Positions 1 to 64,000 of a stretch of DNA of 64,000 nt are shown here, piece after piece. The stretch is from the IMG/VR virus record IMGVR_UViG_3300029309_000005, positions 32,628-96,627 of that record. One strand, given 5' to 3'. How positions within the stretch are numbered: position 1 is the stretch's first letter; each line of letters opens with the position of its first letter. The notes under the pieces are model-generated. The model was not told the origin of the DNA. It was given only the letters and a program-made list of their open reading frames with translations, and ran no database searches. The DNA is from a virus. Both the position numbers and the translations under genes were made by a program.

Positions 1-81
1 CAAAACCCTTATGGGAAACAACAGTTCGGTTTGCCTAATGATAGCAAAGATGAAGATTGATTTCACTTTGGGGTGAACTAG

Positions 82-306
82 ATGTGGCCGTTCTCAACTG
101 CACAAGAGCGACAAACGGAAGCAATGTCGCAAATATTAGCAGAAAACGCATATGAAAGAAAAATGGAGAGGGTTGCTGGATGGGTAAGAACAATTACTGC
201 ACTAATTGGAGGAATCGCTTTGACATTTGGAATTTTATTTGGACTAGAAATCTTAGGAATATCACCTTCAGATGTATGGACTTTTATAACAAGCATAGGA
301 AACTGA
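82..306 (+). CDS. Small membrane protein (1 long hydrophobic segment)
   Basis: Hydrophobic stretch ITALIGGIALTFGILFGLEILGI; SD GGGGTGA upstream. Confidence 0.7.
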   Translation: MWPFSTAQERQTEAMSQILAENAYERKMERVAGWVRTITALIGGIALTFGILFGLEILGISPSDVWTFITSIGN

Positions 307-319
307 AGGGGGTAACTCT

Positions 320-1051
320 TTGTCTGCCTTGATTGCAGGGCATATGCTAATGGCATCAGCGTCTGCACTTTACTCACTTTACAGAATATTACGGCCTTTT
401 CGAGTAGGCATTTATGGCCCATCAATGGTTGGTAAAACAACTTTAGATCAGTATCTCACTGTGCCAGGAGATATTGATCCTATACCTTTTCATTTGAGAA
501 CTGCACATCCTAAAAGTAAAACAGCAACTGGTTATAAAAATCCCTCTGAAACCAGAAAACAGGTTCGTTTAGTCAAGGTCAAAAAGCCAATTACTACAAC
601 AGATATTGCAGGAGATGTGATGTTTCGTAATCTTTGGATAGATGATATGTTTGGTAGAAATGTTGAATTGGTAATGTTCATGGTTGATCATAGGGCAATG
701 ACATCACGACAGTTTGCTATGGATGCTTCTGCTAGTTTGTCATATTTGGTTGATAACATAGTAAAAAAAGACATCAGCAAAAAAATCTCCAGAAAGGCAA
801 AGAAAAATTCTAAAAAATATGTTCCACGCTTATTTTGTTTGATGATAAATAAAATGGATATATGGTGGGATGAACGTGCTGAAGCGTTGTGGTCTTTAGG
901 TTTGCAGAAAGAGCATCCTATCGTTGCACCATTTAGAGATTCGTTAAAACGGTTGAGAAAAGCAGGTATTCGTGCAGAAGTAATGGCAATGTCATCTCAA
1001 CATGGAATTAATGTTGAAAAGAGTTTAATTGCATTATTGGATTCTTTGTAG
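320..1051 (+). CDS. Small Ras-superfamily (Arf/Arl-like) GTPase
   Basis: G1 GPSMVGKT, G3 DIAG followed by FRNLW, strand VMFMVD, G4 NKMD, G5-like MSSQHG; N-terminal hydrophobic/amphipathic helix. Confidence 0.85.
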   Translation: MSALIAGHMLMASASALYSLYRILRPFRVGIYGPSMVGKTTLDQYLTVPGDIDPIPFHLRTAHPKSKTATGYKNPSETRKQVRLVKVKKPITTTDIAGDVMFRNLWIDDMFGRNVELVMFMVDHRAMTSRQFAMDASASLSYLVDNIVKKDISKKISRKAKKNSKKYVPRLFCLMINKMDIWWDERAEALWSLGLQKEHPIVAPFRDSLKRLRKAGIRAEVMAMSSQHGINVEKSLIALLDSL

Positions 1052-2048
1052 GATAACGCTTATGGGGGTGTTAGGCATGGCAGGGTTAATGGCGTGGAAT
1101 CCCCAAGTTCTAAATCCGATGTCATATTTGCCATATCAAAGAGGTCTAAAATTACAAGGACTTGATGATGAGCAATTAAAGTTGGTATCACAGCAAACTG
1201 GCATTTCATATGAGTTATTGAAATCTCAACAACGTGCGGAGATGGCAAGTGCTGGTTCAACTGGAGATATAGGTGAAGAACAACTTATGCCTACTGTTGA
1301 AATACAGTTGAAATCTAATCCTAAAAATCCTAAGAAGGCTAGAAAGCAAAATATCAAGATGCTGAGAAAGGCTTTGAGGCCACCAAATTATAATTTAGGA
1401 TTTTTCAAAATATACCGCTACAATGCAGCGCATGAATGTGCTTGCTGCGGAGTCGATATTCGCAGATTTTTAGAGGGCGATAACGCTTATGCACATATTG
1501 TTGACGAAAGCACCGGACTTTCCTTAGCAGATATTTATTGGTTCGATGAAGAAACTGGAAACGCTAGAAAGCCATTGGCAAGGACTCATGGCGATCACGG
1601 TGATGAAATGAACAGTTCTCTATGTCCTGCACATCTTCACATTTATCATACTCTAAAATCTTTAATTCAAGAGCATGAAATGGCAGAAGAAGGATTTAGT
1701 CGCATTGCTTCAAAAGGAACTAAATTTACCAAAATACCTGGAATGAGTGCTTTGATGAAAGGTAACTCTCCTAAAAATAGAAGCACAGCAGAATCATTGT
1801 TAAAGTATGAGCCATTTTTTGCTATGGTTCACAAAGATGCACAACATAGCAAAGGTGTTCAATTAACACAATTGCCAAATCCTGTAACTGGAGTAGTAGA
1901 TATTGTGCAAGTCACTTTTGATTTGAGAGCATTACAAGCAGAATCACAAATGGCACAAAGAAATGCTATGGCAAACGGCATTTCTATGCAAACTGCTATG
2001 AACGCACAGGCTTTGCCACAACAAGAGGCTACAATTCAACAACAGTAG
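1029..2048 (+). CDS. Hypothetical protein with putative Zn-binding Cys/His cluster and Q-rich tail (likely start 1077)
   Basis: CACC...CPAH motif; long ORF with GGGGGTG SD before ATG 1077. Confidence 0.65.
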   Translation: MHYWILCRITLMGVLGMAGLMAWNPQVLNPMSYLPYQRGLKLQGLDDEQLKLVSQQTGISYELLKSQQRAEMASAGSTGDIGEEQLMPTVEIQLKSNPKNPKKARKQNIKMLRKALRPPNYNLGFFKIYRYNAAHECACCGVDIRRFLEGDNAYAHIVDESTGLSLADIYWFDEETGNARKPLARTHGDHGDEMNSSLCPAHLHIYHTLKSLIQEHEMAEEGFSRIASKGTKFTKIPGMSALMKGNSPKNRSTAESLLKYEPFFAMVHKDAQHSKGVQLTQLPNPVTGVVDIVQVTFDLRALQAESQMAQRNAMANGISMQTAMNAQALPQQEATIQQQ

Positions 2049-2056
2049 GTGATAAT

Positions 2057-2662
2057 ATGGGCTGGTTTAGCAAAAATGACAATACAAGCACACAATTTGG
2101 CTCTCCAACGCAAAATCTGAGTCAAACAAACGGAATGAGCATGGATAATGGCATTTTGGGTATGCAAGCAGCCCAAAACCCAATGATGCAACAAATGGCA
2201 AACGATCCAATTACTGCTACTGCCCGTTTGCTTGAATTAAATGACCCAGTTGCTCAATTTATTGTTTCACAAAATATAGGTTTGCTTATGGATTTGGTTG
2301 GAGAGGTAGTTCGATTATCTATCAAAGAATTCTTTACCAGTATCACCTTTACACAAGCGGAAGATGGTAAAATTACACTTGACCAATCATCATTACCAGC
2401 GTCAATAAATACACTGTCTCCTGAAAATCTAGGTTTGACAATGACAAAACTACAATCTTCTGCACAACAAACTCTTGCTAACAATGCAAACCAAAGGCAG
2501 ATGTTTTTACAAGCACATAATATGGGGATGTCAATGAATCCTCAAACGCAACCAGGGTTCTTTGGTGCGTTGCTAGGTAATGTGCTTGGAAATCAAGTCC
2601 AGCAACAGGGCGGCTTTGGTCAAACTGCTGCAAAAGTAGGAATGGGGGCTGCGGTCTTATGA
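2057..2662 (+). CDS. Hypothetical Q/M/G-rich protein with amphipathic C-terminus
   Basis: AGGTGA SD; PGFFGALLGNVLG and KVGMGAAVL Gly-rich amphipathic segments. Confidence 0.7.
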   Translation: MGWFSKNDNTSTQFGSPTQNLSQTNGMSMDNGILGMQAAQNPMMQQMANDPITATARLLELNDPVAQFIVSQNIGLLMDLVGEVVRLSIKEFFTSITFTQAEDGKITLDQSSLPASINTLSPENLGLTMTKLQSSAQQTLANNANQRQMFLQAHNMGMSMNPQTQPGFFGALLGNVLGNQVQQQGGFGQTAAKVGMGAAVL

Positions 2663-2904
2663 ATGCCAGAGATAAACAACCAGAGCAAGCAAATATCTAC
2701 AATGCCACAGGCATGATTATGAGTCCAAACAAAATGTTAGTTGAAAGTGCTACAATGATTTTTATTATTTCATTTATGCTTGCCATGTTTGTTATGCTTG
2801 TTTGGAGAGGTTCTTCACTTTCATCAACACAAGTTCTGATGGGTGCTTTTGGATTAATTTTTACCTTTGGGATAGCAGTTAGACAATTTGCCTCTTTTCG
2901 GTAG
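2659..2904 (+). CDS. Small 2-TM membrane protein (holin-like topology)
   Basis: Two hydrophobic helices; ATGA overlap with the upstream gene. Confidence 0.65.
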   Translation: MNARDKQPEQANIYNATGMIMSPNKMLVESATMIFIISFMLAMFVMLVWRGSSLSSTQVLMGAFGLIFTFGIAVRQFASFR

Positions 2905-2915
2905 CCTCATCGGGA

Positions 2916-3143
2916 ATGAGGCGGTTTAATCCTCTACCGTATAGTCCTTTGCTGACTAAATTTGATCAAGACGGTGATGGTGATTTTGATTTTGATGATA
3001 TTAAGATAATATTAGGCAAAAAGAAAGAGCAAAAAGAAACTTGTATTGCGATTACAAAATCTGGTAAAAGGTGTAAGCGGCAAGGTAATTTAGATGAAAA
3101 TAACTTGTGTTATACCCATAGAAACTATGACAAAGCCAATTAA
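2916..3143 (+). CDS. Small protein with EF-hand-like loop and C3H Zn finger
   Basis: DQDGDGDFDFDD; CIAITKSGKRCKR...LCYTH. Confidence 0.6.
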   Translation: MRRFNPLPYSPLLTKFDQDGDGDFDFDDIKIILGKKKEQKETCIAITKSGKRCKRQGNLDENNLCYTHRNYDKAN

Positions 3144-3165
3144 GTCAAGAAGGATGCGGTAATTT

Positions 3166-3873
3166 ATGGCTGGTCGGCAGACACGCAAAAACTGTCCGTT
3201 TTGCCAGCACCCTGAAAGAGATTTACTCGAACAAAAAATCCTAGAAGGTTCATTAGATGTTCAAGACTGTGATAGGCAACATCAATGGGCTGAAGGAACA
3301 ACTCACAGACACATGCGGAGGCATTCTGGAGAATATTACAATAACAGTAATTCTTCATGCCCTATATGCACAGATCCAAATCGTGCAGATATTGAAGCAG
3401 CCATTTTAGAAGGTAGAGCAGGTATAGATGATTTCGCTGTTGAGTTAGGTATTGCTAGTAGCACAGTGTCAAATCACATGGAAAAACATACAAAACCAAT
3501 CATTCAACAACATGTAGATATTCAAGCCTTACCTAATGCTATGAAAACAGTTCATGAGTCGTTAAGTCGTGTTGAAACTAATATGAACCGTTTAGATAAA
3601 TTATTAGGGAGAGTTCTCGATCATGTTGAAAATCAATTTGATGATGAACAAGAGGTTGTTGAAATGCGTGATGTTGAAACTGCATTGAAGGTTCATCGTG
3701 AAGTTCGAGATACTTTAGTTGAGTTAGCAAAATGGATGGAGAAGGCAGAAACCATTGAAGATAAACAATCGGTTTCTATTCTAAACGTATTACAACAATT
3801 TTATTCTGAAAAATCACCCCAAGAATGGGCTGAATTAAAAAAGCGTCTTGTTGCATCGGGGGTGATGAGTTGA
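3166..3873 (+). CDS. Probable terminase small subunit (tandem Zn-binding/HTH repeats plus coiled coil)
   Basis: Two repeats of CxxC-x-[HD]P-x-R..[LI]E..ILEG...HMxxH followed by a helical oligomerisation-like region; upstream of TerL. Confidence 0.5.
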   Translation: MAGRQTRKNCPFCQHPERDLLEQKILEGSLDVQDCDRQHQWAEGTTHRHMRRHSGEYYNNSNSSCPICTDPNRADIEAAILEGRAGIDDFAVELGIASSTVSNHMEKHTKPIIQQHVDIQALPNAMKTVHESLSRVETNMNRLDKLLGRVLDHVENQFDDEQEVVEMRDVETALKVHREVRDTLVELAKWMEKAETIEDKQSVSILNVLQQFYSEKSPQEWAELKKRLVASGVMS

Positions 3874-4310
3874 GAACAGTTCATCAGTTGATGCTCAAAG
3901 ATTTGCCTACTCATCATAGTATTTTATCTAATAACAAAGCAAAAGATTTGTGGAGTATAGATGATTTGTTAGCATACACTAATTCTGTTGATGTAGTTGT
4001 AAAGCGTTGGGCTGAAGCGGTTGAAGAACATTTAGAATATCCCGAAAGCATAGTTGCAGACATACTAGGTTCGCTAATAGTTACAAGACTTTTGATTAGT
4101 GATTTGAAGATATTAAAACATAAACCAAATGCTGAGTGTATATCTTTGTTAGATGGCACACAGATAATTACTGACTTAAAACAAAAAATGTTGCCAATGT
4201 CAAAATCTTATGCACGTGTTCCTTCGTTAGCACAATGGTATATGACTTTAGCAAGTGAAATTGATACAGCGTATCGCTCAATTCGTAGGAGGTTAAAAGA
4301 TGGTAGTTAG
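3870..4310 (+). CDS. Hypothetical protein
   Basis: Translationally coupled to both neighbours; GGGGTGA SD. Confidence 0.65.
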   Translation: MRTVHQLMLKDLPTHHSILSNNKAKDLWSIDDLLAYTNSVDVVVKRWAEAVEEHLEYPESIVADILGSLIVTRLLISDLKILKHKPNAECISLLDGTQIITDLKQKMLPMSKSYARVPSLAQWYMTLASEIDTAYRSIRRRLKDGS

Positions 4311-5850
4311 CAATCCTAGAGAACCCCTTATTTGGACTCCACGAACTCAAGAAATGATGGGAGGTTTCAATCCACGTGAAGTTTTAGACCATGACATTAA
4401 CCCTAATGAGGATAGTGATGGTCTTTCACATCATGGTCGTGAAACTCCAGAGGATGGTCGTAGTCGTGATCAAGCAGACCCTAAAAAGCGAAGGGAGAGA
4501 GCGTTAAGTGAATTGGCTGCAAAAATACCTCACGTTAGTATCAAACCACAGAAGATTGATGATGTATTAGGAAGATCACCACAGTTTGAACAGGAACAGA
4601 CTATGCTTGAAGCAGGTATTGGACTTGATTTGAACAGAAATGGAATTGGTTTATCGAATGGAATGAATGCTGGTTCTGTTAGAACAGAGGGGCCGAATGT
4701 CAGATACGGTATGAGTAATACTCTAGTTCCAGCGATGTTAGGTAAAGCAGAAGAAGGAGGCTCGCCTGAACTTCCTACATGTAAAAACTGTGGTTATAAA
4801 ATGGGAATCGCTAGATATGCAAGAGGAAAGGAATTATGCGTTGTGTGCGATCCAGAAATTCAAGACAAAGTTGAGGCAAAGGTTAGGAGAAATTTAGTTC
4901 CTAAACCTGTGCGTGAAATAGATTTTAACCCCGACCCAAATGAGCAATACGACCCAAGGTTTGGTGACACATCTAAATATCCAGAATTTACTGCAAGTGA
5001 GGACTCATTTACTTACGCTTGGGATAGCGTTCTAAAAGCAAAAAGGCGTTACAAAGGTCGTAGGATGTATGATGAGGAAGAATCCGATGAGGATGAGCGT
5101 AAATCAAAGGCCAAACGAAAGAGGTCAAAAAGACGCAAAGGTAAGACTCAGAAGAAGGGCGCACGTGGGGGTCGTCAAATAAAGTCAGCATCTAAAAGGA
5201 GGGCGAGTAGTGTTGCTTTAGATGTTGATCGTGGTTCAAAAAGACAAGCATTCCACCCTAATATCCATAGTGAAGCAGTTAGAAGAATAGGGTCTGGTCG
5301 AAATGAAGCGATACCTTTGCGGTTACGTGACCCCGTTGCATGGGAACGCAAAAAAGCAAATGAGAGAATGAGAAGGCAAGTTGGTTCAGTTCCGAGGGCT
5401 TTAAGATTATCACATCACGCAGACACTAGAGGCATGGGAACAAAAGGCCGTTCAATACTTGGAGGCACTATTGGAACCGGCACTAGAATGCCCTCAGTGA
5501 GTAGAATGGGAACATCAACATCTAAATTTTCAAGAGGTGCAGTTGGTGATCCTTTAGGCATTAACGACCCGTTAGTTGCTAAAATGAATCTCCTTTCCAA
5601 ATCAAAACCTAACATTTCAAGGTCTGAGTTTATGGCTATGAAGCGTAAGATTGAGAAATTACTTCAACGGCTTAACAAATTGACAAAGGCTACCCCTGAA
5701 TTAGATAATGCAGGAAAAGTAGGTGCGGTTGTTAGCGGTCATGAATCGTCTGCACCAACTGGTGCAACAAAAACAAATGAGGAAGAAAAAGCATTCCGTT
5801 TTGTTGATATGGCTTTAGCACAGGAGATGGGTCTTATAGGCAAGAAGTGA
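4300..5850 (+). CDS. Basic multi-module head-associated protein with Zn ribbon and an internal FxxAWxxxxK motif
   Basis: CKNC...CVVC; FTYAWDSVLK; K/R-rich C-terminal half; several hydrophobic-x-K sites. Confidence 0.7.
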   Translation: MVVSNPREPLIWTPRTQEMMGGFNPREVLDHDINPNEDSDGLSHHGRETPEDGRSRDQADPKKRRERALSELAAKIPHVSIKPQKIDDVLGRSPQFEQEQTMLEAGIGLDLNRNGIGLSNGMNAGSVRTEGPNVRYGMSNTLVPAMLGKAEEGGSPELPTCKNCGYKMGIARYARGKELCVVCDPEIQDKVEAKVRRNLVPKPVREIDFNPDPNEQYDPRFGDTSKYPEFTASEDSFTYAWDSVLKAKRRYKGRRMYDEEESDEDERKSKAKRKRSKRRKGKTQKKGARGGRQIKSASKRRASSVALDVDRGSKRQAFHPNIHSEAVRRIGSGRNEAIPLRLRDPVAWERKKANERMRRQVGSVPRALRLSHHADTRGMGTKGRSILGGTIGTGTRMPSVSRMGTSTSKFSRGAVGDPLGINDPLVAKMNLLSKSKPNISRSEFMAMKRKIEKLLQRLNKLTKATPELDNAGKVGAVVSGHESSAPTGATKTNEEEKAFRFVDMALAQEMGLIGKK

Positions 5851-7703
5851 TTGTCATGCCGTTGATTGTTTTAGAAAACTATCTGATTCGTAAAGGGCAT
5901 GGTGTTTTCAATATACATGACTACATCAATGCTTTTCTAGGTAGTAATAATGTTGAAGAAGGTTATGCGTCTTTAATTAACTCGCATCACGATCTCAACC
6001 ATGATAGTTTTGCAGGTGTTGAAGCAGACGCTGTTAAACTTGCATTTGATTTACATTTAGGAGGGCTGACAGATCAAGATAGAGATATTCTAAATGCTGG
6101 AGAGGCAGCAAATCCTACTCTGTGGCATCAAACTTTTCAAAAAGCGGTCAATGCAGGTGCAGAGGAAATCAATAATTCTATCAAAAGACAGAACATGATT
6201 AATGCTGAAAGATCTGCACAAAGCGGAATTCCAACAAGGCAAATACCGTTGGCTTTTGAAAAAGATATGGGAAATTATGTTGCAGTAGCCGCTTGGAGAA
6301 CTCCAGTTTTAGGTAGAAAAGGCGAAGGAGATTTCAACAGTCAAGGTGCTTTGATTACTCAATATGTCAGTAAATTGAATGGTAAGCCGGAAGCATATGC
6401 AAGGCCATATCATAACGGCTTAACAGCATTGAGGCGTGAAAGAGCAGAGCAGATGGGTATTGATTTGAAAGGAGTTCCAAAAGCATCCGATGAAATTAAA
6501 CCTGGGCTATTACACGGAGATACAATCTATATTCGAGATAATAATTTAAGGTCTAAGTTTGCTTTGACTGTTCAAGGAATAAAACAAAGATACCCAAATG
6601 CTAATCCTGAAATGCTTCAAGGTATGGCTTTACAAGCATTGAGAAATCTACCGGAGTTTAACCAGTTTGCGGGTAATTCTCATAGCGATGGGTTACAAAT
6701 AGGAAACTTCTCAGATGCGGCAATGGAGGCTAGAGCCACTGATGAAAGATTCAATCAAGCAGATTCTTATGGTAATTTAATGAACTTTATTCACCCCAAT
6801 ATGAGAAACCATGCTATCAACAACACAACTGGGCATTCGTATTATCACAATGAGAATCCAAGCAAAAAAATGCTTTCAATGTATGAGGAACACTACGGGT
6901 GGGATGAAGAAACATCAAGGCGAGTTCATGAAAATGCTTATTCTGGAAAATATGACGGTGTGGGAATGAATCGTGCTGAAAAATTGATGGCTGCAAAGCG
7001 AGATGAATTGATGGCTGGCGGAAAGCCCCCTGAGTGGGCTGGAGAGGCAATTATGCCTAGAGACTCAGCGATAACATCCCCAGTCGAGCCAGCAGAGCCT
7101 TTGGCTCAGGATAGTCCAACTCCTGCACCGTTAGCAGCCCCTCCCCCTCCTACTACTCCTATTCAAGAGGCTGTATCATTACCCCCTCCTGTTCCTGTTC
7201 GTGCAGATCCACCGCCACCTCCGCCCAACCCAAGTGTAACAGGTGCGATTCCGGTTCCGGTTGCAGAAAAACCGCCTCCGCCCCCTATGCAGACCCTAAA
7301 CACTTATCCCTCAAATGTTCCTCCCTCTCAAAATACGGGGCGAGGCTTTTTGGATAACCTAATGACTAGACTTGGTTATGCGTATGAAACATTATTCCCT
7401 AGTTATCGCAAATCTGAAGATGCTGAAGCATCAGATGTATTGAAGGAAATGCTTGAAAATGTTCAGTTAGAACTCGCTAAGTCAGCACTCCCTTACTCTC
7501 CACTATATCAACCAAATAGTGTTAGAAAATCATCATCCATTGCTTCGATAAATGATGTATCAATGGTCGCTCAAAGAATGAATAGACCAAACTCTGATAT
7601 AATTTCCATATTCCATAGCCGAGGCGATTGGGAGAGTATAGCGAAATCTTTTGGATTGACACATCAAGACGTGCAGTATGTGAAGGTGATTTTTAATGAG
7701 TGA
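5847..7703 (+). CDS. Large Pro-rich hypothetical protein, putative internal virion protein
   Basis: 618 aa ORF with a poly-Pro linker, HTH-like C-terminus and IRKG/YRKS/LAKS/VRKS sites. Confidence 0.7.
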   Translation: MIVMPLIVLENYLIRKGHGVFNIHDYINAFLGSNNVEEGYASLINSHHDLNHDSFAGVEADAVKLAFDLHLGGLTDQDRDILNAGEAANPTLWHQTFQKAVNAGAEEINNSIKRQNMINAERSAQSGIPTRQIPLAFEKDMGNYVAVAAWRTPVLGRKGEGDFNSQGALITQYVSKLNGKPEAYARPYHNGLTALRRERAEQMGIDLKGVPKASDEIKPGLLHGDTIYIRDNNLRSKFALTVQGIKQRYPNANPEMLQGMALQALRNLPEFNQFAGNSHSDGLQIGNFSDAAMEARATDERFNQADSYGNLMNFIHPNMRNHAINNTTGHSYYHNENPSKKMLSMYEEHYGWDEETSRRVHENAYSGKYDGVGMNRAEKLMAAKRDELMAGGKPPEWAGEAIMPRDSAITSPVEPAEPLAQDSPTPAPLAAPPPPTTPIQEAVSLPPPVPVRADPPPPPPNPSVTGAIPVPVAEKPPPPPMQTLNTYPSNVPPSQNTGRGFLDNLMTRLGYAYETLFPSYRKSEDAEASDVLKEMLENVQLELAKSALPYSPLYQPNSVRKSSSIASINDVSMVAQRMNRPNSDIISIFHSRGDWESIAKSFGLTHQDVQYVKVIFNE

Positions 7704-8649
7704 TGATTTAGTATTGAGAGCAAGATTAGTTCAGCAAGGATATTCGGATGATGATATTGTCAAAGTCTTAGGTATGTCACAACTTCCAGGTGGCGGTATA
7801 ACATCATACATTCCAGGTGTTGGGGGAATGTTGCATCGGAAGAAAACTGGAATGTCAAAGGATGAATACAACAAACAAGTTGAAGCAGAAAAGGCTAGAA
7901 AGCAACAAATTGCGAGAAACAGAACAACTGATGCAATTCAATCGAAAGGTGGCATTAACGTATTGAGTTCAGAAGCACCGGCAATGGGGGGAACAGCAAA
8001 TATAGGGGCTGGCAAGCAAACATTTACAGAAATCGGACAACAACAGGTCGAGGCAAATGCACCAGCAGCACCAACACCGGCAGCACCAGCAGCAGCACCA
8101 GCAGCAGCACCAGCACCGGCAGCACCAGCACCGGCAGCACCAGCACCGGCAGCACCAGCACCGGCAGCACCAGAACCAGCAGCAGCAGCACCAGCACCAG
8201 CAACTATGGATGAGAAAGTGCAACAAACAAATCAACAAATGAATCAACAAATGCCACAAGCAGCAACAGTAAACCCTCAAATTCAATCAATGGCTCAACA
8301 ATTCCAAGCAGGACAGGATATGCAAACTCTCCAACAAGGAAAAGGTGCAAATCAACAAACTTATCTTCAAAATCGTTCTGGTGCAGGAAAATTGGCAGAT
8401 GCTCTAACTTTTGGTTTGACTAGAAATATTGGTAGCACAGGTGGAACAGCAAGACGTAGGGCAAACGAACAATCAGCACAGCAAACTAAAAATTACCAAT
8501 CAGCACAGAATCGTATGAATCAAAGAGCAATGGGGATGGCCCCTGTAATGACTTCTTTAGATTCTAAATTATCTGCTTATGCTGATATGCTTTCTATCAA
8601 AAAAGGTGTTCAAGAGCAAAACACTACTGTTAATCTAAGAAGGAGATGA
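7696..8649 (+). CDS. Low-complexity Ala/Pro/Gln-rich protein, putative internal virion protein
   Basis: PAPAA repeats, Q-rich; AGGTGA SD. Confidence 0.7.
   Translation: MSDDLVLRARLVQQGYSDDDIVKVLGMSQLPGGGITSYIPGVGGMLHRKKTGMSKDEYNKQVEAEKARKQQIARNRTTDAIQSKGGINVLSSEAPAMGGTANIGAGKQTFTEIGQQQVEANAPAAPTPAAPAAAPAAAPAPAAPAPAAPAPAAPAPAAPEPAAAAPAPATMDEKVQQTNQQMNQQMPQAATVNPQIQSMAQQFQAGQDMQTLQQGKGANQQTYLQNRSGAGKLADALTFGLTRNIGSTGGTARRRANEQSAQQTKNYQSAQNRMNQRAMGMAPVMTSLDSKLSAYADMLSIKKGVQEQNTTVNLRRR
8058..8203 (+). repeat. Coding tandem repeat (GCACCAGCA/GCACCGGCA units) encoding an Ala-Pro linker
   Basis: Directly visible imperfect tandem repeat. Confidence 0.9.
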
Positions 8650-8653
8650 TAAC

Positions 8654-9952
8654 TTGTCTGAGCGTAATGCAGCAATTGATTTTATTTACAATAAAGCATT
8701 TCGAGATGGCCGTAGGCAAAAGGCCCAACAAAGATTTCAGAGGGGAAATGAGCGTTTAGCCTCCACGCTTGCACCTATGGGGGCAAATGTAAGGACATTC
8801 ATTCCTGAAGTTGCTTCTGCGCCTCCAAGCACCAATCCATCGGATTCACCTAATAACTTTGCTGATGACGTTACTACGGAGGATGATGAATCGACCCTTT
8901 TTGATGAAAGCCGAGCGTTAGCGGAACCGAAACAGGTTCCTATGTTACCAGCCCCTGGCGAATCATCACATGTTAGTAATCAACCAGTGGAGGAAACTGC
9001 TTCCTCTCCCCCAAATTACGATGATCCATTGAATGATATAATTGATTCTAATATGATAGATCCTGCTGGATTTGGGCAAGGCCCACCGCCCCCTCCAAAA
9101 CTTAATGATGATACAACAAGCCAAGATTCATCTGGCGTGATGGATAAAAAAGAATATAATGCGAAATTAAATGCAAAATACGATGAATTAGTAGAAAATG
9201 TGAAACAAAAAATGCGGAATAAAATAATCGGTCTAAGAGAAGGCACACAGATGTTAGCAGACTTGATGGACTCACGCAAAGCCAATATTCTAGCACCTAC
9301 ATTACCTGATATAAAGGATTTGCCAGTAGGCAGAGAAATACCGCCTCCAATGGAACTGCCACCAGTAAAGAATGTTGGTGAAAGGACTCCATCAGGAGAA
9401 CCTGTCAAGCCGGTAGAAGAACCTGCTGAACCTGCTGAACCTGCTGAACCTGCTGAACCTGCTGAACCTGCTGAACCTGTTGAACCTGTTGATGAATCGT
9501 TTGAAACAGCGTATGAGGAAATGACTAAACCGGAAGAAACACCAAAACCAAAAACACCAAAACCAGATCCAAAGGTTGCTAAAGTAGCATCAAAAGCAAT
9601 CAAACCTAAAACTGAATCTGATACAGAAGTTCCTTATTCCGAATACAGTAAGGCTATACAAGGGGCTATGAGAGGAAATGAAAAATCATTAGAATGGATA
9701 AAAAAACATCCAGATGCAGTTAAACAATATTCTGGTAATGACGGATTGCCTAAAAGAATCTTAGACTATCTTGGACTCAAAGGTGCAATGGCTATGCGTG
9801 ATAATACAGCAAAGAAAAAGAAAAAAACGATTACATCTCCCAAAAAGAAGGCTACATCAAAGGGCAAAAAAAAGTTAGAGGCTGCTGCTAAAAAACTTGA
9901 TAATGATGCAGAAGCAGCAATGAGTGGCAAAGCACCTAATAAGAAAGAGTAG
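8654..9952 (+). CDS. Low-complexity acidic/Pro-rich protein with basic C-terminus
   Basis: EPA repeats; K-rich tail; immediately upstream of TerL. Confidence 0.7.
   Translation: MSERNAAIDFIYNKAFRDGRRQKAQQRFQRGNERLASTLAPMGANVRTFIPEVASAPPSTNPSDSPNNFADDVTTEDDESTLFDESRALAEPKQVPMLPAPGESSHVSNQPVEETASSPPNYDDPLNDIIDSNMIDPAGFGQGPPPPPKLNDDTTSQDSSGVMDKKEYNAKLNAKYDELVENVKQKMRNKIIGLREGTQMLADLMDSRKANILAPTLPDIKDLPVGREIPPPMELPPVKNVGERTPSGEPVKPVEEPAEPAEPAEPAEPAEPAEPVEPVDESFETAYEEMTKPEETPKPKTPKPDPKVAKVASKAIKPKTESDTEVPYSEYSKAIQGAMRGNEKSLEWIKKHPDAVKQYSGNDGLPKRILDYLGLKGAMAMRDNTAKKKKKTITSPKKKATSKGKKKLEAAAKKLDNDAEAAMSGKAPNKKE
9419..9490 (+). repeat. 9-bp tandem repeat GAACCTGCT x6 plus GAACCTGTT x2 (EPA/EPV)
   Basis: Directly visible. 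Confidence 0.95.
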
Positions 9953-9961
9953 GTGTAAATT

Positions 9962-11398
9962 ATGTCAGACGCTTTACAAAAATTGGCAGCCAATGTTGAT
10001 TTTGAAATGGGGCGTAGAGATTTCAAATACTTTTTTGAAGAAATATGTGGCAAATTCGATGAAAAGAATCCTTGGATTTTGACAAAATTTCATCAAGAAT
10101 GGTTTGATTTATCTGAAAACAACAACAAGACTTGTATCGTAGCCAGTCGTGATCACGGCAAATCTGTATTCTATCGTGTGTATCTACTATGGAAAATGGC
10201 ATATAATCCTGGCACAGAAGTCTTATTTTTCTCTCATAGTCAGCACCAGTCAATTGAACACATGGCTAAGATGAATGAATTGATTGAATCAATACCTGCA
10301 TTGCAGCATCTTAAACCAAAAAGAGGTTGGGCAAAGCAGAAGTTCAAGTTCACAAATAAGTCATCAATATCTGCTATGTCTGTTGGTAAAGCGGTTCGTG
10401 GCGCACACCCTCAAATTGTAGTGCTTGACGATATTCTATCTAGCGAAGCGCAAACACAGTTAAAGCATATTTCATCTTGGTTCTATACTGCATTATTGCC
10501 AGTTCTTCACCATACAGCACAATTATGTATTGTTGGAACACCATTTTCATATACTGATTTGTATTCAGAATTAAAAAAACTAAAATCGTATGCTGTTAGA
10601 GAATACCCTGCAATTAATGAGCAAACAGGAGAACCATTATTCCCTGAACGCTGGTCTTTGGATGCACTGAATAATAGAAGAAATGATATGACATCCATAG
10701 CATTTACTAGGGAATATTTGTGTAAGCCGATTGCTAGTGAAGCAAGTTTGTTTCCAGAAGAAGTTCTTGAAAAAGTTAAAGATGAACACTTGTCATTATC
10801 TTATTATCCTCATGACGGTGAATCATACAATTACTACATAGGATGGGATCCTGCAATTTCAGCAGACCGGAGAGCAGATTATACCTGTATGATGGTGATT
10901 GCAGTTGATGAAAATAAAAACAAACATGTTATTCATACACATCATGAAAAAGGAATGGACTTTTCATCACAAATAGATAAAATCATAGAATTGAATGCTA
11001 GATTTAATCCAGTAATTATTGAATTAGAGACAAATAACTTTGCTGTGGCATTCAATCAAGTTCTAAATGAGATTAGCGATCTTCCAATAAAACCATTCAA
11101 TATGAGCCGAATGAAGAAAGAGGCTTTAATTCATACCCTCCAACTGCAATTTGAACAGGGCAAACTAACTTTACCTTACAAAGATGAAGGAGGCACAAGA
11201 AGATTGATGAATACTCTATTAACCGAACTCTCTACGTTCACTATGCTGGATAACGGTAGAATGGAGAGTCTAGGCGGTCACGATGACATGGTTATGGCTC
11301 TTGCTCTAAGTGTTCAAGCAACAAAGGAGTATCGTGATAACATCGTTATACTAGATGCTGACATATGGCAGAATAGACTAGGGTGGGCAAATGTCTGA
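9962..11398 (+). CDS. terL: Terminase large subunit
   Basis: Walker A SRDHGKS, Walker B VVLDD, coupling motif GTP, nuclease motifs IGWDPA and HDDMVMA. Confidence 0.95.
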   Translation: MSDALQKLAANVDFEMGRRDFKYFFEEICGKFDEKNPWILTKFHQEWFDLSENNNKTCIVASRDHGKSVFYRVYLLWKMAYNPGTEVLFFSHSQHQSIEHMAKMNELIESIPALQHLKPKRGWAKQKFKFTNKSSISAMSVGKAVRGAHPQIVVLDDILSSEAQTQLKHISSWFYTALLPVLHHTAQLCIVGTPFSYTDLYSELKKLKSYAVREYPAINEQTGEPLFPERWSLDALNNRRNDMTSIAFTREYLCKPIASEASLFPEEVLEKVKDEHLSLSYYPHDGESYNYYIGWDPAISADRRADYTCMMVIAVDENKNKHVIHTHHEKGMDFSSQIDKIIELNARFNPVIIELETNNFAVAFNQVLNEISDLPIKPFNMSRMKKEALIHTLQLQFEQGKLTLPYKDEGGTRRLMNTLLTELSTFTMLDNGRMESLGGHDDMVMALALSVQATKEYRDNIVILDADIWQNRLGWANV

Positions 11399-12626
11399 AA
11401 GAATAGAGGGAGTTTTAGGTGTTGAGTCGCCCACTGATGTTATACTCAAAATTTTGGATGAACAACTCATTGATGCGGAATTGAAAAACAATGCTCAAGA
11501 AAGAAAACTTCTCGAAACTCAGAAAAAAGTTGCTGCAAAAAAAGGCAAATCGACAGGCGAATCACGTGAAGGTGCTAGTATAGATGGATTAGATGCAGAC
11601 AATCGAGGTGGAGGTGATGTTCAACCAGGAACTGCCGTTCAAACTCAAACATCCCCCATTCCAGTTACAAAGACATGGTTTGTTGATAATTTTGGGATGC
11701 AAGGATCTGAAATGGTTGATTTATTTATGAAATCTGACAAAAGTGAAATTGTTTCAATTATAGAACCGTTGATTATTCAAGAAAGAATTGCTTTATTGAA
11801 ATCATTTCCTTCAGTTTCTCCCGATCTTGTTACTAAAATCCCATTTACTGATTTTGATTGGCAGATGTTACAAAAAAATGTATCATCATTGGAAATACCA
11901 TTTAGAAGATTTGTGAAAAGTTGGAGTGATGGAAATGATTCTGCGTATGATGTTTGGCACAATCGCATTACAAAGGAACAAAGATTAAGTTTGCCAGAAA
12001 GAAAAATATTACAAAAAGCACATGATGTTTTAGAATCTCATGGTAGCATGAATACTCAATCGTTACAGTCGCATGGCGTTAATGGTAGCACTACTAAAAT
12101 TGCCATGTTAATAAAATCACATGGATTTTTGTATGATATTAAGCCACAGGGTAGCGGCTCAAAAAATACAGACAAAGGTTTGTTTTATGGGTTACAAAAG
12201 ATGGATGTTTTCATAAAAGATGCTGGTGCTTTGATTGGCGGGTTATATGAGATGGGAGGGGAAATTGAAATCAGTTCACGTGGCATTCCAAGATTGGTTC
12301 TACCTTTTAGTTCTAACATTCGCAAAGAATATGCCAATGCACTGAATAATGAATTGGGTGTGCGAGGAATTATAGCCGAAGGCAGGGGGCTAGTGATTGA
12401 AGGGGAGATTTCAGTCGCTAAATCAATTGAGTCTGCTTTACCATTTTTGCATGATAAGAAAGGAGAGATTGTTATACTAAAGAAGTCACTAAAAGATGAT
12501 ACTGATGCTTTGCGGTGTTTAACATACTCACAATCTAAGCCTCAGAAACAAGTGTCTTTACTGAAAATGTGGAACATGTCATTAGAATCATTTGAAACTA
12601 TGAAACGAGGTGTGATTGATGGCTGA
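11391..12626 (+). CDS. Protein with wHTH-like domain and degenerate LAGLIDADG-like C-terminal domain
   Basis: ALIGGLYEMGGEIEISSRGIPRL...ELGVRGI...ALPFLHDKK resembles the LAGLIDADG fold but lacks the catalytic acidic residue. Confidence 0.55.
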   Translation: MSERIEGVLGVESPTDVILKILDEQLIDAELKNNAQERKLLETQKKVAAKKGKSTGESREGASIDGLDADNRGGGDVQPGTAVQTQTSPIPVTKTWFVDNFGMQGSEMVDLFMKSDKSEIVSIIEPLIIQERIALLKSFPSVSPDLVTKIPFTDFDWQMLQKNVSSLEIPFRRFVKSWSDGNDSAYDVWHNRITKEQRLSLPERKILQKAHDVLESHGSMNTQSLQSHGVNGSTTKIAMLIKSHGFLYDIKPQGSGSKNTDKGLFYGLQKMDVFIKDAGALIGGLYEMGGEIEISSRGIPRLVLPFSSNIRKEYANALNNELGVRGIIAEGRGLVIEGEISVAKSIESALPFLHDKKGEIVILKKSLKDDTDALRCLTYSQSKPQKQVSLLKMWNMSLESFETMKRGVIDG

Positions 12627-14427
12627 TAAAGAGCGATTAGAACGGCTCTTTTCTGCCATAGGTATAGACATGGAGAGGCATACTACTCCAATGCCAACTA
12701 TGCCTTTGTTCCAGTCTGGAATACAAGAGCCTCCACTTTTACAAGGTATCACAATACCTGCCTTGTATGCTTGCACATTTGAGTGCGTAGTTTTGCGTTC
12801 TATTCTAAATCATTTAGCAGTTGAAACATTTCGTAAAGGGTATGGATGGAAACCAAAGTTTGTTGTAAAGTGTGTTGATTGTAATGAAGTATATCATCAA
12901 GAAGTTGATGCCTGTAAAAAGTGTGGCGGTGAAGTTCGTAAGGCAGACAAAGGCGAATTAGAATATGCTGAAACTTTACTCGAAAGCAAAAATGGAATGA
13001 TGCAAAACTTTGTTGAAATTATGAAAGAAATTGAAATGGACTTAAACATTGTTGATGATGCTTACATTGTTTTGACAAAAGAATACTTCGTTGATCCTGA
13101 TAGCAAGAAGGTTATGTTTTATCGAATAAAAGAAATATCACGTGCAGACCCTATCTTTATGCGTATGCTTGCTGATAAAAGAGGGGTTCGTGGAGGTAGT
13201 CAATACACAAGTTTAGTTGATAGAACCTTCAGAACCAGTGACCCAAAAGATAAGTGTCCTACAACTGGTATGCCAGTAGTGCCAATACATTACATGAACC
13301 TAGCAGGTGTTGGTAAAGGTCAAGTATATACTGAAGGCGAAGTAATACACCTAAGTAAGTGGTCGCCATCTAAACTGTATGGTCGTAGCCCAGTTGCTAC
13401 GATGTGGAGGCAAGTGAACACTTTAATTGCTATGGATAACTATGTTTATTCTGCATATCAAAAGAAGCGTATGCCTAGAGGTGTAATGGTGATTAAATCA
13501 TCCAATATGGAAACTGTTGAAAGAACTGCTAGAAATATACAGGAACACCTTGAGCGTGACCCATCTTACATTCCTACAATTGGTGTTGAAACTGAATCTG
13601 GTAGAGGCGGTCTTGAATATGTCCGTATGATGGACACACTAGAAGAATTACAATATATTCCAATCAAAGACGATATTAGACAAAGAATTGCTGCATTCTT
13701 TGGCGTGTCAAATGTGTTTATGAATGATGTATCTGGAGGCGGTTTGAATAATGAAGGTATGCAGATTGTAGTTAGCAATCGTGCGGTTGCTTATGCTCAG
13801 TCTATTTACAATCGTATTTTATTCCCTCAACTTGTCGAAGCGTTTGAAATCAAAGAATGGGAATTGGTTTTGAACCCGCATGAAGAAGAAGATGAAATCA
13901 TGCAACTCAGGAGAGATGAAATGGCAATACGCAATATGATGCAGATGAAACAAGCAGGTTATGACGCATCATTGAGAGATGGTATTGATGATAAGATTCT
14001 GCACTTTGATTTCAAAGAACCTGATCCGCAGAAAGTGGCTGCTGCTGAAGCAGCACAGGCGGCTGCTGCTCAACAACAGGGAGGTCAAGCCCCTGTTCAA
14101 AAAACGAATGAAATTGATGATGACCCAAGTATGATGTTCAAACGAACTACATTTGATTCAAGTCGGGGGTCTGTGCCTATTAATGCTTCATTGATAACTA
14201 CTGTTGGCACTGATTTGCCACCGCTAAGAACTCAAAGTCAAAACACTAGAAGAAGCGGTGGCTCAAGTCCAGGTATGATTGATCGAGTCGAAGGTGCGCC
14301 TACTGGTGCAGATGTAAAAACCGATAAACGCAATTTGAAATCACCCGCAGAAAAAGCAATTGATGAAAATATACGTCAAAAGGAAAAACGCAATGGTTTA
14401 GGCGAATCAAGGGGTAACAGTCAATAA
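12616..14427 (+). CDS. Portal protein with Zn-ribbon insertion (start ATG 12619)
   Basis: DLNIVDDAY, VIH...LYGRSP, MPRGV, IAAFFGVS HK97-type portal motifs; CVDC...CKKC insert; follows TerL. Confidence 0.9.
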   Translation: MMADKERLERLFSAIGIDMERHTTPMPTMPLFQSGIQEPPLLQGITIPALYACTFECVVLRSILNHLAVETFRKGYGWKPKFVVKCVDCNEVYHQEVDACKKCGGEVRKADKGELEYAETLLESKNGMMQNFVEIMKEIEMDLNIVDDAYIVLTKEYFVDPDSKKVMFYRIKEISRADPIFMRMLADKRGVRGGSQYTSLVDRTFRTSDPKDKCPTTGMPVVPIHYMNLAGVGKGQVYTEGEVIHLSKWSPSKLYGRSPVATMWRQVNTLIAMDNYVYSAYQKKRMPRGVMVIKSSNMETVERTARNIQEHLERDPSYIPTIGVETESGRGGLEYVRMMDTLEELQYIPIKDDIRQRIAAFFGVSNVFMNDVSGGGLNNEGMQIVVSNRAVAYAQSIYNRILFPQLVEAFEIKEWELVLNPHEEEDEIMQLRRDEMAIRNMMQMKQAGYDASLRDGIDDKILHFDFKEPDPQKVAAAEAAQAAAAQQQGGQAPVQKTNEIDDDPSMMFKRTTFDSSRGSVPINASLITTVGTDLPPLRTQSQNTRRSGGSSPGMIDRVEGAPTGADVKTDKRNLKSPAEKAIDENIRQKEKRNGLGESRGNSQ

Positions 14428-14457
14428 ATAGGAGATTATGCGAAAGGGTGAGCGAAG

Positions 14458-14805
14458 ATGTCTGAGCAATTTGAAATTATAGCGAAAATGGATCCGATGG
14501 CTAGAAGGGCATTGGCAGCAGTTGAGGCAATTGCTAAAGGCATTGCTGAAAATAATACCGACTCAATCTCTGCAAATATCATGGCGGCAGAGAACGCATT
14601 ATCAATGTTAAAGTCTGATTTAGCACTTCACGACCAACTGCAAAAGGCACTAGCAAAGAGTCAACCAGCAGAGAAGTTTTTGGGTGTGATACCACAATAT
14701 GATAACACCGCTTCAGATTACAATGGCACTGAAAACGCTGTTGCTATGGGTGTAAGCAGACATGGCCGTGACACTGGATTCTTTACACCGCATAGGATTG
14801 TGTGA
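14458..14805 (+). CDS. Small helical head-associated protein
   Basis: GGGTGA SD; IAKM and LAKS sites; located between portal and protease. Confidence 0.7.
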   Translation: MSEQFEIIAKMDPMARRALAAVEAIAKGIAENNTDSISANIMAAENALSMLKSDLALHDQLQKALAKSQPAEKFLGVIPQYDNTASDYNGTENAVAMGVSRHGRDTGFFTPHRIV

Positions 14806-15233
14806 TTACAATGTATTCAAGTAGCGGGTGGAGAGATAATCGCCCTAGGGCGCATATTTACAATATGTTCCAAAAACAAGATCCTGTTACATCAGTCTCA
14901 ACAGCACCTGCGGCTCAATTAATTAATGCCATAGATGATGGTATTCAATCATTAGCAAGGCAATGCGATGAAATGAATCAACTTATGTCGCAAGCACGTT
15001 CAACCAATGTCGCTTCTGAACCAACAATTGCACTTCAAAAGAATGTTGATGCACTTAGGCAGAAGGTTTTGTCATTGACTCAAGACATTTCAATGATTCG
15101 AGAAGCACATGCTTCAATTGCACAAATGCAGCCCCTTGCACCAGTTCAGCCTAACGATCCAATGATGGCTTCGCAAGATCAACAACCGCCAATGAACCCA
15201 ATGGGTGGTGGCATGGGAGGTATGGGAGTATGA
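14802..15233 (+). CDS. Coiled-coil protein, head morphogenesis region
   Basis: Heptad pattern; coupled to neighbours. Confidence 0.65.
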   Translation: MITMYSSSGWRDNRPRAHIYNMFQKQDPVTSVSTAPAAQLINAIDDGIQSLARQCDEMNQLMSQARSTNVASEPTIALQKNVDALRQKVLSLTQDISMIREAHASIAQMQPLAPVQPNDPMMASQDQQPPMNPMGGGMGGMGV

Positions 15234-15550
15234 GTGAGGCCCAGGAACAGGAACATATTGATATTCTCAAAGAATTGGTTTCAGAAGTTCGTGTTCTAAA
15301 CCAGCGTGTTCAAGCACTTGAGGCTGAGAATAATACTTTGGCAAAAGCAATGAGCGACCCTGAAATGCTTATGAGGAAACAAGGATGGAAAAAGTTCACC
15401 ACTCCCCATGCAGAAGAAACATTTGACCCATTAAATCGTGAAATTCCAGTCGATAACACACCATTCTCAGGGAGTGGCGACTTATTCCTAAAATCAAGGG
15501 ATGAAAGACTCAAAGAGTGGGAAGCAGCAGAAAAACAGGTGAGAGTATAA
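15230..15550 (+). CDS. Coiled-coil protein, head morphogenesis region
   Basis: LVSEVRVLNQRVQALEAEN; LAKA and FLKS sites. Confidence 0.7.
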   Translation: MSEAQEQEHIDILKELVSEVRVLNQRVQALEAENNTLAKAMSDPEMLMRKQGWKKFTTPHAEETFDPLNREIPVDNTPFSGSGDLFLKSRDERLKEWEAAEKQVRV

Positions 15551-16608
15551 TGAGCGCACAATGGTTTAATCCGCTTGAACAAACTCCAGAAGGACTTCTT
15601 TTGAAAGATGTTAGAGTATTATTGAAAGAAGTAAAGAACAAAAAGAAGGCTGATCTTGACAATGATGGGAAACTATCTAGTTATGAAAAAAAGCGTGGAA
15701 AAGCAATTGAACAATCTATGGCAAGGCAAGGCTACAAATCAAATCGTGGTCAAACTCCACCAAAAAAATTACCAAGACCAAAAGGTAACAAAAACAAAAT
15801 TGATAAAACAACTGAAATACTTATTGAAATGGGTATTATCAAAAATACAAATTGTAGTGAATGTAAAGAGGCAATGAATAAAAACATGGAATGCCATAGA
15901 TGCGCTGGCGTAAGAAAAGCCTCTATGGATGAGAAAGATGAGTATTGTCGAAAGAACTTTGGGCGTGAATACTCTAAATGCACACCAAAACAACAAGCGC
16001 AATGTGATAGGCATTGCGGAAAAGTGTCAAAGGCTGAGAATCATGAGAGTAAAATTAGGGCTTGCCTCAAGGAAAAAGGAGGGGCTGCTAGTCTTGATGA
16101 TTGTGCCAAAGTGTGTGGTATTTCTGACAAAGAATGTAAAAAAATCATTAGCAACATGGATGGTGTAAAAATATCACCACATGGAGATGTTGTGTTAATG
16201 GATGGTCTGCAAAAAAGCGAAATCAAAAAATACAGCCAAGAATCTAGTGTTGAAAATCTAAAACCTATTTTTGAAAATGTCGATGGTGGAAAACCTGTAA
16301 GAGCGCATGGTTTTACAACAAATGGAACATACCCTGCAACTAACGATGGCCCTAAAAAGTCAATAATAAGTGAAAATGCAAAGATTCCATCTGTTGCTCA
16401 AAAAGGATATACTGTGAAAAGTAGTAGTTTGCATATGCACTACAATGATGCTGGAGGCAATAGAAAAAATCCTCCAAATATTGATACTATTGAGCAGAGA
16501 CTTGCATCACTAACAAAACATGCAGGTCGAAACAATCTTGGTATTATTGGTGAGATTGAAGGGTTGCTCAAGCAAGTTAGAGAGCGCACAGAGAATCCTT
16601 CCAATTGA
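15517..16608 (+). CDS. Multi-module Cys-rich head-associated protein (likely start 15550)
   Basis: EF-hand-like DLDNDGKLSSYE, several Cys-rich minidomains and a wHTH-like unit separated by IIKN/VRKA/VSKA/LQKS/IKKY. Confidence 0.7.
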   Translation: MGSSRKTGESIMSAQWFNPLEQTPEGLLLKDVRVLLKEVKNKKKADLDNDGKLSSYEKKRGKAIEQSMARQGYKSNRGQTPPKKLPRPKGNKNKIDKTTEILIEMGIIKNTNCSECKEAMNKNMECHRCAGVRKASMDEKDEYCRKNFGREYSKCTPKQQAQCDRHCGKVSKAENHESKIRACLKEKGGAASLDDCAKVCGISDKECKKIISNMDGVKISPHGDVVLMDGLQKSEIKKYSQESSVENLKPIFENVDGGKPVRAHGFTTNGTYPATNDGPKKSIISENAKIPSVAQKGYTVKSSSLHMHYNDAGGNRKNPPNIDTIEQRLASLTKHAGRNNLGIIGEIEGLLKQVRERTENPSN

Positions 16609-19600
16609 GGGGGGATTTTGTGACTAGCGACTTAGATAGATTGCGAACTGATGCAATAGTATCTATTCTAAGAGGTTCAGATTACAATATTGAAAAGTAT
16701 ATGGATCAAGTTCCTGAGCAAATATCAGGCTCTCCAGAAGATATGGTTACAATGCTTGGGGCTATGGAACCTAGATTGCCCGAATATAGGATGCAAGACT
16801 TGTCAAAGCCTCTGCCTGTATCTCAAATGAAAATTCCAAACTACGAAGATTTTGTTGCAGGTCATACTAAAATATCAAACAGTCCTATCAAAGACTGGCC
16901 CCTTGCTTCAGCAGACAACCAATTTGGAGAGCATCATGTTTTTGGAATGGCTTCAAACAGTTGTCCTCTATTGCATGGTGCTGCACATGGCGACCCTGCA
17001 TACGCAGAACACTTGGCACATGTGATGCCAATGCTAAAACAAATTGCAGCACGTGAAAAGCAGTTAAATTATGATAAAAGGATCTATGGCGACCCAAAAG
17101 AAAGTCAATATGATTTAATGGTTAGAGATCGTAATCGTTACAGAACATATACAGATGAAGAATATTCTCAAGGAAAAATAGAGGAATGGAAAAAGAATCT
17201 AGGTCTGCTACCGTATCTTTTTGGTTTAGAATATCAAACGGATGAACAGCGTGAAAACTTTGTTGACTTGATTAGACAATTGGCAACCACTGAGGGGATG
17301 ATTTCTCCAGATGGTAAATTCATAAGAAATAAAATGCAAGAAAAAGCAGGTATATCTTGGGGTAGGGCATTGCGTAATTTTAGAGCAAGATTCATTCCTT
17401 TAATTCAATGGTGGAAAAGAGCCAGCGATAGACATGGCCCTGTATCTCCCGTTCAAAATATGATGGATTTAGAAACTCTTGTTAAATCTGATACTAATGA
17501 TGCAGGGCCGCATTATGCTAGTCCGTTTGTGCTAGTTCCTCCATCTGAAATAACAAACTCTCATACATATCAATGGTGGGATATTTACCAGCCCTGGGGC
17601 GGTGTTGGTCGTGATTTGAATTCATTGCATGATGTAATGAAACAATCTTATCCGAAGATTTTTGATGGAGGATGGTTAGATAATACTTTGATGTTAGCCT
17701 CTAATTCTATTTTAGATACCTATAATACAGATGGTGGTAGTCATTTTCCACATTTGATTAACCATCCACAATCAAGTGGAACTCCTGAATATAGTTCTCT
17801 AAAATCGACATTTGACGATGTGTTTGAAAGAAAAAGAGCAAACTTTAGTCATGCTTCTAATCTTCATTTCCTACATCCTAGTGAAATAACAGGACAGGGC
17901 GGTAGGATGTTAATACCTTCAGACCAAATGATATTGAGTCGCTTAGGCAGATCCTTAGCAAGTCAAACTGATATGGGTGCGCCAAGAATTGGAATGTTTA
18001 GAGAGGAACACCCAACAAGTAATCCTACATATTGGGATAGTCACAATGCTTTGTTTGCTGCAAATGATATGCACATTGGCAAGGTAATGAATAATATGGC
18101 TCAACAAGTAATGAAACAGTTTGGGTCAGGAATATTAAATCCTCAAGACCCAAATAATATCGAAGCGGCTACTCTTGCACGTGGTAATTTACAACAAATA
18201 GCAAGTGCGGCTGACTTTGTATTAAAACGAATGAACATGGGTGAAGAATACAAAGCATTAGCCCCTACTTTAGAAAACGGCATGATGAATATGCAAATAA
18301 AACCGATTGGCCCTATAAGCCCAAACTCATTTGCTACAACCCCCCCTACATACCTCACAGGGAATACACATTTATGGGGCCACGAAATGCCAACAAACTT
18401 AGCATGGAAAGAGGATCGTAAAAGCGGGGGTGTTAAGTTTTCACAAATCGCAGAACCATTCAATATAATGCAAAGGACTGTGCATGAAAATAAAATCAAA
18501 GCCATATTACCTTCATTACTAGATACTAATATTATGCCAAAGCAGAATGATATAATGGCCTTATCTGCATTAGATAGTAGAGGTCTTTCACCTATTGCTA
18601 CTGGTAGTCTATTGAAGTCTGATGAGTATGAGCCAACGGGTGTATTCAAAACAAAAATTATACCTGCATATACCATTCACAAATTAGATGATATGGATAA
18701 ATTAAAAGGGTTTTCTGGTGAATGGGTGGTTCAAAAAATGCCAAAAGGCAAAAGAATGTTTATTGAAAAGAAAGAAAATCATTTGAAGAATGGTAAATTG
18801 CCATCCGAAGTAAAGAAGGATCTTCGTAAAATAAATGGGGATTTTACATTTGATGCTTATTTAGATGGAGATACTTTGTCAGTAGTTGATTTGTTAGTTC
18901 ACAAAGGAACGGATATGCACCTTGAGCCTTTAGAAGATAGAGTCAATGCTCTTAGAACTCTATATGATTCAACTGAAAATGTTCATTTTCCAATGCCAAC
19001 TAATTGTGTTTCAACTGATCAAGAGGGTTTGAGTAAGGCAATTACGGCATTCGATGAGTCTGAACTACTGATTCGAGATTCTAAATCTACATTTATGAAA
19101 GAGAAAGAAGTGCATCCCAAATGGATTAGATATGCAAAAGATTCTATCGCTAAGGCTTTCTATCCACCAATGCCCGAACTAATAGTTTATCCAAACAAAA
19201 TTAAATTGTGTTATCCTTCTGTGTTTGAACCTGTGGTTGTGAAAGGCTCATTTGATGGCATTGGTTTTGATATTGCAGGATATGAAGGTAATCAAGCAAT
19301 GCTTTCAAAGGCTGTTCGAGATATACCCCTTTGGAGTCCGGTAGCCATTAGTTTATTGAAAGAGGGTGCAGCGACAGGTAGTGGTGGTGCATTTACATCA
19401 ACCAGCACTGGCGGTTTCAATCCGATTCATTCAAAACCTAATAGAAAAAATAGACCACGAAAACTAAAGATAGTGAAAGAAACAATAGTTCGTGCGCCAT
19501 CTGTAATTGGTGAAGATGAGGAAGGAGATAGTGTCGCAGATACTATGAAATATGCAAGGAAAGCAATTACAATAGATGACCAGGCAAAAACAACAAAACA

Positions 19601-20051
19601 ACTTTTAGAAAAAGTCAAAGGTCTAAATGAAAAAATGCTAGAAATGTATGCTGGCGAATACGGTTTGGAGAGAACTAAAGATGGAAAAAAGTGGACTATT
19701 AATGAGGCAATAGATGACGACATCATTGAAAGAATGTTTCCACGTATGAACCGTATCTCTCCAGACGGAGGTGCTTGGGCGGGTATGCAAGCAGACATTA
19801 CTGCACCAAGAGGGCCAACAGAATTGATTGAAGATAGTGGAACTACATTTTACGATCCAAAACAAAATGAAGAAGTTGAGGAAATACCAATGAAACATCT
19901 CAAAGTCAAAGATGATATGACTGGAGATGAAGCAGTTATTGACATCAAAGATGGAAAAGCAACACTTCGTATGCCATTAAAAACACAGCAGGAGTTGGCA
20001 GATGAGCAAGAAGTTGAGGCTGATGATAGATCAGAACCACAAGAAATCTGA
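16605..20051 (+). CDS. Large head-associated polyprotein with a degenerate ATP-dependent ligase (nucleotidyltransferase)-like domain
   Basis: WVVQKMPKGKR, FTFDAYL, VVDLL, LEDRVNALR, LLIRD, KWIRY occur in ligase motif order; immediately upstream of the protease. Confidence 0.65.
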   Translation: MRGDFVTSDLDRLRTDAIVSILRGSDYNIEKYMDQVPEQISGSPEDMVTMLGAMEPRLPEYRMQDLSKPLPVSQMKIPNYEDFVAGHTKISNSPIKDWPLASADNQFGEHHVFGMASNSCPLLHGAAHGDPAYAEHLAHVMPMLKQIAAREKQLNYDKRIYGDPKESQYDLMVRDRNRYRTYTDEEYSQGKIEEWKKNLGLLPYLFGLEYQTDEQRENFVDLIRQLATTEGMISPDGKFIRNKMQEKAGISWGRALRNFRARFIPLIQWWKRASDRHGPVSPVQNMMDLETLVKSDTNDAGPHYASPFVLVPPSEITNSHTYQWWDIYQPWGGVGRDLNSLHDVMKQSYPKIFDGGWLDNTLMLASNSILDTYNTDGGSHFPHLINHPQSSGTPEYSSLKSTFDDVFERKRANFSHASNLHFLHPSEITGQGGRMLIPSDQMILSRLGRSLASQTDMGAPRIGMFREEHPTSNPTYWDSHNALFAANDMHIGKVMNNMAQQVMKQFGSGILNPQDPNNIEAATLARGNLQQIASAADFVLKRMNMGEEYKALAPTLENGMMNMQIKPIGPISPNSFATTPPTYLTGNTHLWGHEMPTNLAWKEDRKSGGVKFSQIAEPFNIMQRTVHENKIKAILPSLLDTNIMPKQNDIMALSALDSRGLSPIATGSLLKSDEYEPTGVFKTKIIPAYTIHKLDDMDKLKGFSGEWVVQKMPKGKRMFIEKKENHLKNGKLPSEVKKDLRKINGDFTFDAYLDGDTLSVVDLLVHKGTDMHLEPLEDRVNALRTLYDSTENVHFPMPTNCVSTDQEGLSKAITAFDESELLIRDSKSTFMKEKEVHPKWIRYAKDSIAKAFYPPMPELIVYPNKIKLCYPSVFEPVVVKGSFDGIGFDIAGYEGNQAMLSKAVRDIPLWSPVAISLLKEGAATGSGGAFTSTSTGGFNPIHSKPNRKNRPRKLKIVKETIVRAPSVIGEDEEGDSVADTMKYARKAITIDDQAKTTKQLLEKVKGLNEKMLEMYAGEYGLERTKDGKKWTINEAIDDDIIERMFPRMNRISPDGGAWAGMQADITAPRGPTELIEDSGTTFYDPKQNEEVEEIPMKHLKVKDDMTGDEAVIDIKDGKATLRMPLKTQQELADEQEVEADDRSEPQEI

Positions 20052-20064
20052 AACCTACCCCTTC

Positions 20065-20080
20065 ATATAGGATTACACTA
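20065..20080 (+). promoter_or_regulatory. TATA-like box (TTCATATA) for a probably leaderless protease-MCP transcript
   Basis: Intergenic; starts about 24 nt upstream of ATG 20095, which has no SD. Confidence 0.5.
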
Positions 20081-20094
20081 ACTCGACTGATTCA

Positions 20095-21492
20095 ATGGCG
20101 AACAGTCTCACCATCGAAACAGCATCTTGGAGTGCTGATGGTTCTGACTTTTTGCTAAAGTCTGCTGGTAGCCAAGGTGAACTATATGTTGCTGGCTACG
20201 CATCAGTTGATATGGTGGATAAGCAGGGAGATAGAATCCCAACATCTGCGCTAAAAAAGGCATTTTCACAATTTATGGATAACAAGGCTTTCAGAAATGT
20301 TCAGTTAGCACATTCTGGAATACAGGTTGGAGAAGTGGTTGCAGACCACACTGATTCTGAAGGCCGTGTTTGGAAATCTGAAGTCGATAATCACGGACTG
20401 TTCGTAGTCTGTAAGATTCGTAACGACATACAAAAAGCACGTGAAGTGCAAAAACAAATTCGCAATGGAGATTTGCGAGCATTTTCGATTGGCGGCCAAG
20501 CCTTATTCCGTGTAAGTAAAACTACACCAGAACTTGGTAGTCATCGTGAAATAACCGATCTTGAGTTACATGAGATTACACTGTGCAAGAAAGGTATTAA
20601 CCCTGAATCGGGTTATACAATACTAAAAATGGAAGGCGATAACGTGAGCAATACCGAAGTATTAGAAGAAATAAAGGCTGGACTTAGCGAAGTTCTAAAA
20701 GAATTGAGTGAGAAGGCTGATGACAAAGAAATGAAAGAAATGAAAGAAATGAAGGAGATGAAACCCTCAAGTCATGGTGACAAAATGTATGCAGAAGATG
20801 ATAAGATGTATGCAGAGGATGATAAGATGATGGGCAAATCTGAAGAAGCCGCCCTTGATTACATCACTACACTTGAGAAGTTTGCACACGATTCCGGTGT
20901 GGACTTGAACGGACTTCGTGACCACTTTGGACTTGAAAAAGCGTATATGCTAGAGCAAGGTCAAGGCGGCTATTCCCACAGGGGTCAAGGCGATGAAATA
21001 GGATCTGGCGAAGATGCAACCGAGCCAGCCTACCCAACTCTCCCAAGTCCTGGTGGCAACCAATATGTCATCAAAGCACCAAATGTAGGAGGTATGAATA
21101 TGAACGCACCAAAAGGAAACCAGAATGTTATCAAACAATTGACCCCTGAAACACTAGAAAAGGGTTACAGAACATATGCAGCACTTAGAGATGAAGAAGC
21201 AGTAAAAGCACTTGTAGAGAAGGAGTGGCAAGACCGCTACCATCAAGAAACTGCACACGCTCTTGAAGTTAGAAAGCAATCCGATGTTGGGCTACAACTA
21301 GATTCCCTACGTGAAGAAATTGCCATGCTAAAATCTGAAAACGCATCTCTACAAAAGAGTGACGTTACACCAACTACACCATCCACCTCCATTCGTGTGC
21401 CAACTCATGAAGAATTCGCACAAATGGGTAGTGACTTGGAAGGCTGGAGAGCAGCAGAGATGCTTGCTCAGAGAGCATTAAGAGGTGAGTGA
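20095..21492 (+). CDS. Prohead (maturation) protease fused to scaffold domain
   Basis: VAGYASVDMVDKQGD, LAH, FSIGG, EITL: HK97/herpes-type protease motifs; acidic coiled-coil C-terminus; directly before the MCP. Confidence 0.9.
   Translation: MANSLTIETASWSADGSDFLLKSAGSQGELYVAGYASVDMVDKQGDRIPTSALKKAFSQFMDNKAFRNVQLAHSGIQVGEVVADHTDSEGRVWKSEVDNHGLFVVCKIRNDIQKAREVQKQIRNGDLRAFSIGGQALFRVSKTTPELGSHREITDLELHEITLCKKGINPESGYTILKMEGDNVSNTEVLEEIKAGLSEVLKELSEKADDKEMKEMKEMKEMKPSSHGDKMYAEDDKMYAEDDKMMGKSEEAALDYITTLEKFAHDSGVDLNGLRDHFGLEKAYMLEQGQGGYSHRGQGDEIGSGEDATEPAYPTLPSPGGNQYVIKAPNVGGMNMNAPKGNQNVIKQLTPETLEKGYRTYAALRDEEAVKALVEKEWQDRYHQETAHALEVRKQSDVGLQLDSLREEIAMLKSENASLQKSDVTPTTPSTSIRVPTHEEFAQMGSDLEGWRAAEMLAQRALRGE
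20725..20829 (+). repeat. Short coding repeats KEM x4 and DKMYAED x2 in the scaffold linker
   Basis: AAAGAAATG tandem plus a 21-nt imperfect duplication. Confidence 0.85.
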
Positions 21493-22642
21493 AATGACAC
21501 AAGGATATATTCGCACAATTGAAGATATGGAACGCTTGTATTACGGTGCAGGTGCAGGAACAAACGCATGGGCATACAGTGGAACAGACTTATTGAAGGC
21601 TGACAATCCCCTAATGTCCTCTACTGCTGGAACATACCAAGCCATTTTTGGTCGTAAAGTATGGTCACAGTTAAATCAAGAATTCAACGCATTTAGCATT
21701 CTGCCAAAGAAGCCTTGGGAGAAATCTGGATGGCGTGTTGTAACTGGTAAGCCAACTGATGCAGTAGGATTGCCAGAAAACGGTGCGCTACCGGATTCCA
21801 CCAAGCCAACATTTGAAGAAGTTGCTACAAAGCCAAAGACAGTCGCAAGCAAATTCGACCTATCTGAAACTGCAATGTTCCTTGCTGACAAGGATGACGG
21901 TCTAGGTGACGCAAGAGCAGTTATCAAGATGGAAATGTCGAAATCTCACGCAGAATCAATTAACAAAATGTTGCTTCGTGATGTAGATACAGTCGCTGGA
22001 AACAACTTTGAATCCATTGATCGTGCTGTTTCATCATCCTTTACTGAGCCAGCATCTTTCGCTGATATTTCAGCACTATCAGACCACAACCAGTATTCTA
22101 TCACCCGTAACTCAACTGGTGCTAACTCTTGGTTCGATGCAAACGTAGATGCTGGAACTGGAGGAACAGAGCGACCATTGACACTGAATGTGCTTGATGG
22201 AATGTTTAGACAAGTTTGGGAACGTGGTGGTCAGCCAAAGGTTATTCTAACTGGCTATGACACTATTGAGAAGATTCAACAACTATTGCAGCCTCAACAA
22301 AGATTTACTGAGATGCAAAGAGTTACACCATCAGTCAACGGAGTGCAAGGTATTCCTGGTATGGAGGGCGGATTCGTAGTAGCAACCTACAACGGTGTGC
22401 CAATTATACCTGCTAAAGATGTTCATGCACCATCTGGTGGACTTTCAAGAATTTACATGCTAGACACAGATTACATGTATTTCTGCACAGCAAAACCAAC
22501 TCTTTACCATGAAAGCGGAATTGAGACTGGCGATCCATTCGGTATCAACAGATTGGGTCAGGTTGGTCTATTCCACACAATGGGTGAACTATGGCAACTG
22601 TTCTATGGCGCACATGGAAAGATTCGTGACCTAAGTGCATGA
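21485..22642 (+). CDS. Major capsid protein, HK97 fold (likely start 21494)
   Basis: Position after the protease; size; ENGALPDSTKPTFEEV E-loop-like region, YNGVPII, IYMLDTDY, GKIRDL; resembles halovirus/Magrovirus MCPs. Confidence 0.9.
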   Translation: MSEMTQGYIRTIEDMERLYYGAGAGTNAWAYSGTDLLKADNPLMSSTAGTYQAIFGRKVWSQLNQEFNAFSILPKKPWEKSGWRVVTGKPTDAVGLPENGALPDSTKPTFEEVATKPKTVASKFDLSETAMFLADKDDGLGDARAVIKMEMSKSHAESINKMLLRDVDTVAGNNFESIDRAVSSSFTEPASFADISALSDHNQYSITRNSTGANSWFDANVDAGTGGTERPLTLNVLDGMFRQVWERGGQPKVILTGYDTIEKIQQLLQPQQRFTEMQRVTPSVNGVQGIPGMEGGFVVATYNGVPIIPAKDVHAPSGGLSRIYMLDTDYMYFCTAKPTLYHESGIETGDPFGINRLGQVGLFHTMGELWQLFYGAHGKIRDLSA

Positions 22643-22661
22643 TGGAGATATTAGAAAATAA

Positions 22662-23081
22662 TTGGAGATGAAGATAATGGCAAACGCAAATATCACAGGA
22701 AATGGAGAAGTAATACTAGACATACCTTTGGCTGGTGTCGGTGGGGCAACCATCGTCAACAACTCAGGAACACTAATTTCTAGTGGAGACACTGATTGGC
22801 TACAAACACCTATCGGTAGCAACGCTGGTAACACACCAGTCAGTCTTGGAATTGTTGAAGTAACTGTTACAGCAACCAACACAGCAACCACTTACGACCT
22901 AGCACTAGCAACCAACGCTGTTAGTGGAACTGAACTCGTAGCGGTTCTTGACGGTCACAACATCACAACAGCAGCAGGTCGAATGGCTCAAGGAGATCAT
23001 ACAACGACCCTAATCAAATTCGCTGCTGATGCAGGTGTAGTTGCTGCTGACAAATTCCGAATTACATTCTTGTATCGTTGA
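22662..23081 (+). CDS. Probable capsid decoration/minor capsid protein (start about 22677)
   Basis: Beta-rich T/A/G composition; directly after the MCP. Confidence 0.55.
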   Translation: MEMKIMANANITGNGEVILDIPLAGVGGATIVNNSGTLISSGDTDWLQTPIGSNAGNTPVSLGIVEVTVTATNTATTYDLALATNAVSGTELVAVLDGHNITTAAGRMAQGDHTTTLIKFAADAGVVAADKFRITFLYR

Positions 23082-23091
23082 GGTGTCCTTT

Positions 23092-23463
23092 ATGGGCATT
23101 TTAGTCCAATACGTGGGCGCACGTGCATACACAGAGTTTCCTCTAAATGGAGTCAGAACTGGCTTTTCTAGGGGTATGATTCGTGAGTTACCTGAAGATT
23201 TCGTAGATGCGATGATTAGACCAGGTATCGAGAATGGATCTAAAATGTGGAAAATTGTTGATGAGGTAAAGCCTGATCAAACTGAAGCAATGAAGTCTGT
23301 AATTGAGCCTACTGTTGAAGAACCAGTTGAAGAAACATCTAATGAAGATGTTGATTATTCATCTTTAACTAGAGCAAAACTAATGTCACTTTGTAAAGAA
23401 CGTGGAATTGCAGTAAAAAATACTAGCAAGAAAGCGGAATTGATTGAGTTGTTGTCTGCATAA
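23092..23463 (+). CDS. Protein with C-terminal SAP/HeH-like domain
   Basis: YSSLTRAKLMSLCKERGI...KKAELIELL; GAGGTG SD before ATG 23092. Confidence 0.7.
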   Translation: MGILVQYVGARAYTEFPLNGVRTGFSRGMIRELPEDFVDAMIRPGIENGSKMWKIVDEVKPDQTEAMKSVIEPTVEEPVEETSNEDVDYSSLTRAKLMSLCKERGIAVKNTSKKAELIELLSA

Positions 23464-23476
23464 GTAGGGGTTAAAT

Positions 23477-23989
23477 ATGGGCCTAGATGCAATAGATGAC
23501 GGTGACTTTTACCTAAGCCGTTGCCGTGTTAATCGCCATGTCGTTACAATGAATGCTGGAGAGGTAGGTCAAGTTCGTTTGAATGGTAAAGTATCAAAAG
23601 TAATCATTGATGCAACCCAATCCGCATACAGTTCTGGTTCTGGCACTAATTTAGGTCGATTTCAATTAAAAATGGATGTTGATGATGGAGATGGGGCGCA
23701 ACTTCAATACTTTGATCAGATAACTGGATTGAATTATTCCGGTGGAGGTTCAAATCAAATAACCTATCTCGAAGTATCGCAAGGTGCAAATCAAGGAACA
23801 GCCAATAGTAAGAATGGGATGCACTTTTCAGTATCAGCCCCTACTACTGGTAGTAGTGGTGGAGGAACTTTCAATGAACCGGCATCATGGAACGGTTTGG
23901 TTTGCGGATTAGTAAGCATTGTATGTGATACCGCATCAGGAACTTTGAACTCAGCAAACACAATACGGGTAATTATCTATTTAGAATGA
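23477..23989 (+). CDS. Virion structural protein (beta-rich)
   Basis: Position in the head/neck cluster; G/S/N-rich. Confidence 0.55.
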   Translation: MGLDAIDDGDFYLSRCRVNRHVVTMNAGEVGQVRLNGKVSKVIIDATQSAYSSGSGTNLGRFQLKMDVDDGDGAQLQYFDQITGLNYSGGGSNQITYLEVSQGANQGTANSKNGMHFSVSAPTTGSSGGGTFNEPASWNGLVCGLVSIVCDTASGTLNSANTIRVIIYLE

Positions 23990-24038
23990 GGCTTTACTCT
24001 AGCAAGGAATATAAACAATAACACAATGAGGGAAGAAT

Positions 24039-24413
24039 ATGGCACTGACTGTAACACAGAAGGGAAGAAAGAACGTAATAGGTTCAAGACAAATGGTAAC
24101 TTTAGATATTACTTTTGGCAACAATTATCCTACTGGCGGAGAAAACCTAGATTTAGAGGAATATGTAGGCACTATCGACCTAGTAATGACTGAAACTGCA
24201 AGTAATGGAATAAATGCTTTTTACGATAGAACCAATAAGAAGTTGAAGGCTTTTGGAACTATTGCCCCGTCTGTTGTTGATGCAGACCCTGGTTCCAATG
24301 CTACCAACTTGGAAGGCGAATTAAGTGTAACTTCTGGTTACGGTGAAATTGAAAATGGGTCTAACCTATCGTCAGTTACAGTATCTCTAGTAGTGTATGG
24401 CACACGATCATGA
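24039..24413 (+). CDS. Probable capsid decoration/minor structural protein
   Basis: DITFGNNYPTGGE..L, YDRTNKKLKAF, EIENGSNLS pattern typical of archaeal tailed-virus minor head proteins. Confidence 0.55.
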   Translation: MALTVTQKGRKNVIGSRQMVTLDITFGNNYPTGGENLDLEEYVGTIDLVMTETASNGINAFYDRTNKKLKAFGTIAPSVVDADPGSNATNLEGELSVTSGYGEIENGSNLSSVTVSLVVYGTRS

Positions 24414-24428
24414 TGGGGGTTTTTTCCC

Positions 24429-24743
24429 ATGCCACGACTAGAACTGGGCGAAATTGACCTTGATACATCAATTGAGATAAAAAAGCGCAGAAATAGTCGA
24501 ATGTTTGAGATAATGACATCTCAAGGTTCTATTGGTGAAGATCAATCTCCATTTAGTAGAGAGAATATGGAGAGAGCGCAAACACGTTTTGTCAAAGTAA
24601 CTAAGGAACAGGCTCAAGATATTCAGAATATAGGTTCAGGAACTAGATGCACTTCATGTGGGTTACTACATTTTTGTTGGACTCCTAATTGTGCTGTTTG
24701 TGGAGAACCAATGTATTTTAATTTAGGAGGCCATCATCAATGA
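24429..24743 (+). CDS. Zn-ribbon protein
   Basis: CTSC...CAVC. Confidence 0.7.
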   Translation: MPRLELGEIDLDTSIEIKKRRNSRMFEIMTSQGSIGEDQSPFSRENMERAQTRFVKVTKEQAQDIQNIGSGTRCTSCGLLHFCWTPNCAVCGEPMYFNLGGHHQ

Positions 24744-24931
24744 GCGAACCTGTGTTTCAAACATCGTTTCAATTGATGAAGTTTGGTGATTGCCCAGTTT
24801 GTCTTGGCGATGCACTTAGATGCCCAACACCTCAAGTTCCAATGTCGGCTTGCCGAATGCGGAGGGGGGCAATCCGTCATATGCTCAAAAGAATGATGAA
24901 GCCTGTGGATGTTCGGCCCCCAAGAATGTAA
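24740..24931 (+). CDS. Small Cys/Arg-rich protein with variant leader (FQTSFQLMK)
   Basis: ATGA overlap; GGAGG SD; CPVC...C...C. Confidence 0.55.
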   Translation: MSEPVFQTSFQLMKFGDCPVCLGDALRCPTPQVPMSACRMRRGAIRHMLKRMMKPVDVRPPRM

Positions 24932-24942
24932 GGGGAAACGAT

Positions 24943-26526
24943 ATGCCGGAGATATTTAATCCAGGCCACAGGCCAAACTCACCGTTATTTCCTGATGAGT
25001 TAGTCTATTGCTCAGTAGATGATGTTGCTAACTTTTTACAATTACCACTACCCGATCCAGTAGCATTGTCTGGAAATTCTTCTATTGTCGGTAGTAATTT
25101 GAAGTTACCAGTATCTGGTGCTAATTATAGAAGATGGAAAATTGAAACAGATGTGTCAATAACAGTATATGATGATGCTGATGCTCTAGGTAAAACCTAC
25201 ACTGTCACTGGTGTCGAAAGCGCAGGTAGTGGTGGCAATGTCAATATAATCGTGACAAAAATAGGTGCTGAATCATTTACAACTGCTAATAATGCAAAGA
25301 TACAAGTCAACAGTGCAATCACAAACAGTAATGAAAGAGGTTTGAAAAAAACACAAGTTGAGGCTTTAATTCGAGAAAAGCAAGATTATATTGATAGTGT
25401 ATGTCGTATGTCTTGGCGACCAACTTTAGTGTCAGACGAGTATCAGAACTTTACAACATTCAAGCCTTATCGAAGGAGATACTATACAGATTATGTTGGT
25501 GCTATCTATTTGCGTAATAGGTCAATCCAACGCATTCTAAGATTATCTGTGTGGCAAGGTGATAAATATAGAGAGTTGGGGTCATCTATCGTAAAACTTA
25601 CTGTAACTGCAACATCAATTGGTGCGTCTGATAAACTGTTTTTATGTCCAGGTGTGCCGCATGTAGCCACATTAACTAGAGGCAAAACTTCGACTACATG
25701 GGATGGCGATTTTGGCAACAAAACAACCGCACAAAATATTGCTAGTCTAATCAATAAAGATAAAGCAACAAGTAGAGGCGACATAGCAATAGGAACATTA
25801 CAAGAAAATGGAAAGCAACTAAATGTTGATAATGAGTTTTTAGCAACTGCAAACAGTGATGAAGGAGATGGAATCATTATTATCTCATCAATGCGGTCAA
25901 CAGAAGAAGGGGAGGATTGCACTATTGCTACTACTAATCCTGATGCCTTTGCATTTTCACTAATGTCAGATCCTCAGAGTAAAATTACTAATGTTGCTGG
26001 TTCAAACTTTACAGTCACTGATGCCAGCACTTTTACCTTGCGTCATGGCTTAGTCTTTTACACGTTAGGGGGCGTTACCTATGTTGCTAGATGTAGTCGT
26101 AATGGAAATACCTTTACTGTTCAAGAGGAATTAGTTGCTGGTTTTACAAGTAATTTGGCACTAGATATTGATATAAAGCAGTTGAAATTGAAAACTGATG
26201 TTATTGATGAGGCTAGACAAAAGGATTGGTGGTCTATGGAGGATAACGGTGCAATTATGTTTAACAACCAATATCCCTTTTATGAAAATCACGCAATCAA
26301 AGTATCATATATTTATGGTGAAAGATACTTGGAAAAGGTAATCAAAGAGGCATGTATCAAATTAGTCTGCATGGATATTTACTTAACCGATGATTATACC
26401 GTTCTATTTCCTGAAGGAACATCAAACATTGATTTGAATGCTAAAGTTCAAAAATTAGATGAAGAAGTAAAGAGAATGTTGATACCGTATCAAGAGACAA
26501 TAATAGTTGCTGGCATGGGTGGTTGA
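24943..26526 (+). CDS. Head-tail adaptor with large insertions
   Basis: N-terminal YCSVDDVA, IDSVC..SW and C-terminal VSYIYG...IKEACIKL are SPP1 gp15/HK97 gp6-like hallmarks. Confidence 0.75.
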   Translation: MPEIFNPGHRPNSPLFPDELVYCSVDDVANFLQLPLPDPVALSGNSSIVGSNLKLPVSGANYRRWKIETDVSITVYDDADALGKTYTVTGVESAGSGGNVNIIVTKIGAESFTTANNAKIQVNSAITNSNERGLKKTQVEALIREKQDYIDSVCRMSWRPTLVSDEYQNFTTFKPYRRRYYTDYVGAIYLRNRSIQRILRLSVWQGDKYRELGSSIVKLTVTATSIGASDKLFLCPGVPHVATLTRGKTSTTWDGDFGNKTTAQNIASLINKDKATSRGDIAIGTLQENGKQLNVDNEFLATANSDEGDGIIIISSMRSTEEGEDCTIATTNPDAFAFSLMSDPQSKITNVAGSNFTVTDASTFTLRHGLVFYTLGGVTYVARCSRNGNTFTVQEELVAGFTSNLALDIDIKQLKLKTDVIDEARQKDWWSMEDNGAIMFNNQYPFYENHAIKVSYIYGERYLEKVIKEACIKLVCMDIYLTDDYTVLFPEGTSNIDLNAKVQKLDEEVKRMLIPYQETIIVAGMGG

Positions 26527-26790
26527 ATGTTGTTTATTTTTATGGAAAGTTATTGTAAAGAGTTAGCAAAGGCTTACAAGGATATTGCTAAATCAACTAA
26601 GGCTGCAATCACTGGTGAACCTAATTATCAAAAAAATCTAAAGAAAAGGGAAAAAGAACTTGCTGAACAGGATGAAATAGAAATAACTGATGAGGAATTG
26701 GAGTTATACGTCAAAGCACAGCCTAGCCCTTATCGAATGAAAACTGAAGAAAAACTTGGTAAATTGAAAAAGGTGATGCTTAATGGCTAA
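26527..26790 (+). CDS. Hypothetical protein (neck region)
   Basis: ORF coupled between the adaptor and terminator genes. Confidence 0.55.
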   Translation: MLFIFMESYCKELAKAYKDIAKSTKAAITGEPNYQKNLKKREKELAEQDEIEITDEELELYVKAQPSPYRMKTEEKLGKLKKVMLNG

Positions 26791-27220
26791 AGATGCAATA
26801 GTAGCCATCAGAGACTTATTAGATTCCGATTGGAATTTATCTCCTAAACCTTCAATTGAAGATATTACAGTGTTAGATCGGGGAGAAGGTAAGCGTGGTA
26901 GATTACAAGACCATGACATCATCCGTATCTTTGAAACAGCACACAATGAAGCCCAACCTGAATTACTCTTTGATTTTGTAAATATAAATGTAAATCTAAC
27001 AATTGACATTAGAACTGTTAAAGGTAGAGAAAGATTATCTGAACTGCGAGATGAGGTGCGGAGAATCATTCATAAACATAGAAAAGGCAATAATAACGAC
27101 TTTGACAGGGTTATATTCAAGACCAGAACCGATTTGTCTGATCGTAGTAAGAGGTTCTTTAGATACACTATGCAAGCGGAAGTAGTGACATTTGCTGATG
27201 CTTTAGAAACAATTACATGA
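26783..27220 (+). CDS. Probable tail terminator/completion protein
   Basis: Size and position before the tail tube; LTIDIRT...LRDEVRRII pattern. Confidence 0.65.
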   Translation: MAKDAIVAIRDLLDSDWNLSPKPSIEDITVLDRGEGKRGRLQDHDIIRIFETAHNEAQPELLFDFVNINVNLTIDIRTVKGRERLSELRDEVRRIIHKHRKGNNNDFDRVIFKTRTDLSDRSKRFFRYTMQAEVVTFADALETIT

Positions 27221-27230
27221 GGAATGAAAG

Positions 27231-29402
27231 ATGGTTGGAACGATATTCAAGGGTGACGTAGCCGAAGTATCTTGGGGTAAGGAAACAGGCTTGATGATAC
27301 AAGGAACAGGTTCAGCGAGTGGTTTTGCTCATACTTCAGTTTCAGGAAATACCAGCCTTATCACTGTTGGAACTGCTGCTTATTGGCATACTGGGTCTGG
27401 CACTGATGTTGAGATTCCAGACAACGCACTTGTAGGGTGCATTATGAGAATTACAGGCGGTGTTAATTTTACAGGAGATGATTATACTTCTACTCGAAGG
27501 GTGTATTATGTGATTGGAAATGATACATCTAATGGAACTATTACTGTTCAGCCAAAGTTGGTAACAGGCACAGGAACAAATGCTAGTGCAAGCACTATCC
27601 TAACACTAGATTCACTAAGATGTCCTACCTTTGAATCTGCAATGACGGATGCTGCACAACAAGTAAAGACAGATCAATTCTTTGGACTTCTTGATAACTT
27701 TTCTCTACCTGAGCCAGCAATTGATGTTAGAAGGCAACATATCATAGGAATGGGTCGAGATGTAAATGTTTTAACATCTGGAAGGGAGACACTAGCGGGT
27801 GGCTCATTTACATTAAATGCCCATAGTTTTAGATGGATGAAATATGTCCTTGGAGGGCATGTAGCAAAGAGTGATGGCGAGTTTGTAACCGTAGCAGCAG
27901 GGCCAGCACCAACCGATAGTGAATTGCCTTTGAATATCAAAGCGGCTACTGCCACATATCAGATTCAACAATATCAAACAGGAGATGCAGATACATTAAC
28001 CGCAGTTTCAACAAGCGCATTGACTGGACTAAGCAATGTTGCTGTTGGCGATCACGCTTTGTTAGGCGATAAAGCAGGTGCAGATACAGGAACAGACATC
28101 ACACTAGCAAATATTAGTTCATCACACGTTGCTACTGATGCAAGCAATGGTGGTATTTTCAAGACATTGCACACTACAACTGGTGAAGTATTGTTTGGTT
28201 CTTTCACAGGCATTACAACAAATGTATTGAACGGATGTGCAAACATTGATGATTTGGCTGTGGCACAAGCACAAACCAATGGTGCAACAGTATATCTCCT
28301 TGCCCCTCTTGCTGACCCAATCGCTCGCAGAGATGTTAGGGTCGATTTAGGCTCTACTATTGCTGGTAAGTTTGCTGTTGGAGATTACATTCAAATTATT
28401 GACAAAGATACTCATACAATTCCAGGTCAAGATGCAACACTACCCACTGTGTTCAAGAATGAAATTAGAAGGGTCATTGCGGTGGATGGGGATTATGTCT
28501 ATATTGAAGAACCGTTCTTTTATTCACATGCAGTAGGCTCTGCTGGTGTTGAAAGATTACAGTATTCTTCTGATAACTCAAGAGGTAGTCCTAACATTGA
28601 TGCTACTACTAAAGAATTACAATTTGGTGTTGAGCATACTTTGTTTGGAGACACTACTTTACCTACATTCATGATTGAGCAATCATTCAGAAGGGATAAT
28701 GCAACGCCAGGTGCAGAACAATTGTTAAGACTTTACAATGGCTGCAAAGTTAATTCCTTGGCATTCAACGCTAATACTGAAGGTGAAGTTAAGTTACAAG
28801 TGGATTATGAAGGTGGCAGACATTACACTGATACTAACCGTGTATTCACTCCACATCGCATGTTTGAAAATACTGCAAATACAGCAGTAAATAGAAAAGC
28901 AAGTGGTATTGCGATTAATGGTGAAAAACCGTATTTATTCCAAGATTTATCCTTTGAAGTATTTGGGCGACCCGTTCTAAGAGCAACCCAAATAGAAGTA
29001 GGAATAAGCAATAGCAATCAAGCAAGACACTTCATTAGAGGGTATGAAGGAAATACTGTTGATGGTGATCAAGTGCAATTAGGCGCAGTTCAAATGCCTC
29101 TTGACATTACAGAGGCAAAGCGTGAATACACATTTAGTTTCAGTGCTATGATTGAAGATGATCAACTGTGGAACCAAATTAGAACTCGAAAGCATCATCA
29201 AAACACAAATGACATCACTCTAACTATGAAAAAGCGTGGTAGTAGCAGCACACGTGAGAGCGCAACTGTAACAATTGAAGATTATACTATTGTTAGCGCA
29301 GATCATCAAATGCCCGATGATAAAGGTGCAGTTATAGTGCAGGTTGAATTAGCGGTTCGACATCTAAAAGTTACAGAAAACTCTCCGTATTTCTTACTTT
29401 GA
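27231..29402 (+). CDS. Major tail tube protein with inserted domains
   Basis: VSWGKET N-terminus; LPTFMIEQ, YNGCKVNSL, REYTFSF tube-like motifs; no sheath gene nearby. Confidence 0.75.
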   Translation: MVGTIFKGDVAEVSWGKETGLMIQGTGSASGFAHTSVSGNTSLITVGTAAYWHTGSGTDVEIPDNALVGCIMRITGGVNFTGDDYTSTRRVYYVIGNDTSNGTITVQPKLVTGTGTNASASTILTLDSLRCPTFESAMTDAAQQVKTDQFFGLLDNFSLPEPAIDVRRQHIIGMGRDVNVLTSGRETLAGGSFTLNAHSFRWMKYVLGGHVAKSDGEFVTVAAGPAPTDSELPLNIKAATATYQIQQYQTGDADTLTAVSTSALTGLSNVAVGDHALLGDKAGADTGTDITLANISSSHVATDASNGGIFKTLHTTTGEVLFGSFTGITTNVLNGCANIDDLAVAQAQTNGATVYLLAPLADPIARRDVRVDLGSTIAGKFAVGDYIQIIDKDTHTIPGQDATLPTVFKNEIRRVIAVDGDYVYIEEPFFYSHAVGSAGVERLQYSSDNSRGSPNIDATTKELQFGVEHTLFGDTTLPTFMIEQSFRRDNATPGAEQLLRLYNGCKVNSLAFNANTEGEVKLQVDYEGGRHYTDTNRVFTPHRMFENTANTAVNRKASGIAINGEKPYLFQDLSFEVFGRPVLRATQIEVGISNSNQARHFIRGYEGNTVDGDQVQLGAVQMPLDITEAKREYTFSFSAMIEDDQLWNQIRTRKHHQNTNDITLTMKKRGSSSTRESATVTIEDYTIVSADHQMPDDKGAVIVQVELAVRHLKVTENSPYFLL

Positions 29403-29433
29403 TAATGAGGCTTTAATATAAAAAAAAACATGG

Positions 29434-29802
29434 GTGATAACAATGCGATTAATAGGAACTGTAAATGTTGATGGTAAAAGAGTGGCTTTAGATTGGAAAG
29501 TAAATGGTATATCTGTGCAAGCGGGGCCAGGACTTTCAGCAGATGATGTTAAAGTAATTACTAACTTACCAGCATTAGAAGAAGCACCTTTGGGTGGAAC
29601 TGCACCGATTAAGCCAATTGAAACTAACAGTTGGGATGCCCTAACTGTTACTGAACTTCGTGTTGAATTGACAAAGCGTGATTTGCCACCTAATGGCAAA
29701 AAAGCAGACTTAATTGCACGATTAATCGAAGCAGATTCTGATACAGAAGAAGTTGTTGTAGAAGAAGTAGGAGAGGATGAGAGTGCCGACTCTGCCGAAT
29801 AA
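29434..29802 (+). CDS. SAP-domain protein (start about 29443)
   Basis: WDALTVTELRVELTKRDLPPNGKKADLIARL is a canonical SAP motif. Confidence 0.8.
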   Translation: MITMRLIGTVNVDGKRVALDWKVNGISVQAGPGLSADDVKVITNLPALEEAPLGGTAPIKPIETNSWDALTVTELRVELTKRDLPPNGKKADLIARLIEADSDTEEVVVEEVGEDESADSAE

Positions 29803-30148
29803 TAATCCATTCGTTTTAAGCAATAGCCCAAAAAGACATGAACTAGAAACACCAGTTGGAACGCTGGTTGTTTATGTCAAACCGTTGTCATGGGTAGCAC
29901 AGCAAGAAGCGATGTCACAATTTGTTTCATTCAAGCCGGATTCAAATGGTGAAGTGTCACCAAACATTGATTTAGGTGGCTATTGGAAATATGTTTTAAC
30001 TCAGTGTATCACTAAGACTGAACCTGCTATGTCAAAAGATGATTTGCTTAACTTAACTCCAGAAGTCGGTGCTGTTGTTAGAACAGTATTGCCCGATCTA
30101 AATGACATCATCGGACAGTTTGCTGGTGGTGAAAGCCCTTTGGGTTAA
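29777..30148 (+). CDS. Tail assembly chaperone (lambda gpG-like)
   Basis: Between tube and TMP; ends at slippery sequence CCCTTTGGGT. Confidence 0.7.
   Translation: MRVPTLPNNNPFVLSNSPKRHELETPVGTLVVYVKPLSWVAQQEAMSQFVSFKPDSNGEVSPNIDLGGYWKYVLTQCITKTEPAMSKDDLLNLTPEVGAVVRTVLPDLNDIIGQFAGGESPLG
30136..30145 (+). other. Putative -1 programmed ribosomal frameshift site (C CCT TTG / T TTG GGT)
   Basis: Two overlapping XXXYYYZ heptamers in the correct phase; the -1 frame is open into ORF 30160. Confidence 0.7.
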
Positions 30149-30159
30149 GTTATGAGGAT

Positions 30160-30513
30160 ATGGTAGCATTCTTGGATGAAGATTTGCCCGAAGATGAAAA
30201 GCCAAAACTGAATCCTCAACAAGCCCTTATTTTATCCTATCAAGCAATGACATTTGGTTTAGGAACGCATTTTCATTGCCCTCCCCATTTTTGGGATAAC
30301 ATGCCAGCAGATCGGGTTATGTTAGATTATATGATTATGAGAGCCGCAAATGACAAAAAAGCCGAAATGATTGAGCGTATGAAAAAAGATGCCGAAAGAC
30401 AAATGAAGAAGGGTCAAGGCAATAAAGGCAGACCTATACGCACAACAAGTGATGGAGAAACACTACATGATTTTTTTGAACTTCATAATCAAAAATTAAT
30501 GGGGGATGACTGA
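30160..30513 (+). CDS. Tail assembly chaperone C-terminal part (gpT-like)
   Basis: In the -1 frame relative to the upstream chaperone; FHCPPHFWDNMP resembles gpT-type segments. Confidence 0.65.
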   Translation: MVAFLDEDLPEDEKPKLNPQQALILSYQAMTFGLGTHFHCPPHFWDNMPADRVMLDYMIMRAANDKKAEMIERMKKDAERQMKKGQGNKGRPIRTTSDGETLHDFFELHNQKLMGDD

Positions 30514-31937
30514 TGAGTGAACTTGACAAATTCATCGCATCCCAGGCTAAATTAAACACTCTCGCTAAACAGCAAGGCACAAGCATAAACCTATTGAATC
30601 TGAAATATAAGGTTCTCAATAAAACTCTAGGGCCATTTTACAAGTTGTATGTTGATATTCAAAATGCTGTTGATACTACGAATGACTTATTTGAGAAATT
30701 TACTAAAACTACTGAGGAATTGGGAGAGGTTACTGAAGAAGCACTGACCCCATTTCAGTTATTTCTAAAAACATTTAGACAAATCAATACTTTGATGTTT
30801 TTTGTGTTAGGTGCTTTTACGTTAATTGGTGCAGCCATTTATTTATTGACTCAACAATTTGGAGGGGGGGAGGCTGCCGCTTCTACCTTTGGAATGGTAA
30901 TTGATGCAGGTAAGGCTATTTTAGAGGCTTTTATGGGGGTTGTAAGCGCAATAGGTGAAGCATTAGGCGCAATAGATTTTGAGGCTACAACTGGAATATT
31001 CATTATAATTTTAGAAACTATATTTGGCTTATTAGGAAATATATTGACAATTTACTTTACACTAATTGCAGCAATCTTAAACGGTATTGCTGACATAGTT
31101 ACTCGAATGAATGAAGAAGGTATGCTTCAAAGAGTAGTTGATGCTTTTGGAGTATTCTTTGGCCTTGTTGGTATGGCTTTAGGAATAATCAAAGACGCAT
31201 TTGATGATGTTGGATTTAACATGGATTCCTTAATATCTGGAATAAATATGGTAGTATCAGGATTTGTTGACTTCTTATTTAATAGTGGCATTATCGACTT
31301 TGCAGTTAAAGTGATTGAATATGTAGCAGTAATTGGTGGAGTTATTGCTGTTTTATTCGCAAGTTTTATCTCAATTTTCATAAGAGTGTATGGAACAATT
31401 GCCCCCCCATTAATCCGTTTCGTAGCAGCATTCTTTAATTTCCTTGAGCCAATCATTCGCATCGTTACAGGCATTATTGGCGTTATTTTGGATGCAGTTA
31501 TGGGGTTAATTGGTTTCCTATTGCCATACTTTGAAGATGCGATGGATATTTTGATGTCTATTTTAGAACCAATAATGGATGCAATTTCCTACATCATTGA
31601 TGGTGCTAGTGAGGCTTTGTCTTTTGGTGCTGATTTATTAGGTGGTGCAGCAGACTTCTTTGGCTTCAATCAAGGAGGTATAGCAAGCGGCCCTAAGAGT
31701 GGCTATCCAGTTACTTTACATGGAACTGAAGCGGTGGTTCCTTTACCAGATGGGCGCACTATCCCTGTGTCAATAAAAGGCGACATTGGTAGTAGAGGAT
31801 CACAAACAAATAATATCAACATCAATGTGACTGGCGGTGGAGATTCAAGGGAAATAGCAAGAGCCGTCAGCAATGAGGTCAGTAAGGTTCTTAGAAACCG
31901 TTCAAGAGGCGGTAATTACACTAGAGGGGTGATTTGA
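30513..31937 (+). CDS. Tape measure protein
   Basis: Long amphipathic/hydrophobic helical repeats; C-terminal GGIASGP...LHGTEAVVPL...NININV motif. Confidence 0.85.
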   Translation: MSELDKFIASQAKLNTLAKQQGTSINLLNLKYKVLNKTLGPFYKLYVDIQNAVDTTNDLFEKFTKTTEELGEVTEEALTPFQLFLKTFRQINTLMFFVLGAFTLIGAAIYLLTQQFGGGEAAASTFGMVIDAGKAILEAFMGVVSAIGEALGAIDFEATTGIFIIILETIFGLLGNILTIYFTLIAAILNGIADIVTRMNEEGMLQRVVDAFGVFFGLVGMALGIIKDAFDDVGFNMDSLISGINMVVSGFVDFLFNSGIIDFAVKVIEYVAVIGGVIAVLFASFISIFIRVYGTIAPPLIRFVAAFFNFLEPIIRIVTGIIGVILDAVMGLIGFLLPYFEDAMDILMSILEPIMDAISYIIDGASEALSFGADLLGGAADFFGFNQGGIASGPKSGYPVTLHGTEAVVPLPDGRTIPVSIKGDIGSRGSQTNNININVTGGGDSREIARAVSNEVSKVLRNRSRGGNYTRGVI

Positions 31938-31938
31938 C

Positions 31939-33186
31939 ATGCCAATGATTCAATTGATTAGAAGGGATAGCACGATAATTGAATTAGAAGCAACAAACAT
32001 TGGATTTTCTATCCAAAGAAAAGTTTTAGTTCATACAATACCTTTATTGGCTACACGTGCTGCTTTAGATTTGAATATACCAGAAGTGAGTATTACTATT
32101 GATGGAATAATTACAGACGATGAAGAAGCGACTGGTAGCGCAGCAGCAGAGATGTCACTAGATTTATCACTATCATTTGGTAATGCGGGTGCTACTTCTT
32201 GGTATGCTTCAGTGGGTTCAGCATGGTCAGGAGTAAAAACAGAAATGGACGGGGCTACAATCAAATTACAAACTAAAGGTCAGATTGATGCAAACTTAGG
32301 GGAAGCAATCGAAATAAGATTGAAGAATGGTAGTGCGGGTAATGTAGTCTCCACTGTTAGCATAATTCATGTTGATATATCTTCAACCACAAATACAAGT
32401 GGTGTGGCAACGGCAATAGTAAATGCGTTAAACGCTGCTAACATTAAGGTCAATGCTGCGACAGTAGGCTTCACTACTCAAGCAACGGTATCGACAACAA
32501 CAGGACAGGCTGCGGCAGTTTCCTATCATAATCAAAATGGTTCATCCGGCACATATACTAATGAAATGATTACAATTAAGAATACCAATAATGGTTCATC
32601 TGGTAATGTTTCAACCACTGTGAGAAAAACAGTCACTTCAAGCACTACATCATGGGCAAAGCAATTCTTTGTGACTAATATGGTAGGGGGGGCAGATGGA
32701 GTAAAAATGACTAGAGGGGATAAGTTACAGGACTTGATTAACGCTGTGACAAACCCAAGTGCTGGTGGTGCGTTAATTAGCCCCCAAGTCTTAACAGGTT
32801 CTGCAATAGATTTGCCTGATTCAATCGCATCTTTTGATTCAGCACAGTTCCTAAGAATAGACCAAGCGAAATCTGTAAAGAAGTATATTGTAGGTCTTAG
32901 AATACCATATGAATCAATTGTTACTTCAGCAACTGGTAGCAGAGTCCTAAGACAGTTTTTGATACCAGCAGGGCCAGGAACAGATCATTCGGCAGAATCG
33001 AATACTGAAGATTTCGATCCAGTTGACATAATCAATAATAAACCAGTAAGGCCAAATCCGTATCTTAGACAAGGAGTAGCAATACCAGTAGTGGTTCAAG
33101 CCTTTGATCCTGGTTATGAAGCGGGTGACTCAGTGTGGACTTATCAAATCACTTTATCACCAGTAGAACAGTTGGTGGGATTGTGA
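31939..33186 (+). CDS. Distal-tail-like protein with insertion
   Basis: Directly after the TMP; ITIDGII N-terminus and YEAGDSVWTYQITL C-terminus. Confidence 0.55.
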   Translation: MPMIQLIRRDSTIIELEATNIGFSIQRKVLVHTIPLLATRAALDLNIPEVSITIDGIITDDEEATGSAAAEMSLDLSLSFGNAGATSWYASVGSAWSGVKTEMDGATIKLQTKGQIDANLGEAIEIRLKNGSAGNVVSTVSIIHVDISSTTNTSGVATAIVNALNAANIKVNAATVGFTTQATVSTTTGQAAAVSYHNQNGSSGTYTNEMITIKNTNNGSSGNVSTTVRKTVTSSTTSWAKQFFVTNMVGGADGVKMTRGDKLQDLINAVTNPSAGGALISPQVLTGSAIDLPDSIASFDSAQFLRIDQAKSVKKYIVGLRIPYESIVTSATGSRVLRQFLIPAGPGTDHSAESNTEDFDPVDIINNKPVRPNPYLRQGVAIPVVVQAFDPGYEAGDSVWTYQITLSPVEQLVGL

Positions 33187-33187
33187 A

Positions 33188-35533
33188 ATGGGGTTGCACA
33201 GAGTCAGCAGCAAAGCAATCAGATTGAACGGTTTTACAGACGGTATAGTAGTTCCAACAGGCCAATTCAAAGAATCCGGTGTAAATCTTTTACGACCTAG
33301 TTACGCAGGAACTACAACCACTACAATTAGTCACGCTACTAAAATAGGGAGAAAACATTTCCCTAACGAAAGAAATCCTTTGAATAACATATTGGGTGCA
33401 TTCACTATCAATACATATCTTGTTCCTAATTACGGTGGCACAGTTCTAATAAAACCAGGTTGTTTTGAACTAAAGGTAGGCGACCCGTTCAAAAATGCAC
33501 CCATTGAGTTTTCAATACATTGTATTGGGCGAGTTTTTAGATTAGTCACAGCATTTGATATTAACACATTGAGAGAATCACATTCAGGAACTTATGCTGG
33601 TGGAGAACATTTACCTGATGATATATCAGAGGGCGCACAACCTTTGATGCTAGTTACTGCTCAATTCACTGGAGATGAAATGCGAATATATGTCAATACA
33701 AACTTAGTCGCAGAATTAAATTTGGTTGAACAGAGAATTTTAGACAATGTATCATCTGATATGTTTATTGGCGGCAGAGGCGGGGAGTTTCGAGGTATTA
33801 TTGAGAGTGTTAGAATTGAAAATGGAGAGAATTCTCCAACATTAGATGTTTTAACAGTTACAGATCAAACAATCGGATTATGGGATTTTGAGGATGAAAT
33901 TGAGATACCATCAATCAATTTTTTCAATAATCGTAATGAAGCAGCACCATATCAAGGCAAAGATGGAACTGTTGATTATAGTGGAGAGTTTGAAACTCCT
34001 TTAGTTCTTGTAGCATATGATTTTCAAAATATAAATGACTTAGGTTATTTCAAAGTATATGATGTTCAAACAAATGATGGATTCTCTGCTTTAGAAAAAA
34101 TAGCCTCATTTGCCACTGGTATTCCTTTGGATGACATCAGAAAACAGTCATGGTATAATGGCATATTAAATCTAAACGCATTTACTTATGGCACAAATAT
34201 AGGAACACTTGATTATTTAGCATCAGATAGAATACGACACTCAACTTTGAATGCAATAGTAAATCAATCTGGAACACACCCAATAACTGGATTATCTAAA
34301 TCTGCTAGTGGTCGTCTGATTAATTTGACTACTGGTTCTGATATAGGACTTGCTAACATCGCAGACTTAGATCCTATGGTAAATCCAATTGAGCGAATAA
34401 GAATAGTTTCACTTGATTTTGCTAATGAGCGTATAATTTGTCAATCCGTTCATTTGACAAACGATGCAACAACGGCTGCAACAATAGAAAACCATCCAAA
34501 AGGTCAAGGATTCTTGTATGATCATGCAGATGGCACACCCATTTGGTTAGTATTAGGGAATGCTGATTTAGTGATTGATGCTGGAAATAAAGATACATCA
34601 TCAGCAGTAGCAAACCAAGTTACTAGGCAGAAAGATGCTTTTACTAGAGCGCAATTTACACAAGGCCAGAGGTTTAATGACAAAAGCGGTAACTCAAATA
34701 CGGCATATTTCGTTTCAACTCAAAGTCGAATCACCAGTGATGCTGCGAGTCCACCATCATCCACAGAAGCACCTTTACCTGACCCTCCTACTCTCAACTC
34801 ATTACTAATGTGGTTGCCAGTGAATGCTTTAACAGGTTTATCTGATGGGGCAACAGTGACTCATATTCCAGACCAAAGCGGCAATAAGTTTGGAGTTTAT
34901 ACCGTTGGAACATGGGTCTATGAGGCTCAAAGCCCTTCTTTCAATTCTTTACCAGCGTTAAAGATTTCATCATCTGATGGCGCATTAGTCAATATAGATA
35001 CCACTGATGGTGAATCAGAGCAAATAACTCATAGTCTTAGCACTAATGGTTTTACTGCATTTTTTATGGTTGAAAGACCAGATGGTTTCACCAGTGGAAA
35101 TTATGATTTGATTGGAGAGAATGCAAGCACATCTAAAACATTCTTTGGGCAAACTGCTGCTGCTAATGGTTACTTCTTAACAAATAATGGAGTTACTACA
35201 AATACAACAACTCCCACATTTGACCTTAGACAAGCGGGATTATTGTCACTAACATTTAATCATACAACCACTAATGCTGTAATTCATCATCATACAAAAG
35301 AGGAAACTACATTTGTTGGTAAAGTCGCAGCAAATTATCGCTTTGATAATAATTTATTCGGATTATTCGGTAGGGCTTTAAGCACTAATGCCTCCGCAAA
35401 AACAGGCACAGCAAATAATAAAGCACCGCAAAACTTTAGATTTGCGGAGTTTATACTTTATGACCGTGTTCTAACTGATGCGGAGAGGCTTCAAGTTCAA
35501 GGTTACTTCTTAGACAAATATACGGTGATTTGA
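33188..35533 (+). CDS. Tail-tip protein with LamG/concanavalin-like domains
   Basis: MFIGGRGGEFRGIIESVRI...GLWDF; C-terminal LLMWL...AEFILYDRVLTDAE. Confidence 0.75.
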   Translation: MGLHRVSSKAIRLNGFTDGIVVPTGQFKESGVNLLRPSYAGTTTTTISHATKIGRKHFPNERNPLNNILGAFTINTYLVPNYGGTVLIKPGCFELKVGDPFKNAPIEFSIHCIGRVFRLVTAFDINTLRESHSGTYAGGEHLPDDISEGAQPLMLVTAQFTGDEMRIYVNTNLVAELNLVEQRILDNVSSDMFIGGRGGEFRGIIESVRIENGENSPTLDVLTVTDQTIGLWDFEDEIEIPSINFFNNRNEAAPYQGKDGTVDYSGEFETPLVLVAYDFQNINDLGYFKVYDVQTNDGFSALEKIASFATGIPLDDIRKQSWYNGILNLNAFTYGTNIGTLDYLASDRIRHSTLNAIVNQSGTHPITGLSKSASGRLINLTTGSDIGLANIADLDPMVNPIERIRIVSLDFANERIICQSVHLTNDATTAATIENHPKGQGFLYDHADGTPIWLVLGNADLVIDAGNKDTSSAVANQVTRQKDAFTRAQFTQGQRFNDKSGNSNTAYFVSTQSRITSDAASPPSSTEAPLPDPPTLNSLLMWLPVNALTGLSDGATVTHIPDQSGNKFGVYTVGTWVYEAQSPSFNSLPALKISSSDGALVNIDTTDGESEQITHSLSTNGFTAFFMVERPDGFTSGNYDLIGENASTSKTFFGQTAAANGYFLTNNGVTTNTTTPTFDLRQAGLLSLTFNHTTTNAVIHHHTKEETTFVGKVAANYRFDNNLFGLFGRALSTNASAKTGTANNKAPQNFRFAEFILYDRVLTDAERLQVQGYFLDKYTVI

Positions 35534-38500
35534 TGGCTACTCTCAAGGATTCAAATAATGATGGTCTAGCCGGAATGTCCGGTATGACAGCATACAATAG
35601 AGTTGATGGAGAGTTTTACTTACATCAAATGCCATTGCCAGATGAGCAAGTTGTAAAACAAACTATTCAAGGAGTTGTTGATGAGTTTTTGTATAACAGT
35701 GATGAGTTATCTTTACAATCAATTATGAAGCAAAACGAACCTGTAAAGGTCACAGAGAATGCTTATGTTGGTGAAACTAAAAGTGTGTATAATAAATGTA
35801 AAACTTCTTTTTCAATAGACTCTAGTGGCAATCCATTTAATCGAATCATCATTCAAGGTGGGGCTGGATCGCATGACACTACTTTAGCAACCAACTTATC
35901 GGCATCTGTTCATGATGAGATTGTTGCTATTGGAATTGAAGATGTAAAGCCATTTCTAATTAAAGGACTTGATTTTGACTTTACTGCCGACATTAAAGAT
36001 GGAAAACCTACTAATGACGGTTACATCAAACATCTAACGCCAAGTGATAGACACATGATTGCTTCAATTGAAGCACCAGCGATTCTAACAAGTGCAGGTG
36101 GCCCTAGTAAAATCTTAGTCTATTATAGTGCGATAGATTTAACCGGAGAGGTTGTTGCTGGAACTGGGCTAACGCCTAGCGAAGTGAACGCTAGAATTAG
36201 ACCATATCATGTCGAAAGTAACAAGCCGTATCTAGTTGTTGAAAAAACAGTTCCGTCTGGTTCAACCTTATTCAATATATCAGGAACATTTAGGTCGTTG
36301 TCTGATATTCTTCTAAAGCCATACACTTCAGCACCTGGAACTGCCTCTGATGTGCAAATGGAAATGGTATCACCAGGAGGCATTATTGAAATACCAACGC
36401 AAGATTTCAAACGACCAATAAAATCACATCTATTGAAATCACATGGTTTCGATGGGTCTTTTCCATCCCCCTTTGTCAATATAGAAGATTGTGTATTGAC
36501 TATCAAAAATGGCGGCAGAGGTTATGGCATTCCTAAAAGAATAAACAATACAAACACTCCAGACCCAACTGCTAATCCTTCACATCACATTTTAACAATC
36601 TCATCAAACACTGGTGATAATCTCAAAACTTTTGATGAAGGCAAACGAACACCATCTGCATTAAGGCGTTCAACATTACAAGTATTCAACATATTAGATA
36701 ACCAAATAGACCAAAATCACCATTTTATTTTAGTTGCCCCTGCTAATAAAAATCGCTATGCAGGATTAGAAGATTTTTTATCGTCATCTGAATCAACAGA
36801 CCCTCCTAATGTATCAATAGAAATCGCTTTACTAAACGGGCGAGCAGAAGAATTCAACACTTTGATGGATTCAGATGGGGCAACATTAGAGATTAGAGGC
36901 CGATCTAATCTCATGGATGTTACAGATTCTGAAGTCAAAAGAAACTTAAATCTTGGTGAAACAGTGCCAATCAAAGAAATTGGAGATTTAGGCACACCAT
37001 CAGTATCTATGACTCTTGGGGGAGTCGGTCAAGGCGGTGTTGACGCAAAATCAGAGCGAACAGAGCATAATTCCTTGAGTGGATGGAAAGACAAAGTTGT
37101 AAGTTCAGGAAATGTATCTGTAAGAAACGATAGGCAAACATCGACTGATTATGCTTCTACACGTGCCTTAGTTGAGTTTCCATTATTTGAGTCAATGTTT
37201 TACGATACAAAAGGACTTTATGAGGAAATAGACGGTGTTACAAATGGGGTTCATGCTTTTGGTAAAGAATTTGAGATAGAAATTGATTGCACTATGACAG
37301 CAATGAACAGAGTGCAAATGCAAACCTATGAAGCAAGAAATAGTGTTGATTGGGGGCTGAATCATGGTTATGCTGGAATTCAAGTCAATAATGCTGCTGC
37401 TCTAGGTAAGACTAACCGCCCGTATTCATTTGGATTGAAAGTCATTCATCCAAAAATACAAGCCGTTGTTGAATCTGGATCTGTGTTGATGACTGGTGCA
37501 TCAAACGCATACATACAAGTAGATAGTGTTGAAGCCTTTGTCAATGATACTCTACAAGGCACTGATGGGATTAATCGTGACACATCAACCGGAGTTTTAG
37601 GTCGTAATTTTTATGTCATTATTGGTGAAGGACAAGCAACCGTAACACCAACTGGGCCAACTGGGATGGATAATTCTTTCCAAGATTATCTTATGGCTAG
37701 AGTCCATAAAATAGACACTGTGAATAATAGATTGCATATAGATCAGGCTTTGTTTAGAACGCCAAGATTAGATACAGCAGTTAATTTTTCTGCTTCATCA
37801 CCAGCAGCAGTTACTCACATTGTTAAAGGTATGAGTGTAGTAATGGGGGGTGTCATTGTCAATGATTTATCGACTCATACTGGTTATGGTGGTTCGACCA
37901 TAATGAATGTTGATTGGGGAAATTCTGCTACTTTTGCTAGTCAATTACGAACCGCTTTATCTCTATGTTTAGGCATGAATACCACATTATTGTATCAAGG
38001 CACTGAGGGTGAAATTCGACATAATTTGGGAATGGGCTGTCTTGAATGGGATATATTCAATGAATGGAGTCAGCCAAATAATCGGCAATTGAAAGAACCG
38101 ATTGAATGTAAAAGCATATTGTATGGTTTGAAAGGTATTTCAAAAGATGGCACATCATTGATTGATGTGAAACCTCAAACAATAAATCTTAGAAGAATCG
38201 CATTAAAGGCTGATGGTTTTGAAAGTTGTGTAAATGAGTTTATTCGTAAAATCAACATGGCAGGTCATCCAGACGCACAGGAGATTACTGTATTTGATCC
38301 GTTTGGAACGGGAGGGAAAGAACGTGCGCCCTCCGATGCGTATAATTCACACTTAGGATATGTCAGAGCATTTTTAGGTTCACCAGTGGTATCAAGGACT
38401 GGAGAACAAGGACTATCAGTTGTAATTCATAGCACTGTGCCAGGTGCAGCAGGTCGCAATTTCGCAGTAAAGTTTCACAATAATAGTTATTATCCATATC

Positions 38501-40494
38501 AACCATATCAAGCATTTGGGCATGGAGGATTATTGGCTACAAATAGCAGATCATATCAATTAAACTCATTCCCTGCACCATTACCACTTGGGGCTGATGG
38601 TGAAACATATGCACCCATTACCACATTTACTGGTGCTGTGCATGGGCCATTAACTCATGCAACAGATCAATCAAATACACAAAGAACCTACAATGGAATT
38701 GGGCAACGCATGAAAACACAAACGAAAATAGGTGCAGTTGCCCCTGTTTTCCCTCATACTTCTTATCTTTGGAATGCAGTTCAACAAAGATTTGATTACA
38801 TAATAGTCAAAGCAGATGGTGTTGATCAACTCATGCGTTCAACACATAAATCTGGAGGAATAATTCGAGTAAATGGTAGATTTGCGTCTTATGAAGATTT
38901 TAGGATTGAATATAGTGCAGATGCTTACAATATAGATGAGATGTATTTGATTAATGTCAAGCCTTACAAAGAAGCGGATAAGTTTTCAGAAGGATTCTTT
39001 CAAGCAGGAACGCCAGGCACTGGAGTTGCAGTAAATGATTTAGAAATTGAGTTTATTTATCCAATGATTGATACAGAGGGAATACTATTCTTTGGCGGAG
39101 GTCACACTGGAGTTGTGTTTGATATTAGCGATGGTAGTAAAAACGATTATTCTGATTTTTACAAACACCATTTAGCAAACGGCCCAACTGGTTTCGCAGG
39201 TTTTCAAAACTTAGGTAATTTTGGAACAGCATCTGCAATACTTGACTTTACAGATGTATTAAACGATGACACAGTAAATGATGATACTTTGAGAGGATTT
39301 CATCACCAAACGGTATTTAATGTTAATAATGAGCCAGAGGGTAAATGTGCTTTCTATGCTAGATTATCAAACGGTATCTACGGAAGTGATGAGGATCTTG
39401 CTAGTGGTGCTGCATTGTCTCAAGACAACACAAAATGGAGAGAGGATTTGTATAATCGAAAATTAAGAGTAACTTCAGCAAACGGATTTGGAACACTTGC
39501 TGGCTCTGCGACAAGCGGCACTGAAGTAACTCCAACTGGTTCAGCAATAACAACAAAAATGTGGCATTTCGGAGATGTAGTTGCTTTATTCAATAATAAC
39601 TCTGGCACAGTCGAAGCAGAACACGGAGAGGTCAAAAACTTCAATCCAAGGGGTCAGGCTTGGTGTGTGTCGGCAGTAATTCATGCTGCTGGAACTCCTA
39701 ATTATCCCACAGGGCCAATTTTTCATGGAATATACAATGACGGAGGAACCGCTAGACCATATGGAGTGCATTTAGGTGCATCTGCGCCTTCTGGTAGCCC
39801 TTTGAGATACCCATTATCTTTAGCAATTACAAATCCTAATGAGTTTCCAATAGGTAATCAAGTCCAAGTATCTGTTTTAGCACCAAGCACAGTTACAGGA
39901 GGAACAGTTGTCGCAAATGTTAGCGGCTTTTTGTTTATCATGGCTGGAATAGATGAAACGGGGCTACCTTTCTTGTATATGGGGCATACTAGCGGAATTA
40001 CCAATCCTAATACTGGCGCAGTAGAAGTGGGTATTTTCGACTATACTCCATATATGATTCGAGGTTTTGATGAGCATTATGATGCTGGTAGTGCCTCACC
40101 AAATAAAAAAGCCTTCTTTGATGTTGAAGCCACTGGTTATGCAGGTGGCGACCCCGATCATCCTAATGTTCCTACTGCTTTACAAACCATACGTGATTTA
40201 GACATGGCTACGATAGGGTGTGCTTTGATTGGTGCGCCATTTGTGGATTTCCCGCCTTCTGTTACTACACTATCAGGAATACCTTTAGGAACGCCCATAA
40301 CAGATTATTTTACAGCATTACAAACAGGAAGTCCAACATATGGAGTAACAGGCACTGGTGGTTCTTTTGGTGATGGTAAAAACTCCGCAGGGCCAATTCA
40401 CTTTGCAGGTTCATTATCCGAAGTTGCTTTATGGAAGCGTTTCTTGACATTTGCTGAAGCGCAGACATGGTTTGACGCTAGAAATGTGTGGTGA
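35530..40494 (+). CDS. Giant tail-tip/baseplate protein (1654 aa)
   Basis: Within the tail-tip cluster; LEIRGRS hub-like motif; LamG-like C-terminus FAGSLSEVALWKRFLT. Confidence 0.7.
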   Translation: MMATLKDSNNDGLAGMSGMTAYNRVDGEFYLHQMPLPDEQVVKQTIQGVVDEFLYNSDELSLQSIMKQNEPVKVTENAYVGETKSVYNKCKTSFSIDSSGNPFNRIIIQGGAGSHDTTLATNLSASVHDEIVAIGIEDVKPFLIKGLDFDFTADIKDGKPTNDGYIKHLTPSDRHMIASIEAPAILTSAGGPSKILVYYSAIDLTGEVVAGTGLTPSEVNARIRPYHVESNKPYLVVEKTVPSGSTLFNISGTFRSLSDILLKPYTSAPGTASDVQMEMVSPGGIIEIPTQDFKRPIKSHLLKSHGFDGSFPSPFVNIEDCVLTIKNGGRGYGIPKRINNTNTPDPTANPSHHILTISSNTGDNLKTFDEGKRTPSALRRSTLQVFNILDNQIDQNHHFILVAPANKNRYAGLEDFLSSSESTDPPNVSIEIALLNGRAEEFNTLMDSDGATLEIRGRSNLMDVTDSEVKRNLNLGETVPIKEIGDLGTPSVSMTLGGVGQGGVDAKSERTEHNSLSGWKDKVVSSGNVSVRNDRQTSTDYASTRALVEFPLFESMFYDTKGLYEEIDGVTNGVHAFGKEFEIEIDCTMTAMNRVQMQTYEARNSVDWGLNHGYAGIQVNNAAALGKTNRPYSFGLKVIHPKIQAVVESGSVLMTGASNAYIQVDSVEAFVNDTLQGTDGINRDTSTGVLGRNFYVIIGEGQATVTPTGPTGMDNSFQDYLMARVHKIDTVNNRLHIDQALFRTPRLDTAVNFSASSPAAVTHIVKGMSVVMGGVIVNDLSTHTGYGGSTIMNVDWGNSATFASQLRTALSLCLGMNTTLLYQGTEGEIRHNLGMGCLEWDIFNEWSQPNNRQLKEPIECKSILYGLKGISKDGTSLIDVKPQTINLRRIALKADGFESCVNEFIRKINMAGHPDAQEITVFDPFGTGGKERAPSDAYNSHLGYVRAFLGSPVVSRTGEQGLSVVIHSTVPGAAGRNFAVKFHNNSYYPYQPYQAFGHGGLLATNSRSYQLNSFPAPLPLGADGETYAPITTFTGAVHGPLTHATDQSNTQRTYNGIGQRMKTQTKIGAVAPVFPHTSYLWNAVQQRFDYIIVKADGVDQLMRSTHKSGGIIRVNGRFASYEDFRIEYSADAYNIDEMYLINVKPYKEADKFSEGFFQAGTPGTGVAVNDLEIEFIYPMIDTEGILFFGGGHTGVVFDISDGSKNDYSDFYKHHLANGPTGFAGFQNLGNFGTASAILDFTDVLNDDTVNDDTLRGFHHQTVFNVNNEPEGKCAFYARLSNGIYGSDEDLASGAALSQDNTKWREDLYNRKLRVTSANGFGTLAGSATSGTEVTPTGSAITTKMWHFGDVVALFNNNSGTVEAEHGEVKNFNPRGQAWCVSAVIHAAGTPNYPTGPIFHGIYNDGGTARPYGVHLGASAPSGSPLRYPLSLAITNPNEFPIGNQVQVSVLAPSTVTGGTVVANVSGFLFIMAGIDETGLPFLYMGHTSGITNPNTGAVEVGIFDYTPYMIRGFDEHYDAGSASPNKKAFFDVEATGYAGGDPDHPNVPTALQTIRDLDMATIGCALIGAPFVDFPPSVTTLSGIPLGTPITDYFTALQTGSPTYGVTGTGGSFGDGKNSAGPIHFAGSLSEVALWKRFLTFAEAQTWFDARNVW

Positions 40495-43400
40495 GTATTA
40501 TTCCTGAGTCATTTTCAAGGTATTTATCTCCTGCCAAAAACGAGTCTTGGGGCAGCACATCAACAGGCAAATATCCTTCTGGCGTTTTTGCCATGCACCT
40601 AACTTATCCAGATACTGCTTATGATGATGGAGTTACGGATTGGCAATCGGGTGTGAACTCCAATGACTGGAGGCAAGGTCTTACAGTCTTAATCAGAACA
40701 CCTTTAGCAGCATCAAGTTCAACTATCGCTGAAGCAAAGAATGTAATTGCTGTTGATTTGAAAGCGGCTGCAAATGCTAATCCTACAATGAATTTTGATT
40801 TGGGGTCTGAAAACGCAACTAGAATGATTGCAGCAAAAATCAATTCTAGGCGTATAAAAATGGTGGGGGAGAGAGATCAGGCTAGGTATGTAAGAGCGAT
40901 GTATGTTCGTCAATCTTTACCTAGAGCATACTCCATTATCGGTGCAACTATGGGTGCAGGTGCAGCAGGAAATGTTAATTTAGAAATAGCAACATGTAGC
41001 AAACATGGTTTTCCTTCTGAGTTCATTGATGGCGACTATATCTTACGGGTTGAAAATGCTTCTACTTCTAAGAATATAGATAACGGAGATTACACAGACC
41101 TTAGTTTAAGATGGCTGCGATCACCAGAGGGCGGTTCCTATAATGCTTTGATTCAAGCAACTTTCAATACAGCAAACATAAACGGTTCTCCAACAGGGGG
41201 CTTAGGCACAACTGGAGATACATTAAGCAACAGTTTTACTTTGATTGGTGAATCGCCTAAACATACAATCGTATTGTCTTGGGATTTAGTAGCCCCAAGT
41301 TCATCAGCACATGGATATTGGGGTGAACAAAGTGGTGGGCCAATAATACAAGGAATGGGTTCTATTGGAGTTCATCGTTTAGTAGCAAAGCCAATGGATG
41401 GAGGAAATAGAGGAATACCGGCTCTTAATTATGCAACTAGAAATGGTAAAACTTCGTCTGTTTATGCTGGTGGAGGCAGAGGTTTCAATAGATTTTCAAT
41501 TGAAGGACTTAACTCTTGTAATTTACCGGATATGCCGCCTCCTGATTTTCATTCAATTCATCCGACAATCAGAGGAATAACAACGGTGCATCCCAATGCT
41601 GAAACCGATGCTGTCTCAAACAATAGGTTACGAATACAACCATTAGAATATGCGACAGGATTTTCAATTAAAGGAACGGCTTCAGATCAAAAGATTGGTT
41701 TTAGCACAGGATATACAACTACTGACTTTACAGCAACCACTGAATCAGCATATGTGTCATCTGGTGCAAATGGTGTTCACATAAAGAATGTTGATGTTAC
41801 TGATGCTGCAACATATAGAACCGCAGTTGCCGATAATTCAAATGATACTTATGCACGTGAGTTTATGACAACAATGACTGAAAATGCAGAAAGAGTTGTC
41901 GGATTACAAATTAGTAACGAGGAAAAGGTGTTTGAATCCATAGTTACTACTGATGATTTAGGAAATGAATTGATATTGGAGGGAGGGTCGCCATTCGGAA
42001 CAGTCATTCGAGATTATAAAATTACCAATGAGCGTGAAAATACAGTAACTGGTGAAACTTTCATTGGCCCTTCTAATCCAGGCGGAGATGTAGCACCAAA
42101 TCTAAGAATACAACTACCAAAGCAAGAGGATATACCTGGTGGCATATTTGTTAGGGCAGGACATGATCGTGTGCAAGCGTGGTCTAATCAAACATGGGGC
42201 ATGGGCGGATTGACAGCACCAAACCCAAGATTGGCTGGAGTAGCAGAAGCCGCAAATGAAGCGTCACAATATGATACAAATGACCGTTCTTTGATTTTCC
42301 ATTGTCAACGCATCTTACATCCTAACGCTAAAGATATTCATGGTCTTGATACGCACACTGATGCTGGATTGTTTTCAGCAGGTCACACTAGACTGTTTGC
42401 TGCTCATAGAGCATCAGACCATACTGAAAGAGGCAGTTTATTGAAGCAAACAAACAATGGAGTAGAAACAGGCAATCTAATTCCACACCACAGAATCAGA
42501 TTTGGGAGACAGGGGCATACATTTGTAACCCCTCTTTGCCATAGAGGAACGCCAGCATCTCTAAGAAGGCAACTTCACCGTTCACATGGTTCAGCCTATT
42601 CTCTAATGTTTGAGGCAGAAACTGAGTATAAACATCATGGCTTTGGAAATGGTAATACAACAAACACTTCAAGTGTTTTCCAATTAGATACAATTGATGC
42701 AAAAAATACAAGTGTATTTTACGATACAGGGTCTTTCGTATCTGATGGTTTGCCATTTGACGAATTAGAAGGAAAAAGACACATAGATGCAGATGCAAAA
42801 TATACGTCAGCAACTCATCGAAGTATTCCTGATTACCTATTTGCACCAGGACAAACTCATACTAATGTTGAAGGAACTCCAGAATTTGTATCATTTGCGC
42901 TGGCAACTAGGGATGGATCAATATCAACGGGTTCTCCAACTAGATTGGAACTTCAAGGTAGCACATTCACAGTTAGAAATAGATTCAATACTGCAAGTGA
43001 AGTAATGATAAATGGGTTCTTCATTAACAATTATGGTGCAATTGGGGGTAGGCCAGAACCAATAAAATTAGTTGCTAAAGATTCGACAAATAACTGGTTT
43101 TTGCGTGGGTATCATGAAGGAGTAATTAGGCCAAGAGTCGCCACAGAATTAGCGACTGTTCCTCCACTATTAGTTCACGATCCAGAATATATGAACCTAA
43201 GTCGTGATGATGATCAAAGGGATTTTGGTCTAATCAAAGCAAGTGATACTAACAAGGGGGGAACACCAGATGCTTTCCTTTGTCACTGGTTGGCAGAGTT
43301 TAGTCACCCAATACTATTCGGCACAACTAGAGAACATTACCTAACATTCCGTTATCGTGAATCTGGAATGCCACGTGCCGTTAATTATCCATCTACAAAT

Positions 43401-46400
43401 GGTCTATTTTTACGAAACTTCTCAAATCCAACAACTGACGGCCAAGCAGAAAAAGCATTGCCATTTGAAAGATTATACATTGCTCAGTGGTTACAAAACT
43501 ACGGGTATAATGGATTGAATGCAGGTGGGCATGGAAATGTGGAGGGTCTGAAAGGTTTTAATTGTGTAATGATGGGGCATACTACACTTAGAGAGGCACG
43601 TGGAACAATCCAATTGTATAATCAGACTGGAATAAATAGATACTCACGTGGAGAAGCAATAGGAGATTCATTGAATCCCACTAGCAGATTAAGACTTGTT
43701 AAAGGAATAGACTTAGATAGTGACGGTCAGGACTTAAATAAACAATTTTATGTCGCTGAACCATATATTGGTATTGATGTTAGCAGAAGATTACCAGTCC
43801 GTTCTTGGGGAATTAGAAGTGCCTCAACTCTAAGCGATATATTGGCCGGAGATCCAACTGAAAATCAAAATGGAAACGCCATACTCAATTCTGGAAGATT
43901 CGATGGAGGGGCGCATGATTCTGCTGCTGAGATACCATTTGCTACTAACACAGAGATAGTTAGTGATTCTACTTGGCCTGGAATTGATATGCACCCAGTC
44001 GAAAGAACCGCACCTGTTGGTTTTGTAGCCAGCGACTTTACAACTGAAGCCCATCCGTTTGAAAGAAACATCAGACAAAGCAATGACCCAATAAAGGCAC
44101 AGGATAAACAAATAGGAATAGGTGCGAATCTTGGTATTACTCAAAATGGGATGTTGGATCCTAGTGCTATGGCTGCTGGCGCATGGGATTATGAATTGAA
44201 TGATAACAGGCCAACAACGCTACCAGTTAGTGGCCCTGTATTATGGTTAAAAGCCGATTCATTAGATTTAGCCGATGGTGCGTCTATTAATTCATGGGTC
44301 GATTCATCATCAAATGGATTTGAGTTCACACAAGGCACAGCATCTGCTCAACCATCACTTGTAAGAGGTGATGCAGATTACAATGGGGAGTCTCATGTTC
44401 ATTTTGATGGTAACGACAGTCTTTCTGTGCCTTTCAGTGCAAAACTAAATCCAAATAATATGACTATTTTTGTTGTTGCCACTGTTGATTCAGACAACAA
44501 TGTTTTTAATGGAATTATTGATAATTTTACTTCAAACACTGGATGGTTGTTATACGCAAAAATGGTGGGTTCTGATAATTTTTGGCAATGGCGAACAGGA
44601 ACTGGTTCTGCTCAAACGACAATATCAGCATCAGCCAATACCGTTGTTCCAAATACCCCATCAATTGTTACAATGAAAATGGCTGGTAGTGATGGTTCAG
44701 GGGGGGGTTCAACAACTCAAACATTGTATGTAAATGGTAAGTCTGAAGCAACATCGAGTGCTAAATTTACCAAAAAAACAAACACTTCAAACACACCAGT
44801 TCTTGGAAATGTAGGGTCATTTGCTCTAACAGGTCAAATGGCAGAGGTGATTATTTTTGATAGAGATTTAACTGATGCTGAAAAACATGAAGTTGAAGCA
44901 TATTTATCTCGAAAATACGGTGTGACTATTTCCACTTCAGCACCGACTTCTCATACTGGGAGGTTACATGATGTTGATAATATCCCAGTAAATAAGGGCA
45001 GCGATCCATTCATTGATTTGGTTCAAAGAAGTGGTAGTCCAACTTATGCTCAACAGGATTCAGCAGGGGCAATGATAACTACTAGCAGTTCAAGATTTGG
45101 GCATGGTAGCGACTTCTATCATCTGAGAGGCAATGCTCTCCATGCTAATTTCCATGCAATAAATGAAACTAGAGGTAGATTCTCATATCCGCCAAATAGT
45201 ATAATGGAGGCTGAGATGACATCAAATGTAGTCTCAAGAGTAACGCCAGATTTGATGTCTGAAATATCTGATGTGAGACAAATTCAATCCCGAACTGAAC
45301 CAAGATTAGGATTGATTATGGAGGTTGAAAGTGAAAGAAACTCAAACCTTGATGTGAACTATGCAGTTGCTGGAACTAGAGCAGTTTCTCTCCATACTGA
45401 TAAAATGCTAGGCTATCAATTCCCTGTTTTGCCATCACACGTGGTAAAGACTTTCATGACAAATAGCGGCTTTACAGTCAATGGGACTGGCTCTGCTGCA
45501 ACAAGGCCAGACTACTCCAAAAAACCAACATGGAGTCCAGATTCAAATAGTTCTAAACCTGCATTGCTGTCTGGTTTTACTAATGATACTGTAAGAAGCG
45601 ACTTTAAGACCCATGCCTTAGATGCTTGGGCGGTTCGTGGCGTTGCTGATTTACCAGCATGGGGTGGAGTCTATATCTTGCGTAAAACATATTTGAATAG
45701 AGAGGAAGATAGTTCGATTCTTAGAACAGAGGTTGATGGCAGCACTGGTAAAGCAACTCCATCCAACCCAGTTAGAAAATATGTTGATTACATCATAAGA
45801 CCAGTAAGGCCATTGAAGTTATTTGCTTTTGCTTCCGATTTATTACAGGATGGTTGGACTTTGGGGCCAAGATGTGCAATTTCACTACCAGGGTGGGATC
45901 ACCAGCCATTTCATCGTGACAAACGGTATGGCATTTTTGAATTGAATGAGTCAAAAGGTGTAAATGAAGTTGAACCAATAACTTCCGCTACATCTGCACT
46001 GACAATAGAGTTTCCTAATGCGAATGATTATGATGTCATATATCATTTGATACCAACTGCAAACATGTTACAGCATTTCAAATCTGATGCACACAGAATT
46101 GATAACGAGGGAAATTTCAATCCTAAGATAGAAGCGAGATATTCTCAAGCATCACACCCAGGGGGCGGTGAACCAGTCTATCAAACTGAAACAAATTTCA
46201 CTGTTGATAATGGGGTTTCTGGCGACCATGCAAGACGTGTCAAGACTGGAACTTTGGTTCAACCAAGCCAAGCGATGAGACTTTATCCTAATGTAAAATT
46301 CACTGTAAATTTAGGTTCGAGTAAATTTCTAGTCGATGAACCTTATTTGTTACCTGCATCTGGAAAACTGATTGCACTAGATTTCAAAGGTCGTTTAGAA

Positions 46401-48029
46401 TATACAAGGTCGGGTGATGAAATTACATTAACTGCTCAAGAACTATATGATCAGAATGATGTAGCAATATCAGATTACATTGGTATGACTTTTTACTTTT
46501 CAGATGTTACAGATGTAGGCGCAGTATCAACTTGGAGTATTAGAACAATTAACGATGCTAGAAGCCCAGTAGCAATACAAGCAGTATCTCCATCATTTGT
46601 TGATAATTCAGTTGTTAGTATGAAAATACAGTCACAATCTTGGTATCATTATGATGGAGTAAAAGATATTGTTAGCAAAACTGCACTTTCGTATAGAGGA
46701 TTGATGCACTACGAACCAAGTGACTTTGTAATGGTATCACAGCAGACATTCAAGATATTTGATGGTAGCGATAGAGGTGTAATTGAACACTTGAATGGAA
46801 AACCGGATATTTTTGTTGATAGTAAAAAACTGTCATCTGATTATTTCCCTCCCTATCTGATAGATTCACGAAATGTAAGATGGAGAATCGCTGATATTAC
46901 ACAAGACCAAAAGAATACATTAATGGTGTTCAAACAAATGTCAGGTAAGAGTCTAAGTGATTCAGGGCTGGCAATAGGAGAGGCAATAGCCGGTCAATTC
47001 GGTTACATAGGAATAAGAACTACTGATGCTGCCATGCACTTACTAAATGATGCTGGAGGGAACAAAGCAGGTGTTACTATAACTCCGTCTAACGAGTTCC
47101 ACAATAATTCTAGGGATATTGAAAGTTACTTAGGCGCACATCCAATGCTAAGGCAAATCAATGATCACAGCAACAAATACATTGCACGTGATACTAGAGG
47201 TCTAAACACTATGGAGGTTTTGAGAAACATAGCACAGTTAGATGGCCGTCAAATGATGAGTGAAAATAATGGGTCAATTCTTCTAACTAGCGATATTTTC
47301 AAAGAAAGAGGATTAAGAATAGGTAGTCAAAACGGGGCAGATTTGATAGAAGTTAGTCGCTTGTTTGATTCACCAAATGAAATTGTAATTGTAGGTGATG
47401 TAATTGCTGGAAATGAAATTGTATTCATTAGAGTTCAAGACAGTGAGAAGATTCGTGAGGCTGCAACCAGTGGAGAGGAAACTGTTGTCAAAACACTGAG
47501 ACAACAAATACCTGGAATAAAGAGTGTTTCTGCTGCAAGAAAATTGGCTAAAACACTGTTATCAAGGTCTGAAAATGGTGCGCCAATGATTACAATGAAA
47601 GGATTAATGAATGCTACTTCTATAATGGCTGGAGATATAATTGATGTCAATTTACCAAATCATGGAGTGGTTGGGAAATTTGCAGTATTTGAGGCCAAAC
47701 ACAAGTATCAAAGCCTACGAACCGATTTGATTATTGGGCAATATGAAAAGGGTATTGAAGGACTATTATCTGACATAAAAACTAGCACAATAGACATTAG
47801 CGGATTAAGTGAAAGCGCAGGTGATAAGGACATTAAGGAAAACATCACCATGTCCTCAAAAGTCAATATCATATCGGTTCACAGAGTCCGTGTTAGGAAT
47901 GTAAATGAAACCGGATTCATTATCGGTGCAAAATACAAAAACGGACTTGGAAAGATAGGTGTTAGGGATGGAAATAAAAGAGCGTTCCCTATCGGCAACA
48001 GTAAGAGCCGAAATTACGTGGTGAAATAA
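40488..48029 (+). CDS. Giant tail-tip protein (2513 aa) with LamG domain and hub-like C-terminus
   Basis: PVLWLKAD...AEVIIFDRDLTDAE LamG-like unit; NEIVIVGD...ARKLAKTLL...IMAGDIIDV hub-type C-terminus. Confidence 0.75.
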   Translation: MVSIIPESFSRYLSPAKNESWGSTSTGKYPSGVFAMHLTYPDTAYDDGVTDWQSGVNSNDWRQGLTVLIRTPLAASSSTIAEAKNVIAVDLKAAANANPTMNFDLGSENATRMIAAKINSRRIKMVGERDQARYVRAMYVRQSLPRAYSIIGATMGAGAAGNVNLEIATCSKHGFPSEFIDGDYILRVENASTSKNIDNGDYTDLSLRWLRSPEGGSYNALIQATFNTANINGSPTGGLGTTGDTLSNSFTLIGESPKHTIVLSWDLVAPSSSAHGYWGEQSGGPIIQGMGSIGVHRLVAKPMDGGNRGIPALNYATRNGKTSSVYAGGGRGFNRFSIEGLNSCNLPDMPPPDFHSIHPTIRGITTVHPNAETDAVSNNRLRIQPLEYATGFSIKGTASDQKIGFSTGYTTTDFTATTESAYVSSGANGVHIKNVDVTDAATYRTAVADNSNDTYAREFMTTMTENAERVVGLQISNEEKVFESIVTTDDLGNELILEGGSPFGTVIRDYKITNERENTVTGETFIGPSNPGGDVAPNLRIQLPKQEDIPGGIFVRAGHDRVQAWSNQTWGMGGLTAPNPRLAGVAEAANEASQYDTNDRSLIFHCQRILHPNAKDIHGLDTHTDAGLFSAGHTRLFAAHRASDHTERGSLLKQTNNGVETGNLIPHHRIRFGRQGHTFVTPLCHRGTPASLRRQLHRSHGSAYSLMFEAETEYKHHGFGNGNTTNTSSVFQLDTIDAKNTSVFYDTGSFVSDGLPFDELEGKRHIDADAKYTSATHRSIPDYLFAPGQTHTNVEGTPEFVSFALATRDGSISTGSPTRLELQGSTFTVRNRFNTASEVMINGFFINNYGAIGGRPEPIKLVAKDSTNNWFLRGYHEGVIRPRVATELATVPPLLVHDPEYMNLSRDDDQRDFGLIKASDTNKGGTPDAFLCHWLAEFSHPILFGTTREHYLTFRYRESGMPRAVNYPSTNGLFLRNFSNPTTDGQAEKALPFERLYIAQWLQNYGYNGLNAGGHGNVEGLKGFNCVMMGHTTLREARGTIQLYNQTGINRYSRGEAIGDSLNPTSRLRLVKGIDLDSDGQDLNKQFYVAEPYIGIDVSRRLPVRSWGIRSASTLSDILAGDPTENQNGNAILNSGRFDGGAHDSAAEIPFATNTEIVSDSTWPGIDMHPVERTAPVGFVASDFTTEAHPFERNIRQSNDPIKAQDKQIGIGANLGITQNGMLDPSAMAAGAWDYELNDNRPTTLPVSGPVLWLKADSLDLADGASINSWVDSSSNGFEFTQGTASAQPSLVRGDADYNGESHVHFDGNDSLSVPFSAKLNPNNMTIFVVATVDSDNNVFNGIIDNFTSNTGWLLYAKMVGSDNFWQWRTGTGSAQTTISASANTVVPNTPSIVTMKMAGSDGSGGGSTTQTLYVNGKSEATSSAKFTKKTNTSNTPVLGNVGSFALTGQMAEVIIFDRDLTDAEKHEVEAYLSRKYGVTISTSAPTSHTGRLHDVDNIPVNKGSDPFIDLVQRSGSPTYAQQDSAGAMITTSSSRFGHGSDFYHLRGNALHANFHAINETRGRFSYPPNSIMEAEMTSNVVSRVTPDLMSEISDVRQIQSRTEPRLGLIMEVESERNSNLDVNYAVAGTRAVSLHTDKMLGYQFPVLPSHVVKTFMTNSGFTVNGTGSAATRPDYSKKPTWSPDSNSSKPALLSGFTNDTVRSDFKTHALDAWAVRGVADLPAWGGVYILRKTYLNREEDSSILRTEVDGSTGKATPSNPVRKYVDYIIRPVRPLKLFAFASDLLQDGWTLGPRCAISLPGWDHQPFHRDKRYGIFELNESKGVNEVEPITSATSALTIEFPNANDYDVIYHLIPTANMLQHFKSDAHRIDNEGNFNPKIEARYSQASHPGGGEPVYQTETNFTVDNGVSGDHARRVKTGTLVQPSQAMRLYPNVKFTVNLGSSKFLVDEPYLLPASGKLIALDFKGRLEYTRSGDEITLTAQELYDQNDVAISDYIGMTFYFSDVTDVGAVSTWSIRTINDARSPVAIQAVSPSFVDNSVVSMKIQSQSWYHYDGVKDIVSKTALSYRGLMHYEPSDFVMVSQQTFKIFDGSDRGVIEHLNGKPDIFVDSKKLSSDYFPPYLIDSRNVRWRIADITQDQKNTLMVFKQMSGKSLSDSGLAIGEAIAGQFGYIGIRTTDAAMHLLNDAGGNKAGVTITPSNEFHNNSRDIESYLGAHPMLRQINDHSNKYIARDTRGLNTMEVLRNIAQLDGRQMMSENNGSILLTSDIFKERGLRIGSQNGADLIEVSRLFDSPNEIVIVGDVIAGNEIVFIRVQDSEKIREAATSGEETVVKTLRQQIPGIKSVSAARKLAKTLLSRSENGAPMITMKGLMNATSIMAGDIIDVNLPNHGVVGKFAVFEAKHKYQSLRTDLIIGQYEKGIEGLLSDIKTSTIDISGLSESAGDKDIKENITMSSKVNIISVHRVRVRNVNETGFIIGAKYKNGLGKIGVRDGNKRAFPIGNSKSRNYVVK

Positions 48030-48030
48030 G

Positions 48031-48228
48031 ATGGTTAGTTTATTTGAAAAAGCATGGCACTTATTGAAGGATGACATCGAAATAGCACCAAGAAATCGAC
48101 CTAGCGATTATGTGAAGCCACGAAACCCACTTCAATACATGCTTCGCAACCCTCCTAGACCATCCAGAAGGGATTATCAAAGACATTATCAAAAATTAAG
48201 GGAAAAAAAAGAAAAAAAGGATGAATGA
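48031..48228 (+). CDS. Small basic protein with FxxAWxLLK leader
   Basis: MVSLFEKAWHLLKDD; GGTGA SD. Confidence 0.7.
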   Translation: MVSLFEKAWHLLKDDIEIAPRNRPSDYVKPRNPLQYMLRNPPRPSRRDYQRHYQKLREKKEKKDE

Positions 48229-48572
48229 TTATGCCAGTTCTCGACCCCCTCAAAGCCGCATTGACAGATCACTTGCAGACTTTAATTAAACAATGTTCTC
48301 TAGGTTCTGGTAGCACAGATGCCTCTAGTCGTGATGGCGGGGCAGGTAACACAAAGATGAGCCGTTCTGCGACTGTTCAGAAAATTGATAATCGCACAAT
48401 ATCAGTCAGTGCTTTGTTTGATACACAAGTTACCAGTGAGCAATCAATTACAGAGGTTGTTTTACATGGCACAAATCCACTTGATACTCCATCTTTTAGG
48501 GCTACATTTATGCCAATTCAAAAAAATAGCACAAATGAAGTCCGTGTGGATATTTTAATGGAGGTTAGATAA
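48225..48572 (+). CDS. Small baseplate/tail structural protein
   Basis: LGSG...ITEVVL...RATFMPIQK...VRVDI pattern of small tail-tip proteins. Confidence 0.6.
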   Translation: MIMPVLDPLKAALTDHLQTLIKQCSLGSGSTDASSRDGGAGNTKMSRSATVQKIDNRTISVSALFDTQVTSEQSITEVVLHGTNPLDTPSFRATFMPIQKNSTNEVRVDILMEVR

Positions 48573-48790
48573 TGACAGAAACATTTGAGATTGCATGGGA
48601 ATTGATGAAAAGCGATGAGAAGGGCGACAACGCCCCAACCAACCCTAGTCTTTGGTCGCAAGCCAAATCGAAGGCTCGATCCAAGTTCAAGGTCTATCCC
48701 TCAGCCTATGCCAACGGTTGGGCTGCTAAGTGGTATAAGTCCAAAGGTGGCGGTTGGAAAAAGAAAGGCAAGAAGGGGAAGAAGAAATGA
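48572..48790 (+). CDS. Leader-bearing small basic protein (PSAYANGW domain, DUF5872-like from recollection)
   Basis: MTETFEIAWELMKS followed by PTNPSLW...KFKVYPSAYANGWAAKWYKSKGGGW. Confidence 0.7.
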   Translation: MTETFEIAWELMKSDEKGDNAPTNPSLWSQAKSKARSKFKVYPSAYANGWAAKWYKSKGGGWKKKGKKGKKK

Positions 48791-49239
48791 CCGCTTTTGA
48801 TACTGCTTGGGATTTGCTCAAAAAAGAGCATTGGAGAGAGACACCAATAGGTCGTTTAATCAGCCAATCTCCAATGGCATACGACATGTTAGACACCACC
48901 GTTAGCGCAAAGGAGATGGCAATGTTGGCTGCGATGGAGGAAGAAGAAAGGCAAAAAATGGCTGAATATGATGCAAAAATGGCCTATTATCAAGCATTTT
49001 TGGATGACTATATGGGAGGGGAAATGCCAGACCAAAAAGATGCCTTTAGGCTGTTTAATGAAGCCAAACCAATGAGAATACAGATGGGTTCAGTGCCACT
49101 TAGAATGGGTATGGGTGAAGTTGGTGATTTATTGACAGATCGTAGAATGCACCCAAAGCGTGGCGTAGTTTTCCGCCCACCTTCAATTGAGGATTTCATG
49201 CGAGATAAAGGCGTAGATCCGATGGGGTATAAATCATGA
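48787..49239 (+). CDS. Leader-bearing Met-rich hypothetical protein
   Basis: MTAFDTAWDLLKK at ATG 48787 (ATGA overlap). Confidence 0.7.
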   Translation: MTAFDTAWDLLKKEHWRETPIGRLISQSPMAYDMLDTTVSAKEMAMLAAMEEEERQKMAEYDAKMAYYQAFLDDYMGGEMPDQKDAFRLFNEAKPMRIQMGSVPLRMGMGEVGDLLTDRRMHPKRGVVFRPPSIEDFMRDKGVDPMGYKS

Positions 49240-49619
49240 CCGCTTTTGACATGGCTTGGGATTTTGTAAAGCATGAGTGCGGAACAAAAGATGCGAAAAA
49301 AACCAAAGGCAAGTTCCAAAAAATGAAGGGTGTGGATTTCACTTTACCAAGAGGTGAAATGAAGGTTTTACAAGCCGAAGATAAAGATTACAAAAGAGGC
49401 GTTCTTGTTGAATTACTTAAAGATGGGGGATATGAAGTAGCATACTGGTATGATAAATTTGAAGTATATCCAGTAGAAGTTATAGTTGATGGCAAATCAA
49501 TAAAAAAAGACGCTAGAAAAGTTATACTCAAATTCCATCCAACCTTAGAACAAGCAAGGGGTAAATCGAAGAAGTTAGTTAGAGAAGCGAAGCGTAAATA
49601 CAAGGAGTCGAAAAAATAA
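49236..49619 (+). CDS. Leader-bearing hypothetical protein
   Basis: MTAFDMAWDFVKH; ATGA overlap. Confidence 0.7.
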   Translation: MTAFDMAWDFVKHECGTKDAKKTKGKFQKMKGVDFTLPRGEMKVLQAEDKDYKRGVLVELLKDGGYEVAYWYDKFEVYPVEVIVDGKSIKKDARKVILKFHPTLEQARGKSKKLVREAKRKYKESKK

Positions 49620-51058
49620 TGATTCTGAACCCAGTTTCTGATTTAATCTCAAAAGATTTGAGAAGATGGTTTAAGGAAAAGTGGGTTGATGTTTCACGCA
49701 AGGATAAAGATGGCAAGCACCCTCCATGTGGGCGTGATGAAGCCAAGACTGATAGTAAGGGCTACCCTAAGTGCCGACCATCAAAGAAGGTCAGCGACAA
49801 AACGCCAAAGACATCCCGTTCAATGAGTCAAAAAGACAAGAAGGCTGCTACTAGGAGAAAGCGGTCAAAACCACAGGGCGTTGGAGGTAAGCCAACAGTG
49901 GTTAAGAGTATTTTGAAAGATTTTTATTTTGGCAATAGAGGTTTAAGCGCAGGTGAATTTACTGGGCCAATAGCAACAGCCACTACTAGAGTGCCAGATC
50001 ATATTAAAAGACCAACAAAAGGCTTGGGTAAATTATTTGCTGGAAAAAAAGTGTGGGATTCTTATTCAGGGGCAGATACGACTTACAAAGGAAAACCAGT
50101 GACGTATGATGCTAACCCATCTAGTGAAAATACAGAGGTCACAGGTGACGGTTTTACAGATGAACTCTTAGGCGTTGGTTATCGAACCGATAAAACCCCT
50201 TATACTCAAGAAGAACTTCAAAATCGTGGGCTAAATGCCACCCCTAATAATGCCGAATTTAGAAGGGGCGGTTCTTTGCCCCAAACTAAGACAGTTAGAA
50301 CGGACACCCCTGGGAAGTCAATAATTACCTATGTTGATAAAGATGGTAATGAAATAAGGGGTTATGATAAAACTGGGAAAAAATATCTGAAAAATAACAT
50401 TAATCTGCCGAGAACGTATGAAGGGCAAGAGAGAGATTATACAACTCATTTAGGGGTTAATTTGGCATCTTACGGCCCTAAGAATGTTTATGCTGGCAAG
50501 TATAATGAAGATGATGCAATAGAGAGTATAATCAGCACACTTACTCACGAATACGGCCATGAAGCCATTGATGACGAATTGAAGCAAGCGGTGAAAAGAG
50601 GTGAATTACCTGGTGAAAACATTAATCTTGCACATGAAATTGGGGCGCACACACTTCAAGAATTTGGAGATGAAAAAGAAGTAAATCGAGCGTTAAAGAA
50701 TCATCCAAATACTTCTGCATTTAGAGGTAGATCTACTCCAGAAGCATTTAGAGGGAAAGGAAATCAAGTTACGATGCCAAAACCAATAGACGCATCTCCT
50801 GTAAAAAAGTCATTTGAGGCTGCTTGGGATTCTATTACAAAGAATGAGGATAAAGGCAAATTCAGAGGGTATTCTCGATCCAATATCAGCGACAGACCAT
50901 ATAGACAAGCAGAACACCGTGTATGGGATGTTTCGAGAAAAGTCAAGCGTGAAAGAACGAAGCGCAGATACAAGCGTAACAAGAGTAGAGGAACTGTTCG
51001 CCCTGCCATGCGTAGGCAATTAGGCGCAGGTGGCAAAAGAGCCTCAACAAAAAGGTGA
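49619..51058 (+). CDS. Polyprotein: basic LRRWFKEKW domain, HExxH zincin-like domain, internal leader and Arg-rich tail
   Basis: LRRWFKEKWVD...CGR...YPKCRP; THEYGHE...HE; SFEAAWDSITK. Confidence 0.7.
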   Translation: MILNPVSDLISKDLRRWFKEKWVDVSRKDKDGKHPPCGRDEAKTDSKGYPKCRPSKKVSDKTPKTSRSMSQKDKKAATRRKRSKPQGVGGKPTVVKSILKDFYFGNRGLSAGEFTGPIATATTRVPDHIKRPTKGLGKLFAGKKVWDSYSGADTTYKGKPVTYDANPSSENTEVTGDGFTDELLGVGYRTDKTPYTQEELQNRGLNATPNNAEFRRGGSLPQTKTVRTDTPGKSIITYVDKDGNEIRGYDKTGKKYLKNNINLPRTYEGQERDYTTHLGVNLASYGPKNVYAGKYNEDDAIESIISTLTHEYGHEAIDDELKQAVKRGELPGENINLAHEIGAHTLQEFGDEKEVNRALKNHPNTSAFRGRSTPEAFRGKGNQVTMPKPIDASPVKKSFEAAWDSITKNEDKGKFRGYSRSNISDRPYRQAEHRVWDVSRKVKRERTKRRYKRNKSRGTVRPAMRRQLGAGGKRASTKR

Positions 51059-51089
51059 GGCTTGATATGGAATTTGATACTGCATGTAG

Positions 51090-52250
51090 TTGATGAAAGT
51101 AAATACCTTAAATGTTTTAGAAACTTATGCAGGTGCTGGTGGCAACCCTGAGATACATGCAGGTTGGGCGCAAGCAGCCAGAGATAGAGGCCATAATGTA
51201 ATTCGTAACGAAATAATGTATGCTGGCAATCCAGATGAAAGTTGGGCAGATTATGATTTAGGATATATGCCTGAAATGCCAGGAAATATTTTGAATTATT
51301 CAGCCCAAGATGTAATCAAAATCTTAAACGGGAAAACACCAGATGTATTCTATGCTTCACCCCCATGTGAAGGTAACTCAGTGGGGGCAAGAATGCAAGG
51401 ATGGGAAGATTGGGCTGGTGACGACAAAAAGAAACAGGCTTTCAACAGAGCGAGGAATAAAGGCAATGCTGAATTCTTTACTAGAGAAGGAGTTGGCCCT
51501 ACTCCAACGAATGATGCGGCTAAGTTAGGTCGCCAACTGATGATTCATACTTTAGAATTCATTGATGACTTGCAGGATTATAGAGTTCACAATGAAGGCC
51601 GTGATACTGACGACCCCATGTATTGGTGGCTAGAAAATCCAACTGGTATGATGAGATACCAACCAGAAATGGGTATGCGGCCACTAGGACAGCCATTAGG
51701 CGTAAAAACAACTGGTAGCAAAGTTCCACCGCCAACAATTACTCACGCATCATATTCAGGGCCAATGGCTGATTTGCTAGGAGTTCCAAGACATGACATC
51801 CCAGGACATCCTGCTATCCCATCTCGAAAACAAACCGATTTATGGACTAACGCTGGAGGCATTTGGCTACCAAGGCCACATACAAAACCAGGACTTCACC
51901 CTAATGCACCAGTATTCGATATGAGTCTTGATGAATTACAAGCATTGTATGGTAAAAAGGCAGTAAAGAATATCCCGCAGAGAACCGGCAAAGAATCTGG
52001 AGATGCGGGTGTGTTACACGCATGGGGGCCAAGAGGTGCAAAAACAGGAGTTCAAGGTATCAAATCTATGGTGCTACCAAGTGGTGTTAGAATACCACAA
52101 TATCATATGAAATCTCTAATCCCATACGCTTTGGGTGAAGATACAATCATAGCGGTTGAAAAAGCCTTAGCAGGTGAAAAAACTCCATATCCACTTCTCA
52201 AAAGAAGCGATAAAATTAGTCATACACTATTTGACTTTAATCAAACATGA
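51090..52250 (+). CDS. DNA cytosine-C5 methyltransferase-like protein
   Basis: Motif I LETYAGAGG, motif IV DVFYASPPCEG, motif VI LENP, and KQTDLWTN. Confidence 0.75.
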   Translation: MMKVNTLNVLETYAGAGGNPEIHAGWAQAARDRGHNVIRNEIMYAGNPDESWADYDLGYMPEMPGNILNYSAQDVIKILNGKTPDVFYASPPCEGNSVGARMQGWEDWAGDDKKKQAFNRARNKGNAEFFTREGVGPTPTNDAAKLGRQLMIHTLEFIDDLQDYRVHNEGRDTDDPMYWWLENPTGMMRYQPEMGMRPLGQPLGVKTTGSKVPPPTITHASYSGPMADLLGVPRHDIPGHPAIPSRKQTDLWTNAGGIWLPRPHTKPGLHPNAPVFDMSLDELQALYGKKAVKNIPQRTGKESGDAGVLHAWGPRGAKTGVQGIKSMVLPSGVRIPQYHMKSLIPYALGEDTIIAVEKALAGEKTPYPLLKRSDKISHTLFDFNQT

Positions 52251-53401
52251 CCTGCATGAACGTAGGTAATTACAACAGTTGTTGCTGTTCCTAACGGTGG
52301 GGGCAAAGAGGCTGGATCATTGAGCGACAACTCAGTGGGAGTTACAGTGTAATGCAATCCTTCAATCATAGTGCCAACATGAAGATGTGAAGCGTCATAT
52401 GCTTCAACAGTTATGAGGCTTGTAACTCCATCTTCTTCACTCACTAATGGCTTAAAAAGAAGTCCAGCAGGTGCAGCGTTTCCAAATGGAAGCACTGTTG
52501 GTGAACCAGTAGGGTATGGTAATGCGTCTGTTTTTGCAGTTCTATGAATAGGGGTTATTTGATAAGTTCCTCCGCCCCCTGGTGCTAACCCTAAACCAAT
52601 ATCAGATTGGAAAAATAGATGAGTTTGACCTATCCCTTGTGGTATTCCAGTATGTATTCCAGATGGATTTCTAGCAAACAAAACTCCTAAATCTGTAATT
52701 GGTAAATTGGCTGCATTTAGACCTGCTATGAAGTCGTTTCTCATGCTGCTTTCAGTGCCATCACTGTGTTCTATTGCAGACAAGGCTACTGGGCCAGGTC
52801 TATTGAAAACTCTCTTATCTTCTATTGCTAAGATAACTGGGTTCGATGCACCTTTACCTACTCGAACTGCGGCCAATACTGTGTTTTGTTTCACTAAATG
52901 GCCGGATGGGGATTGAGGATATACGCCAGTAGAAGTTTCAACATATGACCCATAAGTGAAACCTACATTGTTAGGCAATCTAGGATCTACATAAACTAAC
53001 AGTATGGCTTCATCGGTAGGGTTTGTGCCATTTGGAATGGCAGAACCATGAACACTAGAATGGTAATTTGCTGATCCACCTATGTCTAAAACAGAGGCAG
53101 AACCAACATTGTAAAACATCCCATCTAACTGAACTACTCCTACATCAACATACAACTCTTTAGTGCTACCTAATGTTCCATTTGGCCTAACACAGCAATT
53201 GCCACTTACTGGGTTATTCCTGTTTGCTTCGTCATATCGGTTTAGTGTGATTGGTATAACTCCGTTCCCAAGACCACGTTCAACATTGTTAGTCAGAGAA
53301 GGGCTAGTTAGAACATCTGTATCTCTAAGCCCATCGTTTTGATAGGTTGATGCCCCTGTTGCTGTCTTTTCGTGACCCTCTGCTAAATTAGTGTTAGACA
53401 T
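52241..53401 (-). CDS. Probable virion structural (tail-associated) protein
   Basis: G/T/P/N-rich beta composition; VDVGVVQLDG..Y and VLAAVRV...IEDKRVF pattern of tail proteins. Confidence 0.55.
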   Translation of the reverse strand: MSNTNLAEGHEKTATGASTYQNDGLRDTDVLTSPSLTNNVERGLGNGVIPITLNRYDEANRNNPVSGNCCVRPNGTLGSTKELYVDVGVVQLDGMFYNVGSASVLDIGGSANYHSSVHGSAIPNGTNPTDEAILLVYVDPRLPNNVGFTYGSYVETSTGVYPQSPSGHLVKQNTVLAAVRVGKGASNPVILAIEDKRVFNRPGPVALSAIEHSDGTESSMRNDFIAGLNAANLPITDLGVLFARNPSGIHTGIPQGIGQTHLFFQSDIGLGLAPGGGGTYQITPIHRTAKTDALPYPTGSPTVLPFGNAAPAGLLFKPLVSEEDGVTSLITVEAYDASHLHVGTMIEGLHYTVTPTELSLNDPASLPPPLGTATTVVITYVHAGHV

Positions 53402-53405
53402 GGTT

Positions 53406-53618
53406 TCAACTCATTGAATTAACATATGCTTGAAACAACATTCTACCCATTTTTCTCTGATCCCTTTCGCCAGGATAGTTTGCTTCTGCAACCATTCTTG
53501 CAGCGATTATTGGATGAGCGTTTTGATTTTCCACAAGCATTCGTATCTCATCAACTAATGAAGCAATATCAGACATATCTGATTTCAACGTATTCCAACT
53601 GTTCTCAAAAGCATTCAT
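53406..53618 (-). CDS. Leader-bearing small protein
   Basis: MNAFENSWNTLKSD at ATG 53618 (TGATG overlap). Confidence 0.7.
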   Translation of the reverse strand: MNAFENSWNTLKSDMSDIASLVDEIRMLVENQNAHPIIAARMVAEANYPGERDQRKMGRMLFQAYVNSMS

Positions 53619-53989
53619 CAGCAATTCCACCTTTTCAACGCTGCACCCTTTGGTGTTAATTTACCGCCTTTACTGGTTGGCCCTTTGACTCCAGACATTC
53701 TGGCGCAAAAAGACTTTCGCCTCTTAGCCTTCTTTGATCCTGGTTTGAGTTTGCTAGGTTTGGTTGTGACAGGGGGCTTTAGATTCGCACCTTCTTTTCT
53801 TTTGAAGTGCGCTCTGCCTTTAGCACTCAATCCGCCCTTGCGACTGTGCTTCTTGGGATTGTAACCGTGAAACGGTTTGGACTTTTTCTTTGCCTTATTT
53901 AGTATAACTGTGGCAAGAATCTTATCTTGATTTGGCCTTATCATTACAGCCTTTGCTAAGACTTGACAAGTGCTACAATCGCAAATCAT
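53618..53989 (-). CDS. Highly basic protein (GGL..KGR...RRKSFCARM...WNC domain, DUF6321-like from recollection)
   Basis: Motif recognised from small basic proteins of marine phages; preceded by LAKA and LNKA sites. Confidence 0.7.
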   Translation of the reverse strand: MICDCSTCQVLAKAVMIRPNQDKILATVILNKAKKKSKPFHGYNPKKHSRKGGLSAKGRAHFKRKEGANLKPPVTTKPSKLKPGSKKAKRRKSFCARMSGVKGPTSKGGKLTPKGAALKRWNC

Positions 53990-54273
53990 CCCAGTTTCGC
54001 CCTCACTTCTGCAATTGCCATTCTGCGACCTTCTTCCACATACTTTTCAAGATTTCCAACGTAGCCTTCTTTTGCTAATTCACTCATTACATAATCCTCT
54101 TGACCTGTTTCTAAGTGTGCTATTATTGTGTCTAAGAATAATTCTTTTGCCATTTTAGATATGTTGCCCAAACTCAGACTTTCCAACATTTCTCTGCGCT
54201 CTCTATCTTCAGGATTTTCGCTTGGTATATATCCTATTTTTAACAAATCCCAAGCCTTTTGAAATACAGTCAT
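53986..54273 (-). CDS. Leader-bearing small protein
   Basis: MTVFQKAWDLLKIG. Confidence 0.7.
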   Translation of the reverse strand: MTVFQKAWDLLKIGYIPSENPEDRERREMLESLSLGNISKMAKELFLDTIIAHLETGQEDYVMSELAKEGYVGNLEKYVEEGRRMAIAEVRAKLG

Positions 54274-54443
54274 TTATTCTTCACCACTGGATTTGGCTTA
54301 CGCCAGATATAATTGCACAAAGGGCATTCCCATAAAAAGATTCTATCCCTACTTCCCGCATAGAAGCCATTTATCCTAATAGCCAAAACATCGGTATTAC
54401 AGTTAGAACAAGTCTGTGTTACTCGATCACGATAGGGTTTCAT
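54270..54443 (-). CDS. 57-aa Zn-ribbon protein (not in ORF track)
   Basis: Manual translation MKPYRDRVTQTCSNCNTDVLAIRINGFYAGSRDRIFLWECPLCNYIWRKPNPVVKNK; ATGA overlaps on both sides. Confidence 0.75.
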   Translation of the reverse strand: MKPYRDRVTQTCSNCNTDVLAIRINGFYAGSRDRIFLWECPLCNYIWRKPNPVVKNK

Positions 54444-55102
54444 TCTTCTTCGTCACCACTAGATTTGATTTGTATTTTAGTTCGTTTTCCATCCTTTTTC
54501 ACAACTAGATTACCATGCACCTTAATTCTGTAAGTTAAATTAGAAATATATTTCAATTGCCCTTGAAGTTTCTTAACCACGCTTCTAGCATAACCATTAG
54601 CCCAATCAGCGATTACTCTAGCATGATGTAAAGCAAACGCTTCTCCAAGTCTTGATGAGTCATCACAACCATTCCAAAATGCCAAATTGAATAAAGAATA
54701 TCTAGCAGATGTGTTTCTAACTACTGTTGACAATATATCTAATTCTCTTGTATTTACAGAATTCATTTTTAACATTCCTTTTACTAATTTCAAATCATAA
54801 CTAACAAGGGTTGAACCAGACAAGAATGGCTTTAATTGTTTTAATTGATGACTTTTGACTCTTGTTTCATCAAAAATAAAATCTTGACCTTCAGACCTTT
54901 GAAATAAGTGATAAGAATTGTCTTTGTATATCATTACTAAATCGACTCTAATCTTTGAAGGTTCAGAATAACCAGTATCTAATTCTGCTGGATCAGTGGT
55001 AGTAAAAACGACAATAGGAACAAGACCTTTTTTATCTAAAAACCGTCTTACCTTTTTCTTCATTTTATCACCAATTGAAAGCGATAAAAGCATTTCTGCC
55101 AT
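54440..55102 (-). CDS. Hypothetical protein, possibly a degenerate RNase H-like/3'-5' exonuclease fold
   Basis: LVSYDL...LDIL...RYSLFNLA pattern; catalytic acidic residues not evident. Confidence 0.4.
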   Translation of the reverse strand: MAEMLLSLSIGDKMKKKVRRFLDKKGLVPIVVFTTTDPAELDTGYSEPSKIRVDLVMIYKDNSYHLFQRSEGQDFIFDETRVKSHQLKQLKPFLSGSTLVSYDLKLVKGMLKMNSVNTRELDILSTVVRNTSARYSLFNLAFWNGCDDSSRLGEAFALHHARVIADWANGYARSVVKKLQGQLKYISNLTYRIKVHGNLVVKKDGKRTKIQIKSSGDEEE

Positions 55103-56537
55103 CCATCAATCTATCAGCGTCAGGTGATTCAGTCAATTTCTTCAATCGTCTTTCTGCTGTCTTTTTACTTACGCCTTGATTTATCGCATATACTCTTTCT
55201 AGTTCCTTTTTTGCTACACATTCACGTTTAGATCTAGAGTGTGCTAGTTTCTTACACTTACTGTAAGCAATTTTCCATTCGTGCAAAGAAGCATCACGCT
55301 TCTTTTTTGCTTTGAAATCCTGCTTCTGCTCTAACCAAATACACAGATTGTGTAGATTGTCATAAATGATTTCAGTAGCCATCATGATGTGGTCGGCAGT
55401 AATTACTGAAGAACTCATTAGTGTAGCGATAATATTTCCAAATGTCATGGTATAGTTTTCAAGGTTAGGAATAAATGATGTTGCAGTTTCTCTAACATTA
55501 GCATCATGTATCTGGTTCACTAACTCATAGTAATCGGTTGTAGCGTTCAGTAATGCTGCATGATATGATTCATCAACAGTAAATATGTCATACGCATGTT
55601 TGTTAGCAACCATATCCCTTTCATGATCACTCATTGCATCCCAATCTTCTAAGGATAAATCTGCTGCTTTTAGCAATCTATCTCTAATCTGATCACGCTT
55701 TTCTAGTATGAAATCTGCCAACTCTCCGTAACCCCAAACTTTCTCAGGAACAGGCACATATGCGCCCTGTAATCGGTGTTCGCTGGTAGTTTGACGCTGC
55801 TCTTGGCTTACGTCATTTTGATATAGGAATACACGCTGGAAGAATCCTTTCTCTAATACATGGTGCATGATGTCCTTTGGAGGGAATGTAGTCGCCCATA
55901 TAGAAACTCCAGATACAACTTGGATGTCTGCCCCCTTCAATACCTTAGCCAAATTGTTAGTGGCAGAACCGATTGGGGCCATTGCTTCTTGCAGATACAG
56001 AATTTTCTCTGAGAAATATGACTTCTTATCGTCAAGTAATACACTTGCTTCATCAAATAGTAAAGTCTTGTAACCATTCAACAATCCTTTAGTTACCTTG
56101 TATTCCATTTTACCAGTCGGCTTACCTTCTTCATCATACTCTGGTTCTTGATCCACGTGGCCTAGCAGCCCTGCATCAGAACCAGATGTGAACTTAGCAC
56201 TCTCAACTTCGCAAGCATCAAGTAATTGCTTCGTAAATTCGTAAGCGGCAGATTTACCAGTTCGAGATTGTTGAATCCAATATACATGCACTCTAGTATC
56301 TAAATGTGAACCATGAATTGGAACACGGACATATGGTGCAATGACTTGCCCTGTGACATAGAATAAAGACAACATCCCTGCGAACTCATTGAAGAAAGAT
56401 ACAGTGTTGAATCTATCAATGTATTCTTTGATAAATCTACTTCCTTCAAATGGTGTTTTGATTAGTGTATAATCATGCCATTTTCGGTTTCCTGAATCTG
56501 ATGTAGGCTTTAGTAACATATTATTCCTCCTTCTCAT
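55068..56537 (-). CDS. MCM-like AAA+ ATPase/helicase (likely start 56519)
   Basis: Walker A QSRTGKS, SDAGLLG, Walker B LLFDEA, LQEAM, Arg finger GFFQR; wHTH-like C-terminus. Confidence 0.75.
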   Translation of the reverse strand: MRRRNNMLLKPTSDSGNRKWHDYTLIKTPFEGSRFIKEYIDRFNTVSFFNEFAGMLSLFYVTGQVIAPYVRVPIHGSHLDTRVHVYWIQQSRTGKSAAYEFTKQLLDACEVESAKFTSGSDAGLLGHVDQEPEYDEEGKPTGKMEYKVTKGLLNGYKTLLFDEASVLLDDKKSYFSEKILYLQEAMAPIGSATNNLAKVLKGADIQVVSGVSIWATTFPPKDIMHHVLEKGFFQRVFLYQNDVSQEQRQTTSEHRLQGAYVPVPEKVWGYGELADFILEKRDQIRDRLLKAADLSLEDWDAMSDHERDMVANKHAYDIFTVDESYHAALLNATTDYYELVNQIHDANVRETATSFIPNLENYTMTFGNIIATLMSSSVITADHIMMATEIIYDNLHNLCIWLEQKQDFKAKKKRDASLHEWKIAYSKCKKLAHSRSKRECVAKKELERVYAINQGVSKKTAERRLKKLTESPDADRLMDGRNAFIAFNW

Positions 56538-56587
56538 TCTTGGGCATCATAATCCACCGTAAGTATCGTATATCAATCCTCACCTTA

Positions 56588-57298
56588 TCATGCCCTGGAC
56601 ATTCTAATTTTCTCTTGGGCCACCGGAGTTTCACTGTTAAATGCTTGCAGTATTCTTTTGGCCCTAACCTTTCCTATACCTTCAACCGCTTGTAATTCTT
56701 TTTCATTCAGTGACGATATTTCAACAATAGAGCCATACATTTCCAACAGGCGTTTCGCTATCGCTATACTACATCCTGCACCCTGTAATATGTCAATACG
56801 CATATCTTCTGTCGCAGTTTTTCTCAATAATCTATATGTTGATGATGAACCTAAAGTGCCATGTTTTTCAAATCGTTTGCAGATAAAACGTGCAGCGAGT
56901 GATTTGTTAGGGAATGTCAAAATGGAAATGTCATAGTCAGTCGAAAATCTAGCGAGAGAACCAGTAAATGAGCCAAAGACCTTTGCATAAGGTATGTTTT
57001 TGCCACGCTTCTTTCCTTTAGCAATGTGTTGATCGAGCGTTCCATGAACTAGCAAAATCGCTGAATTGTAATTATCTTCAAGATTCTGCAATTGGCGTTC
57101 TAAATGCCCTGAATAAAGGCTTTGAAGATAATCTTCTATGGATTTCGCTTCGATGCCGACATCAGCAAAACAATAATCTGTAATCATGGTTTGACGCATT
57201 TGATAATTTAATTTATTTTTATCACAATACTTCATTACTAATTGCTCTAATCCAGAACGCTCTCGATTATCAATAAAAAGAATACGTTGATCAGTCAT
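56588..57298 (-). CDS. ERCC4/XPF (Hef-like) nuclease with HhH motifs
   Basis: IDNRE, DY, IEAKSIEDYLQS...GHL..QL, VEGIGKVRA. Confidence 0.9.
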   Translation of the reverse strand: MTDQRILFIDNRERSGLEQLVMKYCDKNKLNYQMRQTMITDYCFADVGIEAKSIEDYLQSLYSGHLERQLQNLEDNYNSAILLVHGTLDQHIAKGKKRGKNIPYAKVFGSFTGSLARFSTDYDISILTFPNKSLAARFICKRFEKHGTLGSSSTYRLLRKTATEDMRIDILQGAGCSIAIAKRLLEMYGSIVEISSLNEKELQAVEGIGKVRAKRILQAFNSETPVAQEKIRMSRA

Positions 57299-57310
57299 TA
57301 CTAACCTCTC

Positions 57311-57445
57311 CTAGTCTTTCTCCTTTAATTTCACAGGCTTAGGTATATTCTTTGAAAATCGCTCATTACAACAAGCGCAAGTGATTGATGGATGGTATCG
57401 CAAACTCATCCAATCTAGTTTAGTCCAATGAGAACGGTCACTCAT
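57311..57445 (-). CDS. 44-aa hypothetical protein (not in ORF track)
   Basis: MSDRSHWTKLDWMSLRYHPSITCACCNERFSKNIPKPVKLKEKD; ATGA overlap and GGAGGTGA SD. Confidence 0.55.
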   Translation of the reverse strand: MSDRSHWTKLDWMSLRYHPSITCACCNERFSKNIPKPVKLKEKD

Positions 57446-57711
57446 TCCTTCACCTCCGTTTCATCATTTCCAATCACTTGTTGAGCCAGCGTTAAACTGT
57501 TTAACATATCCACTACCAAAGAAGCCCAGTTAGGATCTTGAGTTACGGCAACCATGTTATCTGTTTGGCATATCTCAAAGAATCCAGATTGGTTTGACCT
57601 TCTAAAAGACCAATCCAATACCTCTGGCGGTGCTTCTCCCTTGTGGTGTGCTTGTAGCATTTCTTCTGCTTTCTTTCTTCTTATTTCTTCTAATTCTTTT
57701 TCTTCGCTCAT
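57442..57711 (-). CDS. Hypothetical protein
   Basis: Coupled to the primase gene; ELEEIRRKK helical N-terminus. Confidence 0.65.
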   Translation of the reverse strand: MSEEKELEEIRRKKAEEMLQAHHKGEAPPEVLDWSFRRSNQSGFFEICQTDNMVAVTQDPNWASLVVDMLNSLTLAQQVIGNDETEVKE

Positions 57712-58805
57712 GCGGTTGCCCCCTTTTCATCATAGTAAGGACACTTGCCCACACACAATCCTTCATGGTATATCGTGGGGCAGGTTGGAGTTAGATAGTA
57801 TCTTTCAACTCCATGAGTTAGATATTTGCTGGTTTCACTTGGTTTGTAATCAGCCCATTCTAATGAACGGATAAAGGCATGAGTTAGAGTTAATACTTCT
57901 TGATTAGATACTGTGCTTGATCGTGGCGGTCTAGCAAAATTGCGAAAGTAGTCCATCAGATACATCATTAAATAGGAACGGGGCTTGTGGGGCGGGTTAC
58001 TACCCTTTTCACATGCGGCTTGGGCTAGGCATGGCAACATTGGAATGTTATTTATGCGTTCTATGTCAATTTCAATATCTCCCGCTTCAAATGATTTAGC
58101 CACGCTGTTACTCGAATCGAATAGATTGATTGAATCTCTCTCTATGATTTTAATTGACATGCCCTTTCCTTCATACAGATTCATACCTGGTGCGGGTTCC
58201 TGTGCTTTAGTGACAATGTAATTCCATCCCTGCATCAAATCCTCTCTCCACACAGGTATTCCCCAAATTTGTCGTTTGAAATTGTATGTGTTTGGTATTC
58301 TTATGTGACGGTCAGGGCGGAATGAAACAACTGGGTCAAGAGTTTTCAAATCGTGCGTTTTTACCCACTGATTAATAATCATTCGACCAGAAAAAAGCAA
58401 ATCAGACATTTTGTTAGGAGGCAAAATATACTCTTGATCTAATTTCACCCAAATGTGAAAACCGCCTCCAGTGAACCATATTGCATGTTGGATATTGTTT
58501 GTTGATAATTCCGAAGATATTGTTTCGACTTCTTTACAGCATGATTCCTTTGCTAAGTTTTCTTCATAACTATGCACACGCAAGGCTTGATCAGCATCGA
58601 AATCCATTACAAAGTGGGGAATAATTGCAGTATTGTATTCACATCGGTTGCCCTTTGTTTTCAAATCTCTGAATCCATATACAGTAGTCGTCAGATTTCC
58701 TTTACCATTTGTAGTCTTAATGTAATGCTCTAACTGCTTTTTGTTGTGAATAACCTTGCGTGTTCTCATATCAATTTCACGTGGAAAATGGTCGAAAAGA
58801 GCCAT
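57708..58805 (-). CDS. Archaeo-eukaryotic primase, PriS-PriL(C-terminal Fe-S) fusion
   Basis: MDFD, TGGGFH, RHIRIPNT; C-terminal PCL...H..R...CPTI...GLCVGKC. Confidence 0.85.
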   Translation of the reverse strand: MALFDHFPREIDMRTRKVIHNKKQLEHYIKTTNGKGNLTTTVYGFRDLKTKGNRCEYNTAIIPHFVMDFDADQALRVHSYEENLAKESCCKEVETISSELSTNNIQHAIWFTGGGFHIWVKLDQEYILPPNKMSDLLFSGRMIINQWVKTHDLKTLDPVVSFRPDRHIRIPNTYNFKRQIWGIPVWREDLMQGWNYIVTKAQEPAPGMNLYEGKGMSIKIIERDSINLFDSSNSVAKSFEAGDIEIDIERINNIPMLPCLAQAACEKGSNPPHKPRSYLMMYLMDYFRNFARPPRSSTVSNQEVLTLTHAFIRSLEWADYKPSETSKYLTHGVERYYLTPTCPTIYHEGLCVGKCPYYDEKGATA

Positions 58806-58877
58806 TCAGTCACCACCAAAAAAACGGTTGAGATATGAAATCCCAACAGGCACGAAAAAATCTCCTTAACATTATTC

Positions 58878-59897
58878 TCACCCTGTTTTTGGTCTTAACT
58901 CATGTGGCATCATATGACGCTCATATTTAGGACAGTAGCCCTTTATTGCACACCAAGGTTCACAAAAGTATCTTTCTGAGCCAGAGGGCTTTACTGCAAA
59001 CATCTTGCCGTCATTATCGCCTTTGTATCTCAAATGTGCAGACACTAATGCTTTCAAGTCTGTCAGCATATCCAATAAGACTTTGCTCTTTACAGGCTCA
59101 ACAAAGCGGTATAACTCACTTGGGTTATGTTCATGTCCTCTTGTGTGATCCCAACCCCAATAAGAAGCCTTTACACCTCCAAAATCGGGCTGTGTGGATT
59201 TACTGAGCATATATACATAGAATGCCATCTCCTTTGCCATGCTCTGATATTTGGTTTTCTTATCTTTCCATAGACCAGTTTTCAATTCATGAACATGATA
59301 ATCACCATTATCGTCTAAAAATAGTCTATCAATAAAACCATTCAGATGAACCTGAACTTTAGTGCCATTGATGTCTAATTCAACTAAGGCATCGACTCCT
59401 AATTCATTACCAACTGGTTTGAAAGCGTTTGGATTAGACACCATGAAACGCTTTGCTTCTCCTACCATTAACTTTGATAGATGAGCAGGTTCGCCTAATG
59501 TATAGTCATTACCAGTGGGTTTAGCATACTCGTCATCCCAACCCTTCTTTATCTGCTTCTCTGGAATAAGCGTATGAAAATAATCTTTTACTGCATCATA
59601 ACCTCTTTCCTCCTTCAAAGATGTAGCATGTTCAATGTCAAGACTATGCCCCATGATAAACTCATATGCGTCATGCACATTTGTTCCTCGAATCATGTTG
59701 TCATTCTCTGGCTCTTTCACTCCTAAAACATACTTGGCGAAGTATTGTTGTTCACATGTTTGGAATGCGCCCAACGATGATTTACTTACTCTTAGAACCT
59801 TATCATCTGCCATGCCTGGATGCCACGCATAGGTTGAAAATAGCGTTCCGCTTACGGGAACTGGTCTTGGCTTTGGTGGCCTAATCTTCATAATCAA
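58878..59897 (-). CDS. PD-(D/E)xK exonuclease (Cas4/RecB-like)
   Basis: SKSSL...CEQQY, GTNVH, GFIDRL, HELKTG, C-terminal CEPWC..C. Confidence 0.85.
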   Translation of the reverse strand: MIMKIRPPKPRPVPVSGTLFSTYAWHPGMADDKVLRVSKSSLGAFQTCEQQYFAKYVLGVKEPENDNMIRGTNVHDAYEFIMGHSLDIEHATSLKEERGYDAVKDYFHTLIPEKQIKKGWDDEYAKPTGNDYTLGEPAHLSKLMVGEAKRFMVSNPNAFKPVGNELGVDALVELDINGTKVQVHLNGFIDRLFLDDNGDYHVHELKTGLWKDKKTKYQSMAKEMAFYVYMLSKSTQPDFGGVKASYWGWDHTRGHEHNPSELYRFVEPVKSKVLLDMLTDLKALVSAHLRYKGDNDGKMFAVKPSGSERYFCEPWCAIKGYCPKYERHMMPHELRPKTG

Positions 59898-60184
59898 ACA
59901 TCCATGTAAGTTTCTATTCTAATCGTATATTTCAAACCTATTGTGTCAAGAAGTTCTTGTATCTTAATTACCGCTTCATCTTTAGTCAAAGAATTAGGAT
60001 GCTGTAAAGACCAATCTAAATACCAATCGAACAGGCCATGAGAATCAATTCCAGTATCAAAACTTATTCCATAGTCGTCACGCAATTTGCCAACTGCTGC
60101 GAAAACAGGCTCTGCTTCTTCTGAATGAATACTTATTACATTGCCCACTCGGATCTTGACCGGCTTCGGCAGGTCGTCAGTCAT
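59894..60184 (-). CDS. Hypothetical protein
   Basis: AGGTGA SD; coupled to the nuclease gene. Confidence 0.6.
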   Translation of the reverse strand: MTDDLPKPVKIRVGNVISIHSEEAEPVFAAVGKLRDDYGISFDTGIDSHGLFDWYLDWSLQHPNSLTKDEAVIKIQELLDTIGLKYTIRIETYMDV

Positions 60185-60196
60185 CTACTTTCACCT

Positions 60197-61432
60197 TTAT
60201 TCCTCTGTTTCAAGAGTGTGAATATCGCTAGAATGCTCAAAAGACCCGTCTTTCAAGCCCTCATAGCCAAACCATTGACCGTCTGTGCCTTCCTGCTGCT
60301 TGAACAGGATTACAGGCTCAGGTAGGCGCAGGGATGTGCGATTAAACTTCATTCTAGCCCTTGAGATAACTTCGCCAGTCAAAGAGCCTAACTCATCACG
60401 TTCTTCTTCTAATGTGACTTCGATTAGTTGTTCTAGGTCACGCTCAGTGTCTTTCAACCATGCTGGCACATCAGCACCCATGATTTCATTGCCGTTAGAA
60501 TCGTATGATGGCTTTACACCAGTGATAACATAGACATGAACATTCAATCGTGCCAACTCTTGAAACGCATTCATAGCAGCCTGGTATCTGTTCTTTCTAA
60601 ACTCCCAATTGAATCTGCCAACCTTAGTGGCCGTCTTTCTGCCAGATACATCAACAGCATCATCTCCAAGGTCTAAGTCCTCTATCTTCATTGCAGTTCC
60701 ACAAACATGAAGCCAGTGATCCATGCCATCGAAAACAAAGGTCTTGAGATATGGATTTGGCATTCTGCCATGTAGTTTGAAGTATTCATCCTGTGATTCA
60801 GCAATTTCAAGAGCATACAGTAAGTCATCCATAGCCTTGTTGAAAGTTTCTGGATAGTTGAAAGGAACACGACTCTTGGACTTTCTATTCAAAACCCAAG
60901 GATTCAACACTACGATGTTTTCTTGCTTATCTCTATGATGTGCAGATGTAGTTGAATCGCCTCCACCATCAAAGTCCGAAATAAATATCATTGCACCATT
61001 AGCAATTTCTTCATCAGTCAGAGAATCTGTTAGCATACCAGTTTTACCGGCCTTTCTGCCACCTACAACTCCGCACAGAACCTTGCGTGTATCTCGAACA
61101 TGTGTGGATCGAGATGCTGCAACTCTTTTCCATGCAGGATTGGCTGATTGAGGCAGCGACCATTCTCCGCTTGGTGCTGCTGCTACAATAGCATCTTCTT
61201 CAATTTCCAATGGCGGTGCTTCATCAACCAAAGCCTCAATCGGTATTTCCTCAAGAGTTGAAATCGAAACCGATACACCCTTCTTAGGCGGTGAATACAC
61301 TGGTGCTTCACCAACGCTAGAAGTTGAAGGCAAATCCTTTGGGTCTTGATTTACCGGCTTCTCTTGTCTTTCTGATACATCCTTGTTAGTATCAACTGCT
61401 TTCCAATTATCTAAAAATCCTGTTCCTGTCAT
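60197..61432 (-). CDS. RecA-superfamily (RadA/Sak4-like) ATPase
   Basis: GGRKAGKT, DFDGG, FVFDGMD. Confidence 0.75.
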   Translation of the reverse strand: MTGTGFLDNWKAVDTNKDVSERQEKPVNQDPKDLPSTSSVGEAPVYSPPKKGVSVSISTLEEIPIEALVDEAPPLEIEEDAIVAAAPSGEWSLPQSANPAWKRVAASRSTHVRDTRKVLCGVVGGRKAGKTGMLTDSLTDEEIANGAMIFISDFDGGGDSTTSAHHRDKQENIVVLNPWVLNRKSKSRVPFNYPETFNKAMDDLLYALEIAESQDEYFKLHGRMPNPYLKTFVFDGMDHWLHVCGTAMKIEDLDLGDDAVDVSGRKTATKVGRFNWEFRKNRYQAAMNAFQELARLNVHVYVITGVKPSYDSNGNEIMGADVPAWLKDTERDLEQLIEVTLEEERDELGSLTGEVISRARMKFNRTSLRLPEPVILFKQQEGTDGQWFGYEGLKDGSFEHSSDIHTLETEE

Positions 61433-61448
61433 CTAGGCTCACTCCTTA

Positions 61449-62756
61449 TCAAAATCCATCCGTATGTGAAATATCATTAGCATCTGCTGGTGCTTCTCTC
61501 GCAACAATAGACCTAAGTGGCATGGCATACAAACTCTTTGCATCTAGGTTCATATTAAGGCTGCCGTCAGTTCCGGCCCATGTCCTTGAACGCACAATAA
61601 CCCAAACCCTACTGCCACTAGCGTAATCTCTCCAGCCATCAGCCTTCTTGACTTTGAACGCATGTTGCTCATCAACTAGGTAGCGTGATACATCAACCCA
61701 CAGACTAGCACCCGCATCCTCTCTCCTTAGACTGTTAGATGTCAATGTGATAGCATGTTTGAATCCGCCTTCAGTGTATAGGTTTTCTTTACCTGCATGA
61801 TCGATATAATCAACAGTGCCACTGATTGCGAATAGTGGGCCGAAGTCTTTACCAGATGATAGAATAATTCGCTTCTCCATGTGGTAATCGAATACATCTG
61901 CCAAATCAACTGTTGGCATGAAACTAGCAATGAATTGATCCGGTGCAAACAACTGTGTAACCTTTGGCAACAACTCATCATCAACCCAGTCTAATCCATA
62001 GTCCGGCTCAATGTCTAATGCTACCAACTGTTGCTTATCCGGTTCATCAGAACCAGCAGGTTTCCAGGCAGTTTCCATCTCTGCCTTGAAAGTGATTGGC
62101 CTTAGCATCTGCAATTCAACATTAGCAGCACCAAATGAACATTCTAAGGTCATAGGAGGCAAAGCACCTTCGCTTAGGAACTTCTCTTGCGTGTTTCCGA
62201 TGAATAGCCACTTACGCTTTACCATGAATGCTCTCTTAGGAGTTTTACCATCATCTTTCAGCAAACAGATTTTACCGCCAGCACTACCGTATTCTAAGAC
62301 CCAAAGTGGTGTTTCATCTTTAACATCTTCACGATAAACAATAGTATCATCTGCACTGTGGACTATCCATTCTGTGTCACTCTTAGTAACTCTGCCAAGT
62401 GCAACGGTCTTTTCTCCTTGCTTGATGCCATATCTAAGTGCTTGACCTAGATTGATTTCAGCAGAGTCTATCGCTGTGTCACGCTGACGCTGCATCATAT
62501 CTCGCTTGCCATCATATGCTACAATCATGCCGACCCAAGTTTCACCCTTGCCGCCAGTGCCTTTTCTTCTAACAGTATTTACTTCAAAGGCTGATGAAAA
62601 GAAGTCATAGTCCTCTGCCTCAATGTGGCTCAGATTACCTCCAGCCTGAGTCCAGATTTCAGGGTAATTCTCTTTGATAAACTCTGAGAATTCCTTTATT
62701 GTTTCTTCATCACTCCATCCTTTTTGTTCTCCAATTCGCTTTAATGCTTCATTCAT
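61449..62756 (-). CDS. Probable ssDNA-binding protein (RPA/OB-fold-like)
   Basis: Adjacent to the recombinase and exonuclease; beta-rich C-terminal domain; acidic-aromatic tail (DISHTDGF). Confidence 0.5.
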   Translation of the reverse strand: MNEALKRIGEQKGWSDEETIKEFSEFIKENYPEIWTQAGGNLSHIEAEDYDFFSSAFEVNTVRRKGTGGKGETWVGMIVAYDGKRDMMQRQRDTAIDSAEINLGQALRYGIKQGEKTVALGRVTKSDTEWIVHSADDTIVYREDVKDETPLWVLEYGSAGGKICLLKDDGKTPKRAFMVKRKWLFIGNTQEKFLSEGALPPMTLECSFGAANVELQMLRPITFKAEMETAWKPAGSDEPDKQQLVALDIEPDYGLDWVDDELLPKVTQLFAPDQFIASFMPTVDLADVFDYHMEKRIILSSGKDFGPLFAISGTVDYIDHAGKENLYTEGGFKHAITLTSNSLRREDAGASLWVDVSRYLVDEQHAFKVKKADGWRDYASGSRVWVIVRSRTWAGTDGSLNMNLDAKSLYAMPLRSIVAREAPADANDISHTDGF

Positions 62757-62797
62757 AGGGTTATTCCTCCGCAGGGATTAGACCGAAGGGTTGAGGG

Positions 62798-62804
62798 TTT
62801 ATAA
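62798..62804 (-). promoter_or_regulatory. TATA box (TTATAAA) upstream of the SSB/recombination operon
   Basis: Starts about 48 nt upstream of ATG 62756, with a GGAGG SD in between. Confidence 0.5.
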
Positions 62805-63287
62805 TGACTCACTACATTCTTCTATCTGAGTCAAAGCCGCAACAACCTCATCATAATCAAGAGGCTGCGGTAACAGTCCATTAAGACTCGCCACTAATTT
62901 TAACTGATTTGACATAGAACTAAGATTGAAAAATTTTGAGAAAGCATGACATAATTTGGTTATATCCTCAGTGGTGACAAATATGTTTTTCCAGGCTAAA
63001 CCAATCGCCTCTAATGTTCTTTCAATTTCATCTGTTTTTTTGGAGAACCAAATTATGGGTCTGATTTCATACCCGCATTTGAACTTAGTAGATAATCTAC
63101 ACCTAATGTCTCCACGGATTAAAAGAGCAGACATCATAGTGTCAGTCAAAGCGTTTTTTGAATCAACCATATCAAGGGGTAAAATAGAAGCAGCAGAATC
63201 AGAAGTATCAGACATGTTGTTGAAATCGTGAACATTACTAAAGTCATCCTTAACCATCCATTCACCCCGTCTTTTTTTACAGCCCAT
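62799..63287 (-). CDS. Degenerate LAGLIDADG-like protein (likely start 63257)
   Basis: Helix MMSALL, then beta hairpin ...KCGYEIRPIIWF and helix IERTLEAIGL. Confidence 0.4.
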   Translation of the reverse strand: MGCKKRRGEWMVKDDFSNVHDFNNMSDTSDSAASILPLDMVDSKNALTDTMMSALLIRGDIRCRLSTKFKCGYEIRPIIWFSKKTDEIERTLEAIGLAWKNIFVTTEDITKLCHAFSKFFNLSSMSNQLKLVASLNGLLPQPLDYDEVVAALTQIEECSESL

Positions 63288-63308
63288 CCAGTCATATTAA
63301 CCCATAAA

Positions 63309-63998
63309 TCAGTCATTATCTCCATATTCTTCATCCCATCGTTTTGTTAAGGCTTCGATTTCATCAATGCTAACACAATCATTCAATCCCGCACGACTCG
63401 CTACACTAACAATCATCCCTTGAATGTAAGCCCCGTAATCTCCCCAACCAGAGGATATTACCTTAACATTAACAAACACAGGGCTATTCATTGAGACTTC
63501 TTCTCCTTCACGAATCTTATGTGGATTTGTAAATCTAGTCAAAGATAATGTAGGATCAATATCAACTAATCCTACTGAATAATGTGAGTCGCCATCTCGA
63601 ACAGCGACTCTCCATTTTGACAATGCTGGTTTCGATTGAGGATTTTCTTTTACATACAGTCCACCTACAACCATGAAAACAGATTTCTGAACCTGTTGAG
63701 TATTCATTAATACAGTTTCGTATATTGAACTCTCATAGGTAAGTATTCCATTTGCGTTCCACAGAACAGTCGGTTGTTTAGTGCCAACATGTTCAAGATA
63801 ATATGCAGCATCACTAATTTCAATCATGGGTTTCAAAGCCCATGTTGGGCAACCGATCTCATCACGCCTCTTTTCAAATGGCATTGTTTCAACTGATGGC
63901 GTTAGTAAATCGACAAACATCATCTCAATATCCCTTCCATTGGCATATTCAACAAGATATATTCCTTCTTTCAGATTCACCGACTCAAGCATTTTCAA
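63309..63998 (-). CDS. C-terminal part of an ATP-dependent DNA ligase-like protein (5' end outside window)
   Basis: FVDLL...MPFEKRR; OB-fold-like VFMVVGG...VAVRDGD...VGLV...PVFVNVK. Confidence 0.55.
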   Translation of the reverse strand: MKMLESVNLKEGIYLVEYANGRDIEMMFVDLLTPSVETMPFEKRRDEIGCPTWALKPMIEISDAAYYLEHVGTKQPTVLWNANGILTYESSIYETVLMNTQQVQKSVFMVVGGLYVKENPQSKPALSKWRVAVRDGDSHYSVGLVDIDPTLSLTRFTNPHKIREGEEVSMNSPVFVNVKVISSGWGDYGAYIQGMIVSVASRAGLNDCVSIDEIEALTKRWDEEYGDND

Positions 63999-64000
63999 TG

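Follow-up and report, generated by a model that had tools for sequence, protein, structure and literature searches.

A virus-specific small GTPase resembling Arf lies in a conserved cassette of membrane protein genes in magroviruses

Magroviruses encode a predicted small GTPase of a virus-specific family that resembles Arf, and its gene is fixed in one order with five neighbors (g0, g1, g3, g4 and g5; Table 1) across all sampled magrovirus-like clades. The virus studied here is a magrovirus, a ~97-kb tailed virus of Marine Group II ocean archaea. It is represented by the 96.6-kb record IMGVR_UViG_3300029309_000005, of which positions 32,628 to 96,627 (64,000 nucleotides) are referred to as the window. 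Magroviruses reportedly rank third in abundance among surface-ocean virus groups, behind SAR11 phages and cyanophages (PMC5434244). For tailed archaeal viruses, a 2024 review called the egress machinery "still completely uncharacterized" (PMC10791045), and no description of this cassette was found in the literature searched. A conserved virus-specific Arf-like switch combined with small membrane proteins provides a concrete gene set for the question of how tailed archaeal viruses exit their hosts. Magrovirus hosts are uncultured. The cassette genes can be tested in vitro or by heterologous expression, for which host culture is unneeded. We tentatively suggest that the cassette is a virus-made, membrane-associated GTPase switch that may time and execute membrane disruption for virion release.

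The cassette is composed of genes for an RHH regulator, a protein with one or two transmembrane (TM) segments, a 1-TM protein, the GTPase, a Cys/His-cluster protein, a Gly/Gln-rich protein, a 2-TM protein and a Zn-ribbon protein, in that order. The five open reading frames (ORFs) from the 1-TM to the 2-TM protein are located where the original prediction had placed them. All five are preceded, at a distance of 6-7 nt, by a GGGGTG-type ribosome-binding site, which supports the TTG-320 start of the GTPase and the ATG-1077 start of g3. The suspected extension of the operon to the left is real and consists of two genes that begin beyond the window, RHH and g0. Upstream of the RHH gene, no stretch longer than 11 nt has a second copy elsewhere in the genome. 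Neighboring genes overlap or are separated by intergenic gaps of ≤25 nt all the way from the RHH gene to the portal gene. The cassette is thus the head of a gap-free, same-strand run leading to the terminase, portal, protease and capsid genes. It had been described as lying just upstream of the packaging genes; the actual distance is ~7 kb, with seven other ORFs in between. This gene order suggests late expression of the cassette. A scan for sigma-70 promoters and intrinsic terminators gave results at or below chance with bacterial models, which are not applicable to an archaeal host.

Table 1. Genes of the cassette, elements of the GTPase and g3, and downstream genes. Positions refer to the window unless marked "genome" (the full record).
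Feature	Position	Strand	Description
RHH gene, 48 aa	genome 32111-32257		Outside the window; overlaps the start of g0
g0, 145 aa	genome 32250-32687; 3' end = 1..60	+	Two TM segments, Gln/Arg-rich tail
g1, 74 aa	82..306	+	Conserved N-terminal cytoplasmic segment (MWPF..T..ER..EA...ILAEN), then one TM helix
Small GTPase, 243 aa	320..1051	+	TTG start; virus-specific family resembling Arf/Sar/SRbeta/Rag
GTPase N-terminal amphipathic helix, residues 2-24	323..391	+	Predicted model; matches the N-terminal helix of full-length Arf1 and Arl3 structures on superposition
GTPase G1/P-loop GPSMVGKT, residues 33-40	416..439	+
GTPase long switch-I region, residues 45-76	452..547	+	T-x-PG-x5-P...RT-x-H signature; low confidence in the model
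GTPase G3 and switch II DIAGDVMFRNLW, residues 95-106	602..637	+	Asp99 where most relatives have Gln
GTPase basic insertion, residues 148-167	761..820	+	Lys/Arg/Ser-rich; before strand 5
GTPase G4 NKMD, residues 177-180	848..859	+	Guanine-specificity motif
g3, 323 aa from ATG-1077	1077..2048	+	ORF 1029/1077-2048; Cys/His cluster
g3 C-P-x-H-L-H-x-x-H motif, residues 183-191	1623..1649	+	Invariant
g4, 201 aa	2057..2662	+	Gly/Gln/Met-rich
g5, 81 aa	2659..2904	+	Two hydrophobic segments, the second weaker; start overlaps g4 stop
g6, 75 aa	2916..3143	+	EF-hand-like acidic loop and small Cys/His finger
g7, 235 aa	3166..3873	+	Two invariant CxxC pairs; bounds the cassette
Terminase large subunit	9962-11398		Downstream of the cassette
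Portal	12616-14427		Downstream of the cassette

The neighbors of the GTPase are co-conserved. Their order and strand are kept in 79/79 related IMG/VR loci, as well as in four loci that are even more distant (L084-L087), and the gene order holds across clades in which GTPase identity falls to 36%. g3 is present in all 79 loci and g7 in 78. By tblastn, g4 is found in 61/79 loci and a g0 orthologue in 51/79; by position, g4 is found in every locus inspected and g0 in 8/8 distant loci inspected. More than 120 protein clusters are homologous to the GTPase, almost all on viral contigs of ~100 kb. Among 121 Poseidoniales genomes, the one clear homologue was on a related 106-kb contig within a single-cell genome. 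Small Ras-like GTPases were expected to be unusual in prokaryotic viruses, and this is what the searches returned. The GTPase has no match in PHROGs, and tblastn against 50,697 GenBank phage records found no match for the GTPase, g3 or g7, with terminase as a positive control matching 1,679 of the same records. The viral structural look-alikes of the GTPase in BFVD are all from giant viruses of eukaryotes, whose Rab, Ras and Ran proteins (e.g., mimivirus Rab, PDB 5xc5) are likewise virus-encoded small GTPases.

The product of the GTPase gene is very probably a genuine GTP-binding small GTPase, judging from its motifs and predicted fold. The small-GTPase motifs (GxxxxGK[ST], DxxG, NKxD and an SA[K/Q]-type G5) are all present in canonical order, as G1 (G33-PSMV-GKT40), G3 (D95-IAG-D99, with W106), G4 (N177-KMD180) and G5 (S225-SQ). 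Among 30 family members with identity down to 25%, G33, G38, K39, D95, G98, N177 and K178 are invariant; T40 and D180 are ≥90% conserved, and W106 is kept in 116/117 full-length relatives. The AlphaFold2 model (pLDDT 83.7) has a predicted small G-domain fold, and a Foldseek search with it gave at least 500 small-GTPase matches. The original reading of this ORF as a small GTPase is upheld.

The Asp that the original prediction reported at the catalytic Gln position is also confirmed, as D99. Of 117 full-length relatives, 77 have Q after DxxG, 21 have D, 13 have E and 4 have H, and Asp is therefore a trait of this clade and not of the GTPase family. With Asp at this position, GTP hydrolysis may be slow, partner-dependent or differently done. 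The switch-I region is estimated to be ~15 residues longer than that of Arf. It includes an R60-T61 pair that is invariant in a 25-sequence alignment, and an R-T pair lies between G1 and G3 in 114/117 full-length members. T61 is the candidate switch-I Mg2+-binding Thr (G2) and is located in a long loop of low model confidence (pLDDT 46-62). To our knowledge, the basic insertion has no equivalent in Arf, Rab or Ras.

The N-terminal helix of the GTPase is amphipathic rather than transmembrane. Its hydrophobic moment is about 0.4-0.67, and its 19-residue Kyte-Doolittle (KD) maximum is about 1.0-1.3 in most members, where the usual cut-off for a TM segment is 1.6. Only two members exceed this threshold: P0156 (1.78), an outlying member with a truly hydrophobic N-terminus, and P0077 (2.12), in which the high value is located in a likely N-terminal extension. 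The hydrophobic N-terminal helix first noted in this protein is Arf-like, as proposed, but its hydrophobicity is below the TM level.

The nearest sequence and structure neighbors of the GTPase are supported to be Arf, Arl, Sar1, SRbeta and Rag, from profile searches and the predicted model. A profile search against PDB sequences gave as its top match GerdArfR1 (8oun, E 1.6e-5), an Asgard Arf protein (bioRxiv 10.1101/2024.02.28.582541), followed by Arl8A/B, Rab33B, Arl6 and Arf1. Arf is the commonest Pfam family in a tally of 30 members (20/30, all weak, best E 2e-4), with weak matches to SRPRB in 7/30 (best E 0.021) and to Gtr1_RagA in 4/30. In a structure search independent of Foldseek, covering 48,161 chains, an Asgard RagA-like protein scores 13.8, Arf6 13.5, SRbeta 13.2 and Sar1 13.1; the first Rab scores 11.3. 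The best profile and structure matches taken together are Arf proteins (Arf1, Arf6, Arl1, Arl8, Sar1 and the Asgard ArfR, PDB 8oun/8oum). In hhalign alignments, Arf-like and Ras-like references cannot be told apart (97.5%, E 5e-12 versus 97.2%, E 3.8e-11). The basis for the Arf-like call is therefore the PDB profile search together with the Pfam tally and the structure rankings.

Membership in the Arf family was considered and rejected. The window GTPase does not match Pfam Arf (PF00025) at E≤1 and passes no curated family threshold, including those of PF00025 and SRP receptor beta (PF09439). Precomputed Pfam assignments are blank for 119/120 homologous clusters, and among 30 members NCBIfam gave solely the generic small_GTP model, in 17. 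In a tree with a small reference set from one Asgard genome, the viral clade (SH-aLRT 98) is its own long branch and is not nested in Arf/Arl/Sar; Asgard Arf, Rag-like and Ras-like proteins form a group (SH-aLRT 93) that excludes it. Since no curated threshold is passed and the branch is separate, the proteins are a virus-specific family resembling Arf and not members of it. The original Arf/Arl-like label is thus kept in part: the protein belongs to the Ras superfamily rather than to a non-Ras P-loop family and is closest to Arf, Arl, Sar1, SRbeta and Rag, but does not fall inside Arf.

The viral family shares with Arf the G1, G3, G4 and G5 motifs. Its switch II consensus is DIGGQxQFRNLW (D-x-G-G-Q-x-x-F-R-x-L-W), with a near-invariant Trp, and agrees in part with the Arf signature DxGGQxxxRxxW: the sequence in the window protein is DIAGD, in which Asp replaces Gln, and Arg103 is not conserved in distant clades. 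The viral proteins also differ from Arf in their longer switch-I with its own conserved signature, in the basic insertion of ~20 residues, in an extra helix after NKxD and in a SAQ/SSQ-type G5. The viral GTPase has no myristoylation site because residue 2 is Ser, and it lacks the C-terminal roadblock domain of Rag/Gtr1. Membrane-active Arf-like GTPases were until recently seen as a hallmark of eukaryotes and have since been found in Asgard archaea. The viral GTPase comes from a virus whose archaeal host is not an Asgard archaeon, and would extend membrane-active Arf-like small GTPases to such viruses.

The two larger partners, g3 and g4, are soluble orphan proteins and candidate new GTPase regulators. 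g3 has a basic N-terminal helix with an invariant K-A-R and invariant C121, C183, H186, H188 and H191. Its C-P-x-H-L-H-x-x-H motif and C121 are likely to form a metal site. No known fold was found for g3, for which the best ESM Atlas score of 0.77 is under the meaningful level. Modeling the GTPase in complex with g3 (residues 24-305) gave a score of 0.00, which weighs neither for nor against an interaction. g4 has an MGWF-type N-terminus, a Gly/Gln/Met-rich low-complexity stretch, a helical core and a Gly-rich, hydrophobic C-terminus (GFFG-x-LLG). The Zn-ribbon protein g7 has invariant C10, C13, C65 and C68, several invariant His residues, a weak HTH signal and a C-terminal half that is helical. 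Neither PHROGs nor Pfam returned a match for the small membrane proteins g0, g1 and g5. A hydrophobic segment with KD ≥1.7 occurs in seven of 109 greedy ORFs in the whole genome; g0, g1 and g5 are three of these and lie within 3.3 kb. In the same stretch, two more are either borderline or an artefact caused by a long start.

The GTPase probably acts at the membrane together with its neighbors, given its helix and the conserved linkage. GTP binding would free the amphipathic helix and bring the GTPase onto the host cytoplasmic membrane, as in Arf and Sar1. Helix release is an analogy and not an inherited property, because the tree places the family outside Arf. The membrane-bound GTPase would then organize or gate the small membrane proteins, with g3 and/or g4 as a GAP- or GEF-like regulator or an effector. 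Membrane disruption would in this way be timed and executed, and virions would exit from a host that has no murein wall. The cassette would thus stand in for the holin-type lysis genes that head a late operon. A role in egress, the likeliest of those considered, is a tentative assignment. The fuller picture, in which tailed archaeal viruses share a GTP-timed release machine and the GTPase triggers the membrane proteins to rupture or vesiculate the membrane, is doubtful. If true, a virus group that is among the most abundant in the surface ocean would have a GTP-timed alternative to the bacteriophage holin clock.

In phage lambda, the lysis genes head the late operon, before the terminase genes. 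The magrovirus cassette resembles the holin cassettes of tailed phages (e.g., lambda S-R-Rz) in having clustered, translationally coupled 1-TM and 2-TM proteins that head a run to the packaging genes. It differs in having no recognized endolysin or spanin and no holin match in PHROG or Pfam, and in carrying a GTPase and two large orphan proteins. The original prediction saw no endolysin-type gene in the window, and in the entire 96.6-kb record four common endolysin Pfam families (Amidase_2, Phage_lysozyme, Peptidase_M23 and Glyco_hydro_25) were not found. No holin system known to us includes a small GTPase. A holin-endolysin cassette was therefore rejected as an identity for these genes, which have no recognizable member of those four endolysin families or of a PHROG or Pfam holin family and share only the topology of small 1-2 TM proteins. 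Small TM proteins are not specific to lysis, a point against the egress reading.

The same structural and synteny evidence would fit internal membrane remodeling, that is, budding or tubulation for a replication or assembly compartment, or the shedding of vesicles as decoys or for the export of host factors, comparable to membrane vesiculation by ArvA or COPII/Sar1. This explanation is unlikely, though a precedent exists in the Euryarchaeota. In Haloferax, ArvA is a small GTPase with an N-terminal amphipathic helix that acts on a euryarchaeal membrane and drives vesiculation, and it has two operon partners, one a Zn-ribbon protein (PMC10927574). ArvA is thus a functional counterpart of the viral GTPase in Euryarchaeota. 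Like the ArvA/ArvB/ArvC system of Haloferax volcanii, the viral cassette joins a helix-bearing small GTPase to operon partners of which one is putatively Zn-binding, and the invariant Cys/His cluster of g3 adjoins the GTPase. Common to ArvA and the viral proteins are the N-terminal helix, the P-loop and a switch-I stretch resembling I-P-x-E-x-R-T (hhalign 95%, E 3e-8), but this alignment covers 78 N-terminal columns and ends at G3. The viral family is distinct from ArvA: each forms a clade of its own in the tree, and in PDB searches ArvA, which has D-M-P-G, matches Der/Era/TrmE, whereas the viral family matches Arf. The OapB/ArvB domain (PF09846) has no match in the 96.6-kb genome, with positive Haloferax and Methanosarcina controls, and none was found in the 121 Poseidoniales genomes searched. 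A Pfam scan of 18 g3 orthologues and the window g4 found neither OapB nor DUF2072 at E≤1. The viral cassette also adds three membrane proteins. An identity with the Arv system was therefore rejected, the GTPase not being of the ArvA type and the OapB and DUF2072 partners not being detected. Moreover, internal remodeling has against it that we know of no report of tailed viruses requiring internal membranes.

A role in assembly or packaging is quite unlikely. Here the GTPase would be a soluble switch for head assembly, scaffold release or packaging, and the membrane genes would be incidental neighbors. The cassette runs without interruption into the morphogenetic genes and is equally tightly conserved, the Zn-ribbon and HTH features of g7 fit a DNA-recognition, small-terminase-like role, and the strongly basic insertion of the GTPase could bind nucleic acid. 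However, this explanation does not account for the conserved amphipathic helix and the three interleaved membrane proteins. The GTPase is also outside the common head-assembly toolkit, because none of the 50,697 GenBank phage records matches it despite related terminases.

Superinfection exclusion or takeover of the host envelope is improbable. The membrane proteins would alter or block the receptor or DNA entry, with the GTPase as a regulator; phage exclusion systems typically use small membrane proteins, and the RHH regulator at the start of the cassette could permit separate control. Such genes are usually variable accessories, whereas the order of the cassette is conserved to 36% GTPase identity. 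None of ten cassette proteins scored above noise in PADLOC, and the position at the head of the structural run suggests late expression. Least probable is an SRbeta-like targeting factor, an N-terminally anchored GTPase that would aid the insertion of viral membrane proteins: the SRPRB matches and the hydrophobic N-terminus of P0156 speak for it, but those matches are very weak, the helix is below TM hydrophobicity in all members but P0156 and P0077, and no SRX-like partner was recognized.

The position of g6 is a variable slot. A g6 gene is present in 18/79 loci, and other clades carry other small Cys-rich ORFs at this position.

The viral GTPase carries a full motif set, with the P-loop at residues 33-40, DIAGD at 95-99, NKMD at 177-180, and SSQ at 225-227. 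Residues G33, G38, K39, D95, G98, N177, and K178 never vary among 30 aligned relatives reaching as low as 25% identity, and W106 almost never does. All originally proposed ORF positions were borne out. A GGGGTG-type ribosome-binding site is found 6-7 nt upstream of each cassette ORF, which favors TTG at 320 as the GTPase start and ATG at 1077 over TTG at 1029 for g3, the gene that follows the GTPase. The replacement of the catalytic Gln by Asp, as noted from the sequence, is real in this protein but is limited to its clade and is not family-wide. Among 117 full-length relatives, this position is occupied by Gln in 77, Asp in 21, Glu in 13, and His in 4, the last being the residue found in Sar1.

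An N-terminal helix is the feature that defines Arf membrane binding (bioRxiv 10.1101/2024.02.28.582541). The viral protein is of the GTPase type and possesses an Arf-like helix, placed at residues 2-24 in the predicted model. This helix pairs with the N-terminal helices of full-length Arf1 and Arl3 in structure alignments. Across the family, the hydrophobic moment of the segment is high (0.4-0.67), and its 19-residue hydropathy maximum (~1.0-1.3) lies below the usual transmembrane threshold, two outlying sequences excepted.

Three lines of evidence agree that the nearest group is Arf/Sar1/SRbeta/Rag/G-alpha. When the family profile was searched against PDB sequences, the top match was the Asgard Arf protein GerdArfR1 (8oun; E 1.6e-5), followed by Arl8A/B, Rab33B, Arl6, and Arf1; the best-aligned stretch was strand 3 and switch II. 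Thirty members scanned singly against Pfam gave matches that were all weak, with Arf matched by most (20), then MMR_HSR1 (16), Roc (11), Ras (7), SRPRB (7), and Gtr1_RagA (4). Profile-profile comparison did not separate Arf/Rag-like (97.5%, E 5e-12) from Ras-like (97.2%, E 3.8e-11) sets, both drawn from one Asgard genome. Maximum-likelihood phylogeny sets the viral sequences apart as a well-supported clade of their own on a long stem, outside the Arf, Rag, and Ras group and separate from ArvA, the GTPase of the Haloferax vesiculation system. The Arf/Arl-like reading draws support from the PDB profile and Pfam matches; the tree does not place the family inside Arf. Because the profile sets are unseparated and the clade lies outside Arf, Rag, and Ras, the protein is termed Arf-like and not an Arf. 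Compared to Arf, it has a longer switch-I region bearing its own conserved signature, a ~20-residue basic insertion ahead of strand 5, an additional helix past NKxD, and Ser at position 2.

The family is virus-specific. A word-indexed search with the GTPase returned 125 clusters, most from contigs of 60-117 kb, and 293 loci were confirmed in IMG/VR. An exhaustive search of 1.84 billion representatives yielded just 60 proteins at E<=0.001 and reached no cellular GTPase family at that threshold. Among 121 Poseidoniales genomes, the sole clear match was a viral contig in a single-cell genome; a second genome gave a P-loop match only (30 residues, E 0.008). Since these host genomes hold no clear cellular homologue, recent capture of the gene from the host is excluded. 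The sole viral structural look-alikes found in BFVD are giant-virus Rab, Ras, and Ran proteins. JGI automatic annotation names a few family members 'GTPase SAR1 family protein'. No GTPase is mentioned in the main text of the accessible magrovirus papers or in the supplements of one of them, and further full-text searches returned nothing relevant.

Conservation of the neighboring genes was assessed in 79 related loci by tblastn with the proteins of this genome, and in 14 of these plus 4 more distant loci by ORF position. The neighbors are kept, in a fixed block on one strand: RHH, g0, g1, GTPase, g3, g4, g5, a variable Cys-rich ORF, g7, g8, and g9. The GTPase is therein linked to small membrane proteins and to two orphans, and the cassette heads a gene run containing the structural genes. 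By tblastn, g3 is present in 79/79 loci and g7 in 78/79. In the most distant clade, the small membrane proteins are missed by tblastn yet are present by position and topology. The suspected leftward extension of the operon was also confirmed, with the RHH gene followed by a two-TM g0. An 81-nt gap precedes the RHH gene, and beyond it lies a gene on the opposite strand; between the block start and the portal gene, intergenic gaps stay at or below ~25 nt and overlaps are frequent.

Coordinates of the cassette and other features of the viral record
Feature	Window	Whole record	Strand	Description
Chaperonin, thermosome-type		6313-7938 (L002 6313-7938)	minus	Cpn60_TCP1, E 1e-131; left of window
Five consecutive ORFs		25515-28369 (L001 5515-8369)		near-identical start peptide
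Large upstream ORF 1		28573-29886 (L001 8573-9886)		P-P-C-Q
Large upstream ORF 2		30234-31520 (L001 10234-11520)		D-P-P-Y
RHH		32111-32257		~48 aa (48 here); opens block
g0	ends in 1-60			1-2 TM; 143-216 aa; 262 aa in one distant locus
g1	82-306			1 TM; ~75 aa
GTPase	320-1051		+	243 aa
g3	1077-2048			~300-340 aa; 252 aa in one distant locus
g4	2057-2662			~200-228 aa
g5	2659-2904			2 hydrophobic segments; ~85 aa
g6	2916-3143			75 aa
g7	3166-3873			~235 aa
Terminase large subunit	9962-11398
Portal	12616-14427
Prohead protease	20095-21492
Major capsid protein	21485-22642
Membrane protein ORF	30513-31937			474 aa
Direct terminal repeat	63900-63997	1-98 and 96527-96624		98 bases

Strongly hydrophobic segments occur in only 7/109 non-overlapping ORFs of the whole genome, and g0, g1, and g5 are three of the 7. 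The g4 protein starts with MGWF/MGLF, continues through a Gly/Gln/Met-rich stretch and a helical core, and is Gly-rich and hydrophobic at its end. In this genome the variable slot holds g6, which has an EF-hand-like acidic loop (D-Q-D-G-D-G-D-F-D-F-D-D) and a small Cys/His finger with weak DUF5763 and zf-primase matches; other small Cys-rich ORFs take the slot in other clades. With two invariant CxxC pairs and weak HTH signals, g7 may be part of the packaging genes instead of the cassette. Three distant relatives encode an extra ORF of 65-67 aa between the GTPase and g3 (locus L084, 1951-2148; L085, 3708-3911; L087, 5767-5964), which we take to resemble an AbrB/SpoVT-type swapped-hairpin DNA binder.

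The nearest functional precedent for the cassette is ArvA/B/C of Haloferax. ArvA, a small GTPase whose N-terminal helix is amphipathic, is needed to form extracellular vesicles; its gene lies with those of OapB/ArvB and ArvC, a Zn-ribbon protein (PMC10927574). An ArvA alignment was built from a homologue adjoining an OapB gene in an Asgard genome. The viral family aligns with it from the N-terminal helix to G3 only (95%, E 3e-8, 78 columns), and within these columns the two share an I-P-x-E-x-R-T-like motif. ArvA itself groups with Der, Era, and TrmE, and in the tree it is a clade separate from the viral GTPases; OapB was not found in the viral genome or the 121 Poseidoniales genomes searched. 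Given the partial alignment, these groupings, and the OapB result, the resemblance is one of architecture, not family.

No endolysin-type gene had been visible originally, and a search for four common endolysin families found none in the genome. Virion release is our tentative choice for the cassette's role, held at clearly less than an even chance, because the host lacks murein, the position is like that of lysis genes heading a late operon, and no other candidate is visible. With no murein to degrade, membrane disruption should suffice for release. The GTPase would bind membranes in a GTP-dependent manner and act on or with g0, g1, and g5, and g3 or g4 may regulate it. Internal membrane remodeling or vesiculation, for which ArvA is the precedent by architecture, seems fairly unlikely. 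An assembly or packaging factor, encoded at the head of the structural gene run, is unlikely, and superinfection exclusion, also part of the original prediction, is more doubtful still. An SRbeta-like insertion helper, as the SRPRB matches might recall, is improbable.

The window spans bases 32628-96627 of one viral record of 96,627 bases, whose part upstream of the window also encodes a UvrD-like helicase. Chaperonins in tailed archaeal viruses of ~100 kb are the signature of magroviruses, which infect Marine Group II archaea, and the thermosome-type chaperonin would assign this virus to magrovirus group A or D (PMC5434244). IMG/VR lists the record as linear and lacking end repeats, in contrast to the direct terminal repeat found here. 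As the same 98 bases stand at both ends, the record is probably complete, with the repeat pointing to a genome that is complete, terminally redundant or assembled as a circle, of the kind reported for magroviruses. A GTPase copy with 54% identity on a 106-kb contig of the Poseidoniales single-cell genome AG-422-I20 supports a Marine Group II host. In public genomes, the magrovirus cassette is also found on short contigs (8-16 kb) inside bacterial and unrelated archaeal MAGs, placements that probably reflect misbinning; as to the host, the 106-kb single-cell contig alone is informative. Loci L082, L084, and L087 are from Parvibaculum and Maricaulis MAGs, L085 is from a Promethearchaeati MAG, and L086 is from a Methanobacteriota MAG.

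Elsewhere in the record, the genome's only large membrane protein, with six strongly hydrophobic segments, is encoded among the presumed tail genes. Five consecutive ORFs left of the window open with a near-identical peptide (MTAFD[QT]AW..[LMV]K or MNAFDIAW..VK) and are then wholly divergent. Just upstream of the cassette are two large ORFs whose translations bear methyltransferase hallmarks: the first is a candidate C5-type and the second a candidate N6/N4-type DNA methyltransferase.

Follow-up and report, generated by a model that had tools for sequence, protein, structure and literature searches.

In phage T4, the capsid targeting sequence (CTS) of IPI-III and Alt is an N-terminal propeptide of 10-19 aa which is removed by gp21 (PMC9026906), and capsid targeting in phage P1 requires no more than the 30 N-terminal residues of DarB (PMC9024508). 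The P1 Dar system uses an N-terminal signal to put a DNA-modifying enzyme in a head matured by an HK97-like protease, which trims DarA, and its cargo counters host defence (PMC9024508, PMC12810830). Giant phages SPN3US and phiKZ contain many head-internal proteins that have propeptides ending in a protease motif and are delivered to the host (PMC10052503, PMC7411985). These propeptides are long, lack a single short shared consensus, and end in a Glu-based protease motif. Encapsulin cargo-loading peptides and microcompartment encapsulation peptides are short peptides (helical in microcompartments) that direct arbitrary enzymes inside a protein shell, and encapsulin shells have the HK97 fold. 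Polymorphic toxin and effector cassettes, including MuF-toxin fusions in phage heads, combine a constant N-terminal trafficking part with variable C-terminal enzymatic domains. In this study, we analysed a window of 64,000 nucleotides from the 96.6-kb genome of a magrovirus (ocean archaeal virus), and found that six of its ORFs begin with one peptide, M-x-x-F-x-x-[AS]-W-x-x-h-K, hereafter called the tag (Table 1).

Table 1. Tagged genes, their neighbours and the head-module genes of the window (positions are those of the window).
Position	Strand	Length	Feature	Tag sequence	Remarks
4300..5850	+	516 aa	Protein of packaging module	FTYAWDSVLK, internal (5008-5037)	Zn-ribbon N-terminal part
20095..21492	+		Prohead protease fused to scaffold		Pfam Peptidase_S78, residues 25-183
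21485..22642	+		HK97-type major capsid protein		33% identical to haloviruses
40488..48029	+	2513 aa	Tail-fibre or baseplate-like protein		LamG/ConA-like domain; tagged array directly downstream
48031..48228	+	65 aa	Tagged ORF	FEKAWHLLK (48031+)	Tag at residues 5-13; Pro/Arg-rich basic tail as cargo, pI 10.1
48225..48572	+	115 aa	Untagged ORF within array		No family match
48572..48790	+	72 aa	Tagged ORF	FEIAWELMK (48572+)	DUF5872 N-terminal half (profile positions 1-49) and Lys-rich tail, pI 10.4
48787..49239	+	150 aa	Tagged ORF MTAFDTAWDLLK	FDTAWDLLK (48787+)	Cargo without known family; ATGA overlap with preceding gene
49236..49619	+	127 aa	Tagged ORF	FDMAWDFVK (49236+)	Basic cargo, pI 9.7; 95%-identical ortholog in L026
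49619..51058	+	479 aa	Protein with internal tag	FEAAWDSITK, internal (50813-50842)	DUF5872 C-terminal half (residues 12-82), HExxH region
51067..52250	+		Frameshifted tag relic and gene read as C5 cytosine methyltransferase		YAGAGG motif alone
53406..53618	-	70 aa	Tagged ORF MNAFENSWNTLK	FENSWNTLK (53618-)	Ortholog in L026
53618..53989	-		Untagged, very basic DUF6321 protein		Between two tagged genes
53986..54273	-	95 aa	Tagged ORF MTVFQKAWDLLK	FQKAWDLLK (54273-)	

The six N-terminal copies described in the earlier note are all present, and in each of them F is residue 4 or 5 after Met. In the six-frame translation of the window, there are 6 matches to the strict pattern F..[AS]W..[LMIVFT]K, whereas 200 mononucleotide shuffles gave 0.135 on average and never more than 2. 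The consensus is the 12-residue peptide M-T-A-F-D-T-A-W-x-L-L-K, and the whole genome contains 19 N-terminal copies in addition to internal ones, tagged genes making up about one-sixth of its genes. The two internal copies with one added residue were also found as claimed; the one in the packaging module is preceded by S-E-D-S and followed by a strongly basic region, and the one in the 479-aa protein is followed by an Arg/Lys-rich tail. The proposed relic at 51067 proved to be genuine, with MEFDTA, a one-base gap at the position of the Trp codon, and then LMKVNTL...YAGAGG. Pfam search gave no family for the gene bearing this relic; on related contigs, an intact tag is found ahead of C5 methyltransferases. 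A further variant proposed at 24740, FQTSFQLMK, exists in the sequence but was rejected as a tag copy and left uncounted, because F replaces W, the tag profile does not find it at E<=1, and its short ORF overlaps the 24820-26526 gene. A TTG at 48754 was also discarded as the start of the 150-aa ORF, the true start being the ATG at 48787.

The tagged array is joined to the fibre-like late gene through 1-nt gaps or ATGA overlaps, its first ORF starting 1 nt past the stop of the 2513-aa gene, and is translationally coupled to this giant tail-fibre-like gene. DUF6321, untagged here, occurs as tagged cargo on another contig. Overall, the cargo ranges over ADP-ribosyltransferase (ART) folds, HExxH proteins, zinc ribbons, methyltransferases, and small basic proteins, the last of which are encoded by the window array. 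Tagged cargo is mostly acidic, with a median pI of 4.9 versus 5.7 for untagged genes. Two methyltransferases encoded upstream of the window end in PIP-like tails (QKTLFDQF and NQQRLF). The tag misfits the pattern of the PCNA-interacting PIP box (Q-x-x-[LIM]-x-x-[FY]-[FY], usually C-terminal), and this identity was rejected.

The earlier note had described the peptide as a portable leader on unrelated proteins, with similarity that stops abruptly after the Lys, and both descriptions hold beyond the window. Among 24 other IMG/VR contigs, 182 unique tagged proteins fall into 90 unrelated cargo clusters, 58 of which are singletons; the 'K[MA]P[YF]HGT' family with the Tpt1/KptA and toxin-type ART fold, accounts for 25 of the 182. 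A search of 1.84 billion (1.84e9) protein representatives gave 162 at E<=1e-3, nearly all aligning from residue 1, and about 155 tagged clusters. At the DNA level, the tag is ~70-73% identical between copies, and the following 36 nt are 29% identical. Fused cassettes have a tag of their own before each domain, some proteins contain two or three tags, and copies are found in frame internally and at C-termini as well.

The frequency of the tag in host proteins was examined in 201 Poseidoniales genomes, as the earlier note had suggested, and the only strong matches lie on a 106-kb viral contig. This contig belongs to the single-cell genome AG-422-I20 and holds all 19 profile matches of that genome, whereas the 200 other Poseidoniales genomes gave just 2 single matches, which are at chance level and include one inside a CTP-synthase-like protein. 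The exact tag DNA pattern had 0 matches in 185,579 species genomes, and a relaxed scan found tag arrays only in the viral contig of AG-422-I20. The tag is thus specific to the virus in the genomes searched, and the refuting outcome named in the earlier note, an equal frequency in host proteins, did not occur. Its origin as a sorting or processing signal taken over from the host (Poseidoniales) was rejected, the peptide being absent from the host proteins searched. In agreement with the claim of novelty for archaeal viruses, no description of the tag was found in the literature searched.

The tag is predicted to be a short, self-contained and capped amphipathic helix. AF2 models of two cargo families contain a helix at residues 3-11 or 3-12, with T/D-x-x-D/E as N-cap box, F, W, and L at i, i+4, and i+7 forming a hydrophobic face, and a hydrophobic moment of 0.53, in line with the amphipathic helix proposed earlier. 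The AF2 confidence for the tag helix is below that for the domains, which is consistent with, albeit not a demonstration of, a helix unpacked against the cargo domains. The tag ends in Lys, often with Pro two residues on (helix stop), and its hydrophobic-x-Lys end resembles, as had been noticed, invariant sites flanking the S78 domain, in the scaffold, and in the N-arm of the major capsid protein (MCP). In the protease-scaffold protein, invariant h-x-K sites are found at K22, K178, K327, K347, and K421, where K22 and K178 bracket the Pfam S78 match, and the disordered part of the scaffold contains invariant N-x-x-V-I-K islands; the scaffold tail in this genome is unlike the tag. In the MCP N-arm, ..NAW..DLLK38 followed by ADN aligns with MSK followed by ADN of HVTV-1. 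The tag Lys is followed by A, M, or S, as are the Lys sites of the head proteins. From these sequences, the S78 prohead protease is a candidate for the tag-removing enzyme, and the Lys sites in protease, scaffold, and MCP would fit removal of the tag by this protease.

Like the T4 CTS of IPI-III and Alt (PMC9026906), the tag is a short N-terminal peptide common to unrelated, fast-changing proteins of one tailed virus, with aromatic residues near positions 4 and 7-8 and, for the tag, an end that resembles putative head-protease sites. The cargo is also alike in including ADP-ribosyltransferases (Alt is an ART) and small basic proteins. Unlike T4, where gp21 with an L/I-x-Glu site processes a handful of cargo proteins, the magrovirus has an S78 (HK97 type) protease with a putative h-x-Lys site, 19 tagged genes per genome, and ~155 or more clusters overall, in an archaeal host. 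Because the protease is Pfam Peptidase_S78 and the tag has no sequence similarity to the T4 CTS of PMC9026906, membership of the CTS family by homology was rejected, and the tag at best works like a CTS from outside that family. The analogy to T4 internal proteins drawn in the earlier note therefore holds in part: the sharing of one peptide by many unrelated proteins and the cargo types paralleling Alt and the internal proteins stand, whereas the mostly acidic cargo and the internal and C-terminal copies do not fit. The tagged C5 methyltransferases on related contigs are reminiscent of P1 DarB, but the P1 signal is on one protein whose loading needs ordered helpers (DarA and Hdf), whereas the magrovirus consensus is reused on scores of families. 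As in encapsulation peptides, the tag is short and, by prediction, helical and amphipathic; in contrast, encapsulin peptides are usually C-terminal and extended, are not known to be removed, and serve cell organelles rather than virions. Tagged genes also resemble polymorphic toxin cassettes in forming arrays with signs of cassette exchange, although their constant part is ~12 residues and not a domain. Toxin-immunity cassettes as such were rejected, since there are no immunity-gene pairs between the cassettes and the tagged genes are back-to-back, with overlapping stops and starts and rare untagged ORFs.

We consider the chances about even that the tag is a portable capsid-loading tag like those of phage T4 internal proteins and P1 DarB. 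We infer that tagged proteins would be docked, cut, packaged, and ejected. During head assembly, the tag helix would bind a groove in the procapsid, located on the scaffold/protease or on the inner face of the capsid protein, and the fused protein would be enclosed. The S78 prohead protease would then cleave past the tag Lys, at the hydrophobic-x-Lys type of site used in head proteins, and the freed cargo would remain in the head and enter the next host cell along with the DNA. The cargo so delivered would comprise ART-fold enzymes, HExxH proteins, methyltransferases, zinc-ribbon proteins, and small basic proteins. That magroviruses run such a plug-and-play delivery in full, with any tagged gene product enclosed in the head, cut at the Lys by the S78 protease, and injected with the DNA, we propose only tentatively, at somewhat short of an even chance. 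The linkage of tagged genes to late genes is in favour of capsid loading. Against it, acidic cargo, which differs from T4 internal proteins, is awkward as a fit beside packed DNA, nineteen cargo species per genome are many for one head, and the tag is absent from the related halovirus HVTV-1. In addition, hydrophobic-x-Lys is a low-information motif, which weakens the match to the head-protein sites, and an N-terminal propeptide model is incomplete because tags also occur internally and at C-termini.

Alternatively, the tag may be a docking helix for a hub other than the capsid, with no cleavage, foremost a virus-encoded chaperonin that folds fast-evolving, horizontally acquired domains; some other conserved machine, viral or host, could also serve as the hub. 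This genome encodes a Cpn60/TCP-1 chaperonin, as do 4 of 5 other near-complete tag-rich contigs, and the N-terminal placement and the tag before each fused domain suit co-translational capture. The F-x-x-x-W-x-x-L spacing is the same as in classic docking helices, for example that of the p53 activation domain, and K-[A/M]-P can be read simply as a helix stop that involves no cleavage. However, chaperonin genes are present in only 12 of 26 magroviruses (PMC5434244), no host protein in the Poseidoniales genomes scanned bears the tag, and very small Pro/Arg-rich, probably disordered proteins such as that at 48031 bear it while hardly needing folding. Docking to a chaperonin also leaves the match to the conserved Lys sites of head proteins unexplained, and we regard a non-capsid hub as unlikely. 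It seems improbable that the tags bind each other or a small adaptor to form a multi-enzyme body, later packaged or not: the heptad-like hydrophobic spacing, the high copy number per genome, and the two or three tags on some proteins would suit such a body, but a stable bundle would normally call for helices longer than 11 residues, and no adaptor gene was found beside the arrays.

It is very improbable that the tag marks proteins for export or for membrane/vesicle sorting by a putative membrane-protein operon of the virus itself. Since the tag is missing from host proteins, a viral receptor would be required, as this reading supposes; Pfam gave no family for the 320-1051 ORF of the window. 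The tag is too weakly hydrophobic for Sec, Tat, or pilin-type signals, and the nucleic-acid- and protein-modifying enzymes among the cargo are expected to work inside cells. It is scarcely credible that the conserved element acts chiefly as DNA or RNA, as a recombination handle for cassette exchange or a translation-initiation context, with the peptide as a by-product. Identical 24-mers are common to several tag copies in this genome, and the DNA of tags on one contig is slightly more similar (0.733) than that of tags on different contigs (0.698), with third positions at 0.58 and 0.50, respectively. Nevertheless, the invariant residues are encoded by mixed synonymous codons (F, TTT 95 and TTC 58; Ala-7, GCT 80, GCA 40, and GCG 17; K, AAA 96 and AAG 57), and the tag stays in frame internally and C-terminally, at sites without initiation. 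Because synonymous codons vary and similarity ends at the Lys, the tag is evidently under selection as a peptide; the DNA/RNA reading is already disfavoured, and recombination could operate alongside the peptide function but cannot stand in for it.

Magroviruses rank with the most abundant viruses that infect marine archaea, and functions have been assigned to only a minority of their genes. With this one peptide, about one-sixth of the genes in this genome, together with at least ~155 public protein clusters, can be placed in a single functional class. If the tag docks to a chaperonin or other hub, it would represent a novel type of client label in viruses. If the tag loads the head, it would make clear by what means these viruses gain control of Poseidoniales cells, carry the range of capsid-targeting signals beyond two model coliphages to archaeal viruses whose proteases are of the HK97 type, and provide a minimal tag for enclosing proteins in HK97-fold shells. 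Should the plug-and-play delivery be true, magroviruses would be armed with well over a hundred rapidly exchanged host-takeover enzymes, and theirs would be the first effector-injection system to be described in an archaeal virus, with by far the largest cargo repertoire of any known capsid-targeting signal.

The peptide described in the earlier note is not confined to the window. All six N-terminal copies are present in the window, with Phe as the fourth or fifth residue of each ORF, and their recurrence is not a matter of chance, as the strict pattern is found six times in the window versus 0.135 times in shuffled sequence. The frameshifted relic preceding a putative C5 methyltransferase was also recovered, as were both internal copies of the form longer by one residue. 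The proposed variant at 24740 is doubtful and was left out of the count, since it has Phe in place of Trp, is missed by the tag profile at E<=1, and lies in a short ORF overlapping the gene at 24820-26526. Thirteen further N-terminal tags form an array at 20.1-28.4 kb of the genome, just upstream of the window, and the whole genome contains 19, about one gene in six. Searching IMG/VR contigs with one DNA pattern for MTAFDTAW gave 24 contigs of 7-108 kb, most with arrays of 8-15 consecutive tagged genes; five of the tag-bearing contigs also encode a capsid protein sharing 85% identity or more with that of the window. The 182 unique tagged proteins on these contigs have the consensus M-T-A-F-D-T-A-W-x-L-L-K followed by Ala or Met, with Pro after that in 39%, and their cargo beyond residue 16 falls into 90 clusters (58 singletons). 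A profile built from 140 tags matched 162 of 1.84 billion protein representatives at E<=1e-3, from residue 1 except in four repeat proteins, and this number should be read as a minimum, since a signal of 12 residues is barely significant at that scale. Among the false positives were proteins with HHETSWNIMK repeats, with a beta-propeller-like repeat and with a Gram-positive surface repeat. A conserved Glaciecola membrane permease (loci L112, L113 and L115), which starts M-x-A-F-[DE]-L-A-W-R-L-F-K and continues into a transmembrane segment, was also rejected, as a chance look-alike in an unrelated bacterial protein.

Main features of the window, the genome and related contigs (window positions unless a contig or locus is named; L002 is the upstream part of the genome)
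Feature	Location	Remark
Window	G000:C1:32628-96627	Part of a single 96.6-kb viral contig with overlapping ends
Genome ends	G000:C1:1-80 and 96548-96627	Bases ~21-80 repeated by last ~60 bases
N-terminal tags	48031, 48572, 48787, 49236, 53618, 54273	Last two on minus strand
Internal tags, one extra residue	5008, 50813	
Frameshifted relic	51067	
Large terminase	9962-11398	
Portal	12616-14427	
S78 prohead protease fused to scaffold	20095-21492	
HK97-type capsid protein	21485-22642	
DF[LI][LM]K22/S and Y[TS][IL]LK178/M[ED]	Protease-scaffold	Bracket Pfam S78 match (residues 25-183)
Two N-x-x-V-I-K islands	Scaffold part	Surroundings poorly conserved, probably disordered
LQK421/S	Protease-scaffold	Invariant Lys site
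DUF5872, profile 1-49	48572-48790	72-aa tagged ORF
DUF5872, profile 54-110	49619-51058	Start of 479-aa protein
Cpn60/TCP-1 chaperonin	L001:6313-7938	Minus strand, E=1e-131
HMGL-like gene	L002:3202-4071 (genome 21202-22071)	Untagged; Pfam E=1.4e-25
C5 methyltransferase	L002:10573-11886	
D12-class N6 methyltransferase	L002:12234-13520	
Multi-cassette fusion	L013:2541-3731	
Proteins tagged at both ends	L023:552-1295, L030:13100-13822, L021:2480-2908	143-248 aa

The window virus is a tailed virus. Its capsid protein is 32-33% identical to those of haloviruses HVTV-1, HCTV-1, and HCTV-5, with none closer among GenBank phages, and likeness to these haloviruses is a magrovirus signature (PMC5434244). 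Nucleases, a UvrD-like helicase, and the chaperonin are encoded in the minus-strand end and the first 18 kb. No match was obtained for the capsid protein in a PDB sequence search of solved structures, or for ten unknown head-module genes in PHROGs. Because its end bases repeat its start bases, the contig (listed as linear in IMG/VR) is circularly closed or terminally redundant as assembled. The HMGL-like gene (HMG-CoA lyase/isopropylmalate synthase family) lies within the upstream tagged array; according to PMC5434244, magroviruses showed no auxiliary metabolic genes. For the two DNA methyltransferases a recognisable nuclease partner was not found; the C5 enzyme has a degenerate tag, FNEAFSLMLAK, at its start and a PIP-box-like tail, QKTLFDQF, at its end, and the N6 enzyme ends in NQQRLF.

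Invariant tag residues use mixed synonymous codons (Phe, TTT 95 and TTC 58; Ala-7, GCT 80, GCA 40 and GCG 17; Lys, AAA 96 and AAG 57), and identity drops from ~70% in the tag to 29% over the next 36 nt, as expected from the abrupt loss of similarity after Lys noticed earlier; thus, selection is on the peptide. Tag DNA identity is slightly higher within contigs than between contigs (0.733 versus 0.698), indicating that gene conversion or recent duplication has played some part. In AF2 models of two cargo families the tag is helical at residues 3-11 and 3-12, with confidence below that of the domains, which is consistent with, but does not show, a helix unpacked against them. Phe, Trp, and the second aliphatic residue are placed at i, i+4, and i+7 in the common FDTAWxLLK and the longer FxxAWDS[IV]xK forms, the latter shifting only the Lys, and the hydrophobic moment is 0.53, so the amphipathic helix proposed in the earlier note agrees with the predictions. 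The p53 activation helix has a similar hydrophobic moment and identical F-x-x-x-W-x-x-L spacing. Thr at -2 and Asp at +1 form an N-cap box (internal copies have Asp or Glu instead of Thr, as in S-E-D-x-F), and Pro after K-[A/M] ends the helix. As modelled, this anatomy is that of a docking helix.

Almost nothing was found by Pfam among 90 cargo representatives, GP88, DUF6321, DUF5872, zinc ribbons, and HTH_38 each matching one member. The DUF5872 profile is split between two window ORFs. A K-[M/A]-P-[Y/F]-H-G-T start is present in 25 of the 182 tagged proteins, and the family model (pLDDT 78.5) matches Tpt1/KptA, pertussis and typhoid toxin S1, Arr, and RES toxins, whose common ADP-ribosyltransferase fold this cargo is thus predicted to share. 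The K-A-P-I-D-V-Y family (pLDDT 66) gave Foldseek matches at E>1 only, mostly Tpt1/KptA, and two window cargos gave no lead in the ESM Atlas (scores 0.75-0.78). HExxH occurs in 22 tagged proteins, and a count of 22 also holds for those with at least two CxxC motifs. The cargo is small (median length 181 aa; 90% at most 300 aa) and mostly acidic, with a median pI of 4.9 versus 5.7 for untagged genes. The window array is exceptional in that ORFs 48031, 48572, and 49236 encode small basic proteins, and at 49619 and 4300 the internal tag is directly followed by a strongly basic tail. In fused cassettes a tag stands before every domain, a few proteins are tagged at both ends, and in related contigs a tag has a Cys-rich module on one side and a C5 methyltransferase on the other. 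Two or three cassettes, all with their own tag, are naturally fused in locus L013 and proteins P0022, P0147, P0122, and P0007; these are either gene fusions of recent date or calls produced by read-through or a frameshift, and M-T-A-F is still readable in some of their internal tags. In the double-ended proteins the second tag is 2-4 residues from the C-terminus, and those of L023 and L030 have a Cys-rich, zinc-binding-like core.

HK97, whose protease is the S78 type member, has its capsid protein gp5 cut after Lys (Lys103). Among 26 protease-scaffold sequences, 59-87% identical, Lys is invariant at five hydrophobic-x-Lys sites, and in the capsid protein ..NAW..DLLK38/ADN aligns with MSK/ADN of HVTV-1. 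The end of the tag, [LIV]-[LVMI]-K followed by Ala, Met, or Ser, resembles these sites in the protease-scaffold and the capsid N-arm, as the earlier note suggested from sequence. The window array starts one nucleotide after a 2513-aa LamG-bearing fibre-like gene and its genes overlap by ATGA, so it should be co-produced with late structural proteins. In this virus the tag is not a copy of the scaffold tail, which reads ...DLEGWRAAEMLAQRALRGE. The capsid N-terminus shows uniform conservation in 80 relatives and so does not mark a propeptide boundary.

By analogy, tagged proteins would be loaded into the head and the tag then removed by the prohead protease, as in T4 (PMC9026906), and P1 DarB offers a precedent for enzyme cargo with an HK97-like protease (PMC9024508). 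The facts fit this reading without proving it, and we give it an even chance. The hydrophobic-x-Lys motif is weak, and the Pro may stop the helix without marking a cleavage site. The reading also sits uneasily with the acidic cargo, which runs against the T4 picture, and with so many cargo species. Co-folding capsid protein, protease-scaffold, and tag (30-residue tag alignment) gave an ipSAE of 0.00 in two runs without controls and is neutral on binding.

In the main rival reading the tag helix would dock to a different hub, for which the viral chaperonin is a candidate. A chaperonin is encoded by this virus and by four of five other near-complete tag-rich contigs (G206, G207, G208, and G210; not the 88%-complete G209), but by only 12 of 26 magroviruses (PMC5434244), and the tag is also borne by tiny, probably disordered proteins.

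In the magrovirus literature examined the N-terminal motif is unmentioned, and FDTAW, AFDTAW, and AWDLLK are absent from the literature searched, within which the claim of no earlier description for archaeal viruses holds. New here are the host controls with a single cell and 201 genomes, the count among 1.84 billion representatives, the capping-box and two-register helix anatomy, the conserved Lys sites bracketing the S78 domain, the acidic cargo bias, and chaperonin co-occurrence as a live rival.

An equal frequency in host proteins would have refuted the earlier note, and this was not what 201 Poseidoniales genomes and 185,579 species genomes showed: in them the tag is not a host signal. 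Therefore, a receptor for it would have to be viral, or a host protein not so used by host proteins. The exact pattern is absent from the species genomes, the whole HVTV-1 record has no tag, and 200 further Poseidoniales genomes gave two single matches at E about 0.004-0.005, a chance number, one of them internal to a CTP-synthase-like protein. With the relaxed pattern, arrays turned up on one contig of 106 kb and nowhere else. This contig, AG-422-I20_NODE_2 (G001:C2, 106,262 bp; loci L114, L116, and L119), belongs to the single-cell genome AG-422-I20 (1.2 Mb), which is labelled Poseidoniales, and it carries all 19 profile matches of that genome, in two arrays. It looks like a magrovirus genome caught in one host cell, which, if true, would directly support the assignment of the host.
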